A stretch of DNA of 63,911 bases, counting the filler, from Bacteroidales bacterium (lineage in GTDB: Bacteria > Bacteroidota > Bacteroidia > Bacteroidales > CAIWKO01), in assembly GCA_035389045.1 (NCBI GenBank). It is 4 parts of 4 records of this genome, joined end to end, with 100 filler letters (N's around TTAATTAATTAA, not from the genome) between each part and the next. Parts side by side here need not be neighbours in the genome. Positions count along the whole stretch, not along the records: positions 50,327 to 63,911 come from DAOORA010000093.1; 3 more parts are not named here. The stretch is one strand, 5' to 3'. Each line of letters opens with the position of its first letter. Within the stretch, counting starts at the first letter, position 1. Positions 1 to 63,911 of the stretch are shown piece by piece. The position numbers were made by a program, and so were the translations under genes. The notes beneath the pieces were generated by a model that made no database searches, was not told the DNA's origin, and was given only the letters and a program-made list of their open reading frames with translations.

Positions 1-10
1 TTTTTCTATT

Positions 11-457
11 GTACTTTTTGTCTTGAAACAAAAAGTACCAAAAAATTCAAGAAAATATATATCGAACCCTGTCTGCCGCCAGGCAGGCTTCGCACAAGCC
101 ACTCCCTGACACCGACATATTTTCTTGCCAGCGCACTTTGTTTCTGCGAAACAATTCGGCTTTTTCGGGACAGGTTAGCCGATATTTGGCGCGCGGGCAA
201 TTCCTGGCGTGCGAGCCGGCGGTGGCGTGAATCAGAAAACATTTGAAAATCTGCAAAGGCCCCGCCACAGGCGGGGTTTCCTGACCAGCTATGCTGCGTC
301 AGGACTACTTTGCATAGATTTTCAATGTTTTCTGAGAGCGGGCTGAAGCATTCGCCAGGAGGTCCTTTCCTGCCTGCCGAAGTGTTCGTCACGCAGGCAG
401 GTTTGATTACTTTTTTGCCTGCCCCGCCAAAGGCGTGGGGACACGCAAAAAAGTAAT
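11..457. mobile_element. MITE-like non-autonomous repeat bounded by two related hairpins, with nested mini-palindromes
   Basis: Terminal stems GTACTTTTTGT/ACAAAAAGTAC (11-38) and ATTACTTTTTTGC/GCAAAAAAGTAAT (406-457). Positions ~1-196 recur inverted at 50327-50563. Lies at the window start. Confidence 0.7.
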
Positions 458-559
458 ACAGAAAAGTAAGGTTGTTACAAAAACCTGTTCAGATCTTATA
501 TACCAGCACCTGAAAAAAAAGAAATTGTTGTCAACAGATTCTGCAGGGTTAAGGCTGTT

Positions 560-1291
560 CTAAAACCGTGCATCAGCAAGCCGGCCTATTACTGCCTGAT
601 TTTTTTCAACGGCATTTCCTGCCACGATCATATCCGCACCGGCTTTGTATAATTCTTTTGCTTTTTCTGCCGTATCGACGCCTCCGCCAACAACGAGCGG
701 CACCGAAACAGCGTTCTTTACTTTTTCTGTCATCGCCGTACTGACATGCGTCCCGGCACCGCTTCCGGCATCCAGATAGACCATTTTTAATCCGAGCATT
801 TCGCCTGCCATGGCGGTACACATGGCGATATCATCCTTATCATGTGGAATAGGCAACGAATGGCTCATATATGAGGCAGCCGTCGGGCTTCCGCTTTCTA
901 TAAGCATATAACCCGTAGGAATAACTTCAAGCGATGCACCACGGATATAAGGGGCTGCCACAACATGTTTGCCGATAAGCATCTCGGCATTACGCCCCGA
1001 TATCAGCGATAAAAACAAAATAGCATCTGCATGTCCGTTCACCTGCATCACACTCCCAGGAAAGATAACCACCGGTATGCCAGAATACTCTTTTAAAGCA
1101 AGGATACATTTGCTCATGTTATCGCTGGTGATCAGGCTGCCGCCAATGAAAAAAAAGTCAACACCGGCTTCGTTAGCCAGTTCTGCTGTTTTTTTCACAC
1201 AGGCAGCGGTTGATTTATCAGGATCTATAAGTATGCTGAGCTGTTTTTTGCCCGAAGATGTATTATTAACTATTTTTTGGTAGACATTCAT
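560..1291 (-). CDS. pcrB: Geranylgeranylglyceryl/heptaprenylglyceryl phosphate synthase (PcrB/GGGPS family)
   Basis: LIDPDK, FIGGS, FPG, SLISGRN, YLDAGSGA and VGGG motifs; ATG at 1291 preferred over the TTG at 1297. Confidence 0.9.
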   Translation of the reverse strand: MNVYQKIVNNTSSGKKQLSILIDPDKSTAACVKKTAELANEAGVDFFFIGGSLITSDNMSKCILALKEYSGIPVVIFPGSVMQVNGHADAILFLSLISGRNAEMLIGKHVVAAPYIRGASLEVIPTGYMLIESGSPTAASYMSHSLPIPHDKDDIAMCTAMAGEMLGLKMVYLDAGSGAGTHVSTAMTEKVKNAVSVPLVVGGGVDTAEKAKELYKAGADMIVAGNAVEKNQAVIGRLADARF

Positions 1292-1370
1292 AATCAATCG
1301 TTTGAAAAAAAACTTTTTGTTTGATTAATTGGATTTAACATTTCTTAATATTTAAACAAGCAACATGAAT

Positions 1371-2012
1371 TTATAATGTCACATACGACAGAAAATAATC
1401 TGAAATTCTCTCAAAACATACGGTAAGGTTCATTATTTCATTTTTTTCTCCAATAAGTGATGCACGGATACTGCCATTGTCTGCGTATGCGAAAGGAAAT
1501 AAACTAATCTCCTGCTTAAAATCGTAAAAATCATTACCGCATATCTTAAACAGGGCTTCTTTGGCTGTCCAGCATACAGTGAGATGCTCAAGAAAATTAT
1601 CTTTATCAAGGAATTGAAGCTCAGATTCGGATAAAAACCGGGAGGAAACTTTTGCAATTCTGTTGTTGATTTTTTCAATATCTATGCCTGTTGAGGTACA
1701 GGGATCGATGATTACCGCTGAAAACTCACCGGAATGTGTAATTGAAATATGTTTGCTTTTAAGATCATTTTTCAGGTAGGGCTTGCCATAATCCGTATAA
1801 TGTATGCTGTACCAATCGTTTTGCATTTTGCTGATAAGAACCCTGTAACTCAGCCAGTGTTTTTTTCTGTTCTCGTGTTTATACGAATCCAGTAGTTGTT
1901 TCTCCGTATCCGACAATACGAGCTGGGCGCATAGTTCGTCAACGGTTTCGCTGATCTTCCAAACCCCTAACAAGGTATGTCTCCCTGGTTGCCTGGTAAA
2001 CAAAACGGGCAT
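1371..2012 (-). CDS. 4'-phosphopantetheinyl transferase (Sfp-like)
   Basis: GKPYL, ISITHS, GIDIE and WTAKEALFK motifs. Confidence 0.9.
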   Translation of the reverse strand: MPVLFTRQPGRHTLLGVWKISETVDELCAQLVLSDTEKQLLDSYKHENRKKHWLSYRVLISKMQNDWYSIHYTDYGKPYLKNDLKSKHISITHSGEFSAVIIDPCTSTGIDIEKINNRIAKVSSRFLSESELQFLDKDNFLEHLTVCWTAKEALFKICGNDFYDFKQEISLFPFAYADNGSIRASLIGEKNEIMNLTVCFERISDYFLSYVTL

Positions 2013-2072
2013 CGGTCAATTTTTAACAAAAGTAAACAAAAACATGATTTGGAATTTTTGCCTTCCTTGATT

Positions 2073-4181
2073 TTAACTGATCATCCACCAGGAACCTTTG
2101 CGTTTGTTTTCTTTTAAGACATAATCTCTTACGGGTTTGTTGGCTGGTGTTTCAAGCTCCGGATCGGATGCAAGCAGCGCAATAGCCTCGATCCGGGCAT
2201 ATTTCAGGATTTTTTCATCCACCACAAGGTCGGCAATATGCAGATCTGCTATTCCGCTTTGCTGTAAACCCTCAATATTACCCGGGCCTCTGAGTTTCAG
2301 GTCCATTTCTGCTATCCTGAAACCATCAGTGGTCGAAAGCATGGCATTTATGCGCAGACGGGCGTCGCTGCTCAGTTTGTCGGAGGTCATCAGTATGCAA
2401 AACGACTGTTCTGCGCCCCTTCCTACCCTGCCACGCAGCTGATGAAGCTGTGACAATCCGAAACGTTCCGCATTTTCGATGATCATCACCGAGGCATTGG
2501 GAACATCCACACCCACCTCAATTACCGTGGTAGCCACCATGATCTGTGTTTCCCCTTTTACGAAACGGTTCATTTCAAAATCTTTTTCTTTGGTCTTCAT
2601 CTGGCCATGTACCATACTCACCGCAAATTCAGGCAGGGGAAAATCACGTACAACAGCATCATAACCTTCCATCAGGTGTTTCAGGTCAAGACTTTCCGAT
2701 TCGTGTATCAACGGGTAAACCATATAAACCTGCCGGCCCTGCCTTATCTGCTCCCTGACAAACCCAAAAACTTTTAATCTGTTAGAATCACCAAAATGAA
2801 GCGTACGGACAGGCTTGCGACCTGGAGGCAATTCGTCGATCACCGAAACATCCAGATCCCCGTAAAGCGTCATGGCAAGTGTGCGGGGGATGGGCGTAGC
2901 CGTCATAACCAGGATATGCGGAGGCATCGTGCTCTTTTCCCACAACCTGGCCCGCTGAGCCACACCAAACCGATGCTGTTCGTCAATTACTGCAAGACCA
3001 AGATTCCTGAATTTAACCACATCTTCAATCAATGCATGGGTGCCCAGCAAGATAGATGTTTCACCGTTCAGCAGACTTTCAAGTATCTTTTTCCGTTCCG
3101 TACTTTTTGTAGATCCTGTTAGTAGTTTTACATTAATATTCAGTTTATTTAAAAACCCTTTTATGGTGTTATAATGTTGATTGGCAAGTATTTCAGTCGG
3201 CGCCATGATGCACGACTGAAAGCCGTTGTCCAGGGCAATCAGCATACACATCAGCGCCACCACGGTTTTTCCGCTGCCAACATCGCCCTGTAATAAGCGG
3301 TTCATCTGCTTTCCCGAACCGAGGTCTCGCCTGATCTCTTTAATTACCCTTTTTTGTGCTACGGTAAGCTGATAAGGTAACACATTATGATAAAATTCAT
3401 TAAGGTACTTGCCAACGTTTCCGAACAGCAAGCCCTGTATTTTTTTATTCCTGTACAGTTTTAGCTTTACCAAGCGAAGCTGAATAAAAAATAACTCTTC
3501 AAATTTCAACCGGGCGGTGGCTTTTTGGAGTAAAATCTGATCTTTGGGAAAATGTATATTGATGATCGCCTCCTCGCGGGAGATCAATCTGAACTTATTT
3601 AAGATTTCCGAAGAAATATTTTCAGGAATTTTTCCAGGGGCATCTTCAAGGACTTTTAGAACTATTTTACTGATACCTTTACTGTCGAGCCCTTTTGATT
3701 TAAGTTTTTCACTTGAGTTATAAACGGGATAAAACCGGCGCTTGATTTCTGCATTATCTTCCGGGCCTTCCTGCTCAATTTCGGGATGGGTAATATTTAT
3801 CTTGCCATTGAAGATAGTAGGTTTTCCAAAAACGATGAATTCAATCCCCGGCTGTAATTTATCTCTTACCCATTTGATCCCGTTGAACCATACCAGTTCA
3901 ATTTCCCCTGTCTCATCGGCAAAACGGGCAACAAGACGTGCAGCTCTTCCCGTGCCGGCAACAGTTACATTCCGGATTTTACCTTTTAACTGCACATAAG
4001 GCATGTTTTCCGATGCGTCACTAATTTTATGAAATACTGTTTTATCAACGTACCGAAAGGGATATAATAAAAGAAGGTCACCGGCTGTAAAAATATTCAA
4101 CTCTTTTTTAAATAAATCAGATCTTGCCGGGCCTACACCTTTGCAATATTCTATCGGGGTGTCCCAAAATTCGTGAAACAT
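2073..4181 (-). CDS. recG: ATP-dependent DNA helicase RecG
   Basis: LLQGDVGSGKT, DEQHRFG, MTATPIPRT and QLHQLRGRVGR motifs; ATG at 4181 lies just downstream of a TAnnTTTG box (4197-4204, minus strand). Confidence 0.97.
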   Translation of the reverse strand: MFHEFWDTPIEYCKGVGPARSDLFKKELNIFTAGDLLLLYPFRYVDKTVFHKISDASENMPYVQLKGKIRNVTVAGTGRAARLVARFADETGEIELVWFNGIKWVRDKLQPGIEFIVFGKPTIFNGKINITHPEIEQEGPEDNAEIKRRFYPVYNSSEKLKSKGLDSKGISKIVLKVLEDAPGKIPENISSEILNKFRLISREEAIINIHFPKDQILLQKATARLKFEELFFIQLRLVKLKLYRNKKIQGLLFGNVGKYLNEFYHNVLPYQLTVAQKRVIKEIRRDLGSGKQMNRLLQGDVGSGKTVVALMCMLIALDNGFQSCIMAPTEILANQHYNTIKGFLNKLNINVKLLTGSTKSTERKKILESLLNGETSILLGTHALIEDVVKFRNLGLAVIDEQHRFGVAQRARLWEKSTMPPHILVMTATPIPRTLAMTLYGDLDVSVIDELPPGRKPVRTLHFGDSNRLKVFGFVREQIRQGRQVYMVYPLIHESESLDLKHLMEGYDAVVRDFPLPEFAVSMVHGQMKTKEKDFEMNRFVKGETQIMVATTVIEVGVDVPNASVMIIENAERFGLSQLHQLRGRVGRGAEQSFCILMTSDKLSSDARLRINAMLSTTDGFRIAEMDLKLRGPGNIEGLQQSGIADLHIADLVVDEKILKYARIEAIALLASDPELETPANKPVRDYVLKENKRKGSWWMIS

Positions 4182-4203
4182 CGGTAAGTATTTTGGCAAA
4201 TAT

Positions 4204-4236
4204 AAAAAAACCCCGGCAAAACGCCGGGGTTTTTTT
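4204..4236 (-). terminator. Rho-independent terminator of the porP-gldKLMN operon
   Basis: A7-CCCCGGC-AAAAC-GCCGGGG-T7 perfect stem directly after the gldN stop. Confidence 0.88.
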
Positions 4237-4241
4237 ATATT

Positions 4242-5093
4242 TTAATATTCCCAGAGGTCATGCTCTTTTACAAACAATTCCTCTTTGATACGTTCTGCTT
4301 CCAGCAGGCCATCCATACCTTTGGCATACTGGTAAATACGACGGTCGAAAACATTACTCTCTTTATAAATATAGCTTCCGAACAAACGTTTAAAGAATAT
4401 GTCTTCATAAGTCCGGCGTTCGGCATCATTCCATTTGTTATAAACCTCGTTGTTGGCAAATATTTTACGACATTCCGGAAAATAAATCCAAAACAGTGGT
4501 TTATAACCTTTGGGTTCCCCAAATTCATCATATTCTTCCATATACGGACACAACCCTATGATACGCACATCCATAACGGACCGTTGCTTATCAAAAAACC
4601 AATCTTCTTTCACCCTCAACAGATAAACTGAAGAAACATCGAAAGGATTTGAAATCACACTGTCGTAAGTATCATATGGAGGCTCAAGCCGGGTCATGGT
4701 CATGGTGTCCTGCTGGTCGAGACTTTTCTGAATTTCTGATGGTGTTAATGGAGTTAAAAATTCTTCGTTATCGGTAGTATAGGCCGTAATGGTATTCTCC
4801 TTAATGGCATTATAAATAATTTGCATAAGGCTTTTACGTCCCTGTTGTTCCTGTATCGGATAATACAAAGGCAGGTTTATTTTTTGCCGCATATCGATAA
4901 CACGCCATATCCGTTTGGACCACATAACATCGGCTTCGCGCAACGAAGTATATGGTATAGGTTCACGGTTGGGGGTGTTTAGTTTATTATAAACACCGTC
5001 CAGGGGCGGCTGTCCCAGATTCTGCGAAAAACCGCTATACTGCACTGATAACAGAAAAGCAGTTAATGACAAGATACCCAATAATTTTTTCAT
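4242..5093 (-). CDS. gldN: Gliding motility/T9SS protein GldN (PorN)
   Basis: READVMWSKRIWRVID, KEDWFFDKQRS, PLFWIYFPE and C-terminal EHDLWEY; last gene of the KLMN operon. Confidence 0.95.
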   Translation of the reverse strand: MKKLLGILSLTAFLLSVQYSGFSQNLGQPPLDGVYNKLNTPNREPIPYTSLREADVMWSKRIWRVIDMRQKINLPLYYPIQEQQGRKSLMQIIYNAIKENTITAYTTDNEEFLTPLTPSEIQKSLDQQDTMTMTRLEPPYDTYDSVISNPFDVSSVYLLRVKEDWFFDKQRSVMDVRIIGLCPYMEEYDEFGEPKGYKPLFWIYFPECRKIFANNEVYNKWNDAERRTYEDIFFKRLFGSYIYKESNVFDRRIYQYAKGMDGLLEAERIKEELFVKEHDLWEY

Positions 5094-5120
5094 ATTAATT
5101 ACCTCCAGTGTTAGAAGTGT

Positions 5121-6731
5121 TTAACCGATTTTAAGTGCAATAGAACTTAACGAACGAGAGGATCCGTCAGGGCCTTTAGCTTTGATATCTTCAATATAAA
5201 CTTTTTGTCCTTTTGTAGCCTTATTCAGCATCGTGACCATCTGTGATGTAAACTTGGAACTATTCGATGTCAGTGAAATAAGGTCACCGGCCTGGCTCAT
5301 TGTAAATGTGAAACTGGTAATCGTGAAATAGGCATCAAACTCAAAACCGTCCATCCTCGGGATAACGCCACCTGCAGCCAGCAGGGTTCCTTTGGGAATA
5401 AGACCGCCGCTGACATTGCCCACATAAGGCACGGGGTTGGGTACACGTTTACACCTGAATTTCATAGAACCCATTGAACGGGAGGTTGTTCCCATTTTTG
5501 CGCTTACATTTACGGTAGCCTCTCCCTGTTGGGAAACTTTAACGTTGTAAAGGCCACCGCCTGTTTTGGTAATAGTGCCTCCACCGCCAGTAATGGTTGC
5601 TGTAACCTGTTCGTTTGATGCACCAGGGACGGAAATAGATACCGGATTATCAAGACCGATATAAAAAACATTCATCTTGGTGGGTGAAATGGTAGCCGAA
5701 GGCGTTCCGACCACATATTCACTATTGAAAGGATATGATTTTTCGATACCGTCAGCGCCTTTAACTTTAATTACACCACCAAACTGTTTTACTCCGGGGC
5801 CTCCGGCGGCAAGTTTCAATTTACCGACACCCGCCACGCCTTCAACGGTTTGTTGTGCTCCGCTGACCACAAGTGTATTGGTATCTACACCGCCACCGAC
5901 GATGATCACAGGCGTTTGCTTGGTATCATATGCTGCCACGAAAATATCCGCTTCAAAAGTTTCTCCTGTAAGAATATAGTTGCTTTTCGCAACTACTTTT
6001 GCGCCAATCTTATCAAATTTAAAATCTTCCAATGATACGGAGGCAAGTAGCTGGCTGACCACATCAAATTCGGCATTTTTCACTTCGGCGATCATTTTAT
6101 TTAAAATAACGATATCCGCAGCCATGATCGTGTTATAAAAGTTATGCATCTCCCAGGTTTGCTCCCTGCCGTTCGAACTATGATAAGGCCCTTTAAAATC
6201 TAATCCTATATTCATCCCTGACCTGTATTTGGGATCGATGAGTTCCATCATATTCTTCTTGTACTCTTCAAGTTTCAATCTTAGTTCGGTAGCTTTAGCT
6301 CCCTGGCCGGTTTCACTCCTTCCAATAAAATAACGTGTAGATTCTGACCATTTATCCAATCCTTTCAGTGATTTAAAATCCGCCGTTTTACATTCTTCAA
6401 TTGAAGTACGCGACTCTCCGGCCATGACTTCCAGTTTCATTTGTTCGATATACGCTACCAGATCTGCCGACATTTTTTTTGCCTGTTCTGCTTTTTTATA
6501 GTACGGAAGTACTTTGGCTTCGTTTATTTCTTTCTGCTTTGCAAACTGTGAATAGGTTGATTCAACTTTTTTGCTGAAGTTCGAATTCGTTGTAACCATA
6601 CTCTCGTTTACAATAAGATATGCATTCAGAATCTCCTTTGACACGTTAAGGGCAAGCATAGCTGTCAATACCAGATACATCATCTGAATCATTTTCTGTC
6701 TCGGGGTTTCCGGACAATTTGTTGCACCCAT
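5121..6731 (-). CDS. gldM: Gliding motility/T9SS motor protein GldM (PorM)
   Basis: N-terminal PRQKMIQMMYLVLTAMLALNVS; MNVFYIGLDNPVSISVPG. Confidence 0.96.
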   Translation of the reverse strand: MGATNCPETPRQKMIQMMYLVLTAMLALNVSKEILNAYLIVNESMVTTNSNFSKKVESTYSQFAKQKEINEAKVLPYYKKAEQAKKMSADLVAYIEQMKLEVMAGESRTSIEECKTADFKSLKGLDKWSESTRYFIGRSETGQGAKATELRLKLEEYKKNMMELIDPKYRSGMNIGLDFKGPYHSSNGREQTWEMHNFYNTIMAADIVILNKMIAEVKNAEFDVVSQLLASVSLEDFKFDKIGAKVVAKSNYILTGETFEADIFVAAYDTKQTPVIIVGGGVDTNTLVVSGAQQTVEGVAGVGKLKLAAGGPGVKQFGGVIKVKGADGIEKSYPFNSEYVVGTPSATISPTKMNVFYIGLDNPVSISVPGASNEQVTATITGGGGTITKTGGGLYNVKVSQQGEATVNVSAKMGTTSRSMGSMKFRCKRVPNPVPYVGNVSGGLIPKGTLLAAGGVIPRMDGFEFDAYFTITSFTFTMSQAGDLISLTSNSSKFTSQMVTMLNKATKGQKVYIEDIKAKGPDGSSRSLSSIALKIG

Positions 6732-6774
6732 AATATGCTCCTATATTTTTGTTAAACCTTTAATAAAATATCAA

Positions 6775-7800
6775 TTAACCCTGTTTTATTGTCATTGCAG
6801 ATAGCATATTACCATATACCTGATTAAGCGCTGTAATATTTTTGGCAAGTGCATTGACCTGTTCTTTGTATTTCGCTGTACCTTCAACTGATTCGTTGAG
6901 ATTCGACAGGAATACGCCTAAAGTTTCTTTCATCTTGTCGGTTTTCTGCAATTGCTCTGAAGTACTCTTCAACTGTAGTTCATAAATGCTGTTGAGTTCT
7001 GATAAATTCTTGGAAATTCTCTGTATCTGTGCGCCGTATGACTTGCCGTCCACTGATGAAAAATCAATAGCTTCAGCTGATTTAGTCAATGATTCGCAGG
7101 ATTTGGTATATTTTTCGGCAAGTGAGTGCGCTGATTCTGTTGCTTTTTTAATGCTGTTAACATACATCTCTGTGGCATTTACATCCTTCACCAGGCTTTC
7201 AGCAACGCTGCTGTATGTTCCGGTGAGATTCTTAGCCGAAGCTGTGGCTGCTTTAATACTATTATTTAATTCATTGGTTGAAACGACATCGTTTTCCAAC
7301 GCAACCGTGGTTTTTTTATACGCTTCGGACAATCCTTTTACACCTACGGCAGCATCATTCAGGTTTGCCACATATCCGTCGGTGGCAACAGCGGCATCGG
7401 CAACACCTGAAAGTTTCAAGGCATTTTGACTCAGGTTGCGCATTCCGTCACCCAGGCTGTTAATCAGTTCGGGACCGATCTTGGCTTCTTCAAGCATTTT
7501 ATCCAGTTCCTGAGTCAGGGTTTTTTTGGTTCCGGCTGTGGCTTTGGATTCAAGATCTTCCATTCCCGCTAATTCCGGGTATACTAAAGACCAGTCATAT
7601 TCAACATGTAACGGTTCAAATGCTGAGAAAAAGAAAATACACGCCTCAACACCCATACCCAAAACAAGCATGATATCGGCTCCCGGATAGTGATTAATTT
7701 TAAATAATGCGCCTAAAATTACAGCTGATGCACCCCAGCCATACAATTTGGCCATAAAACTTTTGTACCCCTTGCTTCTAACTAAATTATAAAGTCCCAT
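6775..7800 (-). CDS. gldL: Gliding motility/T9SS motor protein GldL (PorL)
   Basis: MAKLYGWGASAVILGALFKI, FFFSAFEP, DWSLVYPEL and C-terminal VYGNMLSAM. Confidence 0.96.
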   Translation of the reverse strand: MGLYNLVRSKGYKSFMAKLYGWGASAVILGALFKINHYPGADIMLVLGMGVEACIFFFSAFEPLHVEYDWSLVYPELAGMEDLESKATAGTKKTLTQELDKMLEEAKIGPELINSLGDGMRNLSQNALKLSGVADAAVATDGYVANLNDAAVGVKGLSEAYKKTTVALENDVVSTNELNNSIKAATASAKNLTGTYSSVAESLVKDVNATEMYVNSIKKATESAHSLAEKYTKSCESLTKSAEAIDFSSVDGKSYGAQIQRISKNLSELNSIYELQLKSTSEQLQKTDKMKETLGVFLSNLNESVEGTAKYKEQVNALAKNITALNQVYGNMLSAMTIKQG

Positions 7801-7858
7801 AATAAAATTTTGATTTTTTTAAATTTGGTTAATAGATGAATTTATTTTATACTGAATT

Positions 7859-9241
7859 TTATCTGTATACATTTGAAGAGCTTGCACCATCATCAATATG
7901 CCGTCCGAGATAGGTCTGCACACATCTGAATCCGATATAGCATTTTGCTGTATCCTGGAATTCATAAGTTCTTGAGCCGGTCTGCATATAATACCCTATA
8001 TCTTTCCATGAACCTCCGCGGATAACTTTGCGTTTCAACACTTCCGGATCAGATTTTTTGGCTTCATAAGAATAATTCATGTTAAGGTCATGAGCAAAAT
8101 TATAGGCTGATTCGTCGAAAGCATCCATGCACCATTCGGCTACATTTCCGCCCATATCATACAATCCGTAATCATTGGGGGCAAAGTGGGCCACAATCAA
8201 TGTTTGAATACCGCCATCATCAATATAGTTTCCTCTTAACGGTTTATAATTTCCGAGGAAGCAGCCATTGCTGTTACGTATATAAGGACCTCCCCAGGGA
8301 TACGGGCTTTCGTCTAATCCTCCGCGTGCTGCCCACTCCCATTCGGATTCGGTGGGCAAACGAAATTCGTTAACCCTGAACTCGCCATTGGCTTCCAGAA
8401 AATCATTCATCATGTTGGATCTCCAGATACAGAAAGCCCTTGCCTGTTTCCAGCTCACCCCAACTACAGGATAGTTGTCATAGGCAGGATGAACGAAATA
8501 GTTCAGCATCGGTTCATTATAAGAATAGGTATAATCATGCACCCAGCACAGGGTATCAGGATATACATTAATCACATCTTTCTTTATAAAAACCGACCTG
8601 TCTTTTACACCCTGAGGGCGGTTGGCTAAACTTGACAGGTCATGATCGGCTGCATCCTGTGTAGCTATGGCTTCGGATGAAAAGTCTTTGCGTGCTGCCG
8701 CTTTGTAATCAATCCAATAATAGATGTAATTAAGTTTTCTGGTGTCGATTTCTTTTCTGCGAAAATACCTTTCATGTTCTGGCATATACAAGGGTTGCAA
8801 GGCTTCCAGTTCTTCCTGTTCCAGGTCGTCCCATCTCAAACGGGTATCCCAGTTCAGATGATGCGGTTCAAGGGGTTCGCCATATTCGTCTTCCTCTATC
8901 CACCAATCTTCCGGCGCCAGAGTACCCAGTAGTTCTCTTGCCAGAGAATCCCGTACATAATATACAAACTGACGGTATTCATTATTGGTGATTTCGGTTT
9001 CATCCATATAAAAGGCCTGTACCGTCACCGTTTTTTGCTGGGCAGTCAATGAATAAGGGACATCCTGATCGCTTGGCCCCATCTGATAACTTCCGGGAGG
9101 AATAAATAACATGCCGTAAGGTGTCGGCTGATAAAATCCTTCCCTTCCGGAAACTCCAGTGAGTTCGCCGTTACCACTGTTTTTGCAGCCTATAAAAGTT
9201 AAGGCCGCAAAAATTGTTATGATTACCAGGAATTTTTTCAT
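7859..9241 (-). CDS. gldK: Gliding motility/T9SS lipoprotein GldK (PorK), FGE-sulfatase-like domain
   Basis: Lipobox FIGC; MDETEITNNEYRQF, YPVVGVSW, RLPTESEWEWAARGG, IGFRCV; operon position. Confidence 0.95.
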   Translation of the reverse strand: MKKFLVIITIFAALTFIGCKNSGNGELTGVSGREGFYQPTPYGMLFIPPGSYQMGPSDQDVPYSLTAQQKTVTVQAFYMDETEITNNEYRQFVYYVRDSLARELLGTLAPEDWWIEEDEYGEPLEPHHLNWDTRLRWDDLEQEELEALQPLYMPEHERYFRRKEIDTRKLNYIYYWIDYKAAARKDFSSEAIATQDAADHDLSSLANRPQGVKDRSVFIKKDVINVYPDTLCWVHDYTYSYNEPMLNYFVHPAYDNYPVVGVSWKQARAFCIWRSNMMNDFLEANGEFRVNEFRLPTESEWEWAARGGLDESPYPWGGPYIRNSNGCFLGNYKPLRGNYIDDGGIQTLIVAHFAPNDYGLYDMGGNVAEWCMDAFDESAYNFAHDLNMNYSYEAKKSDPEVLKRKVIRGGSWKDIGYYMQTGSRTYEFQDTAKCYIGFRCVQTYLGRHIDDGASSSNVYR

Positions 9242-9348
9242 ATTTTTATTATTTGCTTGCTGTTATTTCTTTATTGGTATTCTGATTTTCGCAGTTGATA
9301 ACATTGAAACGTAAAAGTACATTATTTTGTTACATCAACTTCCGATTT

Positions 9349-10350
9349 TTACAAATATCTTGTGTTTAAATATTTTGTAATGTTTTTCTTGATCTCGATC
9401 TTAAAACAATAGCCGAGCATAATTTCGTGTGTACCGCTGCTTCTGCCGTTTCTTCCCAGGGCGGATGTAGTGATATCATAGGAATAGCCAATTCTGAGGT
9501 TTTGCAGCGCAGGGTTCATGGATGGCTGATTCAGGGGATAAGCGCCTACAATGATGGCAACCGCATCCTGCACACGATAGGAAACGCCCGCCCAAATCAT
9601 ATTTCTCCATTTACACATGGCTGTGATATCGTATTGTGCGGAGGCAAAATCGGTTTTTATAAGAAGATACGGACTAAGTTCCCAATCGGGATTGTTAGGC
9701 AGTGTCCAATGATACCCGCCGGTCAGGTAATAATGTCTTTTGAGCTTGGAGTTAAATCCTTCGCCAAGTTTGATTTTGCTTTGAATAAGCTGGTTGGCAG
9801 AAAGGCCCACATATGCTTTTCCGGGAATATTGTAAAAAACACCAAATGCCATATCGGTCATAAAGGTGTTTTTCTTTTCCTGCGAAGTCAGCAAGGGATC
9901 ACTTTCATCAAGGGGGTTGAATTTTGAAAAATCAATTGTTTTGTTCAAAAATCCTGCCTGTAAGCCAATTCCCAGTGTTCCCACAGCAATATTCACATGA
10001 AACGAATACGCCAGTTTAACGCCAATATTATTCTCAAAACCCAGTTTATCACTATAAACCGAAAGGCCAAGTCCCCCACGCAGAACCCGAACCGGGGCAT
10101 CAACCGTCAATAGAATAGTCTGCGGAGCGCCTTTATGTGTCTTTGTTTCGCCATTTTGAATATAAGTATCTGTAAAGCCCGTCCACTGCTGACGATACAG
10201 CGTGGTCAAACAAATTTGCTTACTGATACCTGCATATCCCGGATTTATGGCCATGTTCGTAAACATGTTCTGTGTGAACTGCGCATCCTGCTGAGCCAAT
10301 GCAGCAAACGAAACCAACGAAACAATAATAAAAAAGTAGATTTTTTTCAT
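9349..10350 (-). CDS. porP: T9SS membrane protein, PorP/SprF family
   Basis: AQQDAQFTQ, INPGYAG, YRQQWTG, IGYSYD and GTHEIMLGY motifs; directly upstream of gldK. Confidence 0.92.
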   Translation of the reverse strand: MKKIYFFIIVSLVSFAALAQQDAQFTQNMFTNMAINPGYAGISKQICLTTLYRQQWTGFTDTYIQNGETKTHKGAPQTILLTVDAPVRVLRGGLGLSVYSDKLGFENNIGVKLAYSFHVNIAVGTLGIGLQAGFLNKTIDFSKFNPLDESDPLLTSQEKKNTFMTDMAFGVFYNIPGKAYVGLSANQLIQSKIKLGEGFNSKLKRHYYLTGGYHWTLPNNPDWELSPYLLIKTDFASAQYDITAMCKWRNMIWAGVSYRVQDAVAIIVGAYPLNQPSMNPALQNLRIGYSYDITTSALGRNGRSSGTHEIMLGYCFKIEIKKNITKYLNTRYL

Positions 10351-10539
10351 ATAGTTTTTTTGATAAAATTCAAAATAAGGGCATAAAGTAACACATATTT
10401 TTTAATATTAACAAACAAATGTTAACAAATTTTGCCATACATTTAGTTTGTGTTTTTTTAAAGTACTGTAAAACAACAACTTTTTATAATGTTTTTTTCA
10501 GACTTTAATACGAAATCTTCATAAAAAAAGTTTCATTTG

Positions 10540-10547
10540 CAAAGATA
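10540..10547 (-). promoter_or_regulatory. Candidate Bacteroidota sigma-A -7 box (TATCTTTG) for porP-gldKLMN
   Basis: Matches the TAnnTTTG consensus on the minus strand ~190 bp upstream of porP; no well-spaced -33 box seen. Confidence 0.4.
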
Positions 10548-10688
10548 ATTTTTTTTTGACTAAAACAGATGAAAGCAAAAAATTAATAGACGAAAATAAA
10601 AAACTTTTCAACAATTAACCAACAATTCATTCAACTGAAAAGTAGAAAAAAAAAAAATTATGACTGTTTGATCCGGAAAAATCAGCGG

Positions 10689-11864
10689 TTACATTATTTT
10701 CTGATAAGCCTGCCACCAGCGGTCGGGTATTTCTTCCTTCATGGCGGTCCTGTAATCATTGTAGGAACAGGGGACAAGGTAATGCCTTTCATATTTTGAT
10801 TTCAATCGTGAAGGGCAGGGAACCTCCATCCACCAACGGTTTGTTTTTTTGCTTTTATAAAAAATTATTTCGTTCTGGAGTTCTTTAATGGCTACCCTGT
10901 ATTTTATATAAAACTTTTTATCCCTGATAGGAAAATCCTGCTTCCGGTTGTAGAACCCATCAATAAAATACCATATCGCCTGTGCTGCAAGTCCTGCCGT
11001 CTGTCCTTTACGGTCATATTCCGGGTTTATTTCATATAACCCGGCGGAGGTAAGTTTGTCGCTCATGCCTGCATAACGCATAATGCGGCACAACTCTTCG
11101 CCATAAAAACCATTGGGTGTGGCTCCGGCGTTACCCGGGGCATCCGACTGTCGTACAGCGGACAAATCCACGGATAACAGGTCTGCATTACGCACCATGG
11201 GCTCCACTTCTTCGATATCAGTCTGAACAAGACCCAGGCGATAGACATCGAAAAACAATTTATCCATAAGTTCGACGGCTTCCCTGTCGACAAAGTAGGT
11301 CTGATATCCGATATTTGAATAATTGAACAAATAACTTGGCTGATGCGTAATAATCTTACTCAGATATGTTTTTGAATTCACCTGGTTTCCGATTTCTCCA
11401 AGATCGAATTCCATGTCTACACATACAAGATTTATTATTCTTCCAAGGGATTCATAGGCAAGATAATTGGCATAGGTCAGATCCTGGCTTCCACCGATTA
11501 TGAACGGTATGATATTTTTTCCCAGCAGGCTGGCAACTATATCACGCAGTGCAAAATAGGTATCGCCTATCACATTTCCCGGGATTACATTGCCAAGGTC
11601 AGCAATTTTAATATTGTTATTATGTTTGAACAAAGAGTACAAATACCGGCGAACCTGGTCGGGAGCATCATTACAGCCGGAATTACCAACAGCCATGCGG
11701 CTTTCTTTCACGCCAAGTATTGCAATGTCTATACCATCAATGGCCGGAAATGCATTAGCCTTTTTATAAATCAGCAGTGAATGATGAAGATGATTGGGAT
11801 GAGAACGTGTTTCATCGATGATATTACCAACGTCGACAGGCTCAAAATATAAAGAAATATCCAT
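10689..11864 (-). CDS. Arginase/formimidoylglutamase-family protein (Bacteroidota type, degenerate metal site)
   Basis: IADLGN, IGGSQDL, SVDLSAV, PNGF and EINP ureohydrolase-fold motifs; C-terminal RWW extension. Confidence 0.8.
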   Translation of the reverse strand: MDISLYFEPVDVGNIIDETRSHPNHLHHSLLIYKKANAFPAIDGIDIAILGVKESRMAVGNSGCNDAPDQVRRYLYSLFKHNNNIKIADLGNVIPGNVIGDTYFALRDIVASLLGKNIIPFIIGGSQDLTYANYLAYESLGRIINLVCVDMEFDLGEIGNQVNSKTYLSKIITHQPSYLFNYSNIGYQTYFVDREAVELMDKLFFDVYRLGLVQTDIEEVEPMVRNADLLSVDLSAVRQSDAPGNAGATPNGFYGEELCRIMRYAGMSDKLTSAGLYEINPEYDRKGQTAGLAAQAIWYFIDGFYNRKQDFPIRDKKFYIKYRVAIKELQNEIIFYKSKKTNRWWMEVPCPSRLKSKYERHYLVPCSYNDYRTAMKEEIPDRWWQAYQKIM

Positions 11865-11866
11865 TT

Positions 11867-14326
11867 TTACTCTGTACTTTTCTTTACTTTGCGGGTTGTA
11901 ACACTTTTAGCGGCCGTTTTTTTCGCAGTGTTTTTTTTAGCTGCAGGACGTTTTTTTACTGTTTTTTTTGAAGTAGTTTTTGTAATAGCCGTTTTCTTTT
12001 TTGCTGATTTTCCCGCTATGGATTTTCTTACTTTTTCCTGTTTCGGAGGCTGATCGGCTATTTGCAGGCAATCTTCAACCGTCAGTTCATCGGGTTTTAT
12101 GTCCCTGGGTATTTTATAATTCTTTTTCGATATGGAGATGTACGGGCCGTATCTGCCTTTTAACACTATGATTTCCGGATGTCCGGGAAATTCTTTAATA
12201 GTACTGTTTTCTATTTTCTGAATTTTCTCTTCAATAATTTCCACAGCCCTTTTCACATGCAAAGTCAACGGATTATCCGTTTTTTTCAGCGAATAGAACT
12301 TTCCTTTATGACGGATATAGGGACCAAAGCGCCCCAGTCCGGCCACTATTTCATCTCCGTTGTATTCACCAATATATTTTGGAAAATTCAGCAACGCAAG
12401 CGCTTCTTCCAGGGTAATGGTATCAATGCTTTGTCCTTTTAACAAACCTACAAAGCGGGGTTTTTCATCGTCGGTGTTTTCTCCAAGCTGAAGCATCCCA
12501 CCGAATTTACCCAGTTTGGCATAGATATTTTTCTGAGTTTCCGGATGTACACCCAAAAGTCTTACCCCGCTAACCTTTTTCGATTTTTTTTCCGTTTCGG
12601 TCACCTGGATATGAAAAGTCCGGTAAAACTCATTGATCATTTCGTTCCAAACTTTTTTCCCTTCTGCGATCTCATCGAACTCCTTTTCCACCTTGGCCGT
12701 GAAATTATAGTCGAGAATATTTTCAAAATTCTGCATCAAAAAGGTGTTTACCAGCGTGCCCACATCGGTAGGAAAAAGTTTTGCTTTTTCAAATCCGACA
12801 TTTTCTACTTTTTGTGTTTCAGATATTTTATTATCTATCAGCGAAATGTATTGATAATTTCTGTTTATTCCTTCCTTATTACCAATAGTAACATACTCTC
12901 TTTTCTGAATAGTGGAAATGGTGGGTGCATAAGTTGACGGCCGTCCGATACCCAGTTCTTCGAGCTTTTTCACAAGGCTTGCTTCGGTGTATCTTGGCGG
13001 CTGCTGGGTAAACCGTTCTATCACATTAATTTCATCGGGATTCATGTGGTCGCCTTTGGCGATAGGAGGTAAAATCCCTTTTTGTTCTTCTTCTTCATCG
13101 TCGGAAGATTCCATATACACTTTCAGAAATCCGTCGAATTTGACGATCTCGCCTGTGGCGATGAAATAATCGTTCACCGACCGGCTGTCAATATATACAT
13201 TTGTTTTTTCCAGCACAGCATCACTCATCTGAGAAGCAATGGTTCTTTTCCAGATCAGGTCGTATAATTTTTTCTGATCACTGGTGCCGTCAATAGAATG
13301 ATTATTTATATATGTAGGCCTGATGGCTTCGTGTGCTTCCTGGGCGCCTTTGCTTTTGGTGATATAGTTGCGGGTTTTTACATACTCCTGTCCGAAAAAT
13401 GATTCAATTTCCTTTTTTGCCATACTCAAAGCCATAAGCGACAGGTTGACCGAGTCGGTTCTCATATAGGTTATTTTTCCCGATTCGTACAATTGCTGTG
13501 CGATCATCATGGTTTTTGAAACCGAAAAACTGAGTTTGCGGCTTGCTTCCTGCTGCAGGGTTGATGTGGTAAAAGGCGGCGCCGGAGATTTTTTAGCCGG
13601 TTTTGTTTCTATGTTTTTTACTTTGAATTCGGCGCCAATACATTGATTAAGAAAGTTCAGGGCTTCATCTTTCGTGTTGAATCTCCTTGAAAGGTCCGCT
13701 TTAATCTTATAGTTTTTATCATCTTTACTAAATGAAAAAACGGCAGAACCTTTGTAATAGGCCGCGGATTTAAAATTGTTGATCTCACTTTCCCGTTCGG
13801 CAATAAGCCTGACAGCAACAGACTGCACCCTGCCGGCCGACAAGGCCGGCCGGATTTTCTTCCAAAGTAATGGTGATAATTCAAATCCGACGAGCCGGTC
13901 GAGAACTCTCCTGGCCTGCTGTGCATCAACCAGATCGATATTGATGTGCCTCGGATTTGAAATAGCCTCCAGTATGGCGGTTTTGGTAATCTCGTGAAAA
14001 ACAATTCTTTTTATCTTGTTTTGCTGCAATTCAAGAGCTTCCGACAAATGCCATGAGATGGCCTCTCCTTCGCGGTCCTCGTCGGATGCAAGCCATACGA
14101 CCTGAGCATCATTTGACATCTTTTTAAGCTCGTTCACAATTTTTGTCTTATCCGCGGGGATCTCATACTGTGGATTAAACCCGTTTTCAATATCTACGCC
14201 AAGGCCTTTCTTACTAAGGTCGCGGATGTGACCAAAACAGGAACGTACCGTATAGTCATTACCAAGGAATTTTTCTATGGTTTTGGCTTTTGCCGGTGAT
14301 TCAACTATTACAAGATTTTTAATCAT
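11867..14326 (-). CDS. topA: DNA topoisomerase I
   Basis: LVIVESPAKAKTI, ASDEDREGE, SAGRVQS and ITYMRTDS (catalytic Tyr); Lys/Ala-rich C-terminal tail; ATG at 14326. Confidence 0.97.
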   Translation of the reverse strand: MIKNLVIVESPAKAKTIEKFLGNDYTVRSCFGHIRDLSKKGLGVDIENGFNPQYEIPADKTKIVNELKKMSNDAQVVWLASDEDREGEAISWHLSEALELQQNKIKRIVFHEITKTAILEAISNPRHINIDLVDAQQARRVLDRLVGFELSPLLWKKIRPALSAGRVQSVAVRLIAERESEINNFKSAAYYKGSAVFSFSKDDKNYKIKADLSRRFNTKDEALNFLNQCIGAEFKVKNIETKPAKKSPAPPFTTSTLQQEASRKLSFSVSKTMMIAQQLYESGKITYMRTDSVNLSLMALSMAKKEIESFFGQEYVKTRNYITKSKGAQEAHEAIRPTYINNHSIDGTSDQKKLYDLIWKRTIASQMSDAVLEKTNVYIDSRSVNDYFIATGEIVKFDGFLKVYMESSDDEEEEQKGILPPIAKGDHMNPDEINVIERFTQQPPRYTEASLVKKLEELGIGRPSTYAPTISTIQKREYVTIGNKEGINRNYQYISLIDNKISETQKVENVGFEKAKLFPTDVGTLVNTFLMQNFENILDYNFTAKVEKEFDEIAEGKKVWNEMINEFYRTFHIQVTETEKKSKKVSGVRLLGVHPETQKNIYAKLGKFGGMLQLGENTDDEKPRFVGLLKGQSIDTITLEEALALLNFPKYIGEYNGDEIVAGLGRFGPYIRHKGKFYSLKKTDNPLTLHVKRAVEIIEEKIQKIENSTIKEFPGHPEIIVLKGRYGPYISISKKNYKIPRDIKPDELTVEDCLQIADQPPKQEKVRKSIAGKSAKKKTAITKTTSKKTVKKRPAAKKNTAKKTAAKSVTTRKVKKSTE

Positions 14327-14445
14327 GAATATGTTTTTGGGGAATAAAAAAAGTTTTGCAAAATAAAACAAAAATTATTTTTCTCAGGCAAATTATTTTT
14401 CTTAATGTATGTTTGGTTAATTTTGCCGTTGTTCAAAAAGCACTG

Positions 14446-15753
14446 ATGGAAAACACTTTTTATATAGAAACATATGGCTGCCAGATGAATTTTTCGGACA
14501 GCGAAATCGTAGCTTCCATACTTAAAGACAAAAACTATATACATACAAAGAATATTGAAGATGCCGGGGTGATTTTGTTAAATACCTGTTCGATAAGAGA
14601 AAATGCCGAACAAAAAATTTTCAACCGGCTGAATCATCTTAAAAGCCTGAAGAAAAAAAACAAAGACCTTCTTATCGGACTACTGGGTTGTATGGCCGAA
14701 CGATTAAAAGATCAGTTGTTAGAAGGAAACATAGTTGATATCATTGCAGGCCCCGATTCATACAGGGAACTTCCCGGACTGATCGCATCAGCAAATGCTG
14801 CAAACAAGACTTTCAACACCTTTTTGTCTGACGAAGAGACATATGCCGACATAAACCCTGTGAGGATTGACAGTAATGGAGTCTCTGCCTTTATTTCGAT
14901 CATGCGGGGCTGCCAGAACTATTGCGCTTACTGCGTGGTGCCCTACACCCGCGGAAATGAACGCAGCCGTCCGGACGAAAGCATCACGGGAGAAGCACAG
15001 TCACTGTTTGAACAGGGCTATCGTGAAATTACGCTGCTCGGGCAAAATGTTAATTCATACAAACGTAATGATCTCCGTTTCCCCGAATTATTAGAAAAGG
15101 TTGCCGGGATAAGCCCGGCACTGAGGATACGCTTCGCCACCTCGCATCCCAAAGACCTGTCGGACAAACTGATAGATGTTATTGCGGCACACGCCAATAT
15201 CTGTAAATCAATCCATCTTCCCTTACAATCGGGCAGCAACCGGATTCTGAACCTGATGAAGCGCAATTATACCCGCGAATCGTATATGACGATCATCGAA
15301 AAAATCTATAATAAAATCCCGGACTGCAGCATTTCTACCGATATCATCAGCGGGTTTTGCACCGAAACCGAACAGGATCATTGCAATACGCTGGACATAA
15401 TGAGGCAGGCGGCTTTCGACAGCGCTTTTATGTTTAAATACTCCGAACGCCCGGGGACCTTTGCAGCAGGAAAATACAAAGATGATGTGCCCGATGACAT
15501 AAAAACACAACGTCTGAATGAGATTATCACCCTGCAGAATGAATTGTCGCTGGAAAAAAATAAAAAAGACCTTGGAAAAACTTTTGAAGTCCTGGTTGAA
15601 GGTCTCTCAAAAAAATCTGCCAAACAACTCTCGGGCAGGAATTCTCAGAATAAAGTTGTTGTTTTTTCTGACGACAAGCACAAAGCAGGGGACTATGTGA
15701 TGGTGAAAATAATTGCGTGCACATCAGCAACATTGAAGGGGGAAATTGTTTAG
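14446..15753 (+). CDS. miaB: tRNA-2-methylthio-N6-dimethylallyladenosine synthase MiaB
   Basis: ETYGCQMN, NTCSIRE, GCMAER, CQNYCAYC radical SAM motif and C-terminal TRAM; TAATTTTG -7 box at 14418-14425. Confidence 0.96.
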   Translation: MENTFYIETYGCQMNFSDSEIVASILKDKNYIHTKNIEDAGVILLNTCSIRENAEQKIFNRLNHLKSLKKKNKDLLIGLLGCMAERLKDQLLEGNIVDIIAGPDSYRELPGLIASANAANKTFNTFLSDEETYADINPVRIDSNGVSAFISIMRGCQNYCAYCVVPYTRGNERSRPDESITGEAQSLFEQGYREITLLGQNVNSYKRNDLRFPELLEKVAGISPALRIRFATSHPKDLSDKLIDVIAAHANICKSIHLPLQSGSNRILNLMKRNYTRESYMTIIEKIYNKIPDCSISTDIISGFCTETEQDHCNTLDIMRQAAFDSAFMFKYSERPGTFAAGKYKDDVPDDIKTQRLNEIITLQNELSLEKNKKDLGKTFEVLVEGLSKKSAKQLSGRNSQNKVVVFSDDKHKAGDYVMVKIIACTSATLKGEIV

Positions 15754-15826
15754 GTAAAACTACTTTTTTAATAGACAAAACGCTTTGCTCATTTGCACGC
15801 GTTACAAACGCGCTCGTACGGCGGAT

Positions 15827-16786
15827 TTATGAGCTTTGAACAAATCTAATAATCAGATTACCAATACGTTTGAACGGTAAAAACCTGGGGACAGTTTTCT
15901 GATATTCTTTATAAGCCGGATATTTACCGGCGCTTATTTCTTCACTAAAGCCGGAACTTCCCAGGAAAAGAACCATCAGCAACAAGCTCCCCGCTATAGT
16001 CCAGTTCAGCCAATAACTTCCGGCGGTTACACTGAAAAGATAAAAACAAGCCCATAAGGCCTGTTCGGCAAAATAATTCGGGTGACGGCTGTATGCCCAT
16101 AAGCCTTTGTCCAGAAAGCCTTTGCTGTAATCACCGGGGAGTTTCTCTCCTGCCCCGGCCTTCATCTTTTTGCCGGTCTGGTAGTTCCATTGCTGAATGT
16201 CGGCGATGGTTTCATAGGTGATAAAAAAGAGCATCAGGCCGGCAACCATATAATCAGCAATCCCAAGAGGCACATGCCTGTTTTGAAGGGCCATAATTGC
16301 GGGAAGGGTAATAAGCAGTATCAAAATATTCTGGTATCCCGAAATGAAAAACAAGTTAAAGAGTGACCATTTCCATCGTGGCGAAAATTCCTTTTTCTTA
16401 CGCAATACCTGCCAGCGGTAATCTTCCTCACCGGCCCAGAACCGCCACTGATAAGCTCCCTTCAAGGCAAAATTCATGGTCAGACGGATGCCCCAGATGG
16501 TCACCAGTGTACCCATTAATATAAGCCGTGGGGAAAAATCTCCGTAAGCCGCTATTACCCAGATATAAATTATGGGAACAATACTCCACAACTTATCCAC
16601 CTGGCTGTTATTGCCGGTCAGTTCACCAACGATGAACGAATAAGCCACCACAACGGCAACAATGACAAAAAGTGTTCTCAGCGCCATCCACTCCATGGGA
16701 CCGGGATTAACTCCAAAAAAATAACTGAATATAGGAACAACAAGTAATGTTGTCAACAAGAGTACCGAGGTTTGAATAATTTTCAT
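15827..16786 (-). CDS. DUF1295 / steroid 5-alpha-reductase-like membrane protein
   Basis: NNSQVDKLWS, WGIRL, EDYRW, ETIADIQQ and GLWAYSRHPNYF motifs. Confidence 0.88.
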   Translation of the reverse strand: MKIIQTSVLLLTTLLVVPIFSYFFGVNPGPMEWMALRTLFVIVAVVVAYSFIVGELTGNNSQVDKLWSIVPIIYIWVIAAYGDFSPRLILMGTLVTIWGIRLTMNFALKGAYQWRFWAGEEDYRWQVLRKKKEFSPRWKWSLFNLFFISGYQNILILLITLPAIMALQNRHVPLGIADYMVAGLMLFFITYETIADIQQWNYQTGKKMKAGAGEKLPGDYSKGFLDKGLWAYSRHPNYFAEQALWACFYLFSVTAGSYWLNWTIAGSLLLMVLFLGSSGFSEEISAGKYPAYKEYQKTVPRFLPFKRIGNLIIRFVQSS

Positions 16787-16848
16787 AATTAAATTTTAGA
16801 AATTGTTTTGATTTTATCTTTTCATATCTTTATGCGTCTTTTTTGCTG

Positions 16849-16948
16849 NNNNNNNNNNNNNNNNNNNNNNNNNNNNNNNNNNNNNNNNNNNNTTAATTAA
16901 TTAANNNNNNNNNNNNNNNNNNNNNNNNNNNNNNNNNNNNNNNNNNNN
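16849..16948. other. Artificial contig-joining spacer
   Basis: 44 N + TTAATTAATTAA (stop codons in all six frames) + 44 N. Confidence 0.97.
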
Positions 16949-17892
16949 GAACCGTGTGTAGGTTCAAAAACGGCCACACCCGAATCGGGGTTGAACTGTG
17001 CCGAGGTGGCAAAGCCCAGGCCGCCGATAAGCCCTGCAAAAGCGTCCGACACGATATCGCCGAACATGTTTTCGGAAACGATCACATGGTAGTTTTCAGG
17101 GTTTTTGGTCAGCCACATCATCATGGCGTCGATGTTCACATCTTCCACGCGGATGCCGGGATATTCGTTTTTGCTCATGTCCTGGGCTATCTTCAGCATC
17201 ATGCCTGATGTTTCGCGGATCACATTGGGCTTTTCGCAAACCGTAACTTTGTCGAAACCACGTTTTTGGGCATACTCAAAAGCAGCTTTGATGATACGGG
17301 TACAGAATTTTTTGGTAGTGATACGTGTTGATACAGCCAGTTCTTCGCGAGGGCACCATTCGAAATTCGGTTTGAACCGCGGATGTGACATCAATGCATC
17401 ATAAACGTTATCAGGAGGGTTCGTCCATTCAACGCCACCGTAAAGGCCTTCGGTGTTCTGACGGAAGATCATCGTATCCACGATCGGTTCGTCGACTCCG
17501 TTGCCGGCATTGCGGCGCACGAAGTTCAGCGGGTTGCCTTTCAATGTCTGACAGGGACGCATACAGATGTCGAGGCCGAATTTCTGACGCATAGTCACAA
17601 TCGGACTGTAATAAACAAATCCTTTGCCCTGAAGTTCAGGGGCAAGCTCGGCTGCTGCTTTGTCTTTGGGCTTTGAAGTTATTGCTCCGAAGAGTCCGAT
17701 CTTATGTTCTTCCAAAAGTTTGATGGTGCGGTCGGGCAGGGGATTTCCTTCTTTACACCAGAATTCCCAGCCGATGTCGCCGTTCACATAATCTGCATGA
17801 AAGCCTGCTGCATCAAGCACTCTGATAGCTTCTTTCAATACTGTTACTCCAATGCCGTCGCCAGGCATTGCTACAATGGTTCTTTTTGCCAT
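16949..17892 (-). CDS. Isocitrate/isopropylmalate (possibly homoisocitrate) dehydrogenase family, 3'-truncated by the contig end
   Basis: MPGDGIG, RQNTEGLY, KPNV, ENMFGDIVSD and VFEPTHG motifs. Confidence 0.88.
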
Positions 17893-18086
17893 AAATCTAT
17901 GTTTTTTTGAGGTTTAGGTTCTTTTTGGAGAACAAAATTATTACAATAAACCATATAAAAATACTAAAGCAAAAATAAATTTTAGCAGTTCAATGCATAA
18001 TATGTCATACCAGTGATTGGGAATCATTAGGAAGGAGGAATCAATTATTTATTCAAAAGTTGTAATTTTATGGCAAAAAAATAACT

Positions 18087-18866
18087 ATGAGAAGAATACT
18101 TATGGCCGTTTTGATGCTGCTGTTGTTTGTATCATGCACACCAAGGCCGAACGAAAAAGGAGAATATGTGGTCAGCCCCGGCAAAAATGCTGATGAGATC
18201 CATATTAAATTCAACGACGACGGCACCCTCGGATATATCAGTCAATACAGGGATGGGAAACCTGAAGGATTGTATCTGAATTTTCTTAAAAACCGGAATC
18301 CTGATAATATGACTTTTCTGAAGGAAGGAAAAAATTACGGAACTGGTTTGGTGTTTCATAAAAACGGATTGTTGAACAATTTTGGTCAGTATGTGGATGG
18401 CGAAAAATCGGGATGGTTTTATGTTTTCGACCGCAACAGCATTCTTACAGGTAAAAGGGAGTATGTACTGGTCAATGGCAATAGTTATCTGAACCAGTGG
18501 ATAGAATACGACCAAAACAGCGTCCCCGACAGGTTGAACAGCAGTTATTTAAGCCTGAAGGCCGTCAAAGATACGATCAAAAACGGCGAAGAGTATCTGT
18601 TGAATGTCAGTCTTGAAGCCTCATTTTTCAGGCAATATATGCTGCTCATTGTCGGGCCTTTTGATGAAAAGTTCAATCTTCCGCCGGGCGCTGCCTGTGA
18701 TACCATAAAAAGCACCAATTACGCTGCTCTATACAGAACCAGTGCATACAAAAACGGACTGAATACGGTGAGGGGTATGGTACAGGAGATAAAGCTAAAA
18801 GACAATAATAGTGCATACGATGTGCGGAAGATATATTTCGCTAAAGATTTTTTGGTACATAAATAA
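18087..18866 (+). CDS. Lipoprotein with MORN-variant repeats (YwqK-like)
   Basis: Lipobox FVSC; repeats such as GQYVDGEKSGWFYVFDRNS. Confidence 0.65.
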   Translation: MRRILMAVLMLLLFVSCTPRPNEKGEYVVSPGKNADEIHIKFNDDGTLGYISQYRDGKPEGLYLNFLKNRNPDNMTFLKEGKNYGTGLVFHKNGLLNNFGQYVDGEKSGWFYVFDRNSILTGKREYVLVNGNSYLNQWIEYDQNSVPDRLNSSYLSLKAVKDTIKNGEEYLLNVSLEASFFRQYMLLIVGPFDEKFNLPPGAACDTIKSTNYAALYRTSAYKNGLNTVRGMVQEIKLKDNNSAYDVRKIYFAKDFLVHK

Positions 18867-18884
18867 ATGCCAACCCTTTATATT

Positions 18885-20207
18885 ATGGTAAAACAAATTG
18901 TATTCATCATTACTCTGGTCGTCACCATGGCGGTATTTTTTTACACGATAAACCGCATATACAGGTTTTTTACATTTACCAGGCCTTTTCTTTTAAAAAG
19001 CTGGGGCCGCCGGTTCAGAGTGATGTTAAAAGTGGCATTTTTTCAGTCGAAAATTTTCAGACGTCCGCTTATAGGTTTTTTACATGCCCTGGTATTCTGG
19101 GGATTTTGCGTAATACTGATCGGGAGTATCGAGATGGTCATCGATGGTGTGTCCGGAACGGAACGGGCACTGGCTTGCCTGGGAGTTATATATAAGTTAA
19201 TAACGGCCTCGGGCGATATCTTTGCACTGCTTATCATCATTGCCATCTTTGTTTTTTTTGTACGCAGGCTACTATTAAAAGTGCCGCGTTTTGAAGGAAT
19301 TGAAATGAAGCCTAAAAATCACAGGGATGCGGCTCTGGCGCTCACACTGATACTGATTTTGATGGTCTCATTGCTGGGGATGAATACCTTTTATATTACC
19401 TCAAGCCAATTGCACCAGGCAGAAATACACGGGTTCTTCCCGGTGAGTTCAGTGATTGCAGGTTGGGTCGGCGTGGGGGAGGAAGATTTTGAGTTTTACC
19501 AGTTTTTCTGGTGGGTACACATATTGTTGATATTTGTATTTGCCAATATTTTGCCTTATTCCAAGCATTTTCATATCTTCTTGTCGATTTTCAACGTGTT
19601 ACTATGTAAACTCGATCCGTTGGGCAAACTTCCCAACATGGAACATGTCACCCGTGAGGTGAAAATGATGCTTGATCCTTCGCTTGCATCGGCGGAGCCT
19701 TCGTCGGCACAGCAGGAGGCCATAGAACGCTTTGGCGTGAAAGATGTGGAAGACGGCACCTGGAAAAACTACCTTGATTCCTTATCCTGCACACAGTGTG
19801 GCCGTTGTACTTCGGTATGTCCGGCAACCCTCACCGGAAAAAAACTTTCGCCGCGTAAAATCATGATGAATTATCGCTCCCGCATGAATGAAAAAGGCCC
19901 CGGAATGATAAAGAACGGAAAAGAATTTGATGATAAAAAAGCCCTTATTAATGATGACTATGTTTCGGCAGAAGAACTTTGGGCCTGCACCACCTGTAAT
20001 GCCTGCGCGAAGGAATGTCCTCTGATGATCAACCAGCCCGAACTGATCATGGGCATGCGCCGCTACCTGGTGATGGAAGAAGGCATTGCTCCCGGGCAGT
20101 TGAAAACCATGTTTGCCAATATTGAGAACAACGGCGCGCCCTGGCAGTTTTCGCCGGAGGATAGGATGCTTTGGGCGGATGAGTTATATTTCAAGCAAAG
20201 AATTTAA
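18885..20207 (+). CDS. Membrane Fe-S oxidoreductase, FadF-like N-terminal half (NarI-like TM region + two 4Fe-4S motifs)
   Basis: HALVFWGF, LPYSKHFH, CTQCGRCTSVCP and CTTCNACAKECP; start 18885 or 18867. Confidence 0.87.
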   Translation: MVKQIVFIITLVVTMAVFFYTINRIYRFFTFTRPFLLKSWGRRFRVMLKVAFFQSKIFRRPLIGFLHALVFWGFCVILIGSIEMVIDGVSGTERALACLGVIYKLITASGDIFALLIIIAIFVFFVRRLLLKVPRFEGIEMKPKNHRDAALALTLILILMVSLLGMNTFYITSSQLHQAEIHGFFPVSSVIAGWVGVGEEDFEFYQFFWWVHILLIFVFANILPYSKHFHIFLSIFNVLLCKLDPLGKLPNMEHVTREVKMMLDPSLASAEPSSAQQEAIERFGVKDVEDGTWKNYLDSLSCTQCGRCTSVCPATLTGKKLSPRKIMMNYRSRMNEKGPGMIKNGKEFDDKKALINDDYVSAEELWACTTCNACAKECPLMINQPELIMGMRRYLVMEEGIAPGQLKTMFANIENNGAPWQFSPEDRMLWADELYFKQRI

Positions 20208-20323
20208 TGAGCATTACGAATATGCGTTCAATCTAACGAATATGATGGTCGCGTTTAAACAGAAAATAAAATGACTCTTCTGCCTCCAATCCCCAAACTA
20301 CTGACAACTGACCCGAGGCGGCG

Positions 20324-20386
20324 GACTTCAGACTCCCGACTCCCGACTCCTGACTCCCGACTCCTGACTCCTGGCTCCTGACTTCA
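20324..20386. repeat. Heptamer tandem repeat (GACTCCY)n, ~9 units
   Basis: gacttca gactccc gactccc gactcct ... gacttca; same unit as the 49911-50226 array. Confidence 0.9.
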
Positions 20387-20429
20387 AAAAATCAATATAA
20401 AGTGTATAATAACTTAAAAACTAACCCTT

Positions 20430-21227
20430 ATGGATGATAAATTCAAGATAGCTGTTCCTGTCATGGCCGAACTTGCCGCCATGGGCGAAAAACCTGAATA
20501 TCTGTATTGGGTGGGCTGTGCCGGCGCTTTCGACGACCGTTATAAAAAAGTGACACAGGCCTTTGTAAAAATCCTAACACATTTTAATATCAGTTATGCT
20601 GTTCTGGGTGCAGAAGAAAGCTGTACAGGGGATCCCGCACGGCGTGCCGGTAACGAGATGCTTTTCCAGATGCAGGCGCTGACCAATATTGAAACTTTCA
20701 AAAAGTATGATGTTAAAAAAATTATAACTACCTGCCCGCACTGTTTCAATACCCTGAAAAATGAATATCCCGACCTGGGAGGAGCATATGAAGTGGTGCA
20801 CTACACCCAATTCTTGCAACAACTGAAAAGCAACGGGGTACTAAAAATCGAAAACAGTATTTTTTCGGATAAAACCATCACGTTCCACGATCCCTGCTAT
20901 CTGGGGCGCGGCAATTGCGAATATGAGGCTCCGCGCGAGGTAATAAACGCAGTGACGTTGCACAATAATGAAATGAAAAGAAACAAAAGTTTTGCTTTGT
21001 GTTGCGGAGCTGGAGGTGCACAGATGTTCAAAGAAGCCGAAAAAGGGGAGAAGGAGATTTTTATCGAACGAACGGAAGAGGCGTTGGAAACGGGCGCCGA
21101 TATCATTGCCACTGCCTGCCCGTTCTGCATGACCATGCTTACCGACGGGCTGAAATATAAAAACAGGGAAGAAGATGTAAAAAACCTGGATATTGCTGAG
21201 CTTATTTCGATGGCAATCGGATTGTGA
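20430..21227 (+). CDS. CCG-domain (Fe-S)-binding protein, FadF/HdrD-like C-terminal half
   Basis: WVGCAG, ESCTG, TCPHC, HDPCYLGR, CCGAGG and ACPFC motifs. Confidence 0.9.
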   Translation: MDDKFKIAVPVMAELAAMGEKPEYLYWVGCAGAFDDRYKKVTQAFVKILTHFNISYAVLGAEESCTGDPARRAGNEMLFQMQALTNIETFKKYDVKKIITTCPHCFNTLKNEYPDLGGAYEVVHYTQFLQQLKSNGVLKIENSIFSDKTITFHDPCYLGRGNCEYEAPREVINAVTLHNNEMKRNKSFALCCGAGGAQMFKEAEKGEKEIFIERTEEALETGADIIATACPFCMTMLTDGLKYKNREEDVKNLDIAELISMAIGL

Positions 21228-21272
21228 TCAGGAATGTTTGAAGCCCAGAATAATTGTTTATCATAAAATAAA

Positions 21273-21366
21273 TAATAGCCCCGCCCTTCCTTCGAAAAAC
21301 TCAGGAAACTGGCGGGGCTATTAATGTTTTTCCTTGCAGGATAAATTCATGAATTTATCCTGCAAG
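21273..21366. terminator. Two inverted repeats between convergent genes (probable bidirectional terminator or REP-like element)
   Basis: 13-bp stem TAATAGCCCCGCC/GGCGGGGCTATTA (21273-21323) and a perfect 34-bp palindrome (21333-21366). Confidence 0.6.
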
Positions 21367-21395
21367 CGGATTTTAAAGACAGACCGGACGATTTT

Positions 21396-22874
21396 TCACA
21401 TCCCTTTTGATAAAAGAAATCCTGCGATTTCTTTTTGCCCGACTTCCAATGCCCATGCGGAAGGACTGTATTTATCCTTGTAGGTAATACATTTATAGGT
21501 GATAACCCCGTGTGTAACCGATCCGCCCAAAGTTTTAACCGTATAGTCCGGGTTAAATTTCCATAACATTTTTTCAGCCAATAATTTCACAATGTCCATA
21601 GAGCCGGCCTCAATTGCCCAATATATAGGTGTTTTCTTTGTAACCGATACCAGGCAGTGTAAATCCACGTTGTCAGGGATGTTTTGAGGTCTGACAGCAA
21701 CGTAGCCCTCCACACCGATATTAATGTCGGCACCTTTTTCAATCAAAAATGCTGCAATATCAGTCTTTTTATTTGCCAATGCCAGATTAAGTGGCGTATA
21801 ATTTTCGCCTCCGGTCAGGTTTTGTATATTCATCAGCGACATTCCTTTGGCTCTGGTGTTGATATCAGCTCCTTTTTCCACCATCAGTTTCATCAGTTCC
21901 AGATCGCCCACCTCTGCGGCCTGGCAAATAGGAAATATCTCAGCCAATGATTTATCTCCGGAGTGGTAGTTAATTGAAGTTTTGGGATCTGCTCCGTTTT
22001 GCAGCAGGATTTTAGCAATAGAAATTTTCTTATAAAACAATGCCCTGCCAAGCGCATTATATCCGTATGTTGTATTCGCGTCATTTACATCTATTCCTTT
22101 TAGCAGTAATAGTCTTAGAATATCTTCAGCCCTTCCGCAGCGCGTTTCATCAAGGTTCTTGAACCAGTCGGGAAATTTCATTCCATACGAAGTTTCAAAT
22201 GTAGGGATTTGTGATTTCCATCCATCAATCCGCACTTGTGGCTCCTGGGCAGACGATGCAAACGTATAAATCAGATTGCCGTTTTCGGCATCTTTACTAT
22301 CTGTTTTTGCGCCGGCATCAAGTAATAACTTAACACATTCAACACAATTTGAATTTCCGACCGCATAGTCCAGCGGTGACTGCTTTGTGTCAGCCTTAGG
22401 CGGACCGGCAGCCGCGATAAGGTCTTCGTAAGATTTTATCATCATTTTGTTTGCTTTTTTACCTTTTGCCTTTTCATCGTCAAGTAGTTTCTTGTAGGCG
22501 TTTACCATAGGATCACCGGAAATAATAATGCCTTTATTAACATCAGCCCCTTTTGCAAGCAACAGTTTGATCACATCAACTGAATAATATACCACTGCGT
22601 TGTATAAAGCCGAATTGTTGCCAGCGTTAGGGTCGGCGCCGTTGTCGAGAAGATAGGTAACAACTTCAGGCCACATGACGGCATACCCCATCGGAACAAG
22701 ACCGGCGGCATCCATCTGGTTAATATTGGCGCCCGCACTTAATGCTGTTTTTACGCCTTCAAGGTTTCCCTGTTTACAGGCTGTAATAAGATCTTCCTGC
22801 GGTCCAGCTGCGCAAACCTGTATCATTGCGAACAATAACAGGCTAATCGAAAATAGTTTTACTGCTTTTTTCAT
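21396..22874 (-). CDS. Exported ankyrin-repeat protein
   Basis: Signal peptide; many LLxxGADxN / TPL ankyrin units. Confidence 0.9.
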   Translation of the reverse strand: MKKAVKLFSISLLLFAMIQVCAAGPQEDLITACKQGNLEGVKTALSAGANINQMDAAGLVPMGYAVMWPEVVTYLLDNGADPNAGNNSALYNAVVYYSVDVIKLLLAKGADVNKGIIISGDPMVNAYKKLLDDEKAKGKKANKMMIKSYEDLIAAAGPPKADTKQSPLDYAVGNSNCVECVKLLLDAGAKTDSKDAENGNLIYTFASSAQEPQVRIDGWKSQIPTFETSYGMKFPDWFKNLDETRCGRAEDILRLLLLKGIDVNDANTTYGYNALGRALFYKKISIAKILLQNGADPKTSINYHSGDKSLAEIFPICQAAEVGDLELMKLMVEKGADINTRAKGMSLMNIQNLTGGENYTPLNLALANKKTDIAAFLIEKGADINIGVEGYVAVRPQNIPDNVDLHCLVSVTKKTPIYWAIEAGSMDIVKLLAEKMLWKFNPDYTVKTLGGSVTHGVITYKCITYKDKYSPSAWALEVGQKEIAGFLLSKGM

Positions 22875-22960
22875 AACGTAATAATTAAATTTTTACAAAA
22901 ATACTTTATTAATTGTTAAATACAAAGAATAGAACATTATTTTAATAAATCAGAATTAAG

Positions 22961-23078
22961 TTACGGATTCGGCATACTCAAATGTTCAGGGAAGCCGGAA
23001 AATGGGAGAAGGAGATTTTATTGAACGTACGAAGGATGTGCTGAAAAACGCGCTGAGATCATGGCAGCAGCCTGCCCG
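22961..23078 (+). pseudogene. Degenerate, frameshifted copy of the 3' part of the CCG-domain gene (21001-21122)
   Basis: caaatgttcagggaagccggaaaatgggagaaggagatttt...gcctgcccg aligns with cagatgttcaaagaagccgaaaaaggggagaaggagattttt...gcctgcccg. Confidence 0.8.
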
Positions 23079-23210
23079 ATTATACGATGAGTGTTTTTTG
23101 TTTTTCAGTTTGTTTCCTTGGCTTTATTGGGAAAGGAGGATATTCTTCTATGATGGAGTGATTGATCGGGAATCCACCATAGTAAAAAATTAATTTGTAA
23201 TAGATATTTT

Positions 23211-23615
23211 TTATTTTATGAATCCTGCAAGTATAAATACAATACCCATTATTAAAGAGCCAGCCATTTTCCAGTACCTGCCAAATCCTTTCATGATAAG
23301 AAAGGTTTTCGGATGGTTCTCGTCATATACGATTTCGACCATTTCGTTTATTTTATAAGCATCTTTTCTTCCGCCGATATAACTTCTTTTTACAATAGTT
23401 TCTCCTGTCAGGGTTTTATATTCAAGTACCGGAAAGTATTTATATGCCCTGTTGCCAAACTGTACGATTTCCTTTACAACTGCCTTCACTCTGATGCCAT
23501 TTCTTTTCAGTTTTAAAAATCTGAAAAGTGAAACAAATGAAAATAATATGAAAAACACTCCAACGAGTTGAAATACTTTTCCTGCTGTAATTCCATCGCT
23601 AAAAAAGTCCGACAT
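23211..23615 (-). CDS. DUF3592-like membrane protein
   Basis: Two TM segments flanking YFPVLEY and VEIVYDENHP. Confidence 0.75.
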   Translation of the reverse strand: MSDFFSDGITAGKVFQLVGVFFILFSFVSLFRFLKLKRNGIRVKAVVKEIVQFGNRAYKYFPVLEYKTLTGETIVKRSYIGGRKDAYKINEMVEIVYDENHPKTFLIMKGFGRYWKMAGSLIMGIVFILAGFIK

Positions 23616-23654
23616 AGTTTAGATTATTTTAATGAATAGTGTTTTCTCTCCCGG

Positions 23655-23734
23655 GGATCGCCTGTAAACCAATATGAAAAATATTGCGCCCCAAGCTGAT
23701 CCATTCGATTAGGAAGGCAAGGCATTTCTTCTTT
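23655..23734. repeat. ~80-bp intergenic repeat, copy A
   Basis: Differs from 25064-25144 by 7 substitutions and 1 indel (manual alignment). Confidence 0.9.
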
Positions 23735-23788
23735 CCCGACGGCACAGTCTACCCGCTTGCAGTAACACAAAGTCATACACTTGTCCGA

Positions 23789-25012
23789 TTATTTTTTTAT
23801 AAATATTTTTTTCAAAATCTTATCACCGGTATTTGCTTTGACAATATAAATTCCTCTTGATAGATCTCCTAATTCGATTGTTCTCTCTTTACCATTATTA
23901 TTAATTGTCTTAATAACTTGCCCATTGATATCTATTATTTCTATTGTAACTTTTTCTGGGATAAAGATATTAATATAGTCTGTGGCTGGGTTTGGAAAAA
24001 CATCGATCTGATTTTCTATCTGATTTTCAAATATTGCTGCTGTTGATGGGGTGTATTCCCAGAGTTCATCTGTCTGGCCTCCGGCATTAGGGGTATTACC
24101 TGTACCGATGTATCCCTTGCCGTTAATTGAGAATCCTATAGACGAATAACGTGTATAGGAGGGTAAACTTTCTTTTTGTGTCCAGGTGTCGGTAAACGAG
24201 TCATATTCCCATAAGTCATTGAAATATTGAGTCGCGTCCATACCTCCGAACACATATCCTTTGGAACCAATGACAAAACTACTGGCATACTTGCGTGGAG
24301 GACCGGGGAAACTACTCTTTTGTGTCCAGGTATCTGTCTGGCTGTCGTATTGCCAGATATCCATTAAATATTGTGTTACATTGTTAACACCCAAACCAAC
24401 ATAAATATATTTGTTAACTGAAAAATAAACACAATAGGAACGTTCGCTTCCCGGTAAACTGGCTTTCTGTGTCCATAAGTCAGTTAAAGGGTTGTATTCA
24501 TACAGGTCATTATAATAAGTATTGGCCCCGGAGTTTTCCCTGTGCAGACCCATCCCAACATAACCTTTTCCGTTAATTTCAAAACCAAAAGCTCCGTTTC
24601 TCCCGGTTCCGGGGAAGTCAGCTTTTTGTGACCATGTGTTTGTTGATGGGTCATAAGCTCGCAAATCCCGATAAAACACAAACGGTTGCGTACCCGTAGT
24701 GCCATCCCAGTAACAGCCGGTACAAACGTATCCGATATTCCCGATAGAAAAACAAGCTGAATAAATTCTGTCGTTATAAAAATCAGAAATTTGTGTCCAG
24801 GCATTAACAGCCGGGTTGTATTGCCAAAAGTCACTATTACTTGGATATGTACTTGTTGAACCCAGACCAATGTACCCTTTGTCGCCGATGGCCATTCCAG
24901 ATCCAAAATAACGGGCATCGCCACCAAAGTCTGTTTTCTGTGTCCAGTAACCCTGTGCTGTTGCAGAGACTGCAAACAGACTTATCATTATATAGAGGAG
25001 ATTTTTTTTCAT
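23789..25012 (-). CDS. Kelch-repeat beta-propeller protein with T9SS type A C-terminal domain
   Basis: Repeats WTQKADFPG..R...F.I..KGYVG; CTD VFPNPA...GIYIV...KIFIKK; ATG 25012 gives a clean signal peptide. Confidence 0.9.
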   Translation of the reverse strand: MKKNLLYIMISLFAVSATAQGYWTQKTDFGGDARYFGSGMAIGDKGYIGLGSTSTYPSNSDFWQYNPAVNAWTQISDFYNDRIYSACFSIGNIGYVCTGCYWDGTTGTQPFVFYRDLRAYDPSTNTWSQKADFPGTGRNGAFGFEINGKGYVGMGLHRENSGANTYYNDLYEYNPLTDLWTQKASLPGSERSYCVYFSVNKYIYVGLGVNNVTQYLMDIWQYDSQTDTWTQKSSFPGPPRKYASSFVIGSKGYVFGGMDATQYFNDLWEYDSFTDTWTQKESLPSYTRYSSIGFSINGKGYIGTGNTPNAGGQTDELWEYTPSTAAIFENQIENQIDVFPNPATDYINIFIPEKVTIEIIDINGQVIKTINNNGKERTIELGDLSRGIYIVKANTGDKILKKIFIKK

Positions 25013-25063
25013 AATTAATATTTCAGTATTTGTTTTTTTAATAAAAATTGTTTTTTCTACCTC

Positions 25064-25144
25064 GGATCGCCTGTAAACCAATTATGAAAAATATTGCCCT
25101 CCATGCAGATCCGTTCGATTAGGAATGCATGGCATTTCTTCTTT
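25064..25144. repeat. ~80-bp intergenic repeat, copy B
   Basis: See copy A; contains the stem CCATGCA/TGCATGG. Confidence 0.9.
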
Positions 25145-25240
25145 GTCGTCATGGTCTTTCCTGCACGTCAGGCAGCGTTCTGGTTGGGGTAATAGGTGCG
25201 GATTTATTTTGTAATGGTAGAAAAAAATATTTCCTGTCAC

Positions 25241-25648
25241 TCATTTTTTTCTTTTTATACTAAGGCTATCAAGGTATTTCATGAAGTTTAACAAATCAGT
25301 ATCTGAAGGTGTATAAGATGGCGGGTATGCTTCGTGCCCTGCATTTAATGCTCCTTTTATTGTCCCATCAACATATTGTGAACCAGGAAATAAAAATTCG
25401 TCAGGGTCATAACGCTCACTGCTCCACTTAAAAATCGCAAAATCCCAATTTTCCATAGACCCGTTAAATTTTAGTCTTGCGATCGGACTGTCTTTTTCTC
25501 CTTCTTTTCTATTGAGCAATAAATTGCTTCCCCTGAATATTGCATAATATGAAAATTCAGGAGTTTTGGAAAAAACTTTTTTATTAAAGTCTGCAATAAT
25601 GTTTTGCACTTTGTTTTGAATGTCTGCCGGAATTGTTGCTTTTGCCAT
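25241..25648 (-). CDS. Hypothetical protein
   Basis: 135-aa ORF with ATG start and globular composition (ARLKF...WDFAIFKWSSERY). Confidence 0.7.
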   Translation of the reverse strand: MAKATIPADIQNKVQNIIADFNKKVFSKTPEFSYYAIFRGSNLLLNRKEGEKDSPIARLKFNGSMENWDFAIFKWSSERYDPDEFLFPGSQYVDGTIKGALNAGHEAYPPSYTPSDTDLLNFMKYLDSLSIKRKK

Positions 25649-25796
25649 TTTGTTCGTTTTTTATTGCTTGCCGTTACTATTTTGGGAACAGGTTTCTGAT
25701 GGGGTGACTACCCACTGAACGGATACAAATATACAAAACTTTCCATTCAACCATAAAGGTCAAAGAAAAGGATGGAAAAATTGCAACTTAAATAGT

Positions 25797-25804
25797 TAAC
25801 TTTG
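25797..25804 (+). promoter_or_regulatory. Candidate -7 box TAACTTTG
   Basis: Matches TAnnTTTG ~50 bp upstream of the 25854 ATG. Confidence 0.5.
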
Positions 25805-25853
25805 CATCCCGAATTAATTTTTATTCAAATATTTATATAACTCTGTTGTCATT

Positions 25854-28800
25854 ATGAAAAAAGTTCTTTTTCTTCTGCTTGTTCTTTCATCATGTACTGT
25901 TTATCCGTCTGTTGTTTATGTCAATCAGGCTGCCACCGGATTAAACAATGGCACCTCCTGGGCAAATGCATACACCGATCTGGAAATGGCACTGCTGTTA
26001 GCCGTAAGCGGCGATGAGGTATGGGTGGCCAAAGGCACCTATTACACCTCATCCACCAACGACAGGGGTTCATCATTTGTAATTAACAATGGTGTAAAGT
26101 TATACGGGAATTTTTTTGGGAATGAAACAAATATCAACCAGCGTGTTGACCTTATTCCAAATGAATTGGGCTCAGACCGGACCAATGAAACTATCTTATC
26201 CGGCGATATCGGCACACTGAACGACAGTACTGACAATGCCAACCACGTTATTTTCGCCATCGACAACACACTGCCCATAATAATTAACGGTGTTAAAGTT
26301 GTATGTGGTAATGCCATACAGACTCCCTACAAAGGCAAAGGAGGTGGTATATACATGGAAAATGTCGGAAATGTTACCCTTCAGAATATTATTGTTGCCC
26401 ATAGCACAGCCACTGCCGGAAATGAAGGCAAGGGTGCAGGCATTTATGCAGAAACGGCCGCTGCTTTCATCCTTGAAAACTCAACAGTACGGCGTAACTG
26501 GCTGATTGATGATCCCGCAGTTTCAGGAAGTTCATCATATTCAGGAGGAGGTATCTATGTCAATTGTCCGGTGATTCAGATCGCCAACTCATTTATTGAT
26601 AACAATAAAATTCTGTCATCCAGATCAAATAGTACTATTAATGGCGGAGGGCTTTACATTGTAAATAATTTAAGCCTTACTATTTCAAATACAGATTTTA
26701 AGAATAACATCATCAACAGTACGAACAGCACCACAAGCAATTATCTTTATGGCGGAGGTCTTGCCTGCTATGGAATTACTTATGCTGTTTGCAATCTTTC
26801 CCAGATTGAAATTTTACAGAACAGTATCGTCATCACGCGGGGCAATTCTTATGGGGCAGGCAGCTATTTCAGTATGGATACAGTAAAAGTTTCTAACGGC
26901 ATAGTTAATAACAATCAGACCAACAACACATCGGCTTCGTCTGGAAGCAATCAGGGTGGCGGGATGTATGCTTCCGGCAAAAAGACTACGATAACGAATT
27001 CCACGTTCAACCAAAATAAAATTTATGGGAGGTATGCCAGCGGCGGCGGCATTTACCTGAGTTCGGGCTCTACGGATACCTGCCAGATACAAGGCTCCCG
27101 GTTTTCAAGCAACACCCTGCAGGCTGCAAATTATTACAGCGCTTCGCTGCTTGGCGGAGGACTTTATTTAAATACGCTGACAAATTTCAGTAATTCGATG
27201 ATAGAAAACAACACCGTTACATTATCTTCCCTGGCCAATGCAAGCCCTGCCGCCACAAGCAATGCCTATGGCGGCGGATTGGCTACCGGTAAATATCTGG
27301 CGATGATGAGTTGTGTGGTCGACTCCAACATCTTACAATCTTTGCAGGTCTATAATTATAATACGATGATTAATGATAGTATGAAGGCTTTGGCTTATGG
27401 CGGAGGTATCTATTCAACGGCAAAACTGAAAGTGAATAACTCTGATATAAGCTATAACAAAGCTGATGCCCAGATACTGGTTTATCAGATGTGGACAAGC
27501 TATTTCCGCGGCGTCTGCTATGGAGGTGGTATTTATAATAAATTTTCCACCGCAGGCCAGAAGAGCCTGGTGTCGTACAGTACCATTAACAATAATGAAG
27601 CGAAGACGTATATTGATCTGGCCAACGGCGAAGTCAAAGGAGGCGGCATATATTGTAATAATATGGACATCCTGCACAACCAGGTTTCGGACAATGAGAC
27701 CTATGTTGATTTATCGGTCAGCGGAAGTCAGAACCAGGGCGGTGGAATATTTCATAACGGTACCGGGAAATTGTATCACAACCACATTAGTTTGAATACT
27801 GCAGAAGCCAATACCATCTATATGAGCGGGGGGTACTCTTCAAACACCTATGGCGGAGGTGTTTATTCAAATTCACCGGATACGATCTCCAACTGTCTGA
27901 TACACAATAACAGGGCTATTGCACGCAACAAAACATACGGGGGCGGACTTTACAACCGCGGTGCGTCAAAGATTTCCAATGTAACGGTGGCGGAAAACCA
28001 TACCTACAGCGAACTCTTAACCCGTTACGGAAGCGGCATCTATACAAATAACTCCAATGCTAAGATATTAAATTCGATCATCTTTTTTAATGATTCACTC
28101 AATTATTATGATTCCACAGCCATTTCACTGGTAAAAAACAGTGTCATTCAGCTTTATCAGAGTGGTGGCGGCAACTTCAACATCAATCCGCAATTTGTGG
28201 ATACTGCTGTCAACAACTTTCACGTAACATCCGGAAGCATTGCCATTGACAGAGGTGATTCGGCCTATATACCCGGTGATGTTCACACCGACCTTGATGG
28301 CTTTGACCGGATTTCAGGAAATAATGTGGACATTGGAACTTTTGAATTGGACCAGTGCAAAAACTATTCTTATGTATCTGAGTCTGTTTGCTATGGAATC
28401 CCATACTTTTTCAATGGACAGAATCTTATGACATCAGGCATATATTATGATACCCTGACCAATGTTTCTAACTGTGACAGCCTGGTTACATTGAATCTGA
28501 CTGTATACGATCCTGTCAACGCTATGGATGTCCAGACGGCCTGCAACACCTACACATGGATCAATGGGATAACTTATACTTCAAGCAATAACACCGCTAC
28601 TTATGTACTTACCAACAATGCGGGATGCGACAGCACCGTTACGCTGAACCTGACGATCAGACATTCCACCGCAGCAACGGATGTGCAAACCGCCTGCGAC
28701 ACTTACACATGGATCAATGGAATAACTTATACTTCAGGCAACAACACCGCTACTTATGTACTGACCAACCATGCGGGATGCGACAGCACCGTTACCCTGA

Positions 28801-29294
28801 ACCTGACGATATATACGGTTGATAACAGTGTTTCAGTTTATGATCCCATGATCACCGCCAACGCAGACGGTGCGACCTATCAATGGCTGGACTGCAATAA
28901 TTCTTTTTCATTCATTCCGGGAGAGACCGCCCAATCCTTCACGGCCCTGACCAACGGAAATTTTGCCGTGGAGGTAACTGGTAACGGATGTACAGATACA
29001 TCGGTATGTGTGAATGTTCTGACGGTTGGAATGCCGGAAAATATAAGTGACGGAGAGATAAGGATTTATCCCAACCCTGCCAATTCTTTCATTACCATAG
29101 CTTCATCCGGGGGGATTATCAATGGATTAAAACTGATCAATACATTAGGACAAATAATTGAGAACGTAAATGTAAAAATTGACGGAATGTATTATACGGT
29201 GGATCTGAGCGAAGTAACCAACGGGATATATGTTGTAGAAATAACTATGGCTGATCATACGGTTTTCAATAAGAAAATCAGTATACATAAATAA
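25854..29294 (+). CDS. T9SS-secreted beta-helix protein (GGGIY repeats, choice-of-anchor Q-like region, CDS-repeat stalk, type A CTD)
   Basis: GTSWANAY..L start, numerous GGG(I/L)Y repeats, DLDGFDR...VDIGTFE, GCDSTVTLNLT repeats and IYPNPA CTD. Confidence 0.88.
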   Translation: MKKVLFLLLVLSSCTVYPSVVYVNQAATGLNNGTSWANAYTDLEMALLLAVSGDEVWVAKGTYYTSSTNDRGSSFVINNGVKLYGNFFGNETNINQRVDLIPNELGSDRTNETILSGDIGTLNDSTDNANHVIFAIDNTLPIIINGVKVVCGNAIQTPYKGKGGGIYMENVGNVTLQNIIVAHSTATAGNEGKGAGIYAETAAAFILENSTVRRNWLIDDPAVSGSSSYSGGGIYVNCPVIQIANSFIDNNKILSSRSNSTINGGGLYIVNNLSLTISNTDFKNNIINSTNSTTSNYLYGGGLACYGITYAVCNLSQIEILQNSIVITRGNSYGAGSYFSMDTVKVSNGIVNNNQTNNTSASSGSNQGGGMYASGKKTTITNSTFNQNKIYGRYASGGGIYLSSGSTDTCQIQGSRFSSNTLQAANYYSASLLGGGLYLNTLTNFSNSMIENNTVTLSSLANASPAATSNAYGGGLATGKYLAMMSCVVDSNILQSLQVYNYNTMINDSMKALAYGGGIYSTAKLKVNNSDISYNKADAQILVYQMWTSYFRGVCYGGGIYNKFSTAGQKSLVSYSTINNNEAKTYIDLANGEVKGGGIYCNNMDILHNQVSDNETYVDLSVSGSQNQGGGIFHNGTGKLYHNHISLNTAEANTIYMSGGYSSNTYGGGVYSNSPDTISNCLIHNNRAIARNKTYGGGLYNRGASKISNVTVAENHTYSELLTRYGSGIYTNNSNAKILNSIIFFNDSLNYYDSTAISLVKNSVIQLYQSGGGNFNINPQFVDTAVNNFHVTSGSIAIDRGDSAYIPGDVHTDLDGFDRISGNNVDIGTFELDQCKNYSYVSESVCYGIPYFFNGQNLMTSGIYYDTLTNVSNCDSLVTLNLTVYDPVNAMDVQTACNTYTWINGITYTSSNNTATYVLTNNAGCDSTVTLNLTIRHSTAATDVQTACDTYTWINGITYTSGNNTATYVLTNHAGCDSTVTLNLTIYTVDNSVSVYDPMITANADGATYQWLDCNNSFSFIPGETAQSFTALTNGNFAVEVTGNGCTDTSVCVNVLTVGMPENISDGEIRIYPNPANSFITIASSGGIINGLKLINTLGQIIENVNVKIDGMYYTVDLSEVTNGIYVVEITMADHTVFNKKISIHK
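28527..28809 (+). repeat. Intragenic tandem duplication, 153-bp period
   Basis: Two near-identical copies encoding DVQTAC(N/D)TYTWINGITYTS.NNTATYVLTN.AGCDSTVTLNLT. Confidence 0.9.
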
Positions 29295-29312
29295 GCGCTG
29301 CTGGCAGTAAAT

Positions 29313-29339
29313 AAAAAAAGGGGACATCAGCCCCCTTTT
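29313..29339. terminator. Bidirectional intrinsic terminator
   Basis: AAAAGGGG/CCCCTTTT stem between convergent genes. Confidence 0.6.
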
Positions 29340-29356
29340 CATGACATGGATAGATC

Positions 29357-29572
29357 TTAGTCAAGTTCGCACTTTACAGTGGCATCTCCGTTTTGGTAAG
29401 TAACCTGAAGGGCATCACATGCGTCTTTTGCTTTCTTTTCGGTAGTACTTGGCATTGCTCCTTTTAAAGTACCCATTTCATCTCCTGTGCAGGTGCATAC
29501 ATAGTCTTTTTTGCATGAAGCAAGTGATGCAAATACTAATGCGATAACTGCAATTGTAAAAAGTTTTTTCAT
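29357..29572 (-). CDS. Small Cys-rich lipoprotein (71 aa)
   Basis: MKKLF...LASC lipobox, KKDYVCTC...AC...CEL; TAAATTTG -7 box at 29600-29607. Confidence 0.8.
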   Translation of the reverse strand: MKKLFTIAVIALVFASLASCKKDYVCTCTGDEMGTLKGAMPSTTEKKAKDACDALQVTYQNGDATVKCELD

Positions 29573-29928
29573 AAAATATATGTTTTTATTTTTGCAGTGC
29601 AAATTTATGTAAATATACTACAAACAATAAAAATTTTTAAATTTTTTATATCTTGCTGGAGGATAATTATATATAAATAATTCCATACGGTAAAAATCAT
29701 TTTTTTTGGAAATGGATCCCGAATTTACACCCGGAAAACGAACAGTAATGCAAATTGTTTAATTCACAAGAACAAGTAAGGTATAGTTATATGATCATTT
29801 TTAGACTTCATTAGATCTGTTTTTTTGAAACAGGTCTTTTATGTTCTGTTATCGAATGTGTTTATAGTCAGTTTGTTAACTAATAAACTCATCCGCCGGC
29901 AAATACCCATGAATAGTTTTCAATCTCT

Positions 29929-30468
29929 TTACTTTTTGCCGGATATTTTATATCCGATAGGTTTTCTTTCTGGCACAGGCTGATTTAGAAGTTGTTTCAG
30001 CGCTTCAAATATTAATTGAATATCCTCATTGTTTTGTACAACCTGTCTTTCCAGTTGTTCTAACTTTAACAAGATGTCTTTATGCGTTAAGAGCATCTCT
30101 TTTATGCGTGTAAAAACCCTGATAATGTTTATATTTACCTCAATAGCCCTGTCGCTGTTTAGTATGCATGACAACATTGTTACACCTTGTTCTGAGAAGC
30201 AGTAAGGAGCATAGCGCAAGCCTTTCATATCAGATTTGGAGGTCGCAAATTGCGTCCTCCAAATTTCAAATTCATCCTTTGTCATTTCAAACATAAAATC
30301 CTCGGGAAAACGCCTGATATTTCGTTTTACGGCTTCTTTCAATCGTTTGGTTTCCACGCCGTAAAGTTCTGCCAAATCCCTGTCAATCATAACTTTTTTT
30401 CCTCGTACAAGATAGATTTTACTGATGATAATCTCATCCGGTATTGAAGGAAGATTTGTTTTTGTCAT
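29929..30468 (-). CDS. ORF6N-domain (KilA-N-like) DNA-binding protein
   Basis: RGKKVMIDRDLAELYGVETKRL..AVKRN..RFPEDFMF, FSEQGVTMLS and terminal RKPIGY. Confidence 0.92.
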   Translation of the reverse strand: MTKTNLPSIPDEIIISKIYLVRGKKVMIDRDLAELYGVETKRLKEAVKRNIRRFPEDFMFEMTKDEFEIWRTQFATSKSDMKGLRYAPYCFSEQGVTMLSCILNSDRAIEVNINIIRVFTRIKEMLLTHKDILLKLEQLERQVVQNNEDIQLIFEALKQLLNQPVPERKPIGYKISGKK

Positions 30469-30613
30469 CTTATTAAGATTAAGATAAATATGTCGTAAAA
30501 ATAATAGTAAATTGGAGGTCGCAAGTTGCGACCACAAACTTTAAAGAAAAATTTATATTGATAAATATGCATCCATTGTTTATTTGGATTTTTCTGAAAA
30601 CATTAGTTAACAA

Positions 30614-31858
30614 CTAAATAAATTCATCCCCCAGCAAATACCCATGTGCCGTCGCATAAATAATAGAACGTGTAAATCCAGAGCAATCACCGATAAATTT
30701 TAAATTCTTGAAATGCCTGTTGTCTAACTTGTTGGAATAAAATTTGATTTCCGGGGCGTACACCAGGTTGTCATCGTTGGCTATACCGGGAACTACCTTT
30801 TCGAGTTGTTCAATAAAATCTATGATACTTTCGATGATCCTTCGAGGGTAAGCCAGGTTAACATCGCCTAATATATAACTCTCGTGCGGCAGGGTAGGCA
30901 GCACCCGGTATAGTTTTTTGGTACGTTTAGAGTTTTTCAGGTCTTTATATTTCTGCAATATCACTTTGTTTTTACCAGAAAGCAGATTCGTGAGTTTGGC
31001 TATGTTTGATCCGTAACCGATAGGGTCGTTAAAAGGTTCTGTAAGTTCCACAGTGGTGAGTATGGCAAAGTTGGTATTGGTGCTTTTCTGGTTCATTTTG
31101 GCATGGCCATTCACCGTGATAAAATCTTCGTATTTTTCGCCCACCACGTAGCCCGACGGGTTGTTGCAGAAGGTCCGCACCATATAACCCGTTTTGCTGC
31201 GGTACTTCAGTTTGAATTCATACATTTCTTTGTTCAGTTCATTCACAATATGGTCGGGCAGTTCGTAACGTATGCCCAGGTCTAATTTGGTGTTTTCAAG
31301 AACTAATTCCGGGTAATTATTGATGATGGTCTTTATCAGTTTGTGTCCGCTGCGGCCAACGGCAACAATGGCAGCATCAAATTCATCCTTGTCGTTCAAA
31401 AACACTTTGTTACCGGCAATGCGCAGATCAGTAATCTGCGAATTAAAATGGAAATGTACATTATTAAAACCTTTAAAATGCTCATATATGTTATACAGCA
31501 CATCTTTCAGCTGGTCGGTACCGATATGATAAAATTCGGCAGCTACCGGCATAAACCCATACCTGTAAAATTCCTCATAATATTTAGGATTTTGAAACGA
31601 TTTGCCGGTCTCAAATTCTTTGTTTTTGGTCTTATTCAAGTAAAAATCAACCAGATGCTGTTGTATGTTCAGGTCTATGGCAATATCTCCGCCCATTTCA
31701 GCCGAAACAAAAAGTTTTCCGTCGGCACGTATACCCGATATGCTGGAGGAATATATGTCTTTGGATTTCTCAAAGATGTGAAACTCGTGTCTGCTGTTCA
31801 CGATCTTCTCTATGAAACCTATGGATGCTGCTCCGAATCCGATAATTGCTATTTTCAT
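30614..31858 (-). CDS. NAD(P)/FAD-dependent oxidoreductase
   Basis: IAIIGFGAA, DGKL, HIGTD, AVGRSG, RTFC.NP.G, VNGH and GDCSG.TR motifs. Confidence 0.85.
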   Translation of the reverse strand: MKIAIIGFGAASIGFIEKIVNSRHEFHIFEKSKDIYSSSISGIRADGKLFVSAEMGGDIAIDLNIQQHLVDFYLNKTKNKEFETGKSFQNPKYYEEFYRYGFMPVAAEFYHIGTDQLKDVLYNIYEHFKGFNNVHFHFNSQITDLRIAGNKVFLNDKDEFDAAIVAVGRSGHKLIKTIINNYPELVLENTKLDLGIRYELPDHIVNELNKEMYEFKLKYRSKTGYMVRTFCNNPSGYVVGEKYEDFITVNGHAKMNQKSTNTNFAILTTVELTEPFNDPIGYGSNIAKLTNLLSGKNKVILQKYKDLKNSKRTKKLYRVLPTLPHESYILGDVNLAYPRRIIESIIDFIEQLEKVVPGIANDDNLVYAPEIKFYSNKLDNRHFKNLKFIGDCSGFTRSIIYATAHGYLLGDEFI

Positions 31859-31921
31859 TTTATTAAGTTTTCAATGGTCATTAGTTGAAACCTGAATTCT
31901 CTCTGTGCAACTCTTTTTTTT

Positions 31922-32081
31922 CCTCTGTGTCCCCTCTGTGTAATAAAAAGATTACACAGAGAACCACGGAGTCTTTTCACAGAGAACCACAGAGTTTATA
32001 TTTATATCTTTTCTTTGTGTAGCTCTGTGCTTCCTTTGTTCAACTCAGTGTAATAAAAAGGTTACACTGAGGAACACCGAG
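31922..32081. repeat. ~160-bp hairpin-rich direct repeat flanking the GxxExxY gene (downstream copy)
   Basis: Hairpin CTCTGTGTAAT-AAAAAG-ATTACACAGAG plus a second related hairpin; matches 32515-32675. Confidence 0.9.
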
Positions 32082-32453
32082 TTAAAACTTATATCTTTTT
32101 ATCCCATTTTTTAAGAGTATTACATTGAAATTAATAAGTAGACCGATTTTTTTTGAGGCAAATTTAATATAAGTCAGAATCTGTGCTTCATGAACAGGGG
32201 CGAATTCATCGACAGTTTTTAATTCAATAATAACCTTGTTTTCGACTAAAATATCAATCCGGTAACCGCAATCCAGCCTAATATCTTTATAGACTACAGG
32301 AACGCCAATTTGTCTTTCAGCCTTTAACCCGGCACTTTGTAATTCATAAACCAAACACTCCTCATAAGCTGATTCCAGTAAACCAGGCCCTAGATTTTTA
32401 TGAACTTCGATAGCACAGCCGATAATTTTTTCTGTAATTTGATTAATTTCCAT
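32082..32453 (-). CDS. GxxExxY protein (PD-(D/E)XK nuclease superfamily)
   Basis: [40 protein letters not shown] and GLLINFN; ATG 32453. Confidence 0.93.
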
Positions 32454-32514
32454 GTTAGTATATAAATATTTAATTAATTTCAATTTTTTTATTGTTTGAA
32501 ATTCCTCTGTGCTC

Positions 32515-32675
32515 CCTCTGTGTCCCTCTCTGTAATAAAAAAGATTACACAGAGAACCAAGGAGTCTTTTCACATAGAACCACAGAGTTTATATTTATAT
32601 CTTTTCTCTGTGTAGCTCTGTGTTCCCTCTGTGCAGCTCTGTGTAATAAATAGGTTACACAGAGAACCACGGAGT
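32515..32675. repeat. ~160-bp hairpin-rich direct repeat flanking the GxxExxY gene (upstream copy)
   Basis: Matches 31922-32081 including the central AGAACCACAGAGTTTATATTTATATCTTTTCT. Confidence 0.9.
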
Positions 32676-32687
32676 CAACACTATAAT

Positions 32688-33242
32688 TTATTTGTTTTTC
32701 CAAAGTAGGAATGCTTTTATTATTTTTTCACTGACTTCGTCCGGACAAATTTGTGTAGTATCGACTATTAAATCGTAATTATCCAGGTTGGAGTAATCGA
32801 TGTTATAATAACCCTTAAATCGTTCCAGTTCGCTTTTACGCCGGGCAAGAATTTTGTTTTTTGCTTCTTCGATGTTTTGGTAATTCTCGCTGGTACGTTT
32901 GTCGTTAAAGATCCTCCGCGCAGCTTCGTTGATATCTACCGTGAGATAAATTTTAAATGACTTAGGTGCAAAGTGCCATGCAAGGCGTGAATCAAAAATC
33001 AGCGATTCTTCCGCATCCTGAAGTCTTGCGATGGTGCCATCAATTTCATCATCAATTTCGGGATGTGTTTTGGTATATTCGTTCAGTTCCAGCGTCGTCA
33101 TGTTGTATTTGGCTGCAATATCACGCTGGATCAAACCGGTGGATATCACACGGAACCCAAGCCTTTCCGAAAGTAAGCGGCTGACATGGCTTTTACCGCT
33201 TCCCAGGTCGCCGGTGAGGGATATTTTTGGAAAAATTTTCAT
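32688..33242 (-). CDS. cmk: Cytidylate kinase, short archaeal-like type
   Basis: GDLGSGKS P-loop, STG, IDDEID, DSRLAW and YDLIVDT. Confidence 0.75.
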   Translation of the reverse strand: MKIFPKISLTGDLGSGKSHVSRLLSERLGFRVISTGLIQRDIAAKYNMTTLELNEYTKTHPEIDDEIDGTIARLQDAEESLIFDSRLAWHFAPKSFKIYLTVDINEAARRIFNDKRTSENYQNIEEAKNKILARRKSELERFKGYYNIDYSNLDNYDLIVDTTQICPDEVSEKIIKAFLLWKNK

Positions 33243-33271
33243 TATTGGTGAGTTTGGTATAAAAATTTAGT

Positions 33272-33735
33272 TTAATTAAAAGGATTTGTCGAATCAATAT
33301 CAGGTAAATAACTAAGTCCAAGCTGATTTACCTTGGTTTTGTTAACAAGAATCTCTTCTCCGAAAAATTCCCGGAACGAAGAAAACTCCCATTCACGAGG
33401 GTTGCCGACAAGTCCTGCTTTGACGGGATTGTTATGAATATAGTTAAAACAAATTTGCGGATATTCTTTAGCATTAAGTGGAATATTAATCATTGTCCCA
33501 TTTTTAGTATTGAAAAAAGCAGGAGTTACCCCTGAAGAATTTGTAAGGCATTCGGCTTTGGTTTCTTCACGAAATAGGGCACCGCTTCTATTTTCCTGAA
33601 TATTTACAGCTCGGGTATATGAGCGGAGCATAATGCCGATTGAGTTGTTGAATGAGCGTCTGCTACTGTCGGGGTGACTGCGCGCATGGCCTGTGCTGTT
33701 GTCAGTCACCCCGACAGTTTCATTACGCGCATGGC
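33272..33735 (-). mobile_element. REP-associated tyrosine transposase (RAYT / IS200-like Y1), 5'-truncated by the contig end
   Basis: SYTRAVN...RSGALF and YIHNNPVKAGLV...WEFSS C-terminal motifs. Confidence 0.82.
33665..33718. repeat. REP-like palindrome inside the RAYT ORF
   Basis: 16-bp perfect stem ACTGTCGGGGTGACTG/CAGTCACCCCGACAGT. Confidence 0.85.
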
Positions 33736-33835
33736 NNNNNNNNNNNNNNNNNNNNNNNNNNNNNNNNNNNNNNNNNNNNTTAATTAATTAANNNNNNNNN
33801 NNNNNNNNNNNNNNNNNNNNNNNNNNNNNNNNNNN
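33736..33835. other. Artificial contig-joining spacer
   Basis: N44-TTAATTAATTAA-N44. Confidence 0.97.
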
Positions 33836-36800
33836 CGGCAACGGTAACAGCGGTATCAAGAGCCACCCAGTTTCCTTTGGGGAAGTTTTTGGTAGCATTT
33901 AACGGTGAACCGATCTTAGCCTTGATTCTTGACAGGTCAATGGAATTGATGGAGGTGTTATTGTCAACGTTTGCGGCTTTCTTATATTTTGCCGAGAAAT
34001 TCCTGGAAGGATCAATCAATGTATCAGCACCCACATAATATTTTATTATGGCCAGGTCAATAGCATTGACATCATTACCCCATTGCATGGTGTCCACCGT
34101 ATATTTATCGTATGATAAAATATAGCTGCCGCTGGCAACATTGGTGAACTGGTAATTTCCGAGTGCATCACTGGTGTCTCTTGCTACTTCAGCGCCTAAT
34201 GCGTTTTTAAGGATAACAATGACATTGTCAATGTTATAAATCAAAGCATTATAAGTCGGAGGATTAGGTGCCGGGCTTCCGTTATTAGCTTTTGGCGCAT
34301 ATTTGGTTTTGCCGGTAATGGCATATCCGCCGCAGGTGTTCACAACAACGGTGGCGCTGGCCGTATCAGAACAGCCAAATGAATTTTCCACAGTGACAAT
34401 GTATTGGGTTGTTACATCAGGAATAATTCCGCTTGGATTCTGTAAGGACGAAGTAAATCCTGCAGGTACGGATGTCCAGGAGTAGGTTGCCGGGATCTCA
34501 GCAGATCCTGTAATAGCTAACTCATCAACAAATAAATTAAACATGTCGGTATCAGAATAACAATTGAAGCCGAAATAGTAATTATCGCTTGTTGAAGGCA
34601 CAAAGGTTATAACAGCCTGTGCCCAGGTGGTATTGATAAGCGCTGTGTCTCCGTTATTATCCCACAAAGTAGTTGTTTGTGCAATAACAGTGGTATCGTT
34701 ACCGACGGTCACTTTCAGATCTTCGGGATAATCATCTGATTGGACTTTGTACCAGAAAGACAGGGTATAGGTTGTTCCTCCAACCAGTGATTGTGCAGGT
34801 GTAATTGCCCAGGCATCAGCGTTTGAAGTTGTACTATAATGATAATACATGCTTTTGGCGCCTGAATAAAATGTGGTGGAAGTTGCCCAGTCATTACCGG
34901 TGCCGTTGTTATTTATAAACACGAATCCTGCCGGTGGCCATGTTTCAAATCCTTCATTATAGTTAATGGAAACATATGAATTAGAAGAAGCAGTAGCGAA
35001 TAAATCTATTGATGCACCCTGACAGATCGTGTCGTCAGATGCAGAAGCTGTAACTGCTGTGGGGACAGGATTTACGGTAACCGTGGCCGTGCCCGTCATT
35101 GCAGATGTACATGTGGTGGTTGCATTCGTAGCGGTTATTGTATAGGTACCTGCGGCAAAAGCAGTAGGGCCAAAATTCAATGCATTTCCGGTTCCCGGTA
35201 AAACAGTAACAGGGGTGGTAGATAAACTATAATTAACTCCTGATTCAGAGCCGCTGAGTGTGATCGTGGTTCCGGTACTGCCAGCGCAATAAGCTCCGCC
35301 ACCGCCGACTGTGAATACCTGGGGCAACTGATTTATCGTGAAAGTCTGCGTACTTGTTGCAGTACCTCCAAGGGTATAAACCGTAACTGTTCCGCTTGTG
35401 CCGGTTCCAACAGTTACCGTAATGGTAGTGTCGGTATTGGCTGTTATTACCGAAGCGGTTCCGCCAATGGTGACCGAGTCTGCATCGGCCAGATGAAGCC
35501 CGTTAATGGTCATTGCTGAGCCTACGCAGCCGCTTGTTGCACTCAGGCTTGTGATAACCGGGGGTACAGGAGCCACTACATTAACGGTATAATCTTCAAA
35601 GGAACCGTATGTGCCGGTATAACAAGGAATAGCAGGGCCCACATCCTGGCTTCCTATCCTCATCCGGTGGTTGCCGAGAGGAGCAGAGGCAGGAACAACA
35701 AAAGAAGCTGCAAGTGTAGTAGGATTATTTGAGGTAGATGTTCCGGAATAAACTTCATCACCGGCATCTGAAAAGTCGAGGTTGTCATTCCAGTCAATCC
35801 AGATTTTTGTATCATAGGTATAGCCGGTTTCAAAAGTGATGGCAACAGGCACATTGGCTCCCTGGGTTACATCACCTGTCATAACTGAATAATCGCCATA
35901 GTTATTGGGCTCTGTTGTTGTGGTATTGTTTACCGTGCTGAAAGTTACATTGGTAATACCATCACCGTCAACCGAGGAGGGTGCAGGCTGGCAATATCCG
36001 GTAAAGAATGATAACGGTCCGGTCCAGGAACTCAGGCTGTTTTTCGGCAGACTTTCATGCACGATCATTCCTCCCTGCATAGCTGGCTGCCAGAATGGAA
36101 GCAGTGGCGAATTTGCCGGCGGAGTTATAGCAGTCTGCTCAACAATGATGTTATCGCCCCATATATCAACAGAAATCCATTCAGGATTGCAATCAGCAAT
36201 GACATAGTATAATTCAATCCATTGAAGACCGTTAATAACAACAGGTCCGTTCACTGATGATCTGCCAATGAAAGCCTCATCGCTGGGTGTCGGGAATCCT
36301 GTTCCGGTCCATCCGGGAGTACTCCAGTTTATCACATAAGAAAAAGTAGCCGGACCGGGATTTACCGGACGTACCCAGAATCCCATTCTTACCTTGCCAA
36401 TTCTTGTGGTATCAAGTGCATTATTACGGAACCAGATATTCCACCAGTCTTGCTGCGGAGCCTGATCGTAAAGATACCAGATGCCGTTTTCATTCAATTC
36501 ATTGAACGTACCACTGCTGAGTAATGGATCAAGAGTTCCGAGCGTAGGCATGGATACCCAGAAATTATCAACGGTAGGTGATTCAAATCCGCAGTCGGTT
36601 CTCACGTACCAGTCATATTCTGTACTGGGGGTTCCTCCTGTCCAGGTGTAGGTATTACCTTGTATGCTGGTGGCAGTAGGTGTAGTAACCGGAGTGGGAG
36701 CAGGGCCGCCGGCAGATTCAAGAAATACATCAAAGAATGAATCCGGGCTTATCCAATTCAATGTAGCCCCCGTATACGTGATACTGGTGGTTGATTGTGT

Positions 36801-39800
36801 TAAAGGAGCGTTGCAGGCCGGGGCATCGCCGATGTAAATATCATCTATATGAAAATCATAATCAGGGAGGTCATTGGTGGGACCGTCTGCTGCATAGAAA
36901 GCGATGATGATGTTCTGTCCTGCATAAGCGCTCAGATTAAATTGTTTATGAACTAAAGAATTTGAAACAGTTCCAATGGTAGACGAATCAAAGGTGTAGA
37001 GGTCGGAATAGGATACTCCGCAATCGGTTGAAACTTTCACTACCACTTTGTCATCTGTATTTTTCATGCCACCATCAGCATCAGGATCGGCTGAATTCCA
37101 GTTTGTTATTGCTATTTTGAAAGATAAAATTGTATTGGAACCTGCAGTGAATTTGGGTCCGATTATCCAATCATTCCTTGTGGTAGTATAAAGGTTGATC
37201 CTTGCGCTTGTACCGCCCATTATGCCATTTGTCCATAGACTTGTGGTCCCCGATGGGGCAGTTGTACCTGCTCCTTCTGACCATCCGGGAAATACTGCAC
37301 TCAGATTTGTACCTGTAAAACCTGTAAAATCAACTGTTTGTGGCTGGCTGGCCGGAGCAACAACGGTTCTTGTTGCAGGCGTCATGGCGTCATTGGCAGC
37401 ATTACCGTCGCCAGTCACCACCGTTGCAGCATTAAATGTATAGATGCCTGTAGTGGTCATATCAAGTGTTGCTGTCATATCCACATTTTGTGTGGCTCCG
37501 GATGCTAATGTTCCGGTATTTACGATAGCGCTGAGTGCCTGGGTTACAGCGCCGGTAACATTCACGTTAACAGTAGTTGGGTTAACTGTAAAATCAATAG
37601 CTGCAGCTCCCATATTTTTTATAGTAACCGTGACTGTTTCGGCGTTGGTATAACAACCTGCTGTTGGGGGGGCTGCCAGAGCAAACGCTGCCATATCAAC
37701 ACTAACAGGGGTAAACTCATCAGCGCCGATATCCGGATTGGTAGCATCGCGGGCATCACCATCAATATCGAGGGTAAGTCCCGGAATTGGCACTGCTGCG
37801 CCGTCAAGTGCAGGGTTATTTGTGTGCAGATTGGTGTTCGAAGCAAAATCAGGATCAACAGCAATGGAATTCATGTCCTGGTTTCCGCTCGCTAACTGCC
37901 AGTCGGCCAATGACAGCTGGTCTGTCGTGAAATATCCCGTGAAATTGTTAACACCGGTGGTATCAATATAAAAGTCATTATAATCGGATAGAAGTGTACC
38001 ACCCGATCTATAAATGCAATATCGTTTTGAGGTTGCACCGGCTGCGGATTTATTGGCAAATGCGTTATTCACCACATATGCAGTGCCTCCGCCAAGGTAA
38101 AGAGCCGCACTTGACGGAAAAGCGTCTTCGGTGATCAGCACAGAATTATGGGCTATATTACCGGTACCTGTGCCGGAAACTCCGATAGATATTCCGCGTA
38201 TGACCTGCGTGGAAGATGCAGAGGTTCTGGCATGATTCAGGTCGGAAACCATATTATTGAAGATATTAACAGTATATCCTGAATTGATGTCCACTCTGAG
38301 TCCGTAAACTACCGAAGTTGATGTACTGGTCGTTGCAATGGAGTATAATTTATTGCTGAATACATAGTTTTCTGTACCCCTGTTGCCTTCCAGGTATATG
38401 CCATATACCGCTGACGATGATACAACATTTCTTACGGTATTGGCTACAACAGTGATGTCTTCCTGATATGAACCACGGATACCGTTACTGGTGCCTGTAC
38501 CGCCGATATCATTGGGAATGGCAGCCCCTACGGTATTGGAATCAATGATACATTCCCTGTCCGGGTATGTACTGCTTCCGTAAATATATATACCCATGAA
38601 GGAATTCTCAATAATATTTTTATGGTAAATATTAAATGAATTGGCTCCGTTGGTATCGCTGGCTGTTGCATTACGGTATTGATAAATTCCTTTTGAAGAT
38701 GTGTTAGCCCTGTTCAGGGTAATTTTGCTATTGGCGATGATATTATTCTGTGCACCATTGGTAGGTGTGGCATTCTGAAGTAAATATCCGAACTCAACAG
38801 TATCACCAATGGCTGTAATATCAATTGCATTAAACGTAATATAATCGCCTCCGCTGATCACGATTCCGGCATCGTATGATCCGGCAGTGCCGCTTGGTGT
38901 AATGACGGGATTAACACCTGCTCCCGCTTTTGTAAACGTAATGGTATTGCTTGTTGTACCGGTAGCAGTAATTATAGGGCAGTTTTCAGCAAATGTCTGT
39001 CCGGGTGTCACCAGAAAGGTTACGGAACCGGAGATGCCATTTTCATTCATGAAGGTTATGGCTTCAGTAAAACTGGCAAAATTATCAGTTCCATTATGGA
39101 GTAGTGTGGTGGTGGTTGGTAATAAGTTATTAATCATGTAAATGCCATGCAGAGGATCAGGAGTAAGTGTTGCCTGAGAACCGGTCAGTTCAGCGCCATT
39201 TCCTTCAACGGTGGCAATAACTTTCCAGTAATATGTGACTCCTGCGGTAAGGTTGGTAGCAACAAAAGTGTCTGTATTGGCCGGCAGTGTGGTAACAACA
39301 CTGTAATTGATCCCGTCGGTAGAGTTCATTATCGCATAAAGGATTTCATCCGGGGAATCTGTCCAGCTTAGCGTCATCGTCTGCAGCCCGATATTGGAAA
39401 AGCTCAGATTGGTCGGGGCTGTTACCGCGGTGTTAGGAGTAAATGTAAATACTGTTCTTGAGCCGTCGGCAGTACTGTTCAGGTTGATCATATCACTCGA
39501 CAAAGCAAAGGATGTGGTGGTCAGTGATGTATTTGAAGAATTATAGGTCGGGGTAGCCGTAATGGTAAGTAATTGTCCTATAAGGCCGGCGGTGGTTCCT
39601 GTAGCGAAATAAATACCTCTGGATGAGGCAGCAGTACCCATATTGTACATTCTTCCATAAACATATTCAATTATACCGGTAGATTCATATAACAATGCCT
39701 GAAATTTGCAATAAGTGCCTGTTTCAGTGGCGCTGCTAAAAGGAATGCGCAAATCAACCCATTCCACTACAAGTACTCTGTTGGGGCTTGTTCCGGTCAC

Positions 39801-40169
39801 CTTGTAATGAACTTTTCCTGTTGAGCGTATGGCATTGTCACCGCTGATCGGGGCTATTTTGGGTATACCGGCTGCAGGTGTCTGAGCAGTTCCGCCAATA
39901 GCAGTCGCACCCAGACGCAGTTGTCCGTTTGAATTAATACTGAATTTGGTATGCGGTTCTGCCATAAAATAAAATGTAAAACCAATATCAGCTACAGCAG
40001 ATGCTACATCATCACGGTAGGTTCCCGAATCGAGCAGGGCTGTTGTCCCGCTGCTCATGTCGATGAGCGAGCCATTGGTCGCCGAACTGAAGGTGTAGTT
40101 GGCGGCGCTTTGCCCGAAAACACTGCTGAGTGCTAACAGGCACAGAATTAATGTGAACAGTTTTTTCAT
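33836..40169 (-). CDS. Giant multidomain surface protein (FN3, beta-helix, GEVED, IPT/TIG, cleaved-adhesin-like and dockerin-like domains), 3'-truncated
   Basis: Signal peptide; FN3 YYWKV and YDWYV; DIDGDAR...PDIGADEF; WIDWND..DF.D..E...MRI...GSFEDY (GEVED); paired D/N-rich repeats near the C-terminal break. Confidence 0.85.
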
Positions 40170-40579
40170 AATGATAATTTTAGTTATTAAGTTATTATTG
40201 TTGTGAATTTTTTCAAAAGTTCAAAGTTATACAAAAAAATTGAATAGCATTTAAAATTTTCTCAAAAATTGTTAAATTTCTGTTTTTGTTAATATCTTTA
40301 TACAAAGTACCTACGTGATGTGGCGAATGATGTGTTGTAAAAATCTTTATTTCAGACGTTTATGATATTTTAACTTATTTTATGAAGAATTATTGATAGC
40401 TGAAGTTTCGCATGAAAAAATAATAAACAATTTCTAATTGTCGGAAACCTTTCAATATCATTATTGCCGGTAAAACCTTTATTATTTTATGAAAAGCCTT
40501 ACCATAACAGACTTTCAGATAATATTATTAAATTTGACCTGCATTATTGTATTTGAAGAATTGTTTTTCATCAATTTAC

Positions 40580-40640
40580 TGTAAGCGCCGGGGTGACTGT
40601 CATCCCAAATGGCCTGTGTGCAGTCACCCCGACACTTACA
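40580..40640. repeat. Intergenic REP-like palindrome of the same family as 33665-33718
   Basis: Stem CGGGGTGACTG/CAGTCACCCCG with the shared loop motif ATGGCCTGTG. Confidence 0.85.
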
Positions 40641-40765
40641 TACTTACAAAAATTGTTTTGATTTTTTCGAATGATCCCTAAAATTAAAACATAATGTATA
40701 ATAGTTTGAAATAAACTTTTGTTTTTACACGGAACCTTGTATGTTTGTATAGTTAAATTATAAGT

Positions 40766-42892
40766 ATGAATGGAAATATGCGGGATAATAGAATGAAATT
40801 TTTTCTATTGGGTTTTAACACTGTCGTCATACAATTGGTCGCTCTGCGCGAGTTGTTCAGTATTTTTTCAGGTAATGAACTGCTTGCCGGCCTGGTGTTG
40901 TCCTGCTGGTTCATATTTACAGGCCTGGGGGCCTTATTGGCAAAATTTTTTTACAGCAAAGCAAAGCCTTACTGGTCCGACTTGCTATTGACACTGCCTT
41001 TGGCTCTGATTGTGCTATTTTTGCTTGGATTTACTTATTTTAAGAATCAATTGTTTCTGACCGGGGTAATGCCGGGCCCTGTCGAAATTTTTCTCACGGC
41101 TGCCGGTATCTTATTTCCTGTGTGCATTTTATCCGGTGCTGCCTTCACTGTCTTATGCAAAAAGTCATCTGCCGGTAAAAATGAAATTGCTTCGTATTAT
41201 GCTTTTGAATCCTTAGGAAGTATCGCCAGTGGCGCTTTATTCAGCTTTGTGCTGATTCACTTTTTTGATGCGTATCAGATAATTGTCATCATTGCATTAA
41301 TAAATGTATTCTTTTTTATTGTTTTTTTCATCGGCAGCAGTACGATGAGAAGTATATGGTTTGTGTTATTCTTTCTGCTTTCCCTGTCAGGCGTGCTCAC
41401 GTTTACGGATATTAAAAGCACTGCACTTACAAAACTATACAACGGACAACATATTGTTGAAACGGTTGAAAATGAGTATGGCAAACTGGTAGTTACCGAA
41501 AATTCCGGACAGTTTAATATGTTCGATAATGGCGTGCTTGTCAATACAGGGAGTAACGAGATGTCTACCGAAGAATCAGTCCACTACGCCATGATACAAC
41601 GGCCACTTTCGCGGAATGTACTGCAGGTGTCGGGTAATATCGGACTGACTGAACAGGAGATACGAAAATACTCGGTAAAGCAAATAGATTATGTGACTAT
41701 TAATAAGAAGGTAAGCGAACTTGAAAAAAAATATTTCTCTTCGGGAGTTAGCGGGAATTTCACGCAATTTTTTATGGATCCGGGGATATTTATCCGGAAA
41801 GCCGGCACTGATTATGATGTTGTATTGTTGAATACTCCGGAGCCCATGTATGCCCGGACAAATCGTTTTTATACCAGGGAATTTTTTGAAGACCTGAAAA
41901 AATGTATGAATGCCGATGCTGTGATCGGGCTTAGTATGCCCGGAATAGAGAATTATATGAGTGAATCTTCGGCAGCTATGAATTCCTCAATATATAACAC
42001 ATTGAGATCAGTATTCGGGCAGGTGATCCTGATCCCTGGGAACAGATTGTTTTTTATCGCTTCGGACGGACCTCTTACCCTGAATATTGCGGCCGCCATC
42101 AGCAAATATAAGATAGAGAATCTTTATGTTAACGAATATTTTATTGATGATGCCCAAATGATCCGCAAATCGGATAAGATACTAATGGAACTGGATTTGA
42201 ATGCACCTGTAAATCATGATTTCAGACCGGTAACCTATTTTTACGCACTGAAATTCTGGCTCAGTCATTATCAGGTGAGTTTATTTGTCCCGTTGCTCGT
42301 GATCTGTGTTGTTTTTTTATTATTTCTTATTTTTCTGCGCCCCGTGAATATTAATCTGCTGACCAGCGGATTTACTGCCTCAGCGGTTGAAATTATTGTA
42401 ATTATTGCTTTTCAGGCTATTTTTGGATATGTGTATTCACAGATTGGAATTATTTTCACACTTTTTATGGCAGGATTGTTTACGGGAGCTTTTTTTCTTT
42501 CAGCGTTATTAAAACCCCGCTTTGGTTATTTCATGGGTTTACAGGTTACACTGTTGATCTTTTTATTGATCGTTTGGTTGTTTTTCTCCGGTCGTTTACA
42601 TTCCGGTACGTTGACGCAAATCATCTTATTTTTCATTGTGTTTATTCAGGCAGTTATCACCGGTGGCCAGTTTTCTTTATCCACCAAAATAAAAGATCAG
42701 CCGGCTGCTGTGAATGCAGGAAACTCATATGGTATTGAACTGTTTGGATCGGGAGCAGGGGCCTTGCTGATCACCACACTTGCCGTACCTTTGATCGGGA
42801 TTCCCGGAACGCTTTTAGCCCTGCTTGCCGTTAATACAGCTGGCATGGTGGTGATACTTGTCAACAAATTGTTATGCAAAAGATTTATGTGA
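40766..42892 (+). CDS. Fused membrane/spermidine-synthase-like protein
   Basis: Q...RE...F.GNEL TM block, YAFESLGS, EESVHYAM, NRFYTREFF, NHDFRP and a second TM block; start may be 40778 or 40793. Confidence 0.78.
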   Translation: MNGNMRDNRMKFFLLGFNTVVIQLVALRELFSIFSGNELLAGLVLSCWFIFTGLGALLAKFFYSKAKPYWSDLLLTLPLALIVLFLLGFTYFKNQLFLTGVMPGPVEIFLTAAGILFPVCILSGAAFTVLCKKSSAGKNEIASYYAFESLGSIASGALFSFVLIHFFDAYQIIVIIALINVFFFIVFFIGSSTMRSIWFVLFFLLSLSGVLTFTDIKSTALTKLYNGQHIVETVENEYGKLVVTENSGQFNMFDNGVLVNTGSNEMSTEESVHYAMIQRPLSRNVLQVSGNIGLTEQEIRKYSVKQIDYVTINKKVSELEKKYFSSGVSGNFTQFFMDPGIFIRKAGTDYDVVLLNTPEPMYARTNRFYTREFFEDLKKCMNADAVIGLSMPGIENYMSESSAAMNSSIYNTLRSVFGQVILIPGNRLFFIASDGPLTLNIAAAISKYKIENLYVNEYFIDDAQMIRKSDKILMELDLNAPVNHDFRPVTYFYALKFWLSHYQVSLFVPLLVICVVFLLFLIFLRPVNINLLTSGFTASAVEIIVIIAFQAIFGYVYSQIGIIFTLFMAGLFTGAFFLSALLKPRFGYFMGLQVTLLIFLLIVWLFFSGRLHSGTLTQIILFFIVFIQAVITGGQFSLSTKIKDQPAAVNAGNSYGIELFGSGAGALLITTLAVPLIGIPGTLLALLAVNTAGMVVILVNKLLCKRFM

Positions 42893-42930
42893 AAAAAAAA
42901 GCCTTGCTTTACATTAGCAAGGCTTTTTTT
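42893..42930. terminator. Bidirectional intrinsic terminator
   Basis: A-run, GCCTTGCT/AGCAAGGC stem and T-run between convergent genes. Confidence 0.85.
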
Positions 42931-42955
42931 CAGATAAAGGTGCTTATGCACTTTT

Positions 42956-44788
42956 TTATTTGGTAACCTGTTCGAGGCGTTTCATGATCGAAAAAATAAA
43001 TATGGCGGCCAGGATGCATACAATGATGAAGATTCCCCAGAGCATATAAAGTTCAATTTTTCCCCACATCAGGCTGCCGATAAACAAAAATTTGTTACCG
43101 GTTGCGGTTGCCAGTAACCATCCTCCCTGCATCAATCCCTGGAACCGTGGTGGCGCCACTTTTGAGACAAACGACAACCCGATAGGACTTAAGAAAAGTT
43201 CGGCGATGGTGAGCACCAGGTATGAGCTCATGAGCCAGTACGGTGAAACGCGTCCGCTTTCCAATACAGCCAGGCCGCCCATATCCTTGGGAGCAACCAG
43301 ATTGAGGGATGCGATTAAGACGATTACAAAACCCACAGCAGCGATAATCATTCCAATACCGATTTTGCGGGGAGATGAAGGCTCTTTTCCTTTCCTGTTC
43401 ATGGCGGAGAATATTCCCATAACAAGAGGAGTCAAAGCTACGATGAACAAAGGATTGAACGACTGGAACACTTCAGGCGAAATGGAATTTTTGGAATCAG
43501 CATGGCTTGCTATGTAGTAACATAAAAAGCCAAATCCTAAAAACATGATGGCTCCTGCAATTTTAAACACCGGTTTTTTCTTAAAAAACAGTAAGGCACA
43601 ACCGGCGATTGCAGCTATTACGCATAATATGGATTCGAGGTTGAAAAATAAATTGGTGAACGGACCCACATATTGTGCCGTATAGTCGCGGGCGAACATG
43701 GTCAGGGTAAGACCGTTCTGATGGAACGACATCCAGAAAAAGATCACCACCAGAAAAACCAGGCTGAGAGCAACCACCCGGGGGCGTTCTTCTTTGTTGG
43801 ATAGTAAAAAAACCATGCTGACAAACCCGACAAATAACCCAACAGCCAGCCCTAACTGGTAATTGATATCTTTTATTTCGGTGAATTGATCGGCAATAGT
43901 AAATGCTACTGCAACCACAGCCATCAGTCCCAGGGAAATGACGATAGCTTTTATGTTACTGCCCAAACTCAATCCTGATTTGGAAGCGTTGGCGGAAACC
44001 TCTGCTGCGGGCTGGGACTTTTGTTTTGCAGGAATCAGCTTGTTGAAAATTATATAAATAAGTAACGACAATATCATGGCGCCGGCAGCGCAGGCAAAGG
44101 CATAATTGAATCCGGTGGAGAACACATCAATATAATCTTTTGCAAAAATACTGAGGTCGGCCGATTTTCCTCCTCCGGGTACAATAGCGGCATTGGCTAA
44201 TGTCTGTAATTGTTCAGTGTCTTTCAGCGTGCCATTATTAAATTGATGACATAATGATGGAAGGTCAGCATTTTCTAAATATCCATTTGTTTTCAGCCAC
44301 CAGTTTTTTACTCCTTTTGCCACAAACGGGGCGAAAAAGGCGCCGATATTGATCCCCATATAAAAGATCATAAAAGCGCTGTCACGGAATTTTTTATATT
44401 TTTCATTATCATACATTTGTCCGACAACGGCTTGCAGATTGCCTTTGAATAAACCATTACCCAGGGCTATAATCATCAGTGCTCCCACCGATACGGCCAA
44501 GGTGCTACCCGGTATGGCAATGAGGCAGTATCCTGCAAACATGATGACCTGACCTACAAAAATTACTGTTTTATACTTTTTGGTCCAGTCGGCTATCATA
44601 CCGCCGACAAGGGCAAGAGCGTAAATGGCAAAATAAAACCATGAATAAATAGTGCCGGCGTATTCGGCATCCAGACCGTAACGTGCCTGTAAAAACATGA
44701 CCAGGATAGCCATCATGGTGTAAAAGCCGAAGCGTTCTCCCATGTTCGTAAAAAATGCTACCAGCAAACCTTTCGGGTGATTTTTCAT
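42956..44788 (-). CDS. POT/PTR family proton-dependent oligopeptide MFS transporter
   Basis: HPKGL, ERFGFY, GNGLFKGN, FYMGINIG and ELFLSPIGLS motifs. Confidence 0.93.
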   Translation of the reverse strand: MKNHPKGLLVAFFTNMGERFGFYTMMAILVMFLQARYGLDAEYAGTIYSWFYFAIYALALVGGMIADWTKKYKTVIFVGQVIMFAGYCLIAIPGSTLAVSVGALMIIALGNGLFKGNLQAVVGQMYDNEKYKKFRDSAFMIFYMGINIGAFFAPFVAKGVKNWWLKTNGYLENADLPSLCHQFNNGTLKDTEQLQTLANAAIVPGGGKSADLSIFAKDYIDVFSTGFNYAFACAAGAMILSLLIYIIFNKLIPAKQKSQPAAEVSANASKSGLSLGSNIKAIVISLGLMAVVAVAFTIADQFTEIKDINYQLGLAVGLFVGFVSMVFLLSNKEERPRVVALSLVFLVVIFFWMSFHQNGLTLTMFARDYTAQYVGPFTNLFFNLESILCVIAAIAGCALLFFKKKPVFKIAGAIMFLGFGFLCYYIASHADSKNSISPEVFQSFNPLFIVALTPLVMGIFSAMNRKGKEPSSPRKIGIGMIIAAVGFVIVLIASLNLVAPKDMGGLAVLESGRVSPYWLMSSYLVLTIAELFLSPIGLSFVSKVAPPRFQGLMQGGWLLATATGNKFLFIGSLMWGKIELYMLWGIFIIVCILAAIFIFSIMKRLEQVTK

Positions 44789-45008
44789 AACATAAAATGA
44801 TTTAATGATTTAGGTCACAAACCTACTTGAAATTTTTGAATTATACAAATTATTGATTTAAAATAAATACAACAGCCTTATTATAAGGTAATTAGTTATA
44901 AGGCAAGATCAGCCGGTGTGCAATAACCTTAACGCTTCAACGAACACTTTCATGTGAAAATCAATACCTGCAAGAAAAATTTTAGACACTGAAACATGTC
45001 TATTCAAA

Positions 45009-47117
45009 CTAAAATTTGAACCTTACCTGTGCCTTGATCTCCGATTGTTTATTGCCGTTTATTTCATTTAGTCCCGAACTTATCGCAGTTTTATTATCAT
45101 AAAAGGTTTGTGCAAAACGCAACCAGATATCAATATGCCTTCCCAGTCTGTATTTCAGCATCAAATAATACCGGATTCCTTTATCATAAAACATAGGGAT
45201 GGAGTATGCATATAAAACATCATTTTCGTAGGCATACATCCGGGAATTATAGGATTTGGTGTCAAACAATGCGAAACGTAACGAAAAGGATAACGGGGAT
45301 TTGGATGTTTTATAACGGATGTCCTGATATATCAGATAGCCGTATTCAGGATCCGAAGAGTTTTTTTTGTATCGCGAAACCTCAACCCTGTTAGCGAAAG
45401 TAAATGAACCGGAAACAGGGTATGAAATGTGAAAACGGTAATTCTGGCGTGAATAAGGGATGTTGTAATCAATGGCTGCTTCTTCATCATCGCTGACTGT
45501 GTATTTGTTCTCAAATTTATACCGGAGGTTAATGGTAATTTTTTTGGTCGGCTTATACTGAAGGGAAACATTACAATCAAAGCCGTTGGAAGGACTGTTG
45601 ACCAGGTATTTCAGCCATGGGAAGGAATAAAAATCAGCAAAAGCATTGATAAGGATTTTATAATGAGGCTTAATAGCAATACCGGTATAGAATCCGGTTT
45701 CGTTATACGGATTGCCGCTTTCACCGAAGGGTGAGGTGAACATGGACTGGTAAGTCCGCTGGTAATAACGATGGGCCACAACGAAGGAAACATAGCGGTC
45801 GAGGCTTGCCATAATACCGTTGAAGGTTGCTATACCGCCGTTCTGGCTCCGTGCAGTTTCCCCGAATATGTTGAAATTGCGGACGATGTAGCTGTAATCA
45901 ATTCCGATATTGAAATTATTCTGTCCGCGGAATTCAAAAGTATTATAAGGTTTCACCATATCCATCAGGGGCGCTCCGAGGTGCATGCCGTAAGCAGTTA
46001 CGCCTATATTTAGTGCCTTGGTTTTATAAGCCAGGTGGCCGCCGAACACCTGTTCGCTGATGGCCTTTTTTTTATCCGCTTTGCTAAGCGTATTATGAAG
46101 CCCGTCTTCTGTTATGGAAGTTATGACATAGTCGGTATATTCCATAGTGTCGCTGCCGCTGACCGAAGCGTCGATATTTTTGTAGGAATAAAAACCGGTA
46201 AGTTCGAAATTTTTTATACCCAGGGTGAATCCCGCACCACGCATAAACCCGCTTTCGTAAGCCGAAGAATACGGGCTGATGCCGCGGGCAAGTTTTTTAA
46301 TATTGGCGGCTTCGCTCGACTTACCGAAACTCAGTCCGGTCCACAGGGTAAGACCCTGCCCGAACTGAACATTGAAATCACCAAGGACAATATTTTTCAA
46401 TATGCCGATGTTCCTTACATTAATAAACCCCGAATAATAATCGAACCCATAACGGTTTATCCCCTTAAAAAACTGTTCACCGGCATCTTTCTCGGCCGTA
46501 AATCCCAATAATACCTTATTATAATAGTTAAAACGGTATTTTGCATAAATTTTATCGGGACTGCCTAAATAATGCGAATTAGGGCTGAGGGCGTACACCG
46601 AGTCAGGAACATCTATGTATCCGTCTTGTTTTTCGAGCACACGCTGGTACCGGATAAAAAGATCATTTTTACCGAATTTGACCATCTCTTTCAGGTTAAA
46701 GGATGATTTTTCAGGCGTCAGTCCTATGGTAATATAGGGGAGAAGATGTGTTATTATTTCATTGTCAAATCCTTGTACCGACTGTAATTCGTAAATGGAA
46801 AGCAGTTTTCCGTTTTTTCGTATATGCTCGATCAGGTTGTTGATCTGTATGTCAGTCAGGATTTTTAGTTCGGCAAGTTCTTCAAAATCAGCAGTATTTA
46901 TATTGACCGGGTGTTTAATAAAATACTCCAGATCAGAAAGCAGGTCACTGTAATCTATTTCTGCGCCGGTTTGTTCACTGTAATTTTCAATCTTTTCAAT
47001 CTGCTGTTCATCTATGGTACTGTCCGGCTCCACTTCCTGTGCCTTCAGCAATGTACAGGAGCAAATGAAAAATATATTGAAAAAAATTAAAAGCAGTGTT
47101 TTTTTGTATCGTTTCAT
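45009..47117 (-). CDS. Helix-hairpin-helix (ComEA-like) domain outer-membrane protein
   Basis: PVNINTA..EEL...IYEL..V.G HhH motif; EKDAGE, GQGL, YAYENDVLY and a C-terminal Phe. Confidence 0.8.
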   Translation of the reverse strand: MKRYKKTLLLIFFNIFFICSCTLLKAQEVEPDSTIDEQQIEKIENYSEQTGAEIDYSDLLSDLEYFIKHPVNINTADFEELAELKILTDIQINNLIEHIRKNGKLLSIYELQSVQGFDNEIITHLLPYITIGLTPEKSSFNLKEMVKFGKNDLFIRYQRVLEKQDGYIDVPDSVYALSPNSHYLGSPDKIYAKYRFNYYNKVLLGFTAEKDAGEQFFKGINRYGFDYYSGFINVRNIGILKNIVLGDFNVQFGQGLTLWTGLSFGKSSEAANIKKLARGISPYSSAYESGFMRGAGFTLGIKNFELTGFYSYKNIDASVSGSDTMEYTDYVITSITEDGLHNTLSKADKKKAISEQVFGGHLAYKTKALNIGVTAYGMHLGAPLMDMVKPYNTFEFRGQNNFNIGIDYSYIVRNFNIFGETARSQNGGIATFNGIMASLDRYVSFVVAHRYYQRTYQSMFTSPFGESGNPYNETGFYTGIAIKPHYKILINAFADFYSFPWLKYLVNSPSNGFDCNVSLQYKPTKKITINLRYKFENKYTVSDDEEAAIDYNIPYSRQNYRFHISYPVSGSFTFANRVEVSRYKKNSSDPEYGYLIYQDIRYKTSKSPLSFSLRFALFDTKSYNSRMYAYENDVLYAYSIPMFYDKGIRYYLMLKYRLGRHIDIWLRFAQTFYDNKTAISSGLNEINGNKQSEIKAQVRFKF

Positions 47118-47239
47118 GGTAGTGGGTTTATTGAACGAAACTGAAGCGGTCGGATAAGAGTATTTTCATAGACTAACAGGTTGAATAAAAATGCTGGGAA
47201 CTCTGCGATAATGTGAATTCAATCCGTATCGGACATGTA

Positions 47240-48091
47240 TTAATAAAAACTTTTCTTTTTCGAAATCCGGGAATGGATGTCATAAACCAGGGATGCCTGC
47301 GGTGAAAACCCCAGCACCGGATGCCGTGAGGCGGAGATATCCAGTTTAAACCGATAGAATTCAAACCCGGCGCCAAAAGAATAAACAAAGGGATTGGTGG
47401 CTATGCCTATCCTTATGAATACCGGTTTTACAATATGATATTCCAGCCCTGTTTTAAATACCGGTTTGAAATTATTGTCTTTTTCTACTTCTGCAGCCAA
47501 TACCGCTTTATCAGAAAAAGTATAAGAGAGGCCTATTTTGAAAATTACCGGGAGCCGTTCATTATTATATGAAGCCAGTTTGGCCTGTATGGGATTGAAG
47601 ATATGTGCTCCGATGATCAGGTTTTTAATTATTTTGGCTCTTATTCCTGCTTCAAAGGTCACTGCGCCTTTGTTTCCGTAATTTTCTGCAATATGGGTAT
47701 ATATATAATCCAGCTGTATGCCTGCGGATATGTTTTCACCAAATGCCATACCGTAGGCCAGTCCGATTTTTGATTCATTATATAATTTATACCCGAGGCT
47801 TGATACATTTAATCCGAAAACACCGGCTTTGTTAACAGGAATAACAAGAGAAAAACATTTCAACCCTAATTCTTTGGTGATGAAACGGTTTTCGTAAAAT
47901 ATCCCTGCAGCAACCTTATCGTAATAGGCCATGGCAGCCTGATTGTTATGCACGGCCCAGAAATCTGTCAGTGTCACCGAGGCGTTGCCCATAGCTCCGG
48001 AACGGCTTCCTATCGGAACGTTTTCTTTTTGTGCTGCAGCAATGAATGGAATGATAATGAAAAATAGTATGATAATTGTTTTTTTTGTCAT
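47240..48091 (-). CDS. Putative outer-membrane beta-barrel protein (PorV/PorP-like superfamily)
   Basis: Signal peptide, GSRSGAMG..S..L, NQA motif, amphipathic strands and HPVLG near the C-terminus. Confidence 0.6.
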   Translation of the reverse strand: MTKKTIIILFFIIIPFIAAAQKENVPIGSRSGAMGNASVTLTDFWAVHNNQAAMAYYDKVAAGIFYENRFITKELGLKCFSLVIPVNKAGVFGLNVSSLGYKLYNESKIGLAYGMAFGENISAGIQLDYIYTHIAENYGNKGAVTFEAGIRAKIIKNLIIGAHIFNPIQAKLASYNNERLPVIFKIGLSYTFSDKAVLAAEVEKDNNFKPVFKTGLEYHIVKPVFIRIGIATNPFVYSFGAGFEFYRFKLDISASRHPVLGFSPQASLVYDIHSRISKKKSFY

Positions 48092-48095
48092 CAGC

Positions 48096-48599
48096 TTAAG
48101 TTTTATATGGATAATTTATTTTGCTTAGTTCTTCGTTTGCCTTAACAATTTTTGTTTTAAGATTTTCTTTGTATTGCAGATTTTTTCTCATAAGTGTTTC
48201 ATCACTCAGCGAAAGAATCTGTAAGGCAAGTATGGCTGCATTCTGGGCTCCGTTCAGGGCAACAGTTGCCACAGGTATTCCCGGAGGCATCTGCAAAATA
48301 GCGAGTATGGAATCAAGGCCTTCCAGGGAGGATTTGATAGGTACACCTATCACCGGCAATGGAGTCATGGCTGCGATAACCCCGGGCAGATGCGCCGCCA
48401 TGCCGGCTCCGGCAATAATGACTTTTATCCCGCGGTCTTTTGCGTTTTTTGCAAAATCGCTCACTTCATCAGGGGTCCGGTGAGCCGATAAGGCATTCAT
48501 TTCAAACGGGATCTGCATTTCATCAAGGAACCGGGCCGCCGCCTCCATCACAGGAAGGTCGGAGGTACTTCCCATGATTATACTTACTAATGGTTTCAT
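48096..48599 (-). CDS. purE: N5-carboxyaminoimidazole ribonucleotide mutase
   Basis: [22 protein letters not shown] and [19 protein letters not shown] -7 box at 48618-48625. Confidence 0.97.
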
Positions 48600-48689
48600 A
48601 ATGGAAAATTTTCCTTACAAAGATAAAATATTTATAATTTTATGACCGTAATGATTGAAATTTGTATTTTAGCCATGTAAAATTATTTT

Positions 48690-49223
48690 ATGAAAAGGGT
48701 GACCCTTCACGATAAAACATTCGAATTGTCGGTTCCTGCTGAGAAGATTCAGCAGGCTGTGAACCGATTGGCACAGCAAATCAATAATGATTACTCGGGC
48801 AGCCAGCCGGTTTTTCTTGTTATACTTAACGGATCTTTTATGTTTGCTGCCGACCTGATGAAACAAATTGATTTCAATTGTGAGGTGAGTTTTGTAAAAC
48901 TTTCTTCCTATTCAGGAACAGAATCAACACACAAGGTAAGGGAATTGATAGGTGTTGATGAAAGTATAAAAGGGAAACGGATTATTGTTGTCGAAGACAT
49001 CATTGATTCCGGTATTACTATGGAACACATGATGAACGAACTGAAAAAAGTTGAACCTGAAGATGTCCGCATTGCCACTTTTCTGCTTAAACCCGATGCA
49101 TTGGCGAAGGATATCTCCATTGATTATATAGGTATTGAAATTCCAAATGATTTCATCGTTGGGTACGGATTGGATTATAACGGGCTCGGGCGTAATCTGC
49201 CCGATATATATAAGATTATTTAA
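48690..49223 (+). CDS. hpt: Hypoxanthine phosphoribosyltransferase
   Basis: LNGSFMF, SSYSG, VVEDIIDSG PRPP loop and FIVGYGLDY. Confidence 0.95.
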   Translation: MKRVTLHDKTFELSVPAEKIQQAVNRLAQQINNDYSGSQPVFLVILNGSFMFAADLMKQIDFNCEVSFVKLSSYSGTESTHKVRELIGVDESIKGKRIIVVEDIIDSGITMEHMMNELKKVEPEDVRIATFLLKPDALAKDISIDYIGIEIPNDFIVGYGLDYNGLGRNLPDIYKII

Positions 49224-49237
49224 TAAAAATTTTTATA

Positions 49238-49831
49238 ATGGTAAATATTATTTTATTTGGTGCTCCGGGAACAGGTAAAGGAACTCAGTCGGAAAATATC
49301 ATCAGCAAATATAAGTTGATTCACTTATCTACAGGTGATATTATGAGGGAAGAAATCGCAAAAGGGACACAGATCGGCGCTCTCGCAAAATCATACATTG
49401 ATAAAGGATTACTGGTTCCCGACAGTGTGATATTCAGAAACCTGTATTACAGGGCATCCGTGCATAAAAACTCCAACGGATTTATTTTTGACGGATTTCC
49501 GCGAACAATAAACCAGGCGGAGGTGCTCGACAAATTTTTAAACAAGAAAGGGTTTCCGATAGATATGGTGTTATATCTGGATGTTACCGAAAAAGAATCA
49601 TTTAACCGCATTATGTACCGGGCACAGCGTTCAAACCGTACTGACGATTCGGAAGAGATCATCTGGAAGCGAATTGAAGTTTACCACCAACAGACCAAAC
49701 CCCTGCTGAAATATTATGAAAAACAGAATAAAATGGTTACCATTGATGGTATGGGCTCCATTGAAAATGTGTTCGGACTGATTTCAGACGAAATTGATAA
49801 AATCTTTTCCAGGGTCAATTCGAACCTCTAA
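49238..49831 (+). CDS. adk: Adenylate kinase (short LID)
   Basis: GAPGTGKGTQ, HLSTGD, LVPD, FDGFPRT and RTDD. Confidence 0.93.
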   Translation: MVNIILFGAPGTGKGTQSENIISKYKLIHLSTGDIMREEIAKGTQIGALAKSYIDKGLLVPDSVIFRNLYYRASVHKNSNGFIFDGFPRTINQAEVLDKFLNKKGFPIDMVLYLDVTEKESFNRIMYRAQRSNRTDDSEEIIWKRIEVYHQQTKPLLKYYEKQNKMVTIDGMGSIENVFGLISDEIDKIFSRVNSNL

Positions 49832-49910
49832 GATCTTTTCCCCGCTCTTTGACCTGTGATTCAATTTCAGGTACAGCAAATACCTGGCTCTCCCTACCCA
49901 AGTGTAAATT

Positions 49911-50226
<316 letters not shown>

Positions 50227-50326
50227 NNNNNNNNNNNNNNNNNNNNNNNNNNNNNNNNNNNNNNNNNNNNTTAATTAATTAANNNNNNNNNNNNNNNNNN
50301 NNNNNNNNNNNNNNNNNNNNNNNNNN
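50227..50326. other. Artificial contig-joining spacer
   Basis: N44-TTAATTAATTAA-N44. Confidence 0.97.
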
Positions 50327-50563
50327 CGCGCGCCAAATATCGGCTAACCTGTCCCGAAAAAGCCGAATTGTTTCGCAGAAATCCGCCAGCTGGCGGATGC
50401 GCTGGCAAGAAAATATGCGGTGTGCTGAGCTTGCCGAAGCACGGTGTCAGGGAGTGGCCTGTGCGGAGCCTGCCTGGTGGCAGACAGGGTTCGATATATA
50501 TTTTCTTGTCCGCCAGCTGGCGGATTGGTACTTTTTGTTTCAAGACAAAAAGTACAATAAAAG
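50327..50563. mobile_element. Partial second copy (inverted) of the MITE-like element at 11-457, with three extra mini-insertions
   Basis: Reverse complement aligns with ~1-196; truncated by the contig start. Confidence 0.8.
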
Positions 50564-50987
50564 AAACAACATATAATTGAATATTCTGACTTTTATTTCG
50601 TGTTATATAGATACATTATCTATAATAGATCCAAATTTCATTTGCACTTTTAACCCAAATACCTACACTAAAATCAGAAGCATAAATCAAAATTTGTCCT
50701 GGCCTGATTTTGATTAAACAACGGTAACAGCTTGAAATTAATTCAATTCAAAACATCCTAATACTTCTTCCGCTATTAAAAGTTCAAGAATGTGTTTCTC
50801 GATACTTGTGCTTGTTGTACTTATTTTTGCCATGTGCCAAAGCTCGTATTTTTTTTCCAGCGCATCAAATTATAATTTTGCCGTAATTTCTGATGGGGCA
50901 TACTGTCCTCTGCCAATCTGAATATGCAATAAATTATTTATCTTTGCTGAAAATAAAGCTTTTTACTACTTATCTGATAATCTTATT

Positions 50988-51647
50988 ATGGAAATGGAAT
51001 ACAATACGCAGCGCCCGTTGCTGAATATCTCTGAATACGGGAGAAATGTACACAAAATGATTGAATATACCATGTCGCTGGAAGACCGTGAAGAACGAAA
51101 CAAAGCGGCAGCTACCATTGTTTCGGTCATGTGCACCCTCAATAACCCTCAGAAACTGGACACAGCAGAATTTAAACAAAAAATGTGGGATCACCTGTTT
51201 ATGATGTCGGATTATAAACTCGATGTTGATTCTCCTTTTCCCAAGCCCAACCCTGATAGTAAGGAATATGATAAGTTCCAGTGTTCCTATCCCAACAAAT
51301 ACATACGATACAGGCAGTATGGAAAGAATATTGAAAATATGATCTCAGAGGCCATAAATTATCAGGAAGGCGATGAGAAAGAAAACCTGATCCGTTTTAT
51401 CGCCAATCACCTGAAAAAACTCTATATCAGCTGGAACCGCGATTCTGTGACGGATGAAGTCATTCTTGAACATTTATCCATACTTTCCGATGGCAAACTT
51501 AAACTCGGTGAACATATGAAACTTGAAAACACCCGCGACCTGATTGCAGCCAATACACGAAAAAAAACTCCTTCAGGAGGCGGCCAGGGGGAAAATAAAA
51601 GTAATAAGTACCGCGACAAAAACTGGAAAAAGAAAAAACAACAATAA
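50988..51647 (+). CDS. DUF4290 family protein
   Basis: MEYNTQR..L...EYGR.V, KMWDHL, DVDSPFP and YRQYGK; precedes murA as is usual in Bacteroidota; TATCTTTG box at 50939-50946. Confidence 0.88.
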   Translation: MEMEYNTQRPLLNISEYGRNVHKMIEYTMSLEDREERNKAAATIVSVMCTLNNPQKLDTAEFKQKMWDHLFMMSDYKLDVDSPFPKPNPDSKEYDKFQCSYPNKYIRYRQYGKNIENMISEAINYQEGDEKENLIRFIANHLKKLYISWNRDSVTDEVILEHLSILSDGKLKLGEHMKLENTRDLIAANTRKKTPSGGGQGENKSNKYRDKNWKKKKQQ

Positions 51648-51705
51648 GCAAACTGTTGTTAAGGAAATAGTATCTTTTGATGTCTGATGTTTTAACGAAA
51701 ATCAT

Positions 51706-53010
51706 ATGAATACATTTGAGATCATCGGAGGAAAAACGCTGTGCGGGGAAATAGTTCCGCAAGGAGCAAAAAATGAAGCGCTACAGGTGATCAGCGCTGT
51801 GATGCTGACCCCTGAAAAAGTTACCATCAGCAATATTCCGGATATTGTAGATGTAAATAAACTTATCAATCTGCTGGCTGATCTGGGTGTCGAAGTGAAT
51901 AAAATTGATGGCAGTACCTATTCATTCCAAGCAGATAATATTAATCTTGATTATATATCATCGGAAAAGTTTATGAAGCAATCGGCCGCGCTGAGAGGCT
52001 CGGTAATGCTTATTGGTCCTTTGCTTACCCGCTTTGGCAGTGCTTATATGCCTAAGCCGGGCGGTGATAAGATCGGACGCAGGAGGGTGGATACCCATAT
52101 CATCGGGTTTCAGAACCTGGGAGCTAAGTTTGAATATAGCTATAAAAACAACATATTTAAAATTTATGCCGACCGCCTGAAGGGTTGTTATATGCTGCTT
52201 GATGAGGCCTCCGTAACCGGAACGGCCAACATCATTATGGCTGCCGTGCTGGCCGAAGGGACCACCACCATTTTTAATGCGGCCTGCGAGCCGTATATTG
52301 TTCAGTTATGCACTATGCTGAATACTATGGGCGCCAGGATCAGCGGTGTAAAGTCCAATTACCTTACTATTGAAGGCGTATCTCAGCTTCATGGCTGTGA
52401 GCACCGCCTGCTGCCTGATATGATTGAAATCGGGAGTTTTATCGGCCTTGCCGCTATGACACGGTCGGAGATCACCATTAAAAATGCCGGTTACGATCAT
52501 CTGGGCATGATCCCTGATGTATTTAAGCGCCTGGGAATAAAACTTGAGCGCCGGAATGATGATATCTACATCCCTGCGATGGATACTTACCAGATAGAAA
52601 GTTATCTGGATGGCTCCATACTTACCATTTCCGATGCTCCCTGGCCAGGGTTCACGCCCGACCTGATCAGTGTAGCGCTGGTCGTTGCCACCCAGGCCGC
52701 AGGCAGCGTGCTGATACACCAGAAGATGTTTGAGAGCCGTTTGTTTTTTGTGGATAAACTGATCGACATGGGCGCCAAGATCATACTATGCGACCCGCAC
52801 CGGGCTACCGTAATCGGCCTGAACCGCGAGCATCCGCTGCGCGGCATATCCATGTCCTCTCCCGATATCCGGGCCGGGGTGGCGCTGCTTATTGCGGCAC
52901 TCTCTGCCGAAGGGAAAAGCACCATTTACAACATCGAACAGATCGACCGCGGCTATGAACATATTGATGAAAGACTTCGTAAACTGGGCGCTGAAATTAC
53001 CAGAAAATAA
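51706..53010 (+). CDS. murA: UDP-N-acetylglucosamine 1-carboxyvinyltransferase
   Basis: GAKN, LRGS, PGGDKIGRR, SVTGT, PWPGFTPD, DIRAG and IDRGYE. Confidence 0.96.
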   Translation: MNTFEIIGGKTLCGEIVPQGAKNEALQVISAVMLTPEKVTISNIPDIVDVNKLINLLADLGVEVNKIDGSTYSFQADNINLDYISSEKFMKQSAALRGSVMLIGPLLTRFGSAYMPKPGGDKIGRRRVDTHIIGFQNLGAKFEYSYKNNIFKIYADRLKGCYMLLDEASVTGTANIIMAAVLAEGTTTIFNAACEPYIVQLCTMLNTMGARISGVKSNYLTIEGVSQLHGCEHRLLPDMIEIGSFIGLAAMTRSEITIKNAGYDHLGMIPDVFKRLGIKLERRNDDIYIPAMDTYQIESYLDGSILTISDAPWPGFTPDLISVALVVATQAAGSVLIHQKMFESRLFFVDKLIDMGAKIILCDPHRATVIGLNREHPLRGISMSSPDIRAGVALLIAALSAEGKSTIYNIEQIDRGYEHIDERLRKLGAEITRK

Positions 53011-53017
53011 GGTTTTT

Positions 53018-53602
53018 TTATTTCTTTACTTCACTGATACTCTGAATTACGTTGAAAATTTGCCATGTGGCTGCAGGTTCATACCAGTGTCTTTCTGTCC
53101 GGTAGGTAATGTTGAAATATTTTCCGATGACGGCGGGGTCAATGGTTTCAAAATAGGTTTCCTGGTTCACTATCCTTTTGAAATCACAAGGCGGGCATAA
53201 AGCAAAAAATATTTTATCGCCATTGTCAGGTTTCATAGAATATCCGCCTCCGTCTTCACCAAAAAAAGCCTCCAGCATTTTTGCTTTGGCCGACTTAAGT
53301 TCACCGTTCAACGGTAGCGCCATGGAGGTAAAAGCGCCATAAACCCATCCATTCTTGTTTTTGATAGCTATCTGATACCAGTAATCATTGAATTCCCCGA
53401 TCTTTTCTTTGCTGCCTTTGGAAATAATAGTTCCTGTTTCAAAAGAATTCACCTTGAACAGCACCTCGCCTTTAGAACTTGCCTGAGAGCGGATCCTGAC
53501 ATCATTTCCCATGATGGACAAGGTGTTTTCTGACTGGGAAAATAACGGTTTGACAGATAGCAAAACCGCCAGTATCATGAAAAAACAAAATTTCTGATTC
53601 AT
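53018..53602 (-). CDS. Exported SH3b-domain protein
   Basis: Signal peptide, DVRIRSQAS and WYQI...GWVYGAF. Confidence 0.75.
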   Translation of the reverse strand: MNQKFCFFMILAVLLSVKPLFSQSENTLSIMGNDVRIRSQASSKGEVLFKVNSFETGTIISKGSKEKIGEFNDYWYQIAIKNKNGWVYGAFTSMALPLNGELKSAKAKMLEAFFGEDGGGYSMKPDNGDKIFFALCPPCDFKRIVNQETYFETIDPAVIGKYFNITYRTERHWYEPAATWQIFNVIQSISEVKK

Positions 53603-53686
53603 ATGGTTTTTTTGTAAATCGCTTGATTGATTCATACAAATATAAACTTTTCTAAGGATCAAAAGTGAATATTTCTGTTAAATAAA

Positions 53687-53718
53687 TTTGTTTTATGAAA
53701 AAAAAAACTATATCTTTG
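53687..53718 (+). promoter_or_regulatory. Bacteroidota sigma-A promoter (-33 TTTG, -7 TATCTTTG)
   Basis: TTTG at 53687-53690, 20-bp spacer, TATCTTTG at 53711-53718; upstream of the 53951 gene. Confidence 0.6.
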
Positions 53719-53950
53719 GAAGCATCAAAATATTGCCATTTATTTAATATCATTTCATTACTAACTGCACTTTATGTCAAATTAAAAGAAGAATCTAATT
53801 GAATGTTAAAGTTATGATAATTAATCTATTCGAAGGCAGAAAACGGATTACTGCTACGACAAAACTTTAGTAAAAATAACATTAATACGGTAACACATGT
53901 TGCCAACAATGCAAACAAAAAGAAAATTAACGATTTAATATTGAATTTAT

Positions 53951-55627
53951 ATGAGAATATGGACAACACTAATTCTTAGTATTAGCCTTGTAACTGCTAT
54001 CGCACAAAACGTTTTTTGGGCAAAGAATGCAATCGGCTCCGATCTTGACGAGGGCAACAGCATTGCGGTGGATTCAAGCGGTAACACATACATCACCGGG
54101 CAGTTTGAAAGCACCACGCTGAATTTCGGCCTTGCATCGTGTACTAATTCCACTTCACCCAGCTATACCGATGTTTTTATTGCTAAGTTCGATGTGAATG
54201 GAAACTGTTTGTGGGCAAAAAGCGCCGGTGGTAGTGAAAGCGATTACGGGGCGGCTATTGCGGTTGATAACAGCGGCAACGTGTTTGTGACCGGCCGGTT
54301 TTCGAGCCCGACCATGAACTTTGACGGAACGACCATTACCAATTCCAATATGACAGATATTTTTATAGCCAAATATAATAGCAGCGGAGTCATTCAATGG
54401 GCAAAAGCCATTGGTGGCTACTATGACGAGGAGGGCGTCAGCATTTCATGTGATGACAGTAACAATGTATATCTTTCAGGCTACTTTGACAGCAGTTCGC
54501 TTAATTTCGGCGCACAGTCAGTCACAAATAATGGCAGCGAGGATCTTTTTCTTGCTAAATTCAATGCTACAGGTATCAATCAGTGGGCTGTCGGAATCGG
54601 TGGTAATGACACTGATAAAGCCACTGCAGTAAAGACAGATAATAATGGCAACTCATTTATTACCGGATATTATGGCAGTCCTTCTGTTTCTTTTGGTACA
54701 ACTACCCTTACAAACAGTGGAATTGACGGATGTCTTTTCGTAGCAAAGTACGACAACAGTGGAAACGCTTTATGGGCGACTTCAGGAAGTGCTGTAGGCG
54801 GAGATATAAAGGCAAACGGCATTTCCATAGATGGTAACGGCAATAGTTTCGTGGCTGGAACATTCGATGGGTCTGCGGCTACGATCGGAACATCAACAAT
54901 GACCAATAACCACCCGACTTATGATAATACCTTTACTGCTAAATTTGATAATAACGGCGCTCCGCAATGGGCTGTAAATGCTATCTCAGGGACTGAAGGC
55001 AATGAAGCATACTGCATAGCTGCTGATAATGAAGGCAACTCATTTATCTCGGGATGGTTCACACCACCAACCGTGACTTTTGGAAGTATTGTACTTAATG
55101 GAGGAAGCTTTGGTGACAATATTTTTCTTGTAAAATATAATAATGCAGGTCAGGTGCAGAGTGCACATCGTTTTGCAGGCACAGGCATGTCTGGAGGATA
55201 CGGAAACAGCATAGCATGCGATAACAGCGGCAACGCTTTTCTTACAGGATATTTTGAAGGAACAAGCATGGTTTTTGGCTCTACAACGCTCACTAATACC
55301 ACCTTTAGCACTTACGATGTTTACTGGACAAAAATAGCTCCCGGTTGTACAGGTATAGATAATACTATTCGACCATTTACAGAAATATTTCCTAATCCAT
55401 GCTCCGGACAATTGTTCATTAAAAATCCGTTTACTGCAGGCAGTAAAATTACTCTCATCATCTATAGCATGCAGTCACTGATAGTCAAAACGCTGAATTT
55501 GTCAAGAGAATTTTCAGGTCAGGAGCAGATTTTGGTGGATTTAAGCGGGCTTACTGCTGGAGTTTATTTTCTTAAAATTGAAACAGAAAAGGAGATGATA
55601 ATGGAAAAGTTAATTATTGAAAAGTAA
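53951..55627 (+). CDS. SBBP-repeat beta-propeller protein with T9SS type A CTD
   Basis: Repeats IAVDSSGNTYITG.F...D.FIAK.D..G...WAK; CTD IFPNP...GVYFL...KLII. Confidence 0.9.
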   Translation: MRIWTTLILSISLVTAIAQNVFWAKNAIGSDLDEGNSIAVDSSGNTYITGQFESTTLNFGLASCTNSTSPSYTDVFIAKFDVNGNCLWAKSAGGSESDYGAAIAVDNSGNVFVTGRFSSPTMNFDGTTITNSNMTDIFIAKYNSSGVIQWAKAIGGYYDEEGVSISCDDSNNVYLSGYFDSSSLNFGAQSVTNNGSEDLFLAKFNATGINQWAVGIGGNDTDKATAVKTDNNGNSFITGYYGSPSVSFGTTTLTNSGIDGCLFVAKYDNSGNALWATSGSAVGGDIKANGISIDGNGNSFVAGTFDGSAATIGTSTMTNNHPTYDNTFTAKFDNNGAPQWAVNAISGTEGNEAYCIAADNEGNSFISGWFTPPTVTFGSIVLNGGSFGDNIFLVKYNNAGQVQSAHRFAGTGMSGGYGNSIACDNSGNAFLTGYFEGTSMVFGSTTLTNTTFSTYDVYWTKIAPGCTGIDNTIRPFTEIFPNPCSGQLFIKNPFTAGSKITLIIYSMQSLIVKTLNLSREFSGQEQILVDLSGLTAGVYFLKIETEKEMIMEKLIIEK

Positions 55628-55700
55628 TAAGTGAATATCATAAATTATTAGTAGCAATAATTTGAATTAATGACAAATTATTATATGACAATTGCACTGT

Positions 55701-55830
55701 TGGTAACAAAGGCTTGCTACCAGAGGGGCAGCGGGGTTTTAGGACAGTGCAGTTCTTTTAATTATCTTTGTTGTATTCGGACAGGAAAGGGCTTCGATTA
55801 GCCCCGCCGTTAGCAAGCCTCGACCGATAG
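55701..55830 (+). other. Degenerate attC-like (gene-cassette-type) palindromic element
   Basis: TGGTAAC left core, perfect AGGCTTGCTA/TAGCAAGCCT arms, inner GGGGC/GCCCC; the right core reads GATAG instead of GTTAG. Confidence 0.5.
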
Positions 55831-55950
55831 AAATATTCCATTTTGGTGGATCAGGTTGCAGCGGAAGCGGTGGGCTGCTTTGTACGGAATATCCAGACTA
55901 TGGCCTAAGCAGGTCTATCACAACATGCTTTCTCTGAAATAATAAACAAA

Positions 55951-56478
55951 ATGAGATACAACCCTCAATTTCTAAATGAATACGGAATAATTGCCTATGA
56001 TGAATGGCTGAAAACCCCCGAATTGCGTAAAAATGTGGAATTGGATGTTTTTATTGTTATGCCCAACCATATACACGGCATTATCGTTATCACCGATACT
56101 GTCAAGGGCGTATTGCATACGCCCGGTGATAACGACGTGCCGCTTATGCACGATGATGGTACGGATGTATCGCTAATGCATGATGCTGCTGCGGATGTAT
56201 CGCTAATGCACGATAAAACAAATGTGCCCGATAATATCAGGGACTTATGCAATACGTCCCTGCGGTCGCCATCGCAAACGGTTGGGGCAATTGTTCGTGG
56301 GTATAAATCATCTGTTACGAATAAAATAAATAAATCAAAACATTGTACAGGTTTCATGGTGTGGCATCGTAATTATCACGACCATATTATCCGAAACAAA
56401 CAATCATATAAAAATATTTTCGAATATATCATTAACAATCCGGCAAAAAGGAATGATGATGTATTTTATTTTGAATGA
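55951..56478 (+). pseudogene. RAYT/Y1 transposase with apparent N-terminal internal deletion and in-frame REP insertions
   Basis: MPNHIHGI (HuH), GAIVRGYKSSVT, WHRNYHDHIIR and YIINNP; MRYNPQ runs directly into LNEYG. Confidence 0.75.
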
Positions 56479-56574
56479 AATATTGGGCAACTTTTTCCAT
56501 TGGTGTATCTTAACAGTTTCGTTTTTTTCTTTATTTTTGTATCATATTATTTAGACTGAATAAAAATTCATATC

Positions 56575-58017
56575 ATGGAAAATAATGATGTACTGGATGA
56601 CCTGACACATAGTGAATACAAATATGGTTTTTATACGGATGTGGAGATGGATGTGGCTCCCAAGGGGCTGAATGAAGATATTATCCGGTTTATTTCGAAA
56701 AAGAAAAATGAGCCCGTATTTATGCTTGAGTTCAGACTGAAAGCCTATAATAAATGGCTAACGATGAAACAGCCGAACTGGGCACATCTGAAAATTCCCC
56801 CTATTGATTATCAGGATATCATTTATTATGCGGCTCCGAAAAACACTAAAAAGCCAGGCAGCCTTGACGAGGTGGACCCTGAATTATTAAAGACATTTGA
56901 TAAATTAGGCATACCGCTCAATGAGCAGAAGATCCTTTCCGGTGTGGCTGTGGATGCTGTCATTGACAGTGTCTCTGTGAAAACCACTTTTCAGAAGACG
57001 CTCGAAGAGAAAGGCATTATATTTTGTTCGATCACCGAAGCTATACAAAATCATCCGGAACTGGTAAAAAAACACCTCGGTTCTGTGGTGCCATACGGGG
57101 ATAATTATTTTGCAGCGCTCAATTCGGCGGTATTTACCGATGGATCCTTCTGTTACATTCCAAAGGGCATACGCTGCCCTATTGAGCTCTCCACGTATTT
57201 TCGTATTAATGCCGCCAAGACCGGGCAGTTTGAACGCACCCTGCTCATTGCTGATGAAGGCGCTTACGTCAGTTATATGGAAGGTTGCACAGCGCCGCAA
57301 CGCGATGAAAACCAGTTACATGCAGCGGTTGTGGAAATCATTGCCATGGAAGATGCCGAGGTAAAATACTCCACCGTACAAAACTGGTATCCCGGTGACA
57401 AAAACGGCGCCGGAGGGATTTTTAATTTTGTTACCAAGAGAGGGATATGTAAAGGCAACAATTCGAAAATCTCCTGGACACAGGTCGAAACAGGGTCTGC
57501 CATCACCTGGAAATATCCAAGTTGTATACTGAAAGGCGACAACTCCGTCGGTGAGTTTTATTCTGTTGCCGTCACCAACAATTATCAGCAGGCCGATACC
57601 GGTAGTAAAATGATACATCTGGGCAGGAACAGTAAAAGCACCATCATCTCAAAAGGTATATCGGCGGGAAAAAGCGATAACAGTTACCGGGGCCTGGTGC
57701 GGGTAAACAAAGGCGCAGTAAATGCCAGAAATTTCTCTCAGTGCGATTCGCTGCTGATGGGCAACCAATGCGGGGCACATACGTATCCGTACATCAAAGT
57801 CGAAAATAAATCAGCAATTATTGAACACGAAGCCACCACTTCAAAGATCTCGGATGAGCAGCTGTTTTATTGCAAACAACGCGGCATAGATCAGGAAAGC
57901 GCCATCAACCTTATTGTAAACGGCTACGCCAAGGAAGTGCTCAATAAACTACCCATGGAATTTGCTGTGGAAGCGCAGAAACTGCTTTCTATAAGCCTTG
58001 AAGGCAGCGTTGGATAA
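56575..58017 (+). CDS. sufB: Fe-S cluster assembly protein SufB
   Basis: [40 protein letters not shown] and EHEATTSKI. Confidence 0.97.
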
Positions 58018-58027
58018 TTTTTTGTTG

Positions 58028-58420
58028 TTAAAAATAATTATTGAAGTTATTGAAAATACTGATAAGGTGTATCACTGCATAAATACATCCTGTAACAATA
58101 AGTATTATCCGCCACACCTTGTTTTTTACAATGAAAGCCAGCAATAAAGGTATTGCTGCATACATCAGGTTAGAAAATATTTCTAAATATCTGAAGGTGC
58201 TGAAGTAATCATATCTTGATTTATAGGCCAACCAATAAAACCTGAATCCAAACCAGAATAATCCGTTTATGGCCATGAATATGGAAATGATTATAATTAC
58301 CGTATCAGCATACAGGTTTTTTCCTTGAATCTCAGGCACATCCTTTTCCAGCTTATAACCGCATTTGATGCAAAATTCAGCATGACTGACGTTTTCGGAC
58401 TGACAATTTTTACAGATCAT
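58028..58420 (-). CDS. Zinc-ribbon-domain membrane protein
   Basis: CKNC..N....FC.KCG followed by three TM segments. Confidence 0.75.
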   Translation of the reverse strand: MICKNCQSENVSHAEFCIKCGYKLEKDVPEIQGKNLYADTVIIIISIFMAINGLFWFGFRFYWLAYKSRYDYFSTFRYLEIFSNLMYAAIPLLLAFIVKNKVWRIILIVTGCIYAVIHLISIFNNFNNYF

Positions 58421-58480
58421 ATATCAGATATTAATGATGAATTGGTAAAGCTACTATGAAAACAGGAATCAGTCAGGATA

Positions 58481-59377
58481 TCATAGCGTTTTTTTTCTTT
58501 GAAACGGGATTTTATTTATGATCAATCCGGCAAGAGTTACAAATATCCCCGCAATTTTCACAGCAGTGAAGTATTCTTTATAGATAATATAGGATAGTAT
58601 GGCCGTAAAAATGGGTATCAGGTAAGTAAAGACGGTGGCTTTGGAAACGCCTATACTTTTTGTTCCGGCATTAAACAGTATATATGCCAGAGAAGATGCA
58701 AAAATGGCAAGGGCAAGAAGGTTAAAGATCAAATCTGCGTTGAAATCAAAGCCTATCAGGTCGTTGTAATCAAATATGAGCACCAGCGGGAGGAAATAAA
58801 AGATCCCGGTGAAATTGGCTACGGTCGTAATGGTATAGGGGGTATATTTTTTCAACATATTTTGCAGAAGATAACCGTACACCAGCACACTGCTTACTGC
58901 CAGGCCCATATACATTAATCCGAGCGGCGATGCGGCTAAGGTCAGATCTTTGTTAAGAACGACCATCAGCACGCCGGCAAATGAAATAAAAATACCGAGA
59001 TAATTGTTTGATCTCAATGGTTCTTTGGCCAGAAAATACATCGAAAACGGCACAAACAAAGGTATCGTTGAAATTACAATGGCTGCTACCGTTGGCGAAA
59101 CGAGGCTGATGCCATAACTTTCGCCCAGAAAATACAAAAAGGGCTGGAAAAATGCCAGCAGCAGAAATTTGGGAATATCCTGTTTTTGTATCTTTTCCAG
59201 TTTTTTATAAAAGAGTGAAAACACGACAAGAAAAACTGTCGAAATGATCAGCCTCAGAAAAATGGTCGTGAGCGGATTAAGGTACTTATAAACCTCCTTG
59301 ATCCAGATGTATGAAAAACTCCAGAACACCATGGAGATCATCAAAGCACCATATGTAAGAGCAGTATTCTTCTTCAT
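58481..59377 (-). CDS. DMT/EamA family transporter
   Basis: FWSFSY...K, FLRL and ten TM helices in two repeats. Confidence 0.9.
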   Translation of the reverse strand: MKKNTALTYGALMISMVFWSFSYIWIKEVYKYLNPLTTIFLRLIISTVFLVVFSLFYKKLEKIQKQDIPKFLLLAFFQPFLYFLGESYGISLVSPTVAAIVISTIPLFVPFSMYFLAKEPLRSNNYLGIFISFAGVLMVVLNKDLTLAASPLGLMYMGLAVSSVLVYGYLLQNMLKKYTPYTITTVANFTGIFYFLPLVLIFDYNDLIGFDFNADLIFNLLALAIFASSLAYILFNAGTKSIGVSKATVFTYLIPIFTAILSYIIYKEYFTAVKIAGIFVTLAGLIINKIPFQRKKTL

Positions 59378-59478
59378 AAATAGTCGTGCAAAAGTATGGT
59401 TTTTATCCAAACGGCTATTTTCTTGTGTATAGGAAAAATCAATAAAAGAAATTGTTTTATTTTTACAGAAAAAATTGT

Positions 59479-60591
59479 ATGCCGCAGCCAGCCCGTAAGC
59501 AAAAACTTCCGCCTTTGTTTGTAATAAAAGCCACCATTGCCTTTCGTAATTTTCTTTTGAAAATGACAGGGAAAATGTTGCCTGCCAGTTATGTGATGCT
59601 CGAAGAAGTCTCTAAATTATGGAAAGTTAAAGCGTTGGAAATTGCTGCGAATCTTGATATTGCCGGTCTTTTAAAGGACGGCCCTCAGAACGTTGAAAAA
59701 CTGGCCGGACTTACTTCATCCGATACTTCGGCTTTATACCGGGTACTGCGGGCTTTAGCTGGTGAAGGCATTTTCAGGGAATTGCCGGGAAGAGTTTTTA
59801 AAAATACACGTTTGTCTTTGGCCATTTCCGATCAAAAAGAATCAGTACGATACTTTGCAATGCATCATATTGGCAAAACCAACTGGGAACTAACAGGCGA
59901 TATGCCTTATTGCGTGGCAGGCGGAAAAGATGCTTTCAGCCGTAAATTTAACTCCAGCCCTTTTGAGTACCTTAAAAACCACCCCGGAGAAAACGATGTT
60001 TTCAATAAAGCCATGACTGAAACCGCTGCATTGTCCGGGGATATTCTGGTCAGCTCGTATCCGTTCGGAAAATTCAAAACCATAGTGGATGTAGGAGGCG
60101 GACAAGGTTTGTTTCTGGCTCAGATTCTGACGGAGCATCCCGGTTCGGAAGGAATCCTTGTCGATCAGCCCCATGTGGCCGCCACTGCGATGCAAAATTT
60201 CATTAGTCAAAACGTGGATGGTCGCTGTAAAATCATCGAAGGAAGCTTTTTTGAAACCATTCACGGCAGCGGCGACCTGTATATCATGAAAAACATTCTT
60301 CACGACTGGGATGATGAAACAGCGGTGCTGATTCTTAAAAATCTGCATAAAAATATGCCGGCTCATGCAAGTTTACTTCTGATCGAAACCATTATTAAAG
60401 CGGATAATAAACCTTCCTTCGGTAAATTTATTGATCTGCAGATGCTCATTGGAACACAGGGCGGGAGGGAAAGGACTTTGGATGAGTACAGCATATTGCT
60501 GAACAAATCGGGTTTCGTGTTAAGCAGGATTATTGAAAATGCAACTCCGTTCAGTTTTATCGAAGCATCAAAATCATTGAATCTTCATTAA
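59479..60591 (+). CDS. SAM-dependent O-methyltransferase (COMT-like family 2, with dimerisation domain)
   Basis: LYRVLRAL...GIF, FNKAM, VDVGGGQG, ILHDWDD and GRERT. Confidence 0.9.
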   Translation: MPQPARKQKLPPLFVIKATIAFRNFLLKMTGKMLPASYVMLEEVSKLWKVKALEIAANLDIAGLLKDGPQNVEKLAGLTSSDTSALYRVLRALAGEGIFRELPGRVFKNTRLSLAISDQKESVRYFAMHHIGKTNWELTGDMPYCVAGGKDAFSRKFNSSPFEYLKNHPGENDVFNKAMTETAALSGDILVSSYPFGKFKTIVDVGGGQGLFLAQILTEHPGSEGILVDQPHVAATAMQNFISQNVDGRCKIIEGSFFETIHGSGDLYIMKNILHDWDDETAVLILKNLHKNMPAHASLLLIETIIKADNKPSFGKFIDLQMLIGTQGGRERTLDEYSILLNKSGFVLSRIIENATPFSFIEASKSLNLH

Positions 60592-60771
60592 AAATTATTT
60601 TCTGATTATGACTGACAATGTTTTGTGACTTAATAATTTGTTCTAAATTTGTATTGTTGTAACCGGATAATAATTCATATCTTTATTTTTTTATAGAAAA
60701 TAAATTTCAGTACTTAGCAGTTTTCAATGTTGTTAATAAGATATCAATATAAAACATAAAATTAAATTCTT

Positions 60772-61230
60772 ATGAAATTAAAATTTTTGAAATGTTTGTT
60801 TTCGCTTATTGCTGCTTTATTGGGTTTTACTGGTAGTGTTGCAGCCCAATATGGGGTAGTGGAAAATCATTATATGGTAAACGGGAGTGTAATGTCCGAT
60901 AAATGTAAGGAGGCGCTGCCCCAGATCAAAATAACACTCAGGGCTATTGATTCCAAAGGCGTAAAACACGATATGGAAGCCCGTACCGATGAAAGCGGAA
61001 ATTTCAGTATTAATGATGTGGAACTCAAACGCTTTCAATACTATGAGCTGATCGCAGAAGATACTGACGGTAAGCTGAATAAGGGTGACTTTGAAACGAC
61101 ACGTCAGCAGATAGAGTTGACCTCAGATGATTTTATCAAGGGTTCTTATCAGAACTGGAACCAGAATTATGATAGTAAAACCCAATATTATTTTGGCCTG
61201 AAGTTTAAGCAAGACCAACCCTGTAGGTAG
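60772..61230 (+). CDS. Exported radical-SAM-associated protein (TIGR04134-like) without a lipobox; QYG motif
   Basis: Signal peptide ending SVAA, then QYGV; G.V, I.I, TD..GN and ED.DG..N.G.F shared with the two downstream paralogs. Confidence 0.7.
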   Translation: MKLKFLKCLFSLIAALLGFTGSVAAQYGVVENHYMVNGSVMSDKCKEALPQIKITLRAIDSKGVKHDMEARTDESGNFSINDVELKRFQYYELIAEDTDGKLNKGDFETTRQQIELTSDDFIKGSYQNWNQNYDSKTQYYFGLKFKQDQPCR

Positions 61231-61247
61231 CGCCTGTAAGGGAACCC

Positions 61248-61448
61248 AGTGTCTGAACCGAATAGTTCAGTTTCGAGGCCTGTCCGACTGTGCCATTCAG
61301 GCAGGCCTGTCTGACTGGCTCAGCCAGGCAGGCTTGCGAAGCGACAAAAAGCGGAGTTTGCTGGGGTAAATGCGTCGTGCTGAGTTTATCGAAGCAAGCA
61401 TTTTTGGAGCAAGTCTAATGAAGAAAATGGAGTTTTCGTTCAGACACT
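61248..61448. mobile_element. 201-bp MITE with 11-bp terminal inverted repeats and nested mini-palindromes
   Basis: AGTGTCTGAAC (61248-61258) / GTTCAGACACT (61438-61448). Confidence 0.72.
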
Positions 61449-61572
61449 TAGTAAATTTTCAGGTACGATTTTTGATACTAATAATCTTTTTAATTTACAA
61501 TGTTATTCGGTGATATTTATGTTCTTAAACTAATGAATTAGTTCAAAAACAGTTTCTTAATACTCTGGCGAT

Positions 61573-62025
61573 ATGAATAAAAAAAGATCATATATATTGA
61601 AAATCCGTTCATTTCTCCTGAAAAAGTTTCTTTGGTTAACCGGTATCATTGGTCTGGTTTTTTGGGGTTCCTGTTCCAAGTTCGATGGCGGCAATCCCCA
61701 GGCTATGTATGGTGTGCTTTTCCCTGAAATAAAATTCAGGGGCTCAGTGACCGATCAGGAAAACCAAAACCCAGTCCACGGCATCAGTGTGAAACTGACA
61801 GAAGGGAACAGCGACACTGCCTCGGCAGTTACAGATTCATTAGGCAATTATTTTATTTTTGCAAACGGCAGTTATGAAAATCAGACCTTTAAACTGATCT
61901 TTACAGATGTTGACAGTACTAACAACGGGGAATATCTGACAAAAACCATTGATGTTTCACTAAGTTTCCGGGACATGAACAACAAGGAACACATTGCCAA
62001 TGTAGAGCTGGAACCTAAAGAATAA
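61573..62025 (+). CDS. Radical-SAM-associated putative lipoprotein (TIGR04134-like); MYG motif
   Basis: Lipobox-like WGSC, QAMYGV, G.VTD...P..GI.V, TDSLGNY and FTDVD...NG.Y. Confidence 0.78.
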   Translation: MNKKRSYILKIRSFLLKKFLWLTGIIGLVFWGSCSKFDGGNPQAMYGVLFPEIKFRGSVTDQENQNPVHGISVKLTEGNSDTASAVTDSLGNYFIFANGSYENQTFKLIFTDVDSTNNGEYLTKTIDVSLSFRDMNNKEHIANVELEPKE

Positions 62026-62036
62026 ATTAATTGAAT

Positions 62037-62474
62037 ATGTCAGATAAAATAATAAAATTACGGGTTTTTTGCCTGAAAAACTTATTGCGGCTGTTGGGCA
62101 TGGCAGGGTTCAGCATGTTGGTATCCTGCACCAAATATGGCGCGCCCATTGCCGAATATGGAATAATTTCCAGCGACTATCTTGATTTTCATGGCAGGGT
62201 TGTATCGGGCGATTCGTTGCAACCCATACAAAATATCAAGGTGAAACTGAGTTTTCAACCCGACGACACCCTTACCACCCGGACGGATATAGATGGTAAC
62301 TACAGCATACACCATTATGCCGGCCAGGGGCAGACAGGGACATTGGTTTTCACGGACACAGACAGTATTCAGAACGGCAGCTTTTATCAGAAAAATGTTA
62401 TGGCAGAGGTTGATTTCAGAGATATGAACAACCTGGAGCACGAGGCCAATGTGGAATTAGAACGCAAACCTTAA
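62037..62474 (+). CDS. Radical-SAM-associated putative lipoprotein (TIGR04134-like); two YG motifs
   Basis: Lipobox LVSC, TKYGAPIAEYGI; C-terminus FRDMNN.EH.ANVELE.K shared with the previous gene. Confidence 0.78.
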   Translation: MSDKIIKLRVFCLKNLLRLLGMAGFSMLVSCTKYGAPIAEYGIISSDYLDFHGRVVSGDSLQPIQNIKVKLSFQPDDTLTTRTDIDGNYSIHHYAGQGQTGTLVFTDTDSIQNGSFYQKNVMAEVDFRDMNNLEHEANVELERKP

Positions 62475-62674
62475 CGGGGAAGGCCCTGAAAATATGTTAT
62501 ATGGCTGGGCTGCATTTATTAGTTCGTCATTCTCTTACGGGTATTTTCATTCATTTGGAAAAATGAAATATACTTTGTTAATAACTTTTATGATGCCCAT
62601 TTTGCCATTCAATTGGATTTTTTTCAAACGCACCATAGTTTTACCGGTATAGTCCAACAAAAAATTGTAATAAT

Positions 62675-63763
62675 TTGAAAAATCATTATCCCGGACTGAG
62701 AAAACGAATTGCACTGAATGTATTCAGCAAATATGTCGAAGTGCAGTCTCAGCTGCATGAGCTGAGCTATTTTTTCTGGGAATGTACACTGCGCTGCAAT
62801 ATTTCCTGTATCCATTGCGGCAGCGACTGCCGCAGCGACACGGGTATACAGGATATGCCTTACCGGGATTTCCTTAAAGTGACATCCCGTGTTAAAGAGG
62901 TTTATGATCCGCAAAAAGTGATGATCGTGATAACCGGTGGCGAACCGTTGATGCGCAAGGATCTTGAAGAATGTGGTATGGAACTGTACAGGCAGGGTTT
63001 TCCCTGGGGGTTTGTTACCAATGGATATGCCCTGACCGCTGACCGCTTTGAACGGCTTTTAAACAGTGGATTGCGTTCAATGACGGTCAGCCTCGACGGC
63101 TTTGAAGCCAATCATAACTGGCTGCGTGGTAACGTACATAGTTTTGAAAAGGCAGTAAATGCTATTGACCTGGCTGTAAAAGCAGGAGATCATATTGTAT
63201 ATGATGTGGTTACCTGTGTCAACAAAAGAAACTTTGAGGAGTTATCTGCACTCAAAAAATTCTTGACAGGGATGGGTGTGAAGCGCTGGAGGCTTTTCAG
63301 TATTTGCCCTATCGGACGGGCTAAAGAAAATCCCCTGCTTACCCTCAGCAATGCACAGTTTCGCACGTTACTTGATTTCATTAAGGAAAACCGTAGGGAA
63401 GGAGCCATAAAAACCAGCTTTGGGTGCGAAGGTTTTTTAGGTGATTATGAAGCCGAGGTGCGCGATGGATTTTTCTTCTGCCGTGCTGGTGTAAATATTG
63501 CCTCTGTCCTGGCCGACGGCACCATCTGTGCCTGTCCCAACATCGACCGGTATACCTTTGCACAGGGAAATATTTACAAAGACGACTTCATTGATGTGTG
63601 GAATAACAGGTTTCAGCAAATGCGCGACCGCAGCTGGACTAAAGAAGGGCAATGTGCAGGTTGTAAAGAATACAAATGGTGCAGGGGTAATGGTATTCAC
63701 CTGCGTGATGTAAAAAATCATGATGTGCTGCGGTGTCATTTGAAAATGATACAACAGGATTGA
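62675..63763 (+). CDS. Radical SAM/SPASM enzyme, rSAM/lipoprotein system (TIGR04133-like)
   Basis: WECTLRCNISCIHCGS (CxxxCxxC), TGGEP, VTNG, SLDG; SPASM Cys set CRAG...ICACP...CAGC.....C...RC; TTG start. Confidence 0.87.
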   Translation: MKNHYPGLRKRIALNVFSKYVEVQSQLHELSYFFWECTLRCNISCIHCGSDCRSDTGIQDMPYRDFLKVTSRVKEVYDPQKVMIVITGGEPLMRKDLEECGMELYRQGFPWGFVTNGYALTADRFERLLNSGLRSMTVSLDGFEANHNWLRGNVHSFEKAVNAIDLAVKAGDHIVYDVVTCVNKRNFEELSALKKFLTGMGVKRWRLFSICPIGRAKENPLLTLSNAQFRTLLDFIKENRREGAIKTSFGCEGFLGDYEAEVRDGFFFCRAGVNIASVLADGTICACPNIDRYTFAQGNIYKDDFIDVWNNRFQQMRDRSWTKEGQCAGCKEYKWCRGNGIHLRDVKNHDVLRCHLKMIQQD

Positions 63764-63911
63764 TTTCCCGTATTTTAAGCTCATCCATAATTGTATGGTG
63801 AAAACGTTGTGTCAAAACCAAAATGACGGGAGGGTTTATTTCTTTTAACTTTTGCTTTAGTACCTTATTTTTAATATTGATGTATTTTTTGGCATAATAT
63901 TCAATAGCAAT

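Follow-up and report, generated by a model that had tools for sequence, protein, structure and literature searches.

Tyramine spliceases belong to the splicease family IPR026482 (PMC11002830). Two kinds have been described: the type I enzymes PlpX and PcpX, which act together with a Y protein, and the binary type II enzymes RhaX, RcsX and RasX, which need no Y/RRE protein and in which the leader helix is bound by the enzyme. The published splice sites of PlpXY are MYG and LYG. To our knowledge, backbone splicing to β-amino ketoamides has so far been confined to small RiPPs that are secreted, mostly by cyanobacteria along with a few gammaproteobacteria, and the known spliceotides are RiPPs with Nif11/NHLP leaders, none of them Sec substrates. 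IPR026482 was taken here to be equivalent to TIGR04103, and the XYG precursors at 20 of 20 cyanobacterial TIGR04103 loci agree with this assumption.

The closest described pair is TIGR04133 ("radical SAM/SPASM protein") and TIGR04134 ("radical SAM-associated putative lipoprotein"), both hypothetical equivalog families without an assigned reaction; the JGI name for the enzyme family is "rSAM/lipoprotein system". The locus described here is a member of this pair. Among the 120 enzyme homologues listed, no source name gave a function except one, cyclic pyranopterin monophosphate synthase, which seems to be an annotation error. The invariant Tyr-Gly, the non-TIGR04134 scaffolds and a splicease link were not found in the literature searched, outside which lies the Scott 2022 survey; a prior description of the YG site or of a splicease link for TIGR04133 is possible.

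Gene layout and family membership

The window is the whole 63,911-nt stretch of DNA that was analysed. In it, three TIGR04134 genes, encoding the proposed substrates 1 to 3, were found directly upstream of a TIGR04133 gene on the same strand (Table 1), and this substrate-then-enzyme order is the usual one in the family. All four ORFs were where the initial annotation had placed them, and its family assignment was confirmed, since all four proteins were above the curated cut-offs of the NCBIfam profiles. Each small protein exceeded the TIGR04134 cut-off of 39.8 bits, and the enzyme exceeded the TIGR04133 cut-off of 425 bits over profile positions 1-349 of 350. On its own genome, the TIGR04133 profile gave 17 matches, of which one, the locus enzyme, was above the cut-off.

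Table 1. Features of the locus, numbered along the window.
Feature	Position	Strand	Description
Proposed substrate 1	60772-61230	+	152 aa; signal-peptidase-I-type signal, beta-sandwich domain; TIGR04134 63.4 bits
Substrate 1 Tyr27-Gly28 codons, site Q-Y-G	60850-60855	+	Read from sequence; invariant in both alignments
Dispersed intergenic repeat, between substrate genes 1 and 2	61240-61448	.	blastn against own genome
Proposed substrate 2	61573-62025	+	150 aa; lipobox WGS-C34, tether with A-M-Y46-G47-V, beta-sandwich from residue 53; TIGR04134 58.7 bits
Substrate 2 Tyr46-Gly47 codons, site M-Y-G	61708-61713	+	Y46, G47 invariant in 46/46 rows
Proposed substrate 3	62031-62474	+	147 aa; lipobox LVS-C33, two tandem YG sites, beta-sandwich; TIGR04134 44.4 bits
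Substrate 3 YG sites	62136-62162	+	Y36G37 62136-62141, Y43G44 62157-62162; read from sequence
200-nt spacer, substrate 3 to enzyme gene	62475-62674	.	No blastn match
Radical SAM/SPASM enzyme	62675-63763	+	362 aa; TIGR04133 534.9 bits; Pfam Radical_SAM and SPASM
CX3CX2C motif (C41 NIS C45 IH C48), radical SAM [4Fe-4S] cluster	62795-62818	+	Invariant Cys in orthologue alignment

The enzyme begins with WECTLRCNISCIHCGS, as quoted initially, and contains the Pfam domains Radical_SAM (PF04055, 73.8 bits) and SPASM (PF13186, 35.7 bits). A CX3CX2C motif combined with a C-terminal Cys-rich SPASM domain places it in the radical SAM/SPASM superfamily. Cys residues 41, 45, 48, 52, 251, 269, 287, 327, 330, 336 and 354 are invariant in 31 orthologues, and their SPASM pattern is C269-x12-G-x4-C287, C327-x2-C330-x5-C336 and C354. 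No signal peptide was found in the enzyme. Since the enzyme core begins at about residue 33, it has no fused RRE. As first noted, no separate RRE/PqqD gene is present in the window, and none is conserved in 19 wider loci, where one to four co-oriented substrate genes are the sole conserved neighbors.

The gap of about 343 nt between substrate genes 1 and 2 contains a repeat; a blastn search of the genome with 61231-61572 located further copies, partial or almost complete, on over 15 other contigs. In relatives, these two genes are just 42-90 nt apart. The repeat is an insertion and no part of the enzyme/substrate system. The closest relatives carry a gene for a small coiled-coil YG lipoprotein (L064 1945-2322, L044_6, L045_8 and L046_9) at the position of the spacer before the enzyme gene; the spacer had no match by blastn, and this lipoprotein gene is absent from this genome. 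At most loci of relatives, going by the coordinates, the end of the substrate gene and the start of the enzyme gene overlap by 1-4 nt. In RNA libraries, a 1540-nt contig spans 61502-63041 and a 977-nt contig spans 61834-62810, a weak signal that is possibly DNA carry-over, and an RNA contig over several genes is no proof of a single transcript.

The Tyr-Gly site and its association with the enzyme

The strings quoted earlier from the substrates were found again, namely AAQYGV in substrate 1, C34-SKFDGGNPQAMYGV in substrate 2 and C33-TKYGAPIAEYGI in substrate 3, and the locus has the four YG sites reported at first, with X being Q, M, K and E. Two of them stand in tandem in substrate 3 (K-Y36-G37-A-P and E-Y43-G44-I), and tandem xYGxP sites are common among relatives. 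Substrates 3 and 2 are 42% identical. In the three-way alignment Y27, G28, T72, D73, G76, N77, D97, D99 and G105 are invariant, and the shared TD..GN and D.D...NG motifs, also noted initially, are therefore real.

Conservation of YG among substrate homologues was a preset check, and the dipeptide was invariant in 46 of 46 aligned relatives. The sole invariant columns of this alignment are Y46, G47 and G91, with a nearly invariant lipobox Cys (44 of 46), and Tyr-Gly is the most conserved feature of the substrate family. In all 45 short homologue hits YG was located at residues 13-51. The spacing from Cys to Tyr in relatives is 5 to 14 residues, and some YG sites are 4-8 residues before the C-terminus. 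Across TIGR04133 loci X is mostly E, M, L or K (E in 73 of 207 sites), and the +2 position is P in 119 of 207.

Judged by eye and regex, a lipobox Cys is present in substrates 2 and 3 and not in substrate 1, whose signal reads ..LLGFTGSVAA-QYGV, with AAQYGV after a signal-peptidase-I-like VAA; its close homologues P0018 and L044_9 have VAAQYGV too. The signal peptides are long, with the lipobox Cys at a median position of 29 versus 21.5 in a crude set of lipoproteins from the same genome, and G24 of the LLGF motif is at least 90% conserved in the 46 relatives. The AF2 model of substrate 2 (mean pLDDT 90.7) consists of a helix (3-35), a low-confidence linker (36-52) and strands (53-146), and its Foldseek matches were transthyretin, CarboxypepD_reg and CnaB-like folds. 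In this model the YG site is in the linker (pLDDT about 63), between the lipobox Cys and the beta-sandwich, and is predicted to be accessible in a flexible tether.

Complex prediction of the enzyme with substrate residues 1-80 gave a score of 0.50, while the best of three controls gave 0.00, which weakly supports the pairing; at least 70% of the contacts agreed between runs, and the partner pLDDT was at least 52. Of 157 solved complexes, 116 passed the mark for such scores, as did 2 of 215 mismatched pairs; scores above the mark and up to 0.60 came from just 18 of the 157 solved complexes yet included both passing mismatches. These counts hold only roughly here because the prediction used alignments made for this analysis.

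At 75 of 80 loci picked solely by the enzyme, an exported co-oriented YG protein adjoins it; in four of the other five, the enzyme is less than 430 nt from the start of the available sequence stretch. The first upstream ORF contained YG.P at 64 of 77 enzyme loci (83%), compared to 15 of 1032 own-genome ORFs of 100-250 aa (1.5%). The proteins next to the enzyme are of several kinds. Coiled-coil lipoproteins have a C-terminal TKYGIP, helical lipoproteins have two to three VYG[SP]PE sites, and Ser-rich lipoproteins of Fibrobacter have three to seven P-x-YG-V sites. There are also mini-lipoproteins of 62-75 aa, and a 75-aa lipoprotein from Neomarinimicrobiota has three sites. No Pfam family was matched by the coiled-coil, helical, Ser-rich or mini scaffolds. 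Across loci with replaced scaffolds the enzyme is 48-59% identical. The YG motif follows the enzyme and not the fold, into unrelated scaffolds and other phyla. Of 401 genomes sampled from the order, 94 encode a member of the enzyme family, which comprises 6449 protein clusters at E <= 1e-30; it occurs in anaerobes of the Bacteroidales, Marinilabiliales and Fibrobacter, prominent genera of the gut and rumen included.

Comparison of the enzyme with spliceases

The present system and the spliceases share a radical SAM enzyme with a SPASM domain and adjoining co-oriented substrates with a conserved and often repeated X-Tyr-Gly. In both, Pro often stands at -2 and Val at +1. Cyanobacterial TIGR04103 loci had co-oriented precursors with P-[LM]-Y-G-V sites in 20 of 20 cases, with L as X in 33 of 54 and V or I at +2, whereas X is mostly Glu and +2 mostly Pro at TIGR04133 loci. 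The present enzyme is shorter (362 versus about 420 aa) and has the extra invariant residues C52 and C251, which are A and N in the TIGR04103 clade. Its substrates have Sec/lipoprotein signal peptides and are mostly folded beta-sandwiches, while spliceotides have Nif11/NHLP leaders, and no leader protease or exporter gene accompanies it in the 19 wider loci. The hosts also differ, being cyanobacteria or gammaproteobacteria for the spliceases and anaerobic Bacteroidales, Marinilabiliales and Fibrobacter here.

The enzyme scored 111.1 bits against TIGR04103, below the cut-off of 725, and is therefore not filed under this PlpX-type family. Its scores against TIGR04053 (123.9) and heme b synthase AhbD (117.6) were slightly higher, and anSME was not among its 25 best NCBIfam hits. 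In the reverse direction, the TIGR04133 profile gave 145-176 bits with the TIGR04103 clade and at most 128 bits with the other sampled SPASM enzymes. Among NCBIfam families, TIGR04133 ranked 3rd for five, 4th for one and 5th for two of eight TIGR04103-clade proteins, and was 10th to 16th or unlisted for the 13 other radical SAM proteins scanned. Derived residues common to both clades are L39, G49, W205, A216, G253 and G256, and both have G49-S50 after CX3CX2C (HCGS).

The initial annotation had called the enzyme splicease-like. In the best tree it stood apart from the non-splicease SPASM families, TIGR04133 being sister to the TIGR04103 clade (SH-aLRT 91), and this second preset check, like that on YG, did not refute the idea. 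The grouping was not significant, since an alternative in which TIGR04133 pairs with the NirJ/TIGR04053 group was not rejected by the AU test (delta lnL 2.04, p 0.449). The tree had 64 rows, with TIGR04103 members standing in for experimentally characterised spliceases and without MftC, GDL-type (TIGR03913), anSME or sactisynthase rows, and was built by a quick method with long branches. Judged by these sequence comparisons, the TIGR04103 clade is the nearest relative of the enzyme among the clades sampled.

A type I (ternary) splicease was rejected, as no Y/RRE protein was found in the window or the 19 wider loci. The absent RRE gene is no argument against a splicease, because the published binary spliceases have no Y/RRE protein and, like the present system, no separate RRE. 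The enzyme, if a splicease, would be of the binary kind.

Proposed reaction and alternatives

It was initially suggested that the enzyme modifies folded, membrane-anchored proteins. This did not hold: lacking a signal peptide and dependent on Fe-S clusters, SAM and a reductant, the enzyme must work in the cytoplasm, on precursors that are not yet exported or lipidated. Other cytoplasmic radical SAM/SPASM enzymes modify export-bound proteins before they cross the membrane, namely anSME with sulfatases and QhpD with QhpC; they differ in converting Cys/Ser to formylglycine or forming thioether crosslinks, and are not known to be linked to YG.

We infer that the enzyme acts on these proteins, that it does so ahead of export and that the signal peptide serves as leader. 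We propose, at even confidence, a two-gene system whose cytoplasmic enzyme alters x-Tyr-Gly-x-Pro prior to Sec export, tyramine excision being the likeliest reaction. The cassette would be self-contained, the TIGR04133 enzyme recognising new precursors of exported, mostly lipidated proteins, and the unusually long conserved signal peptide would probably serve it as a leader-like helix. Modification of the invariant Tyr-Gly, in the flexible tether that follows closely on the lipobox Cys, would come ahead of export by Sec, cleavage of the signal peptide and attachment of the lipid. The likeliest chemistry would be that of known spliceases, in which a 5'-deoxyadenosyl radical abstracts hydrogen; a tyramine equivalent (C8H9NO, about 135 Da) would be lost and the backbone rejoined as the alpha-keto-beta-amino amide of residue X. 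The exported product would carry an electrophilic, protease-resistant ketoamide near its membrane anchor. The wider proposal, that these enzymes form a large unstudied splicease clade using the Sec/lipoprotein signal peptide as leader and cutting tyramine from the membrane-proximal tether of surface lipoproteins before export, is plausible at slightly less than an even chance.

The enzyme might act on the same substrates and site with an outcome other than a ketoamide, such as D-Tyr epimerisation, desaturation, hydroxylation at the beta position, cleavage between C-alpha and C-beta like that by tyrosine lyases, or a crosslink from Tyr to a residue close by. SPASM enzymes are chemically diverse (anSME, PqqE, MftC and sactisynthases), and this one is outside TIGR04103, with TIGR04053 and AhbD as its best non-self NCBIfam scores and another placement not rejected by the AU test. 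C52 and C251, missing from the TIGR04103 clade, and flanks with E at X and P at +2, unlike those of cyanobacterial splice sites, also point this way. However, a strictly invariant Gly right after Tyr is the defining splice-site determinant, and of the enzyme clades sampled, the one that goes with XYG is the nearest; we consider another chemistry rather unlikely. Against a crosslink in particular, no second conserved residue offers a partner: the Cys-to-Tyr spacing varies, the Cys is missing from substrate 1 and P0018, and some sites are close to the C-terminus.

Tyramine excision was also weighed against readings in which YG is not the target. YGxP could be a structural or sorting feature (a tether or turn, a signal for surface export or glycosylation, or a site for a protease). 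The enzyme's target would then be a lipid, a cofactor or some other residue, with the lipoprotein as an accessory or later partner. In favor of this reading, the physical or chemical link between enzyme and YG is a putative one, the complex prediction supports the pairing weakly, and most substrates have a beta-sandwich of a generic type used for binding or as a stalk. Yet a cytoplasmic Fe-S enzyme cannot meet a lipoprotein after export, and the pair occurs without any further conserved gene in the 19 wider loci. The motif survives replacement of the fold and change of phylum, its frequent tandem duplication is expected of an enzyme recognition site, and the stop-start overlaps indicate coupled synthesis, making such a role improbable. 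A chance association or annotation artefact, with YG proteins functionally unlinked to the enzyme, is effectively refuted. YG alone is common, occurring in 315 of the 1032 background ORFs (100-250 aa), but the pair was found in 75 of 80 independent loci, the neighbors far exceed the background in YG.P, YG is invariant in the 46 relatives, and NCBI defines the families as a pair, as does the JGI name.

Since YG is the site edited by known spliceases, many anaerobes may carry chemically edited surface proteins. If tyramine excision is correct, full-size lipoproteins destined for export would commonly undergo tyramine splicing as a post-translational edit, and Bacteroides, Prevotella, Parabacteroides and Fibrobacter of guts, rumens and digesters would be among many anaerobes displaying an alpha-keto-beta-amino amide next to the lipid anchor. 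As a warhead or covalent handle made ribosomally on a protein scale, the group could capture serine and cysteine proteases from the host or from microbes, shield the tether from proteolysis or bind the protein covalently to another envelope component. An orphan NCBIfam pair would gain a reaction, host-associated anaerobes would be indicated to have reactive surface proteins of a new class, and the compact binary enzymes with short x-Y-G-x-P tags would be useful for protein engineering. Even with another chemistry, the invariant YG would give one precise dipeptide as the target.

A related arrangement was observed next to cyanobacterial TIGR04103-related enzymes (440- and 600-bit groups), which adjoin membrane-anchor-like precursors reading Zn-ribbon ... 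VLGASI..TLSAC-YG-[TVA]-PP, or ..AASC..QPVYGAP twice. As in the present system, YG-x-P comes directly or soon after a Cys resembling that of a lipobox. These systems, apparently uncharacterised, differ in that the enzymes belong to the TIGR04103 clade instead of TIGR04133 and the precursors have Pro/Ser/Thr-rich tails and no beta-sandwich. The same Cys-YG arrangement (..QACYGTPQ) occurs in a Bacteroidales subgroup.

Organization of the locus

The initial annotation had described three co-oriented exported proteins with a Tyr-Gly (YG) site directly upstream of a radical SAM/SPASM gene. This arrangement was confirmed by the ORFs, NCBIfam and Pfam, and the HMM searches proposed there assigned the enzyme to TIGR04133 and all three small proteins (substrates 1 to 3) to TIGR04134. 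In Pfam, the enzyme contained Radical_SAM and SPASM domains, and the only matches of the substrates were CarboxypepD_reg-like and below threshold.

Features of the locus, in positions of the window
Feature	Position	Strand	Description
Substrate 1	60772-61230	+	ORF, 152 aa; TIGR04134 63.4 bits (cut-off 39.8)
Substrate 2	61573-62025	+	ORF, 150 aa; TIGR04134 58.7 bits (cut-off 39.8)
Substrate 3	62031-62474	+	ORF, 147 aa; TIGR04134 44.4 bits (cut-off 39.8)
Radical SAM/SPASM enzyme	62675-63763	+	ORF, 362 aa; TIGR04133 534.9 bits (cut-off 425)
Dispersed repeat	61240-61448		about 210 nt, GC-rich, between substrate genes 1 and 2

The locus lies on a 13.6 kb contig (C93, window positions ~50327 to 63911) that forms the last part of the window. 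Since the enzyme gene ends 148 nt from the contig end, its downstream side is not visible in this genome. The assembly has 135 contigs, and the window joins separate ones end to end (C82, for example, covers 1-16848); adjacency across the joins is meaningless. Genes for an O-methyltransferase, an EamA transporter, a zinc-ribbon membrane protein and SufB were found upstream of the substrates and were rejected as parts of the system, because they do not accompany the pair in relatives. Contexts of 16 kb were read for 19 of 21 loci (L056 and L058 were left out, their enzyme ORF having been lost in ORF picking), and the only conserved neighbors were one to four co-oriented substrate genes. No conserved protease, exporter or RRE gene was observed in these 19 contexts, and the earlier remark that the window holds no separate RRE gene was borne out. 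The substrate stop overlapped the enzyme start by 1-4 nt in most loci; in this genome, substrate 3 and the enzyme are separated by a spacer of 200 nt (62475-62674). In the closest relatives, a gene for a coiled-coil YG lipoprotein, absent from this genome, is located between substrate 3 and the enzyme. One or two such extra small genes were present per relative (L064 1945-2322 and 1345-1743; L044_6; L045_8; L046_9), and their products carry C-terminal TKYGIP or AEYGPP sites.

Within the 343-nt gap between substrate genes 1 and 2 lies a dispersed repeat. More than 15 further contigs of the genome carry partial or near-full copies, several of which sit at contig ends, and the repeat resembles a MITE/REP-like element at which the assembly also breaks. 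An Rfam scan of 60400-63911 returned nothing real; the two matches to miRNA models, both sub-threshold and located on a hairpin (61273-61338) near the 5' side of the repeat, were rejected.

RNA-library contigs from three runs covered parts of the locus. One of 1540 nt (61502-63041) contained genes 2 and 3 with the spacer and reached into the 5' part of the enzyme gene, and another of 977 nt spanned 61834-62810. No such contig covered 63300-63800, and several runs shared only small fractions of the sequence words; neither observation was counted as evidence. Since RNA libraries may contain DNA and one contig is no proof of a single transcript, these data give a weak hint that the substrate and enzyme genes are co-expressed.

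Conservation and distribution of the YG site

A word-indexed search with substrate 2 returned no match beyond itself because the family is too divergent, and a full HMMER scan was therefore used. A profile of the three paralogues matched 2457 of 1.84 billion representatives. Giant multi-repeat proteins among the top matches were rejected as family members; they aligned only to the CarboxypepD_reg-like core (profile positions ~50-97) and are fold relatives sharing just the sandwich core. All 45 short proteins examined, 44 from the scan and one near-identical match, have YG at residues 13-51. In the 46-row alignment the only invariant columns were Y46, G47 and G91, while G24 of the LLGF signal-peptide motif and the lipobox Cys were at least 90% conserved.

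To avoid circularity, 80 public loci were chosen by the enzyme alone and the neighboring genes were taken by position. An adjacent co-oriented exported YG protein was found in 75 of them, upstream in 70 and only downstream in 5. In four of the five misses the enzyme was within 430 nt of the start of the available sequence, leaving one real exception (L128). The pattern YG.P occurred in 64 of 77 first upstream ORFs, compared with 15 of 1032 ORFs of 100-250 aa from the window's own genome. Over 207 sites the residue before Tyr (X) was E 73 times, M 33, L 23, K 20, A 13 and D 9, and Pro stood at the second position after Gly in 119. YG is thus conserved above all else in the family, so that the point on which the initial annotation could have failed, conservation among substrate homologues, held in both the alignment and the enzyme-chosen loci. 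We consider it very probable that YG is the target site of the TIGR04133 enzyme.

The YG motif tracks the enzyme rather than the fold. Neighbors of TIGR04133 enzymes also included coiled-coil lipoproteins of 111-132 aa ending in ..TKYGIP.., helical lipoproteins of 170-218 aa with VYG[SP]PE two to three times, mini-lipoproteins of 62-75 aa that are barely more than PEYGxxPMYGVP, and Ser-rich lipoproteins of Fibrobacter succinogenes with three to seven P-x-YG-V sites. No Pfam family was found in the three non-sandwich scaffolds tested, and the enzymes beside these varied scaffolds were 48-59% identical to the window's enzyme throughout. In one Bacteroidales subgroup (..QACYGTPQ), X is the lipobox Cys itself. 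The F. succinogenes substrates (L112, L120, L123, L136 and L141) share a very conserved N-terminus, M.YKHWKK..L..T.FFWASC, followed by Ser-rich linkers that hold the YG sites. Two to four YG-lipoprotein genes stand in tandem in L120, L123 and L136, and L141 has a second TIGR04133-like ORF (54-1130) upstream of the YG-rich substrate gene.

Of 401 genomes sampled from the window's order, 94 contained the enzyme family, with 85 exceeding the cut-off; in a phylum-wide sample it occurred in 4 of 401 genomes, all four in the same order. The control genome, that of Bacteroides thetaiotaomicron, exceeded the cut-offs of both TIGR04133 and TIGR04134. Named records came from Bacteroidales and Marinilabiliales genera (e.g., Bacteroides, Prevotella, Parabacteroides, Phocaeicola and Paludibacter), from Fibrobacter, and from single MAGs labelled Neomarinimicrobiota, Kapaibacterium, Sabulitectum and Chloroflexota. 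The enzyme matched 6449 protein clusters at E <= 1e-30; among the 120 matches listed, nearly all source names were uncharacterised family labels and one record was named cyclic pyranopterin monophosphate synthase. Cassettes also appeared in bins labelled outside the FCB group, namely L069 ('Bacillales bacterium UBA5732') and L142/L284 (a 'Chloroflexota' MAG). Since the L069 substrate is nearly identical to one from Lentimicrobium (L075), mis-binning is likely, and the spread beyond the FCB group is apparent and should be treated with care.

Relation of the enzyme to spliceases

TIGR04103, which we take to be equivalent to IPR026482, represents the PlpX-type spliceases. PlpX is described as an IPR026482 member (PMC11002830), and spliceases are described as rSAM/SPASM enzymes whose excision of a tyramine equivalent at XYG leaves an alpha-keto-beta-amino amide (PMC10849128, PMC9811515). 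TIGR04103 members were collected from cyanobacterial genomes, where 38 of 401 genomes had a match at E <= 1e-60, with 21 exceeding the cut-off. All 20 loci taken had co-oriented precursors with a Nif11 leader and P-[LM]-Y-G-V sites, in agreement with the published MYG and LYG sites.

On TIGR04103, whose cut-off is 725 bits, the window's enzyme scored 111, and TIGR04053 (124) and AhbD (118) scored higher. It is therefore not a TIGR04103 member. The tree placed the two families as sisters. In this quick IQ-TREE analysis of 64 rows, TIGR04133 was monophyletic (100*) and its sister was the TIGR04103 clade, with an SH-aLRT of 91, unstarred. The family sampling was limited: alternate rows of one alignment (A3) and alternate TIGR04103 loci were used together with 14 divergent TIGR04133 rows, 11 relatives of TIGR04103 and 13 other rSAM proteins, with L290 (duplicate), L291 (truncated) and L005-L007 (weak matches) left out. 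A grouping of TIGR04133 with NirJ/TIGR04053 was not rejected by the AU test (delta lnL 2.04, p 0.449).

Profile comparisons pointed toward the TIGR04103 clade. A profile of 31 TIGR04133 orthologues gave the TIGR04103 clade 145-176 bits and the best other sampled SPASM enzyme (NirJ2) 128. Among NCBIfam models, TIGR04133 ranked third for five, fourth for one and fifth for two of eight TIGR04103-clade proteins, and 10th to 16th or unlisted for the 13 other rSAM proteins scanned (NirJ, TIGR04053, PqqE, PapB-like and own-genome paralogues). The two clades have L39, G49 (forming HCGS with the third cluster Cys), W205, A216, G253 and G256 in common, residues that few or none of the 13 outgroup rows show; C52 and C251 were specific to TIGR04133. 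A PDB sequence search found distant rSAM enzymes only (best cytosylglucuronate decarboxylase, E 4.8e-14) and gave no functional guide. Judged from sequence, the affinity between TIGR04133 and TIGR04103 is consistent across methods and not statistically secured.

Cyanobacterial enzymes that reach 440 bits on TIGR04103 stand beside precursors in which a zinc ribbon is combined with a hydrophobic segment ending in ..LSAC and directly followed by YG-[TVA]-PP, the same arrangement as ..QACYGTPQ in the Bacteroidales subgroup. Directly upstream of such enzymes (L299-L303), the ORFs are 95-116 aa long, with an N-terminal zinc ribbon and a Pro/Ser/Thr-rich tail, and a 600-bit relative has a precursor with ..AASC..QPVYGAP twice. 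The L299-L303 precursors resemble membrane-anchored XYG substrates belonging to the splicease-related clade, and a membrane anchor signal followed by YG-x-P is therefore not unique to TIGR04133. Outside the window, the same genome (G000) has six radical SAM/SPASM-like genes within ~18 kb of contig C27 (~28900-47300; matches at 28925, 31693, 42269, 43687, 45457 and 46862), which may form a RiPP or cofactor maturation island.

Proposed maturation of the substrates

An AlphaFold2 model of substrate 2, built with 46 relatives, had a mean pLDDT of 90.7. It consists of a long helix (3-35) corresponding to the signal peptide, a linker (36-52, pLDDT ~63) holding Y46-G47, and a beta-sandwich (53-146). 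In Foldseek the sandwich resembled transthyretin, carboxypeptidase-regulatory and CnaB-type domains, all of them generic folds for stalks or binding. The lipobox Cys is C34 in substrate 2 and C33 in substrate 3, while substrate 1 has a signal-peptidase-I-type site (VAA|QYG) and no lipobox Cys. The median lipobox position was 29 in the family versus 21.5 in crudely collected lipoproteins of the same genome.

The enzyme has no signal peptide and needs Fe-S clusters, SAM and a reductant, which means that its action on the precursor must take place in the cytoplasm, before export. The anSME enzymes likewise act on sulfatases in the cytoplasm before export. PlpX requires a Y protein, whereas many later 'binary' systems have none, their leader alpha-helix filling the same site (PMC11414181). 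By analogy, the long signal peptides, the conserved LLGF motif and the single long modelled helix suggest that the signal peptide doubles as such a leader helix. When the enzyme was co-folded with residues 1-80 of the substrate, the score was 0.50 (best of three controls 0.00), with at least 70% of contacts shared between runs and a partner pLDDT of at least 52. Of 157 solved complexes, 116 attained the mark, as did 2 of 215 mismatches; at 0.60 or below, only 18 of the 157 and both passing mismatches attained it. These counts hold only roughly since custom alignments were used, and the model is weakly supportive of the enzyme-substrate pairing.

In the proposed pathway, the enzyme would modify the Tyr-Gly of the precursor ahead of export, and cleavage by signal peptidase II (I for substrate 1) and lipidation would follow. 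Tyramine excision would be the most economical chemistry, given an invariant Tyr-Gly and no conserved partner residue. A thioether or other crosslink between the lipobox Cys and the Tyr was rejected because the distance between the two is variable (5-14 residues), substrate 1 has no such Cys, and some sites are C-terminal. With excision, the ketoamide would end 5-14 residues from the anchor and might, speculatively, serve in protease trapping, tether protection or covalent attachment. We give a spliced ketoamide product about even chances. The initial interpretation is partly supported, by the conserved YG and by an affinity toward the TIGR04103 clade that is not statistically secured; the enzyme fails the PlpX family model and its tree placement was non-significant.

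Scott et al. 2022 reportedly screened rSAM-SPASM neighbors for YG richness, and their survey may therefore already cover the TIGR04133 family. That survey of spliceases in 'peptides and proteins' is cited as covering 189 genera and 27 validated pairs (PMC10849128). One paper gives the name TIGR04134 to the type B T9SS C-terminal domain, which is unrelated to the lipoprotein family described here. In the literature searched, no paper linked the TIGR04133/TIGR04134 family, or lipoproteins, to splicing.
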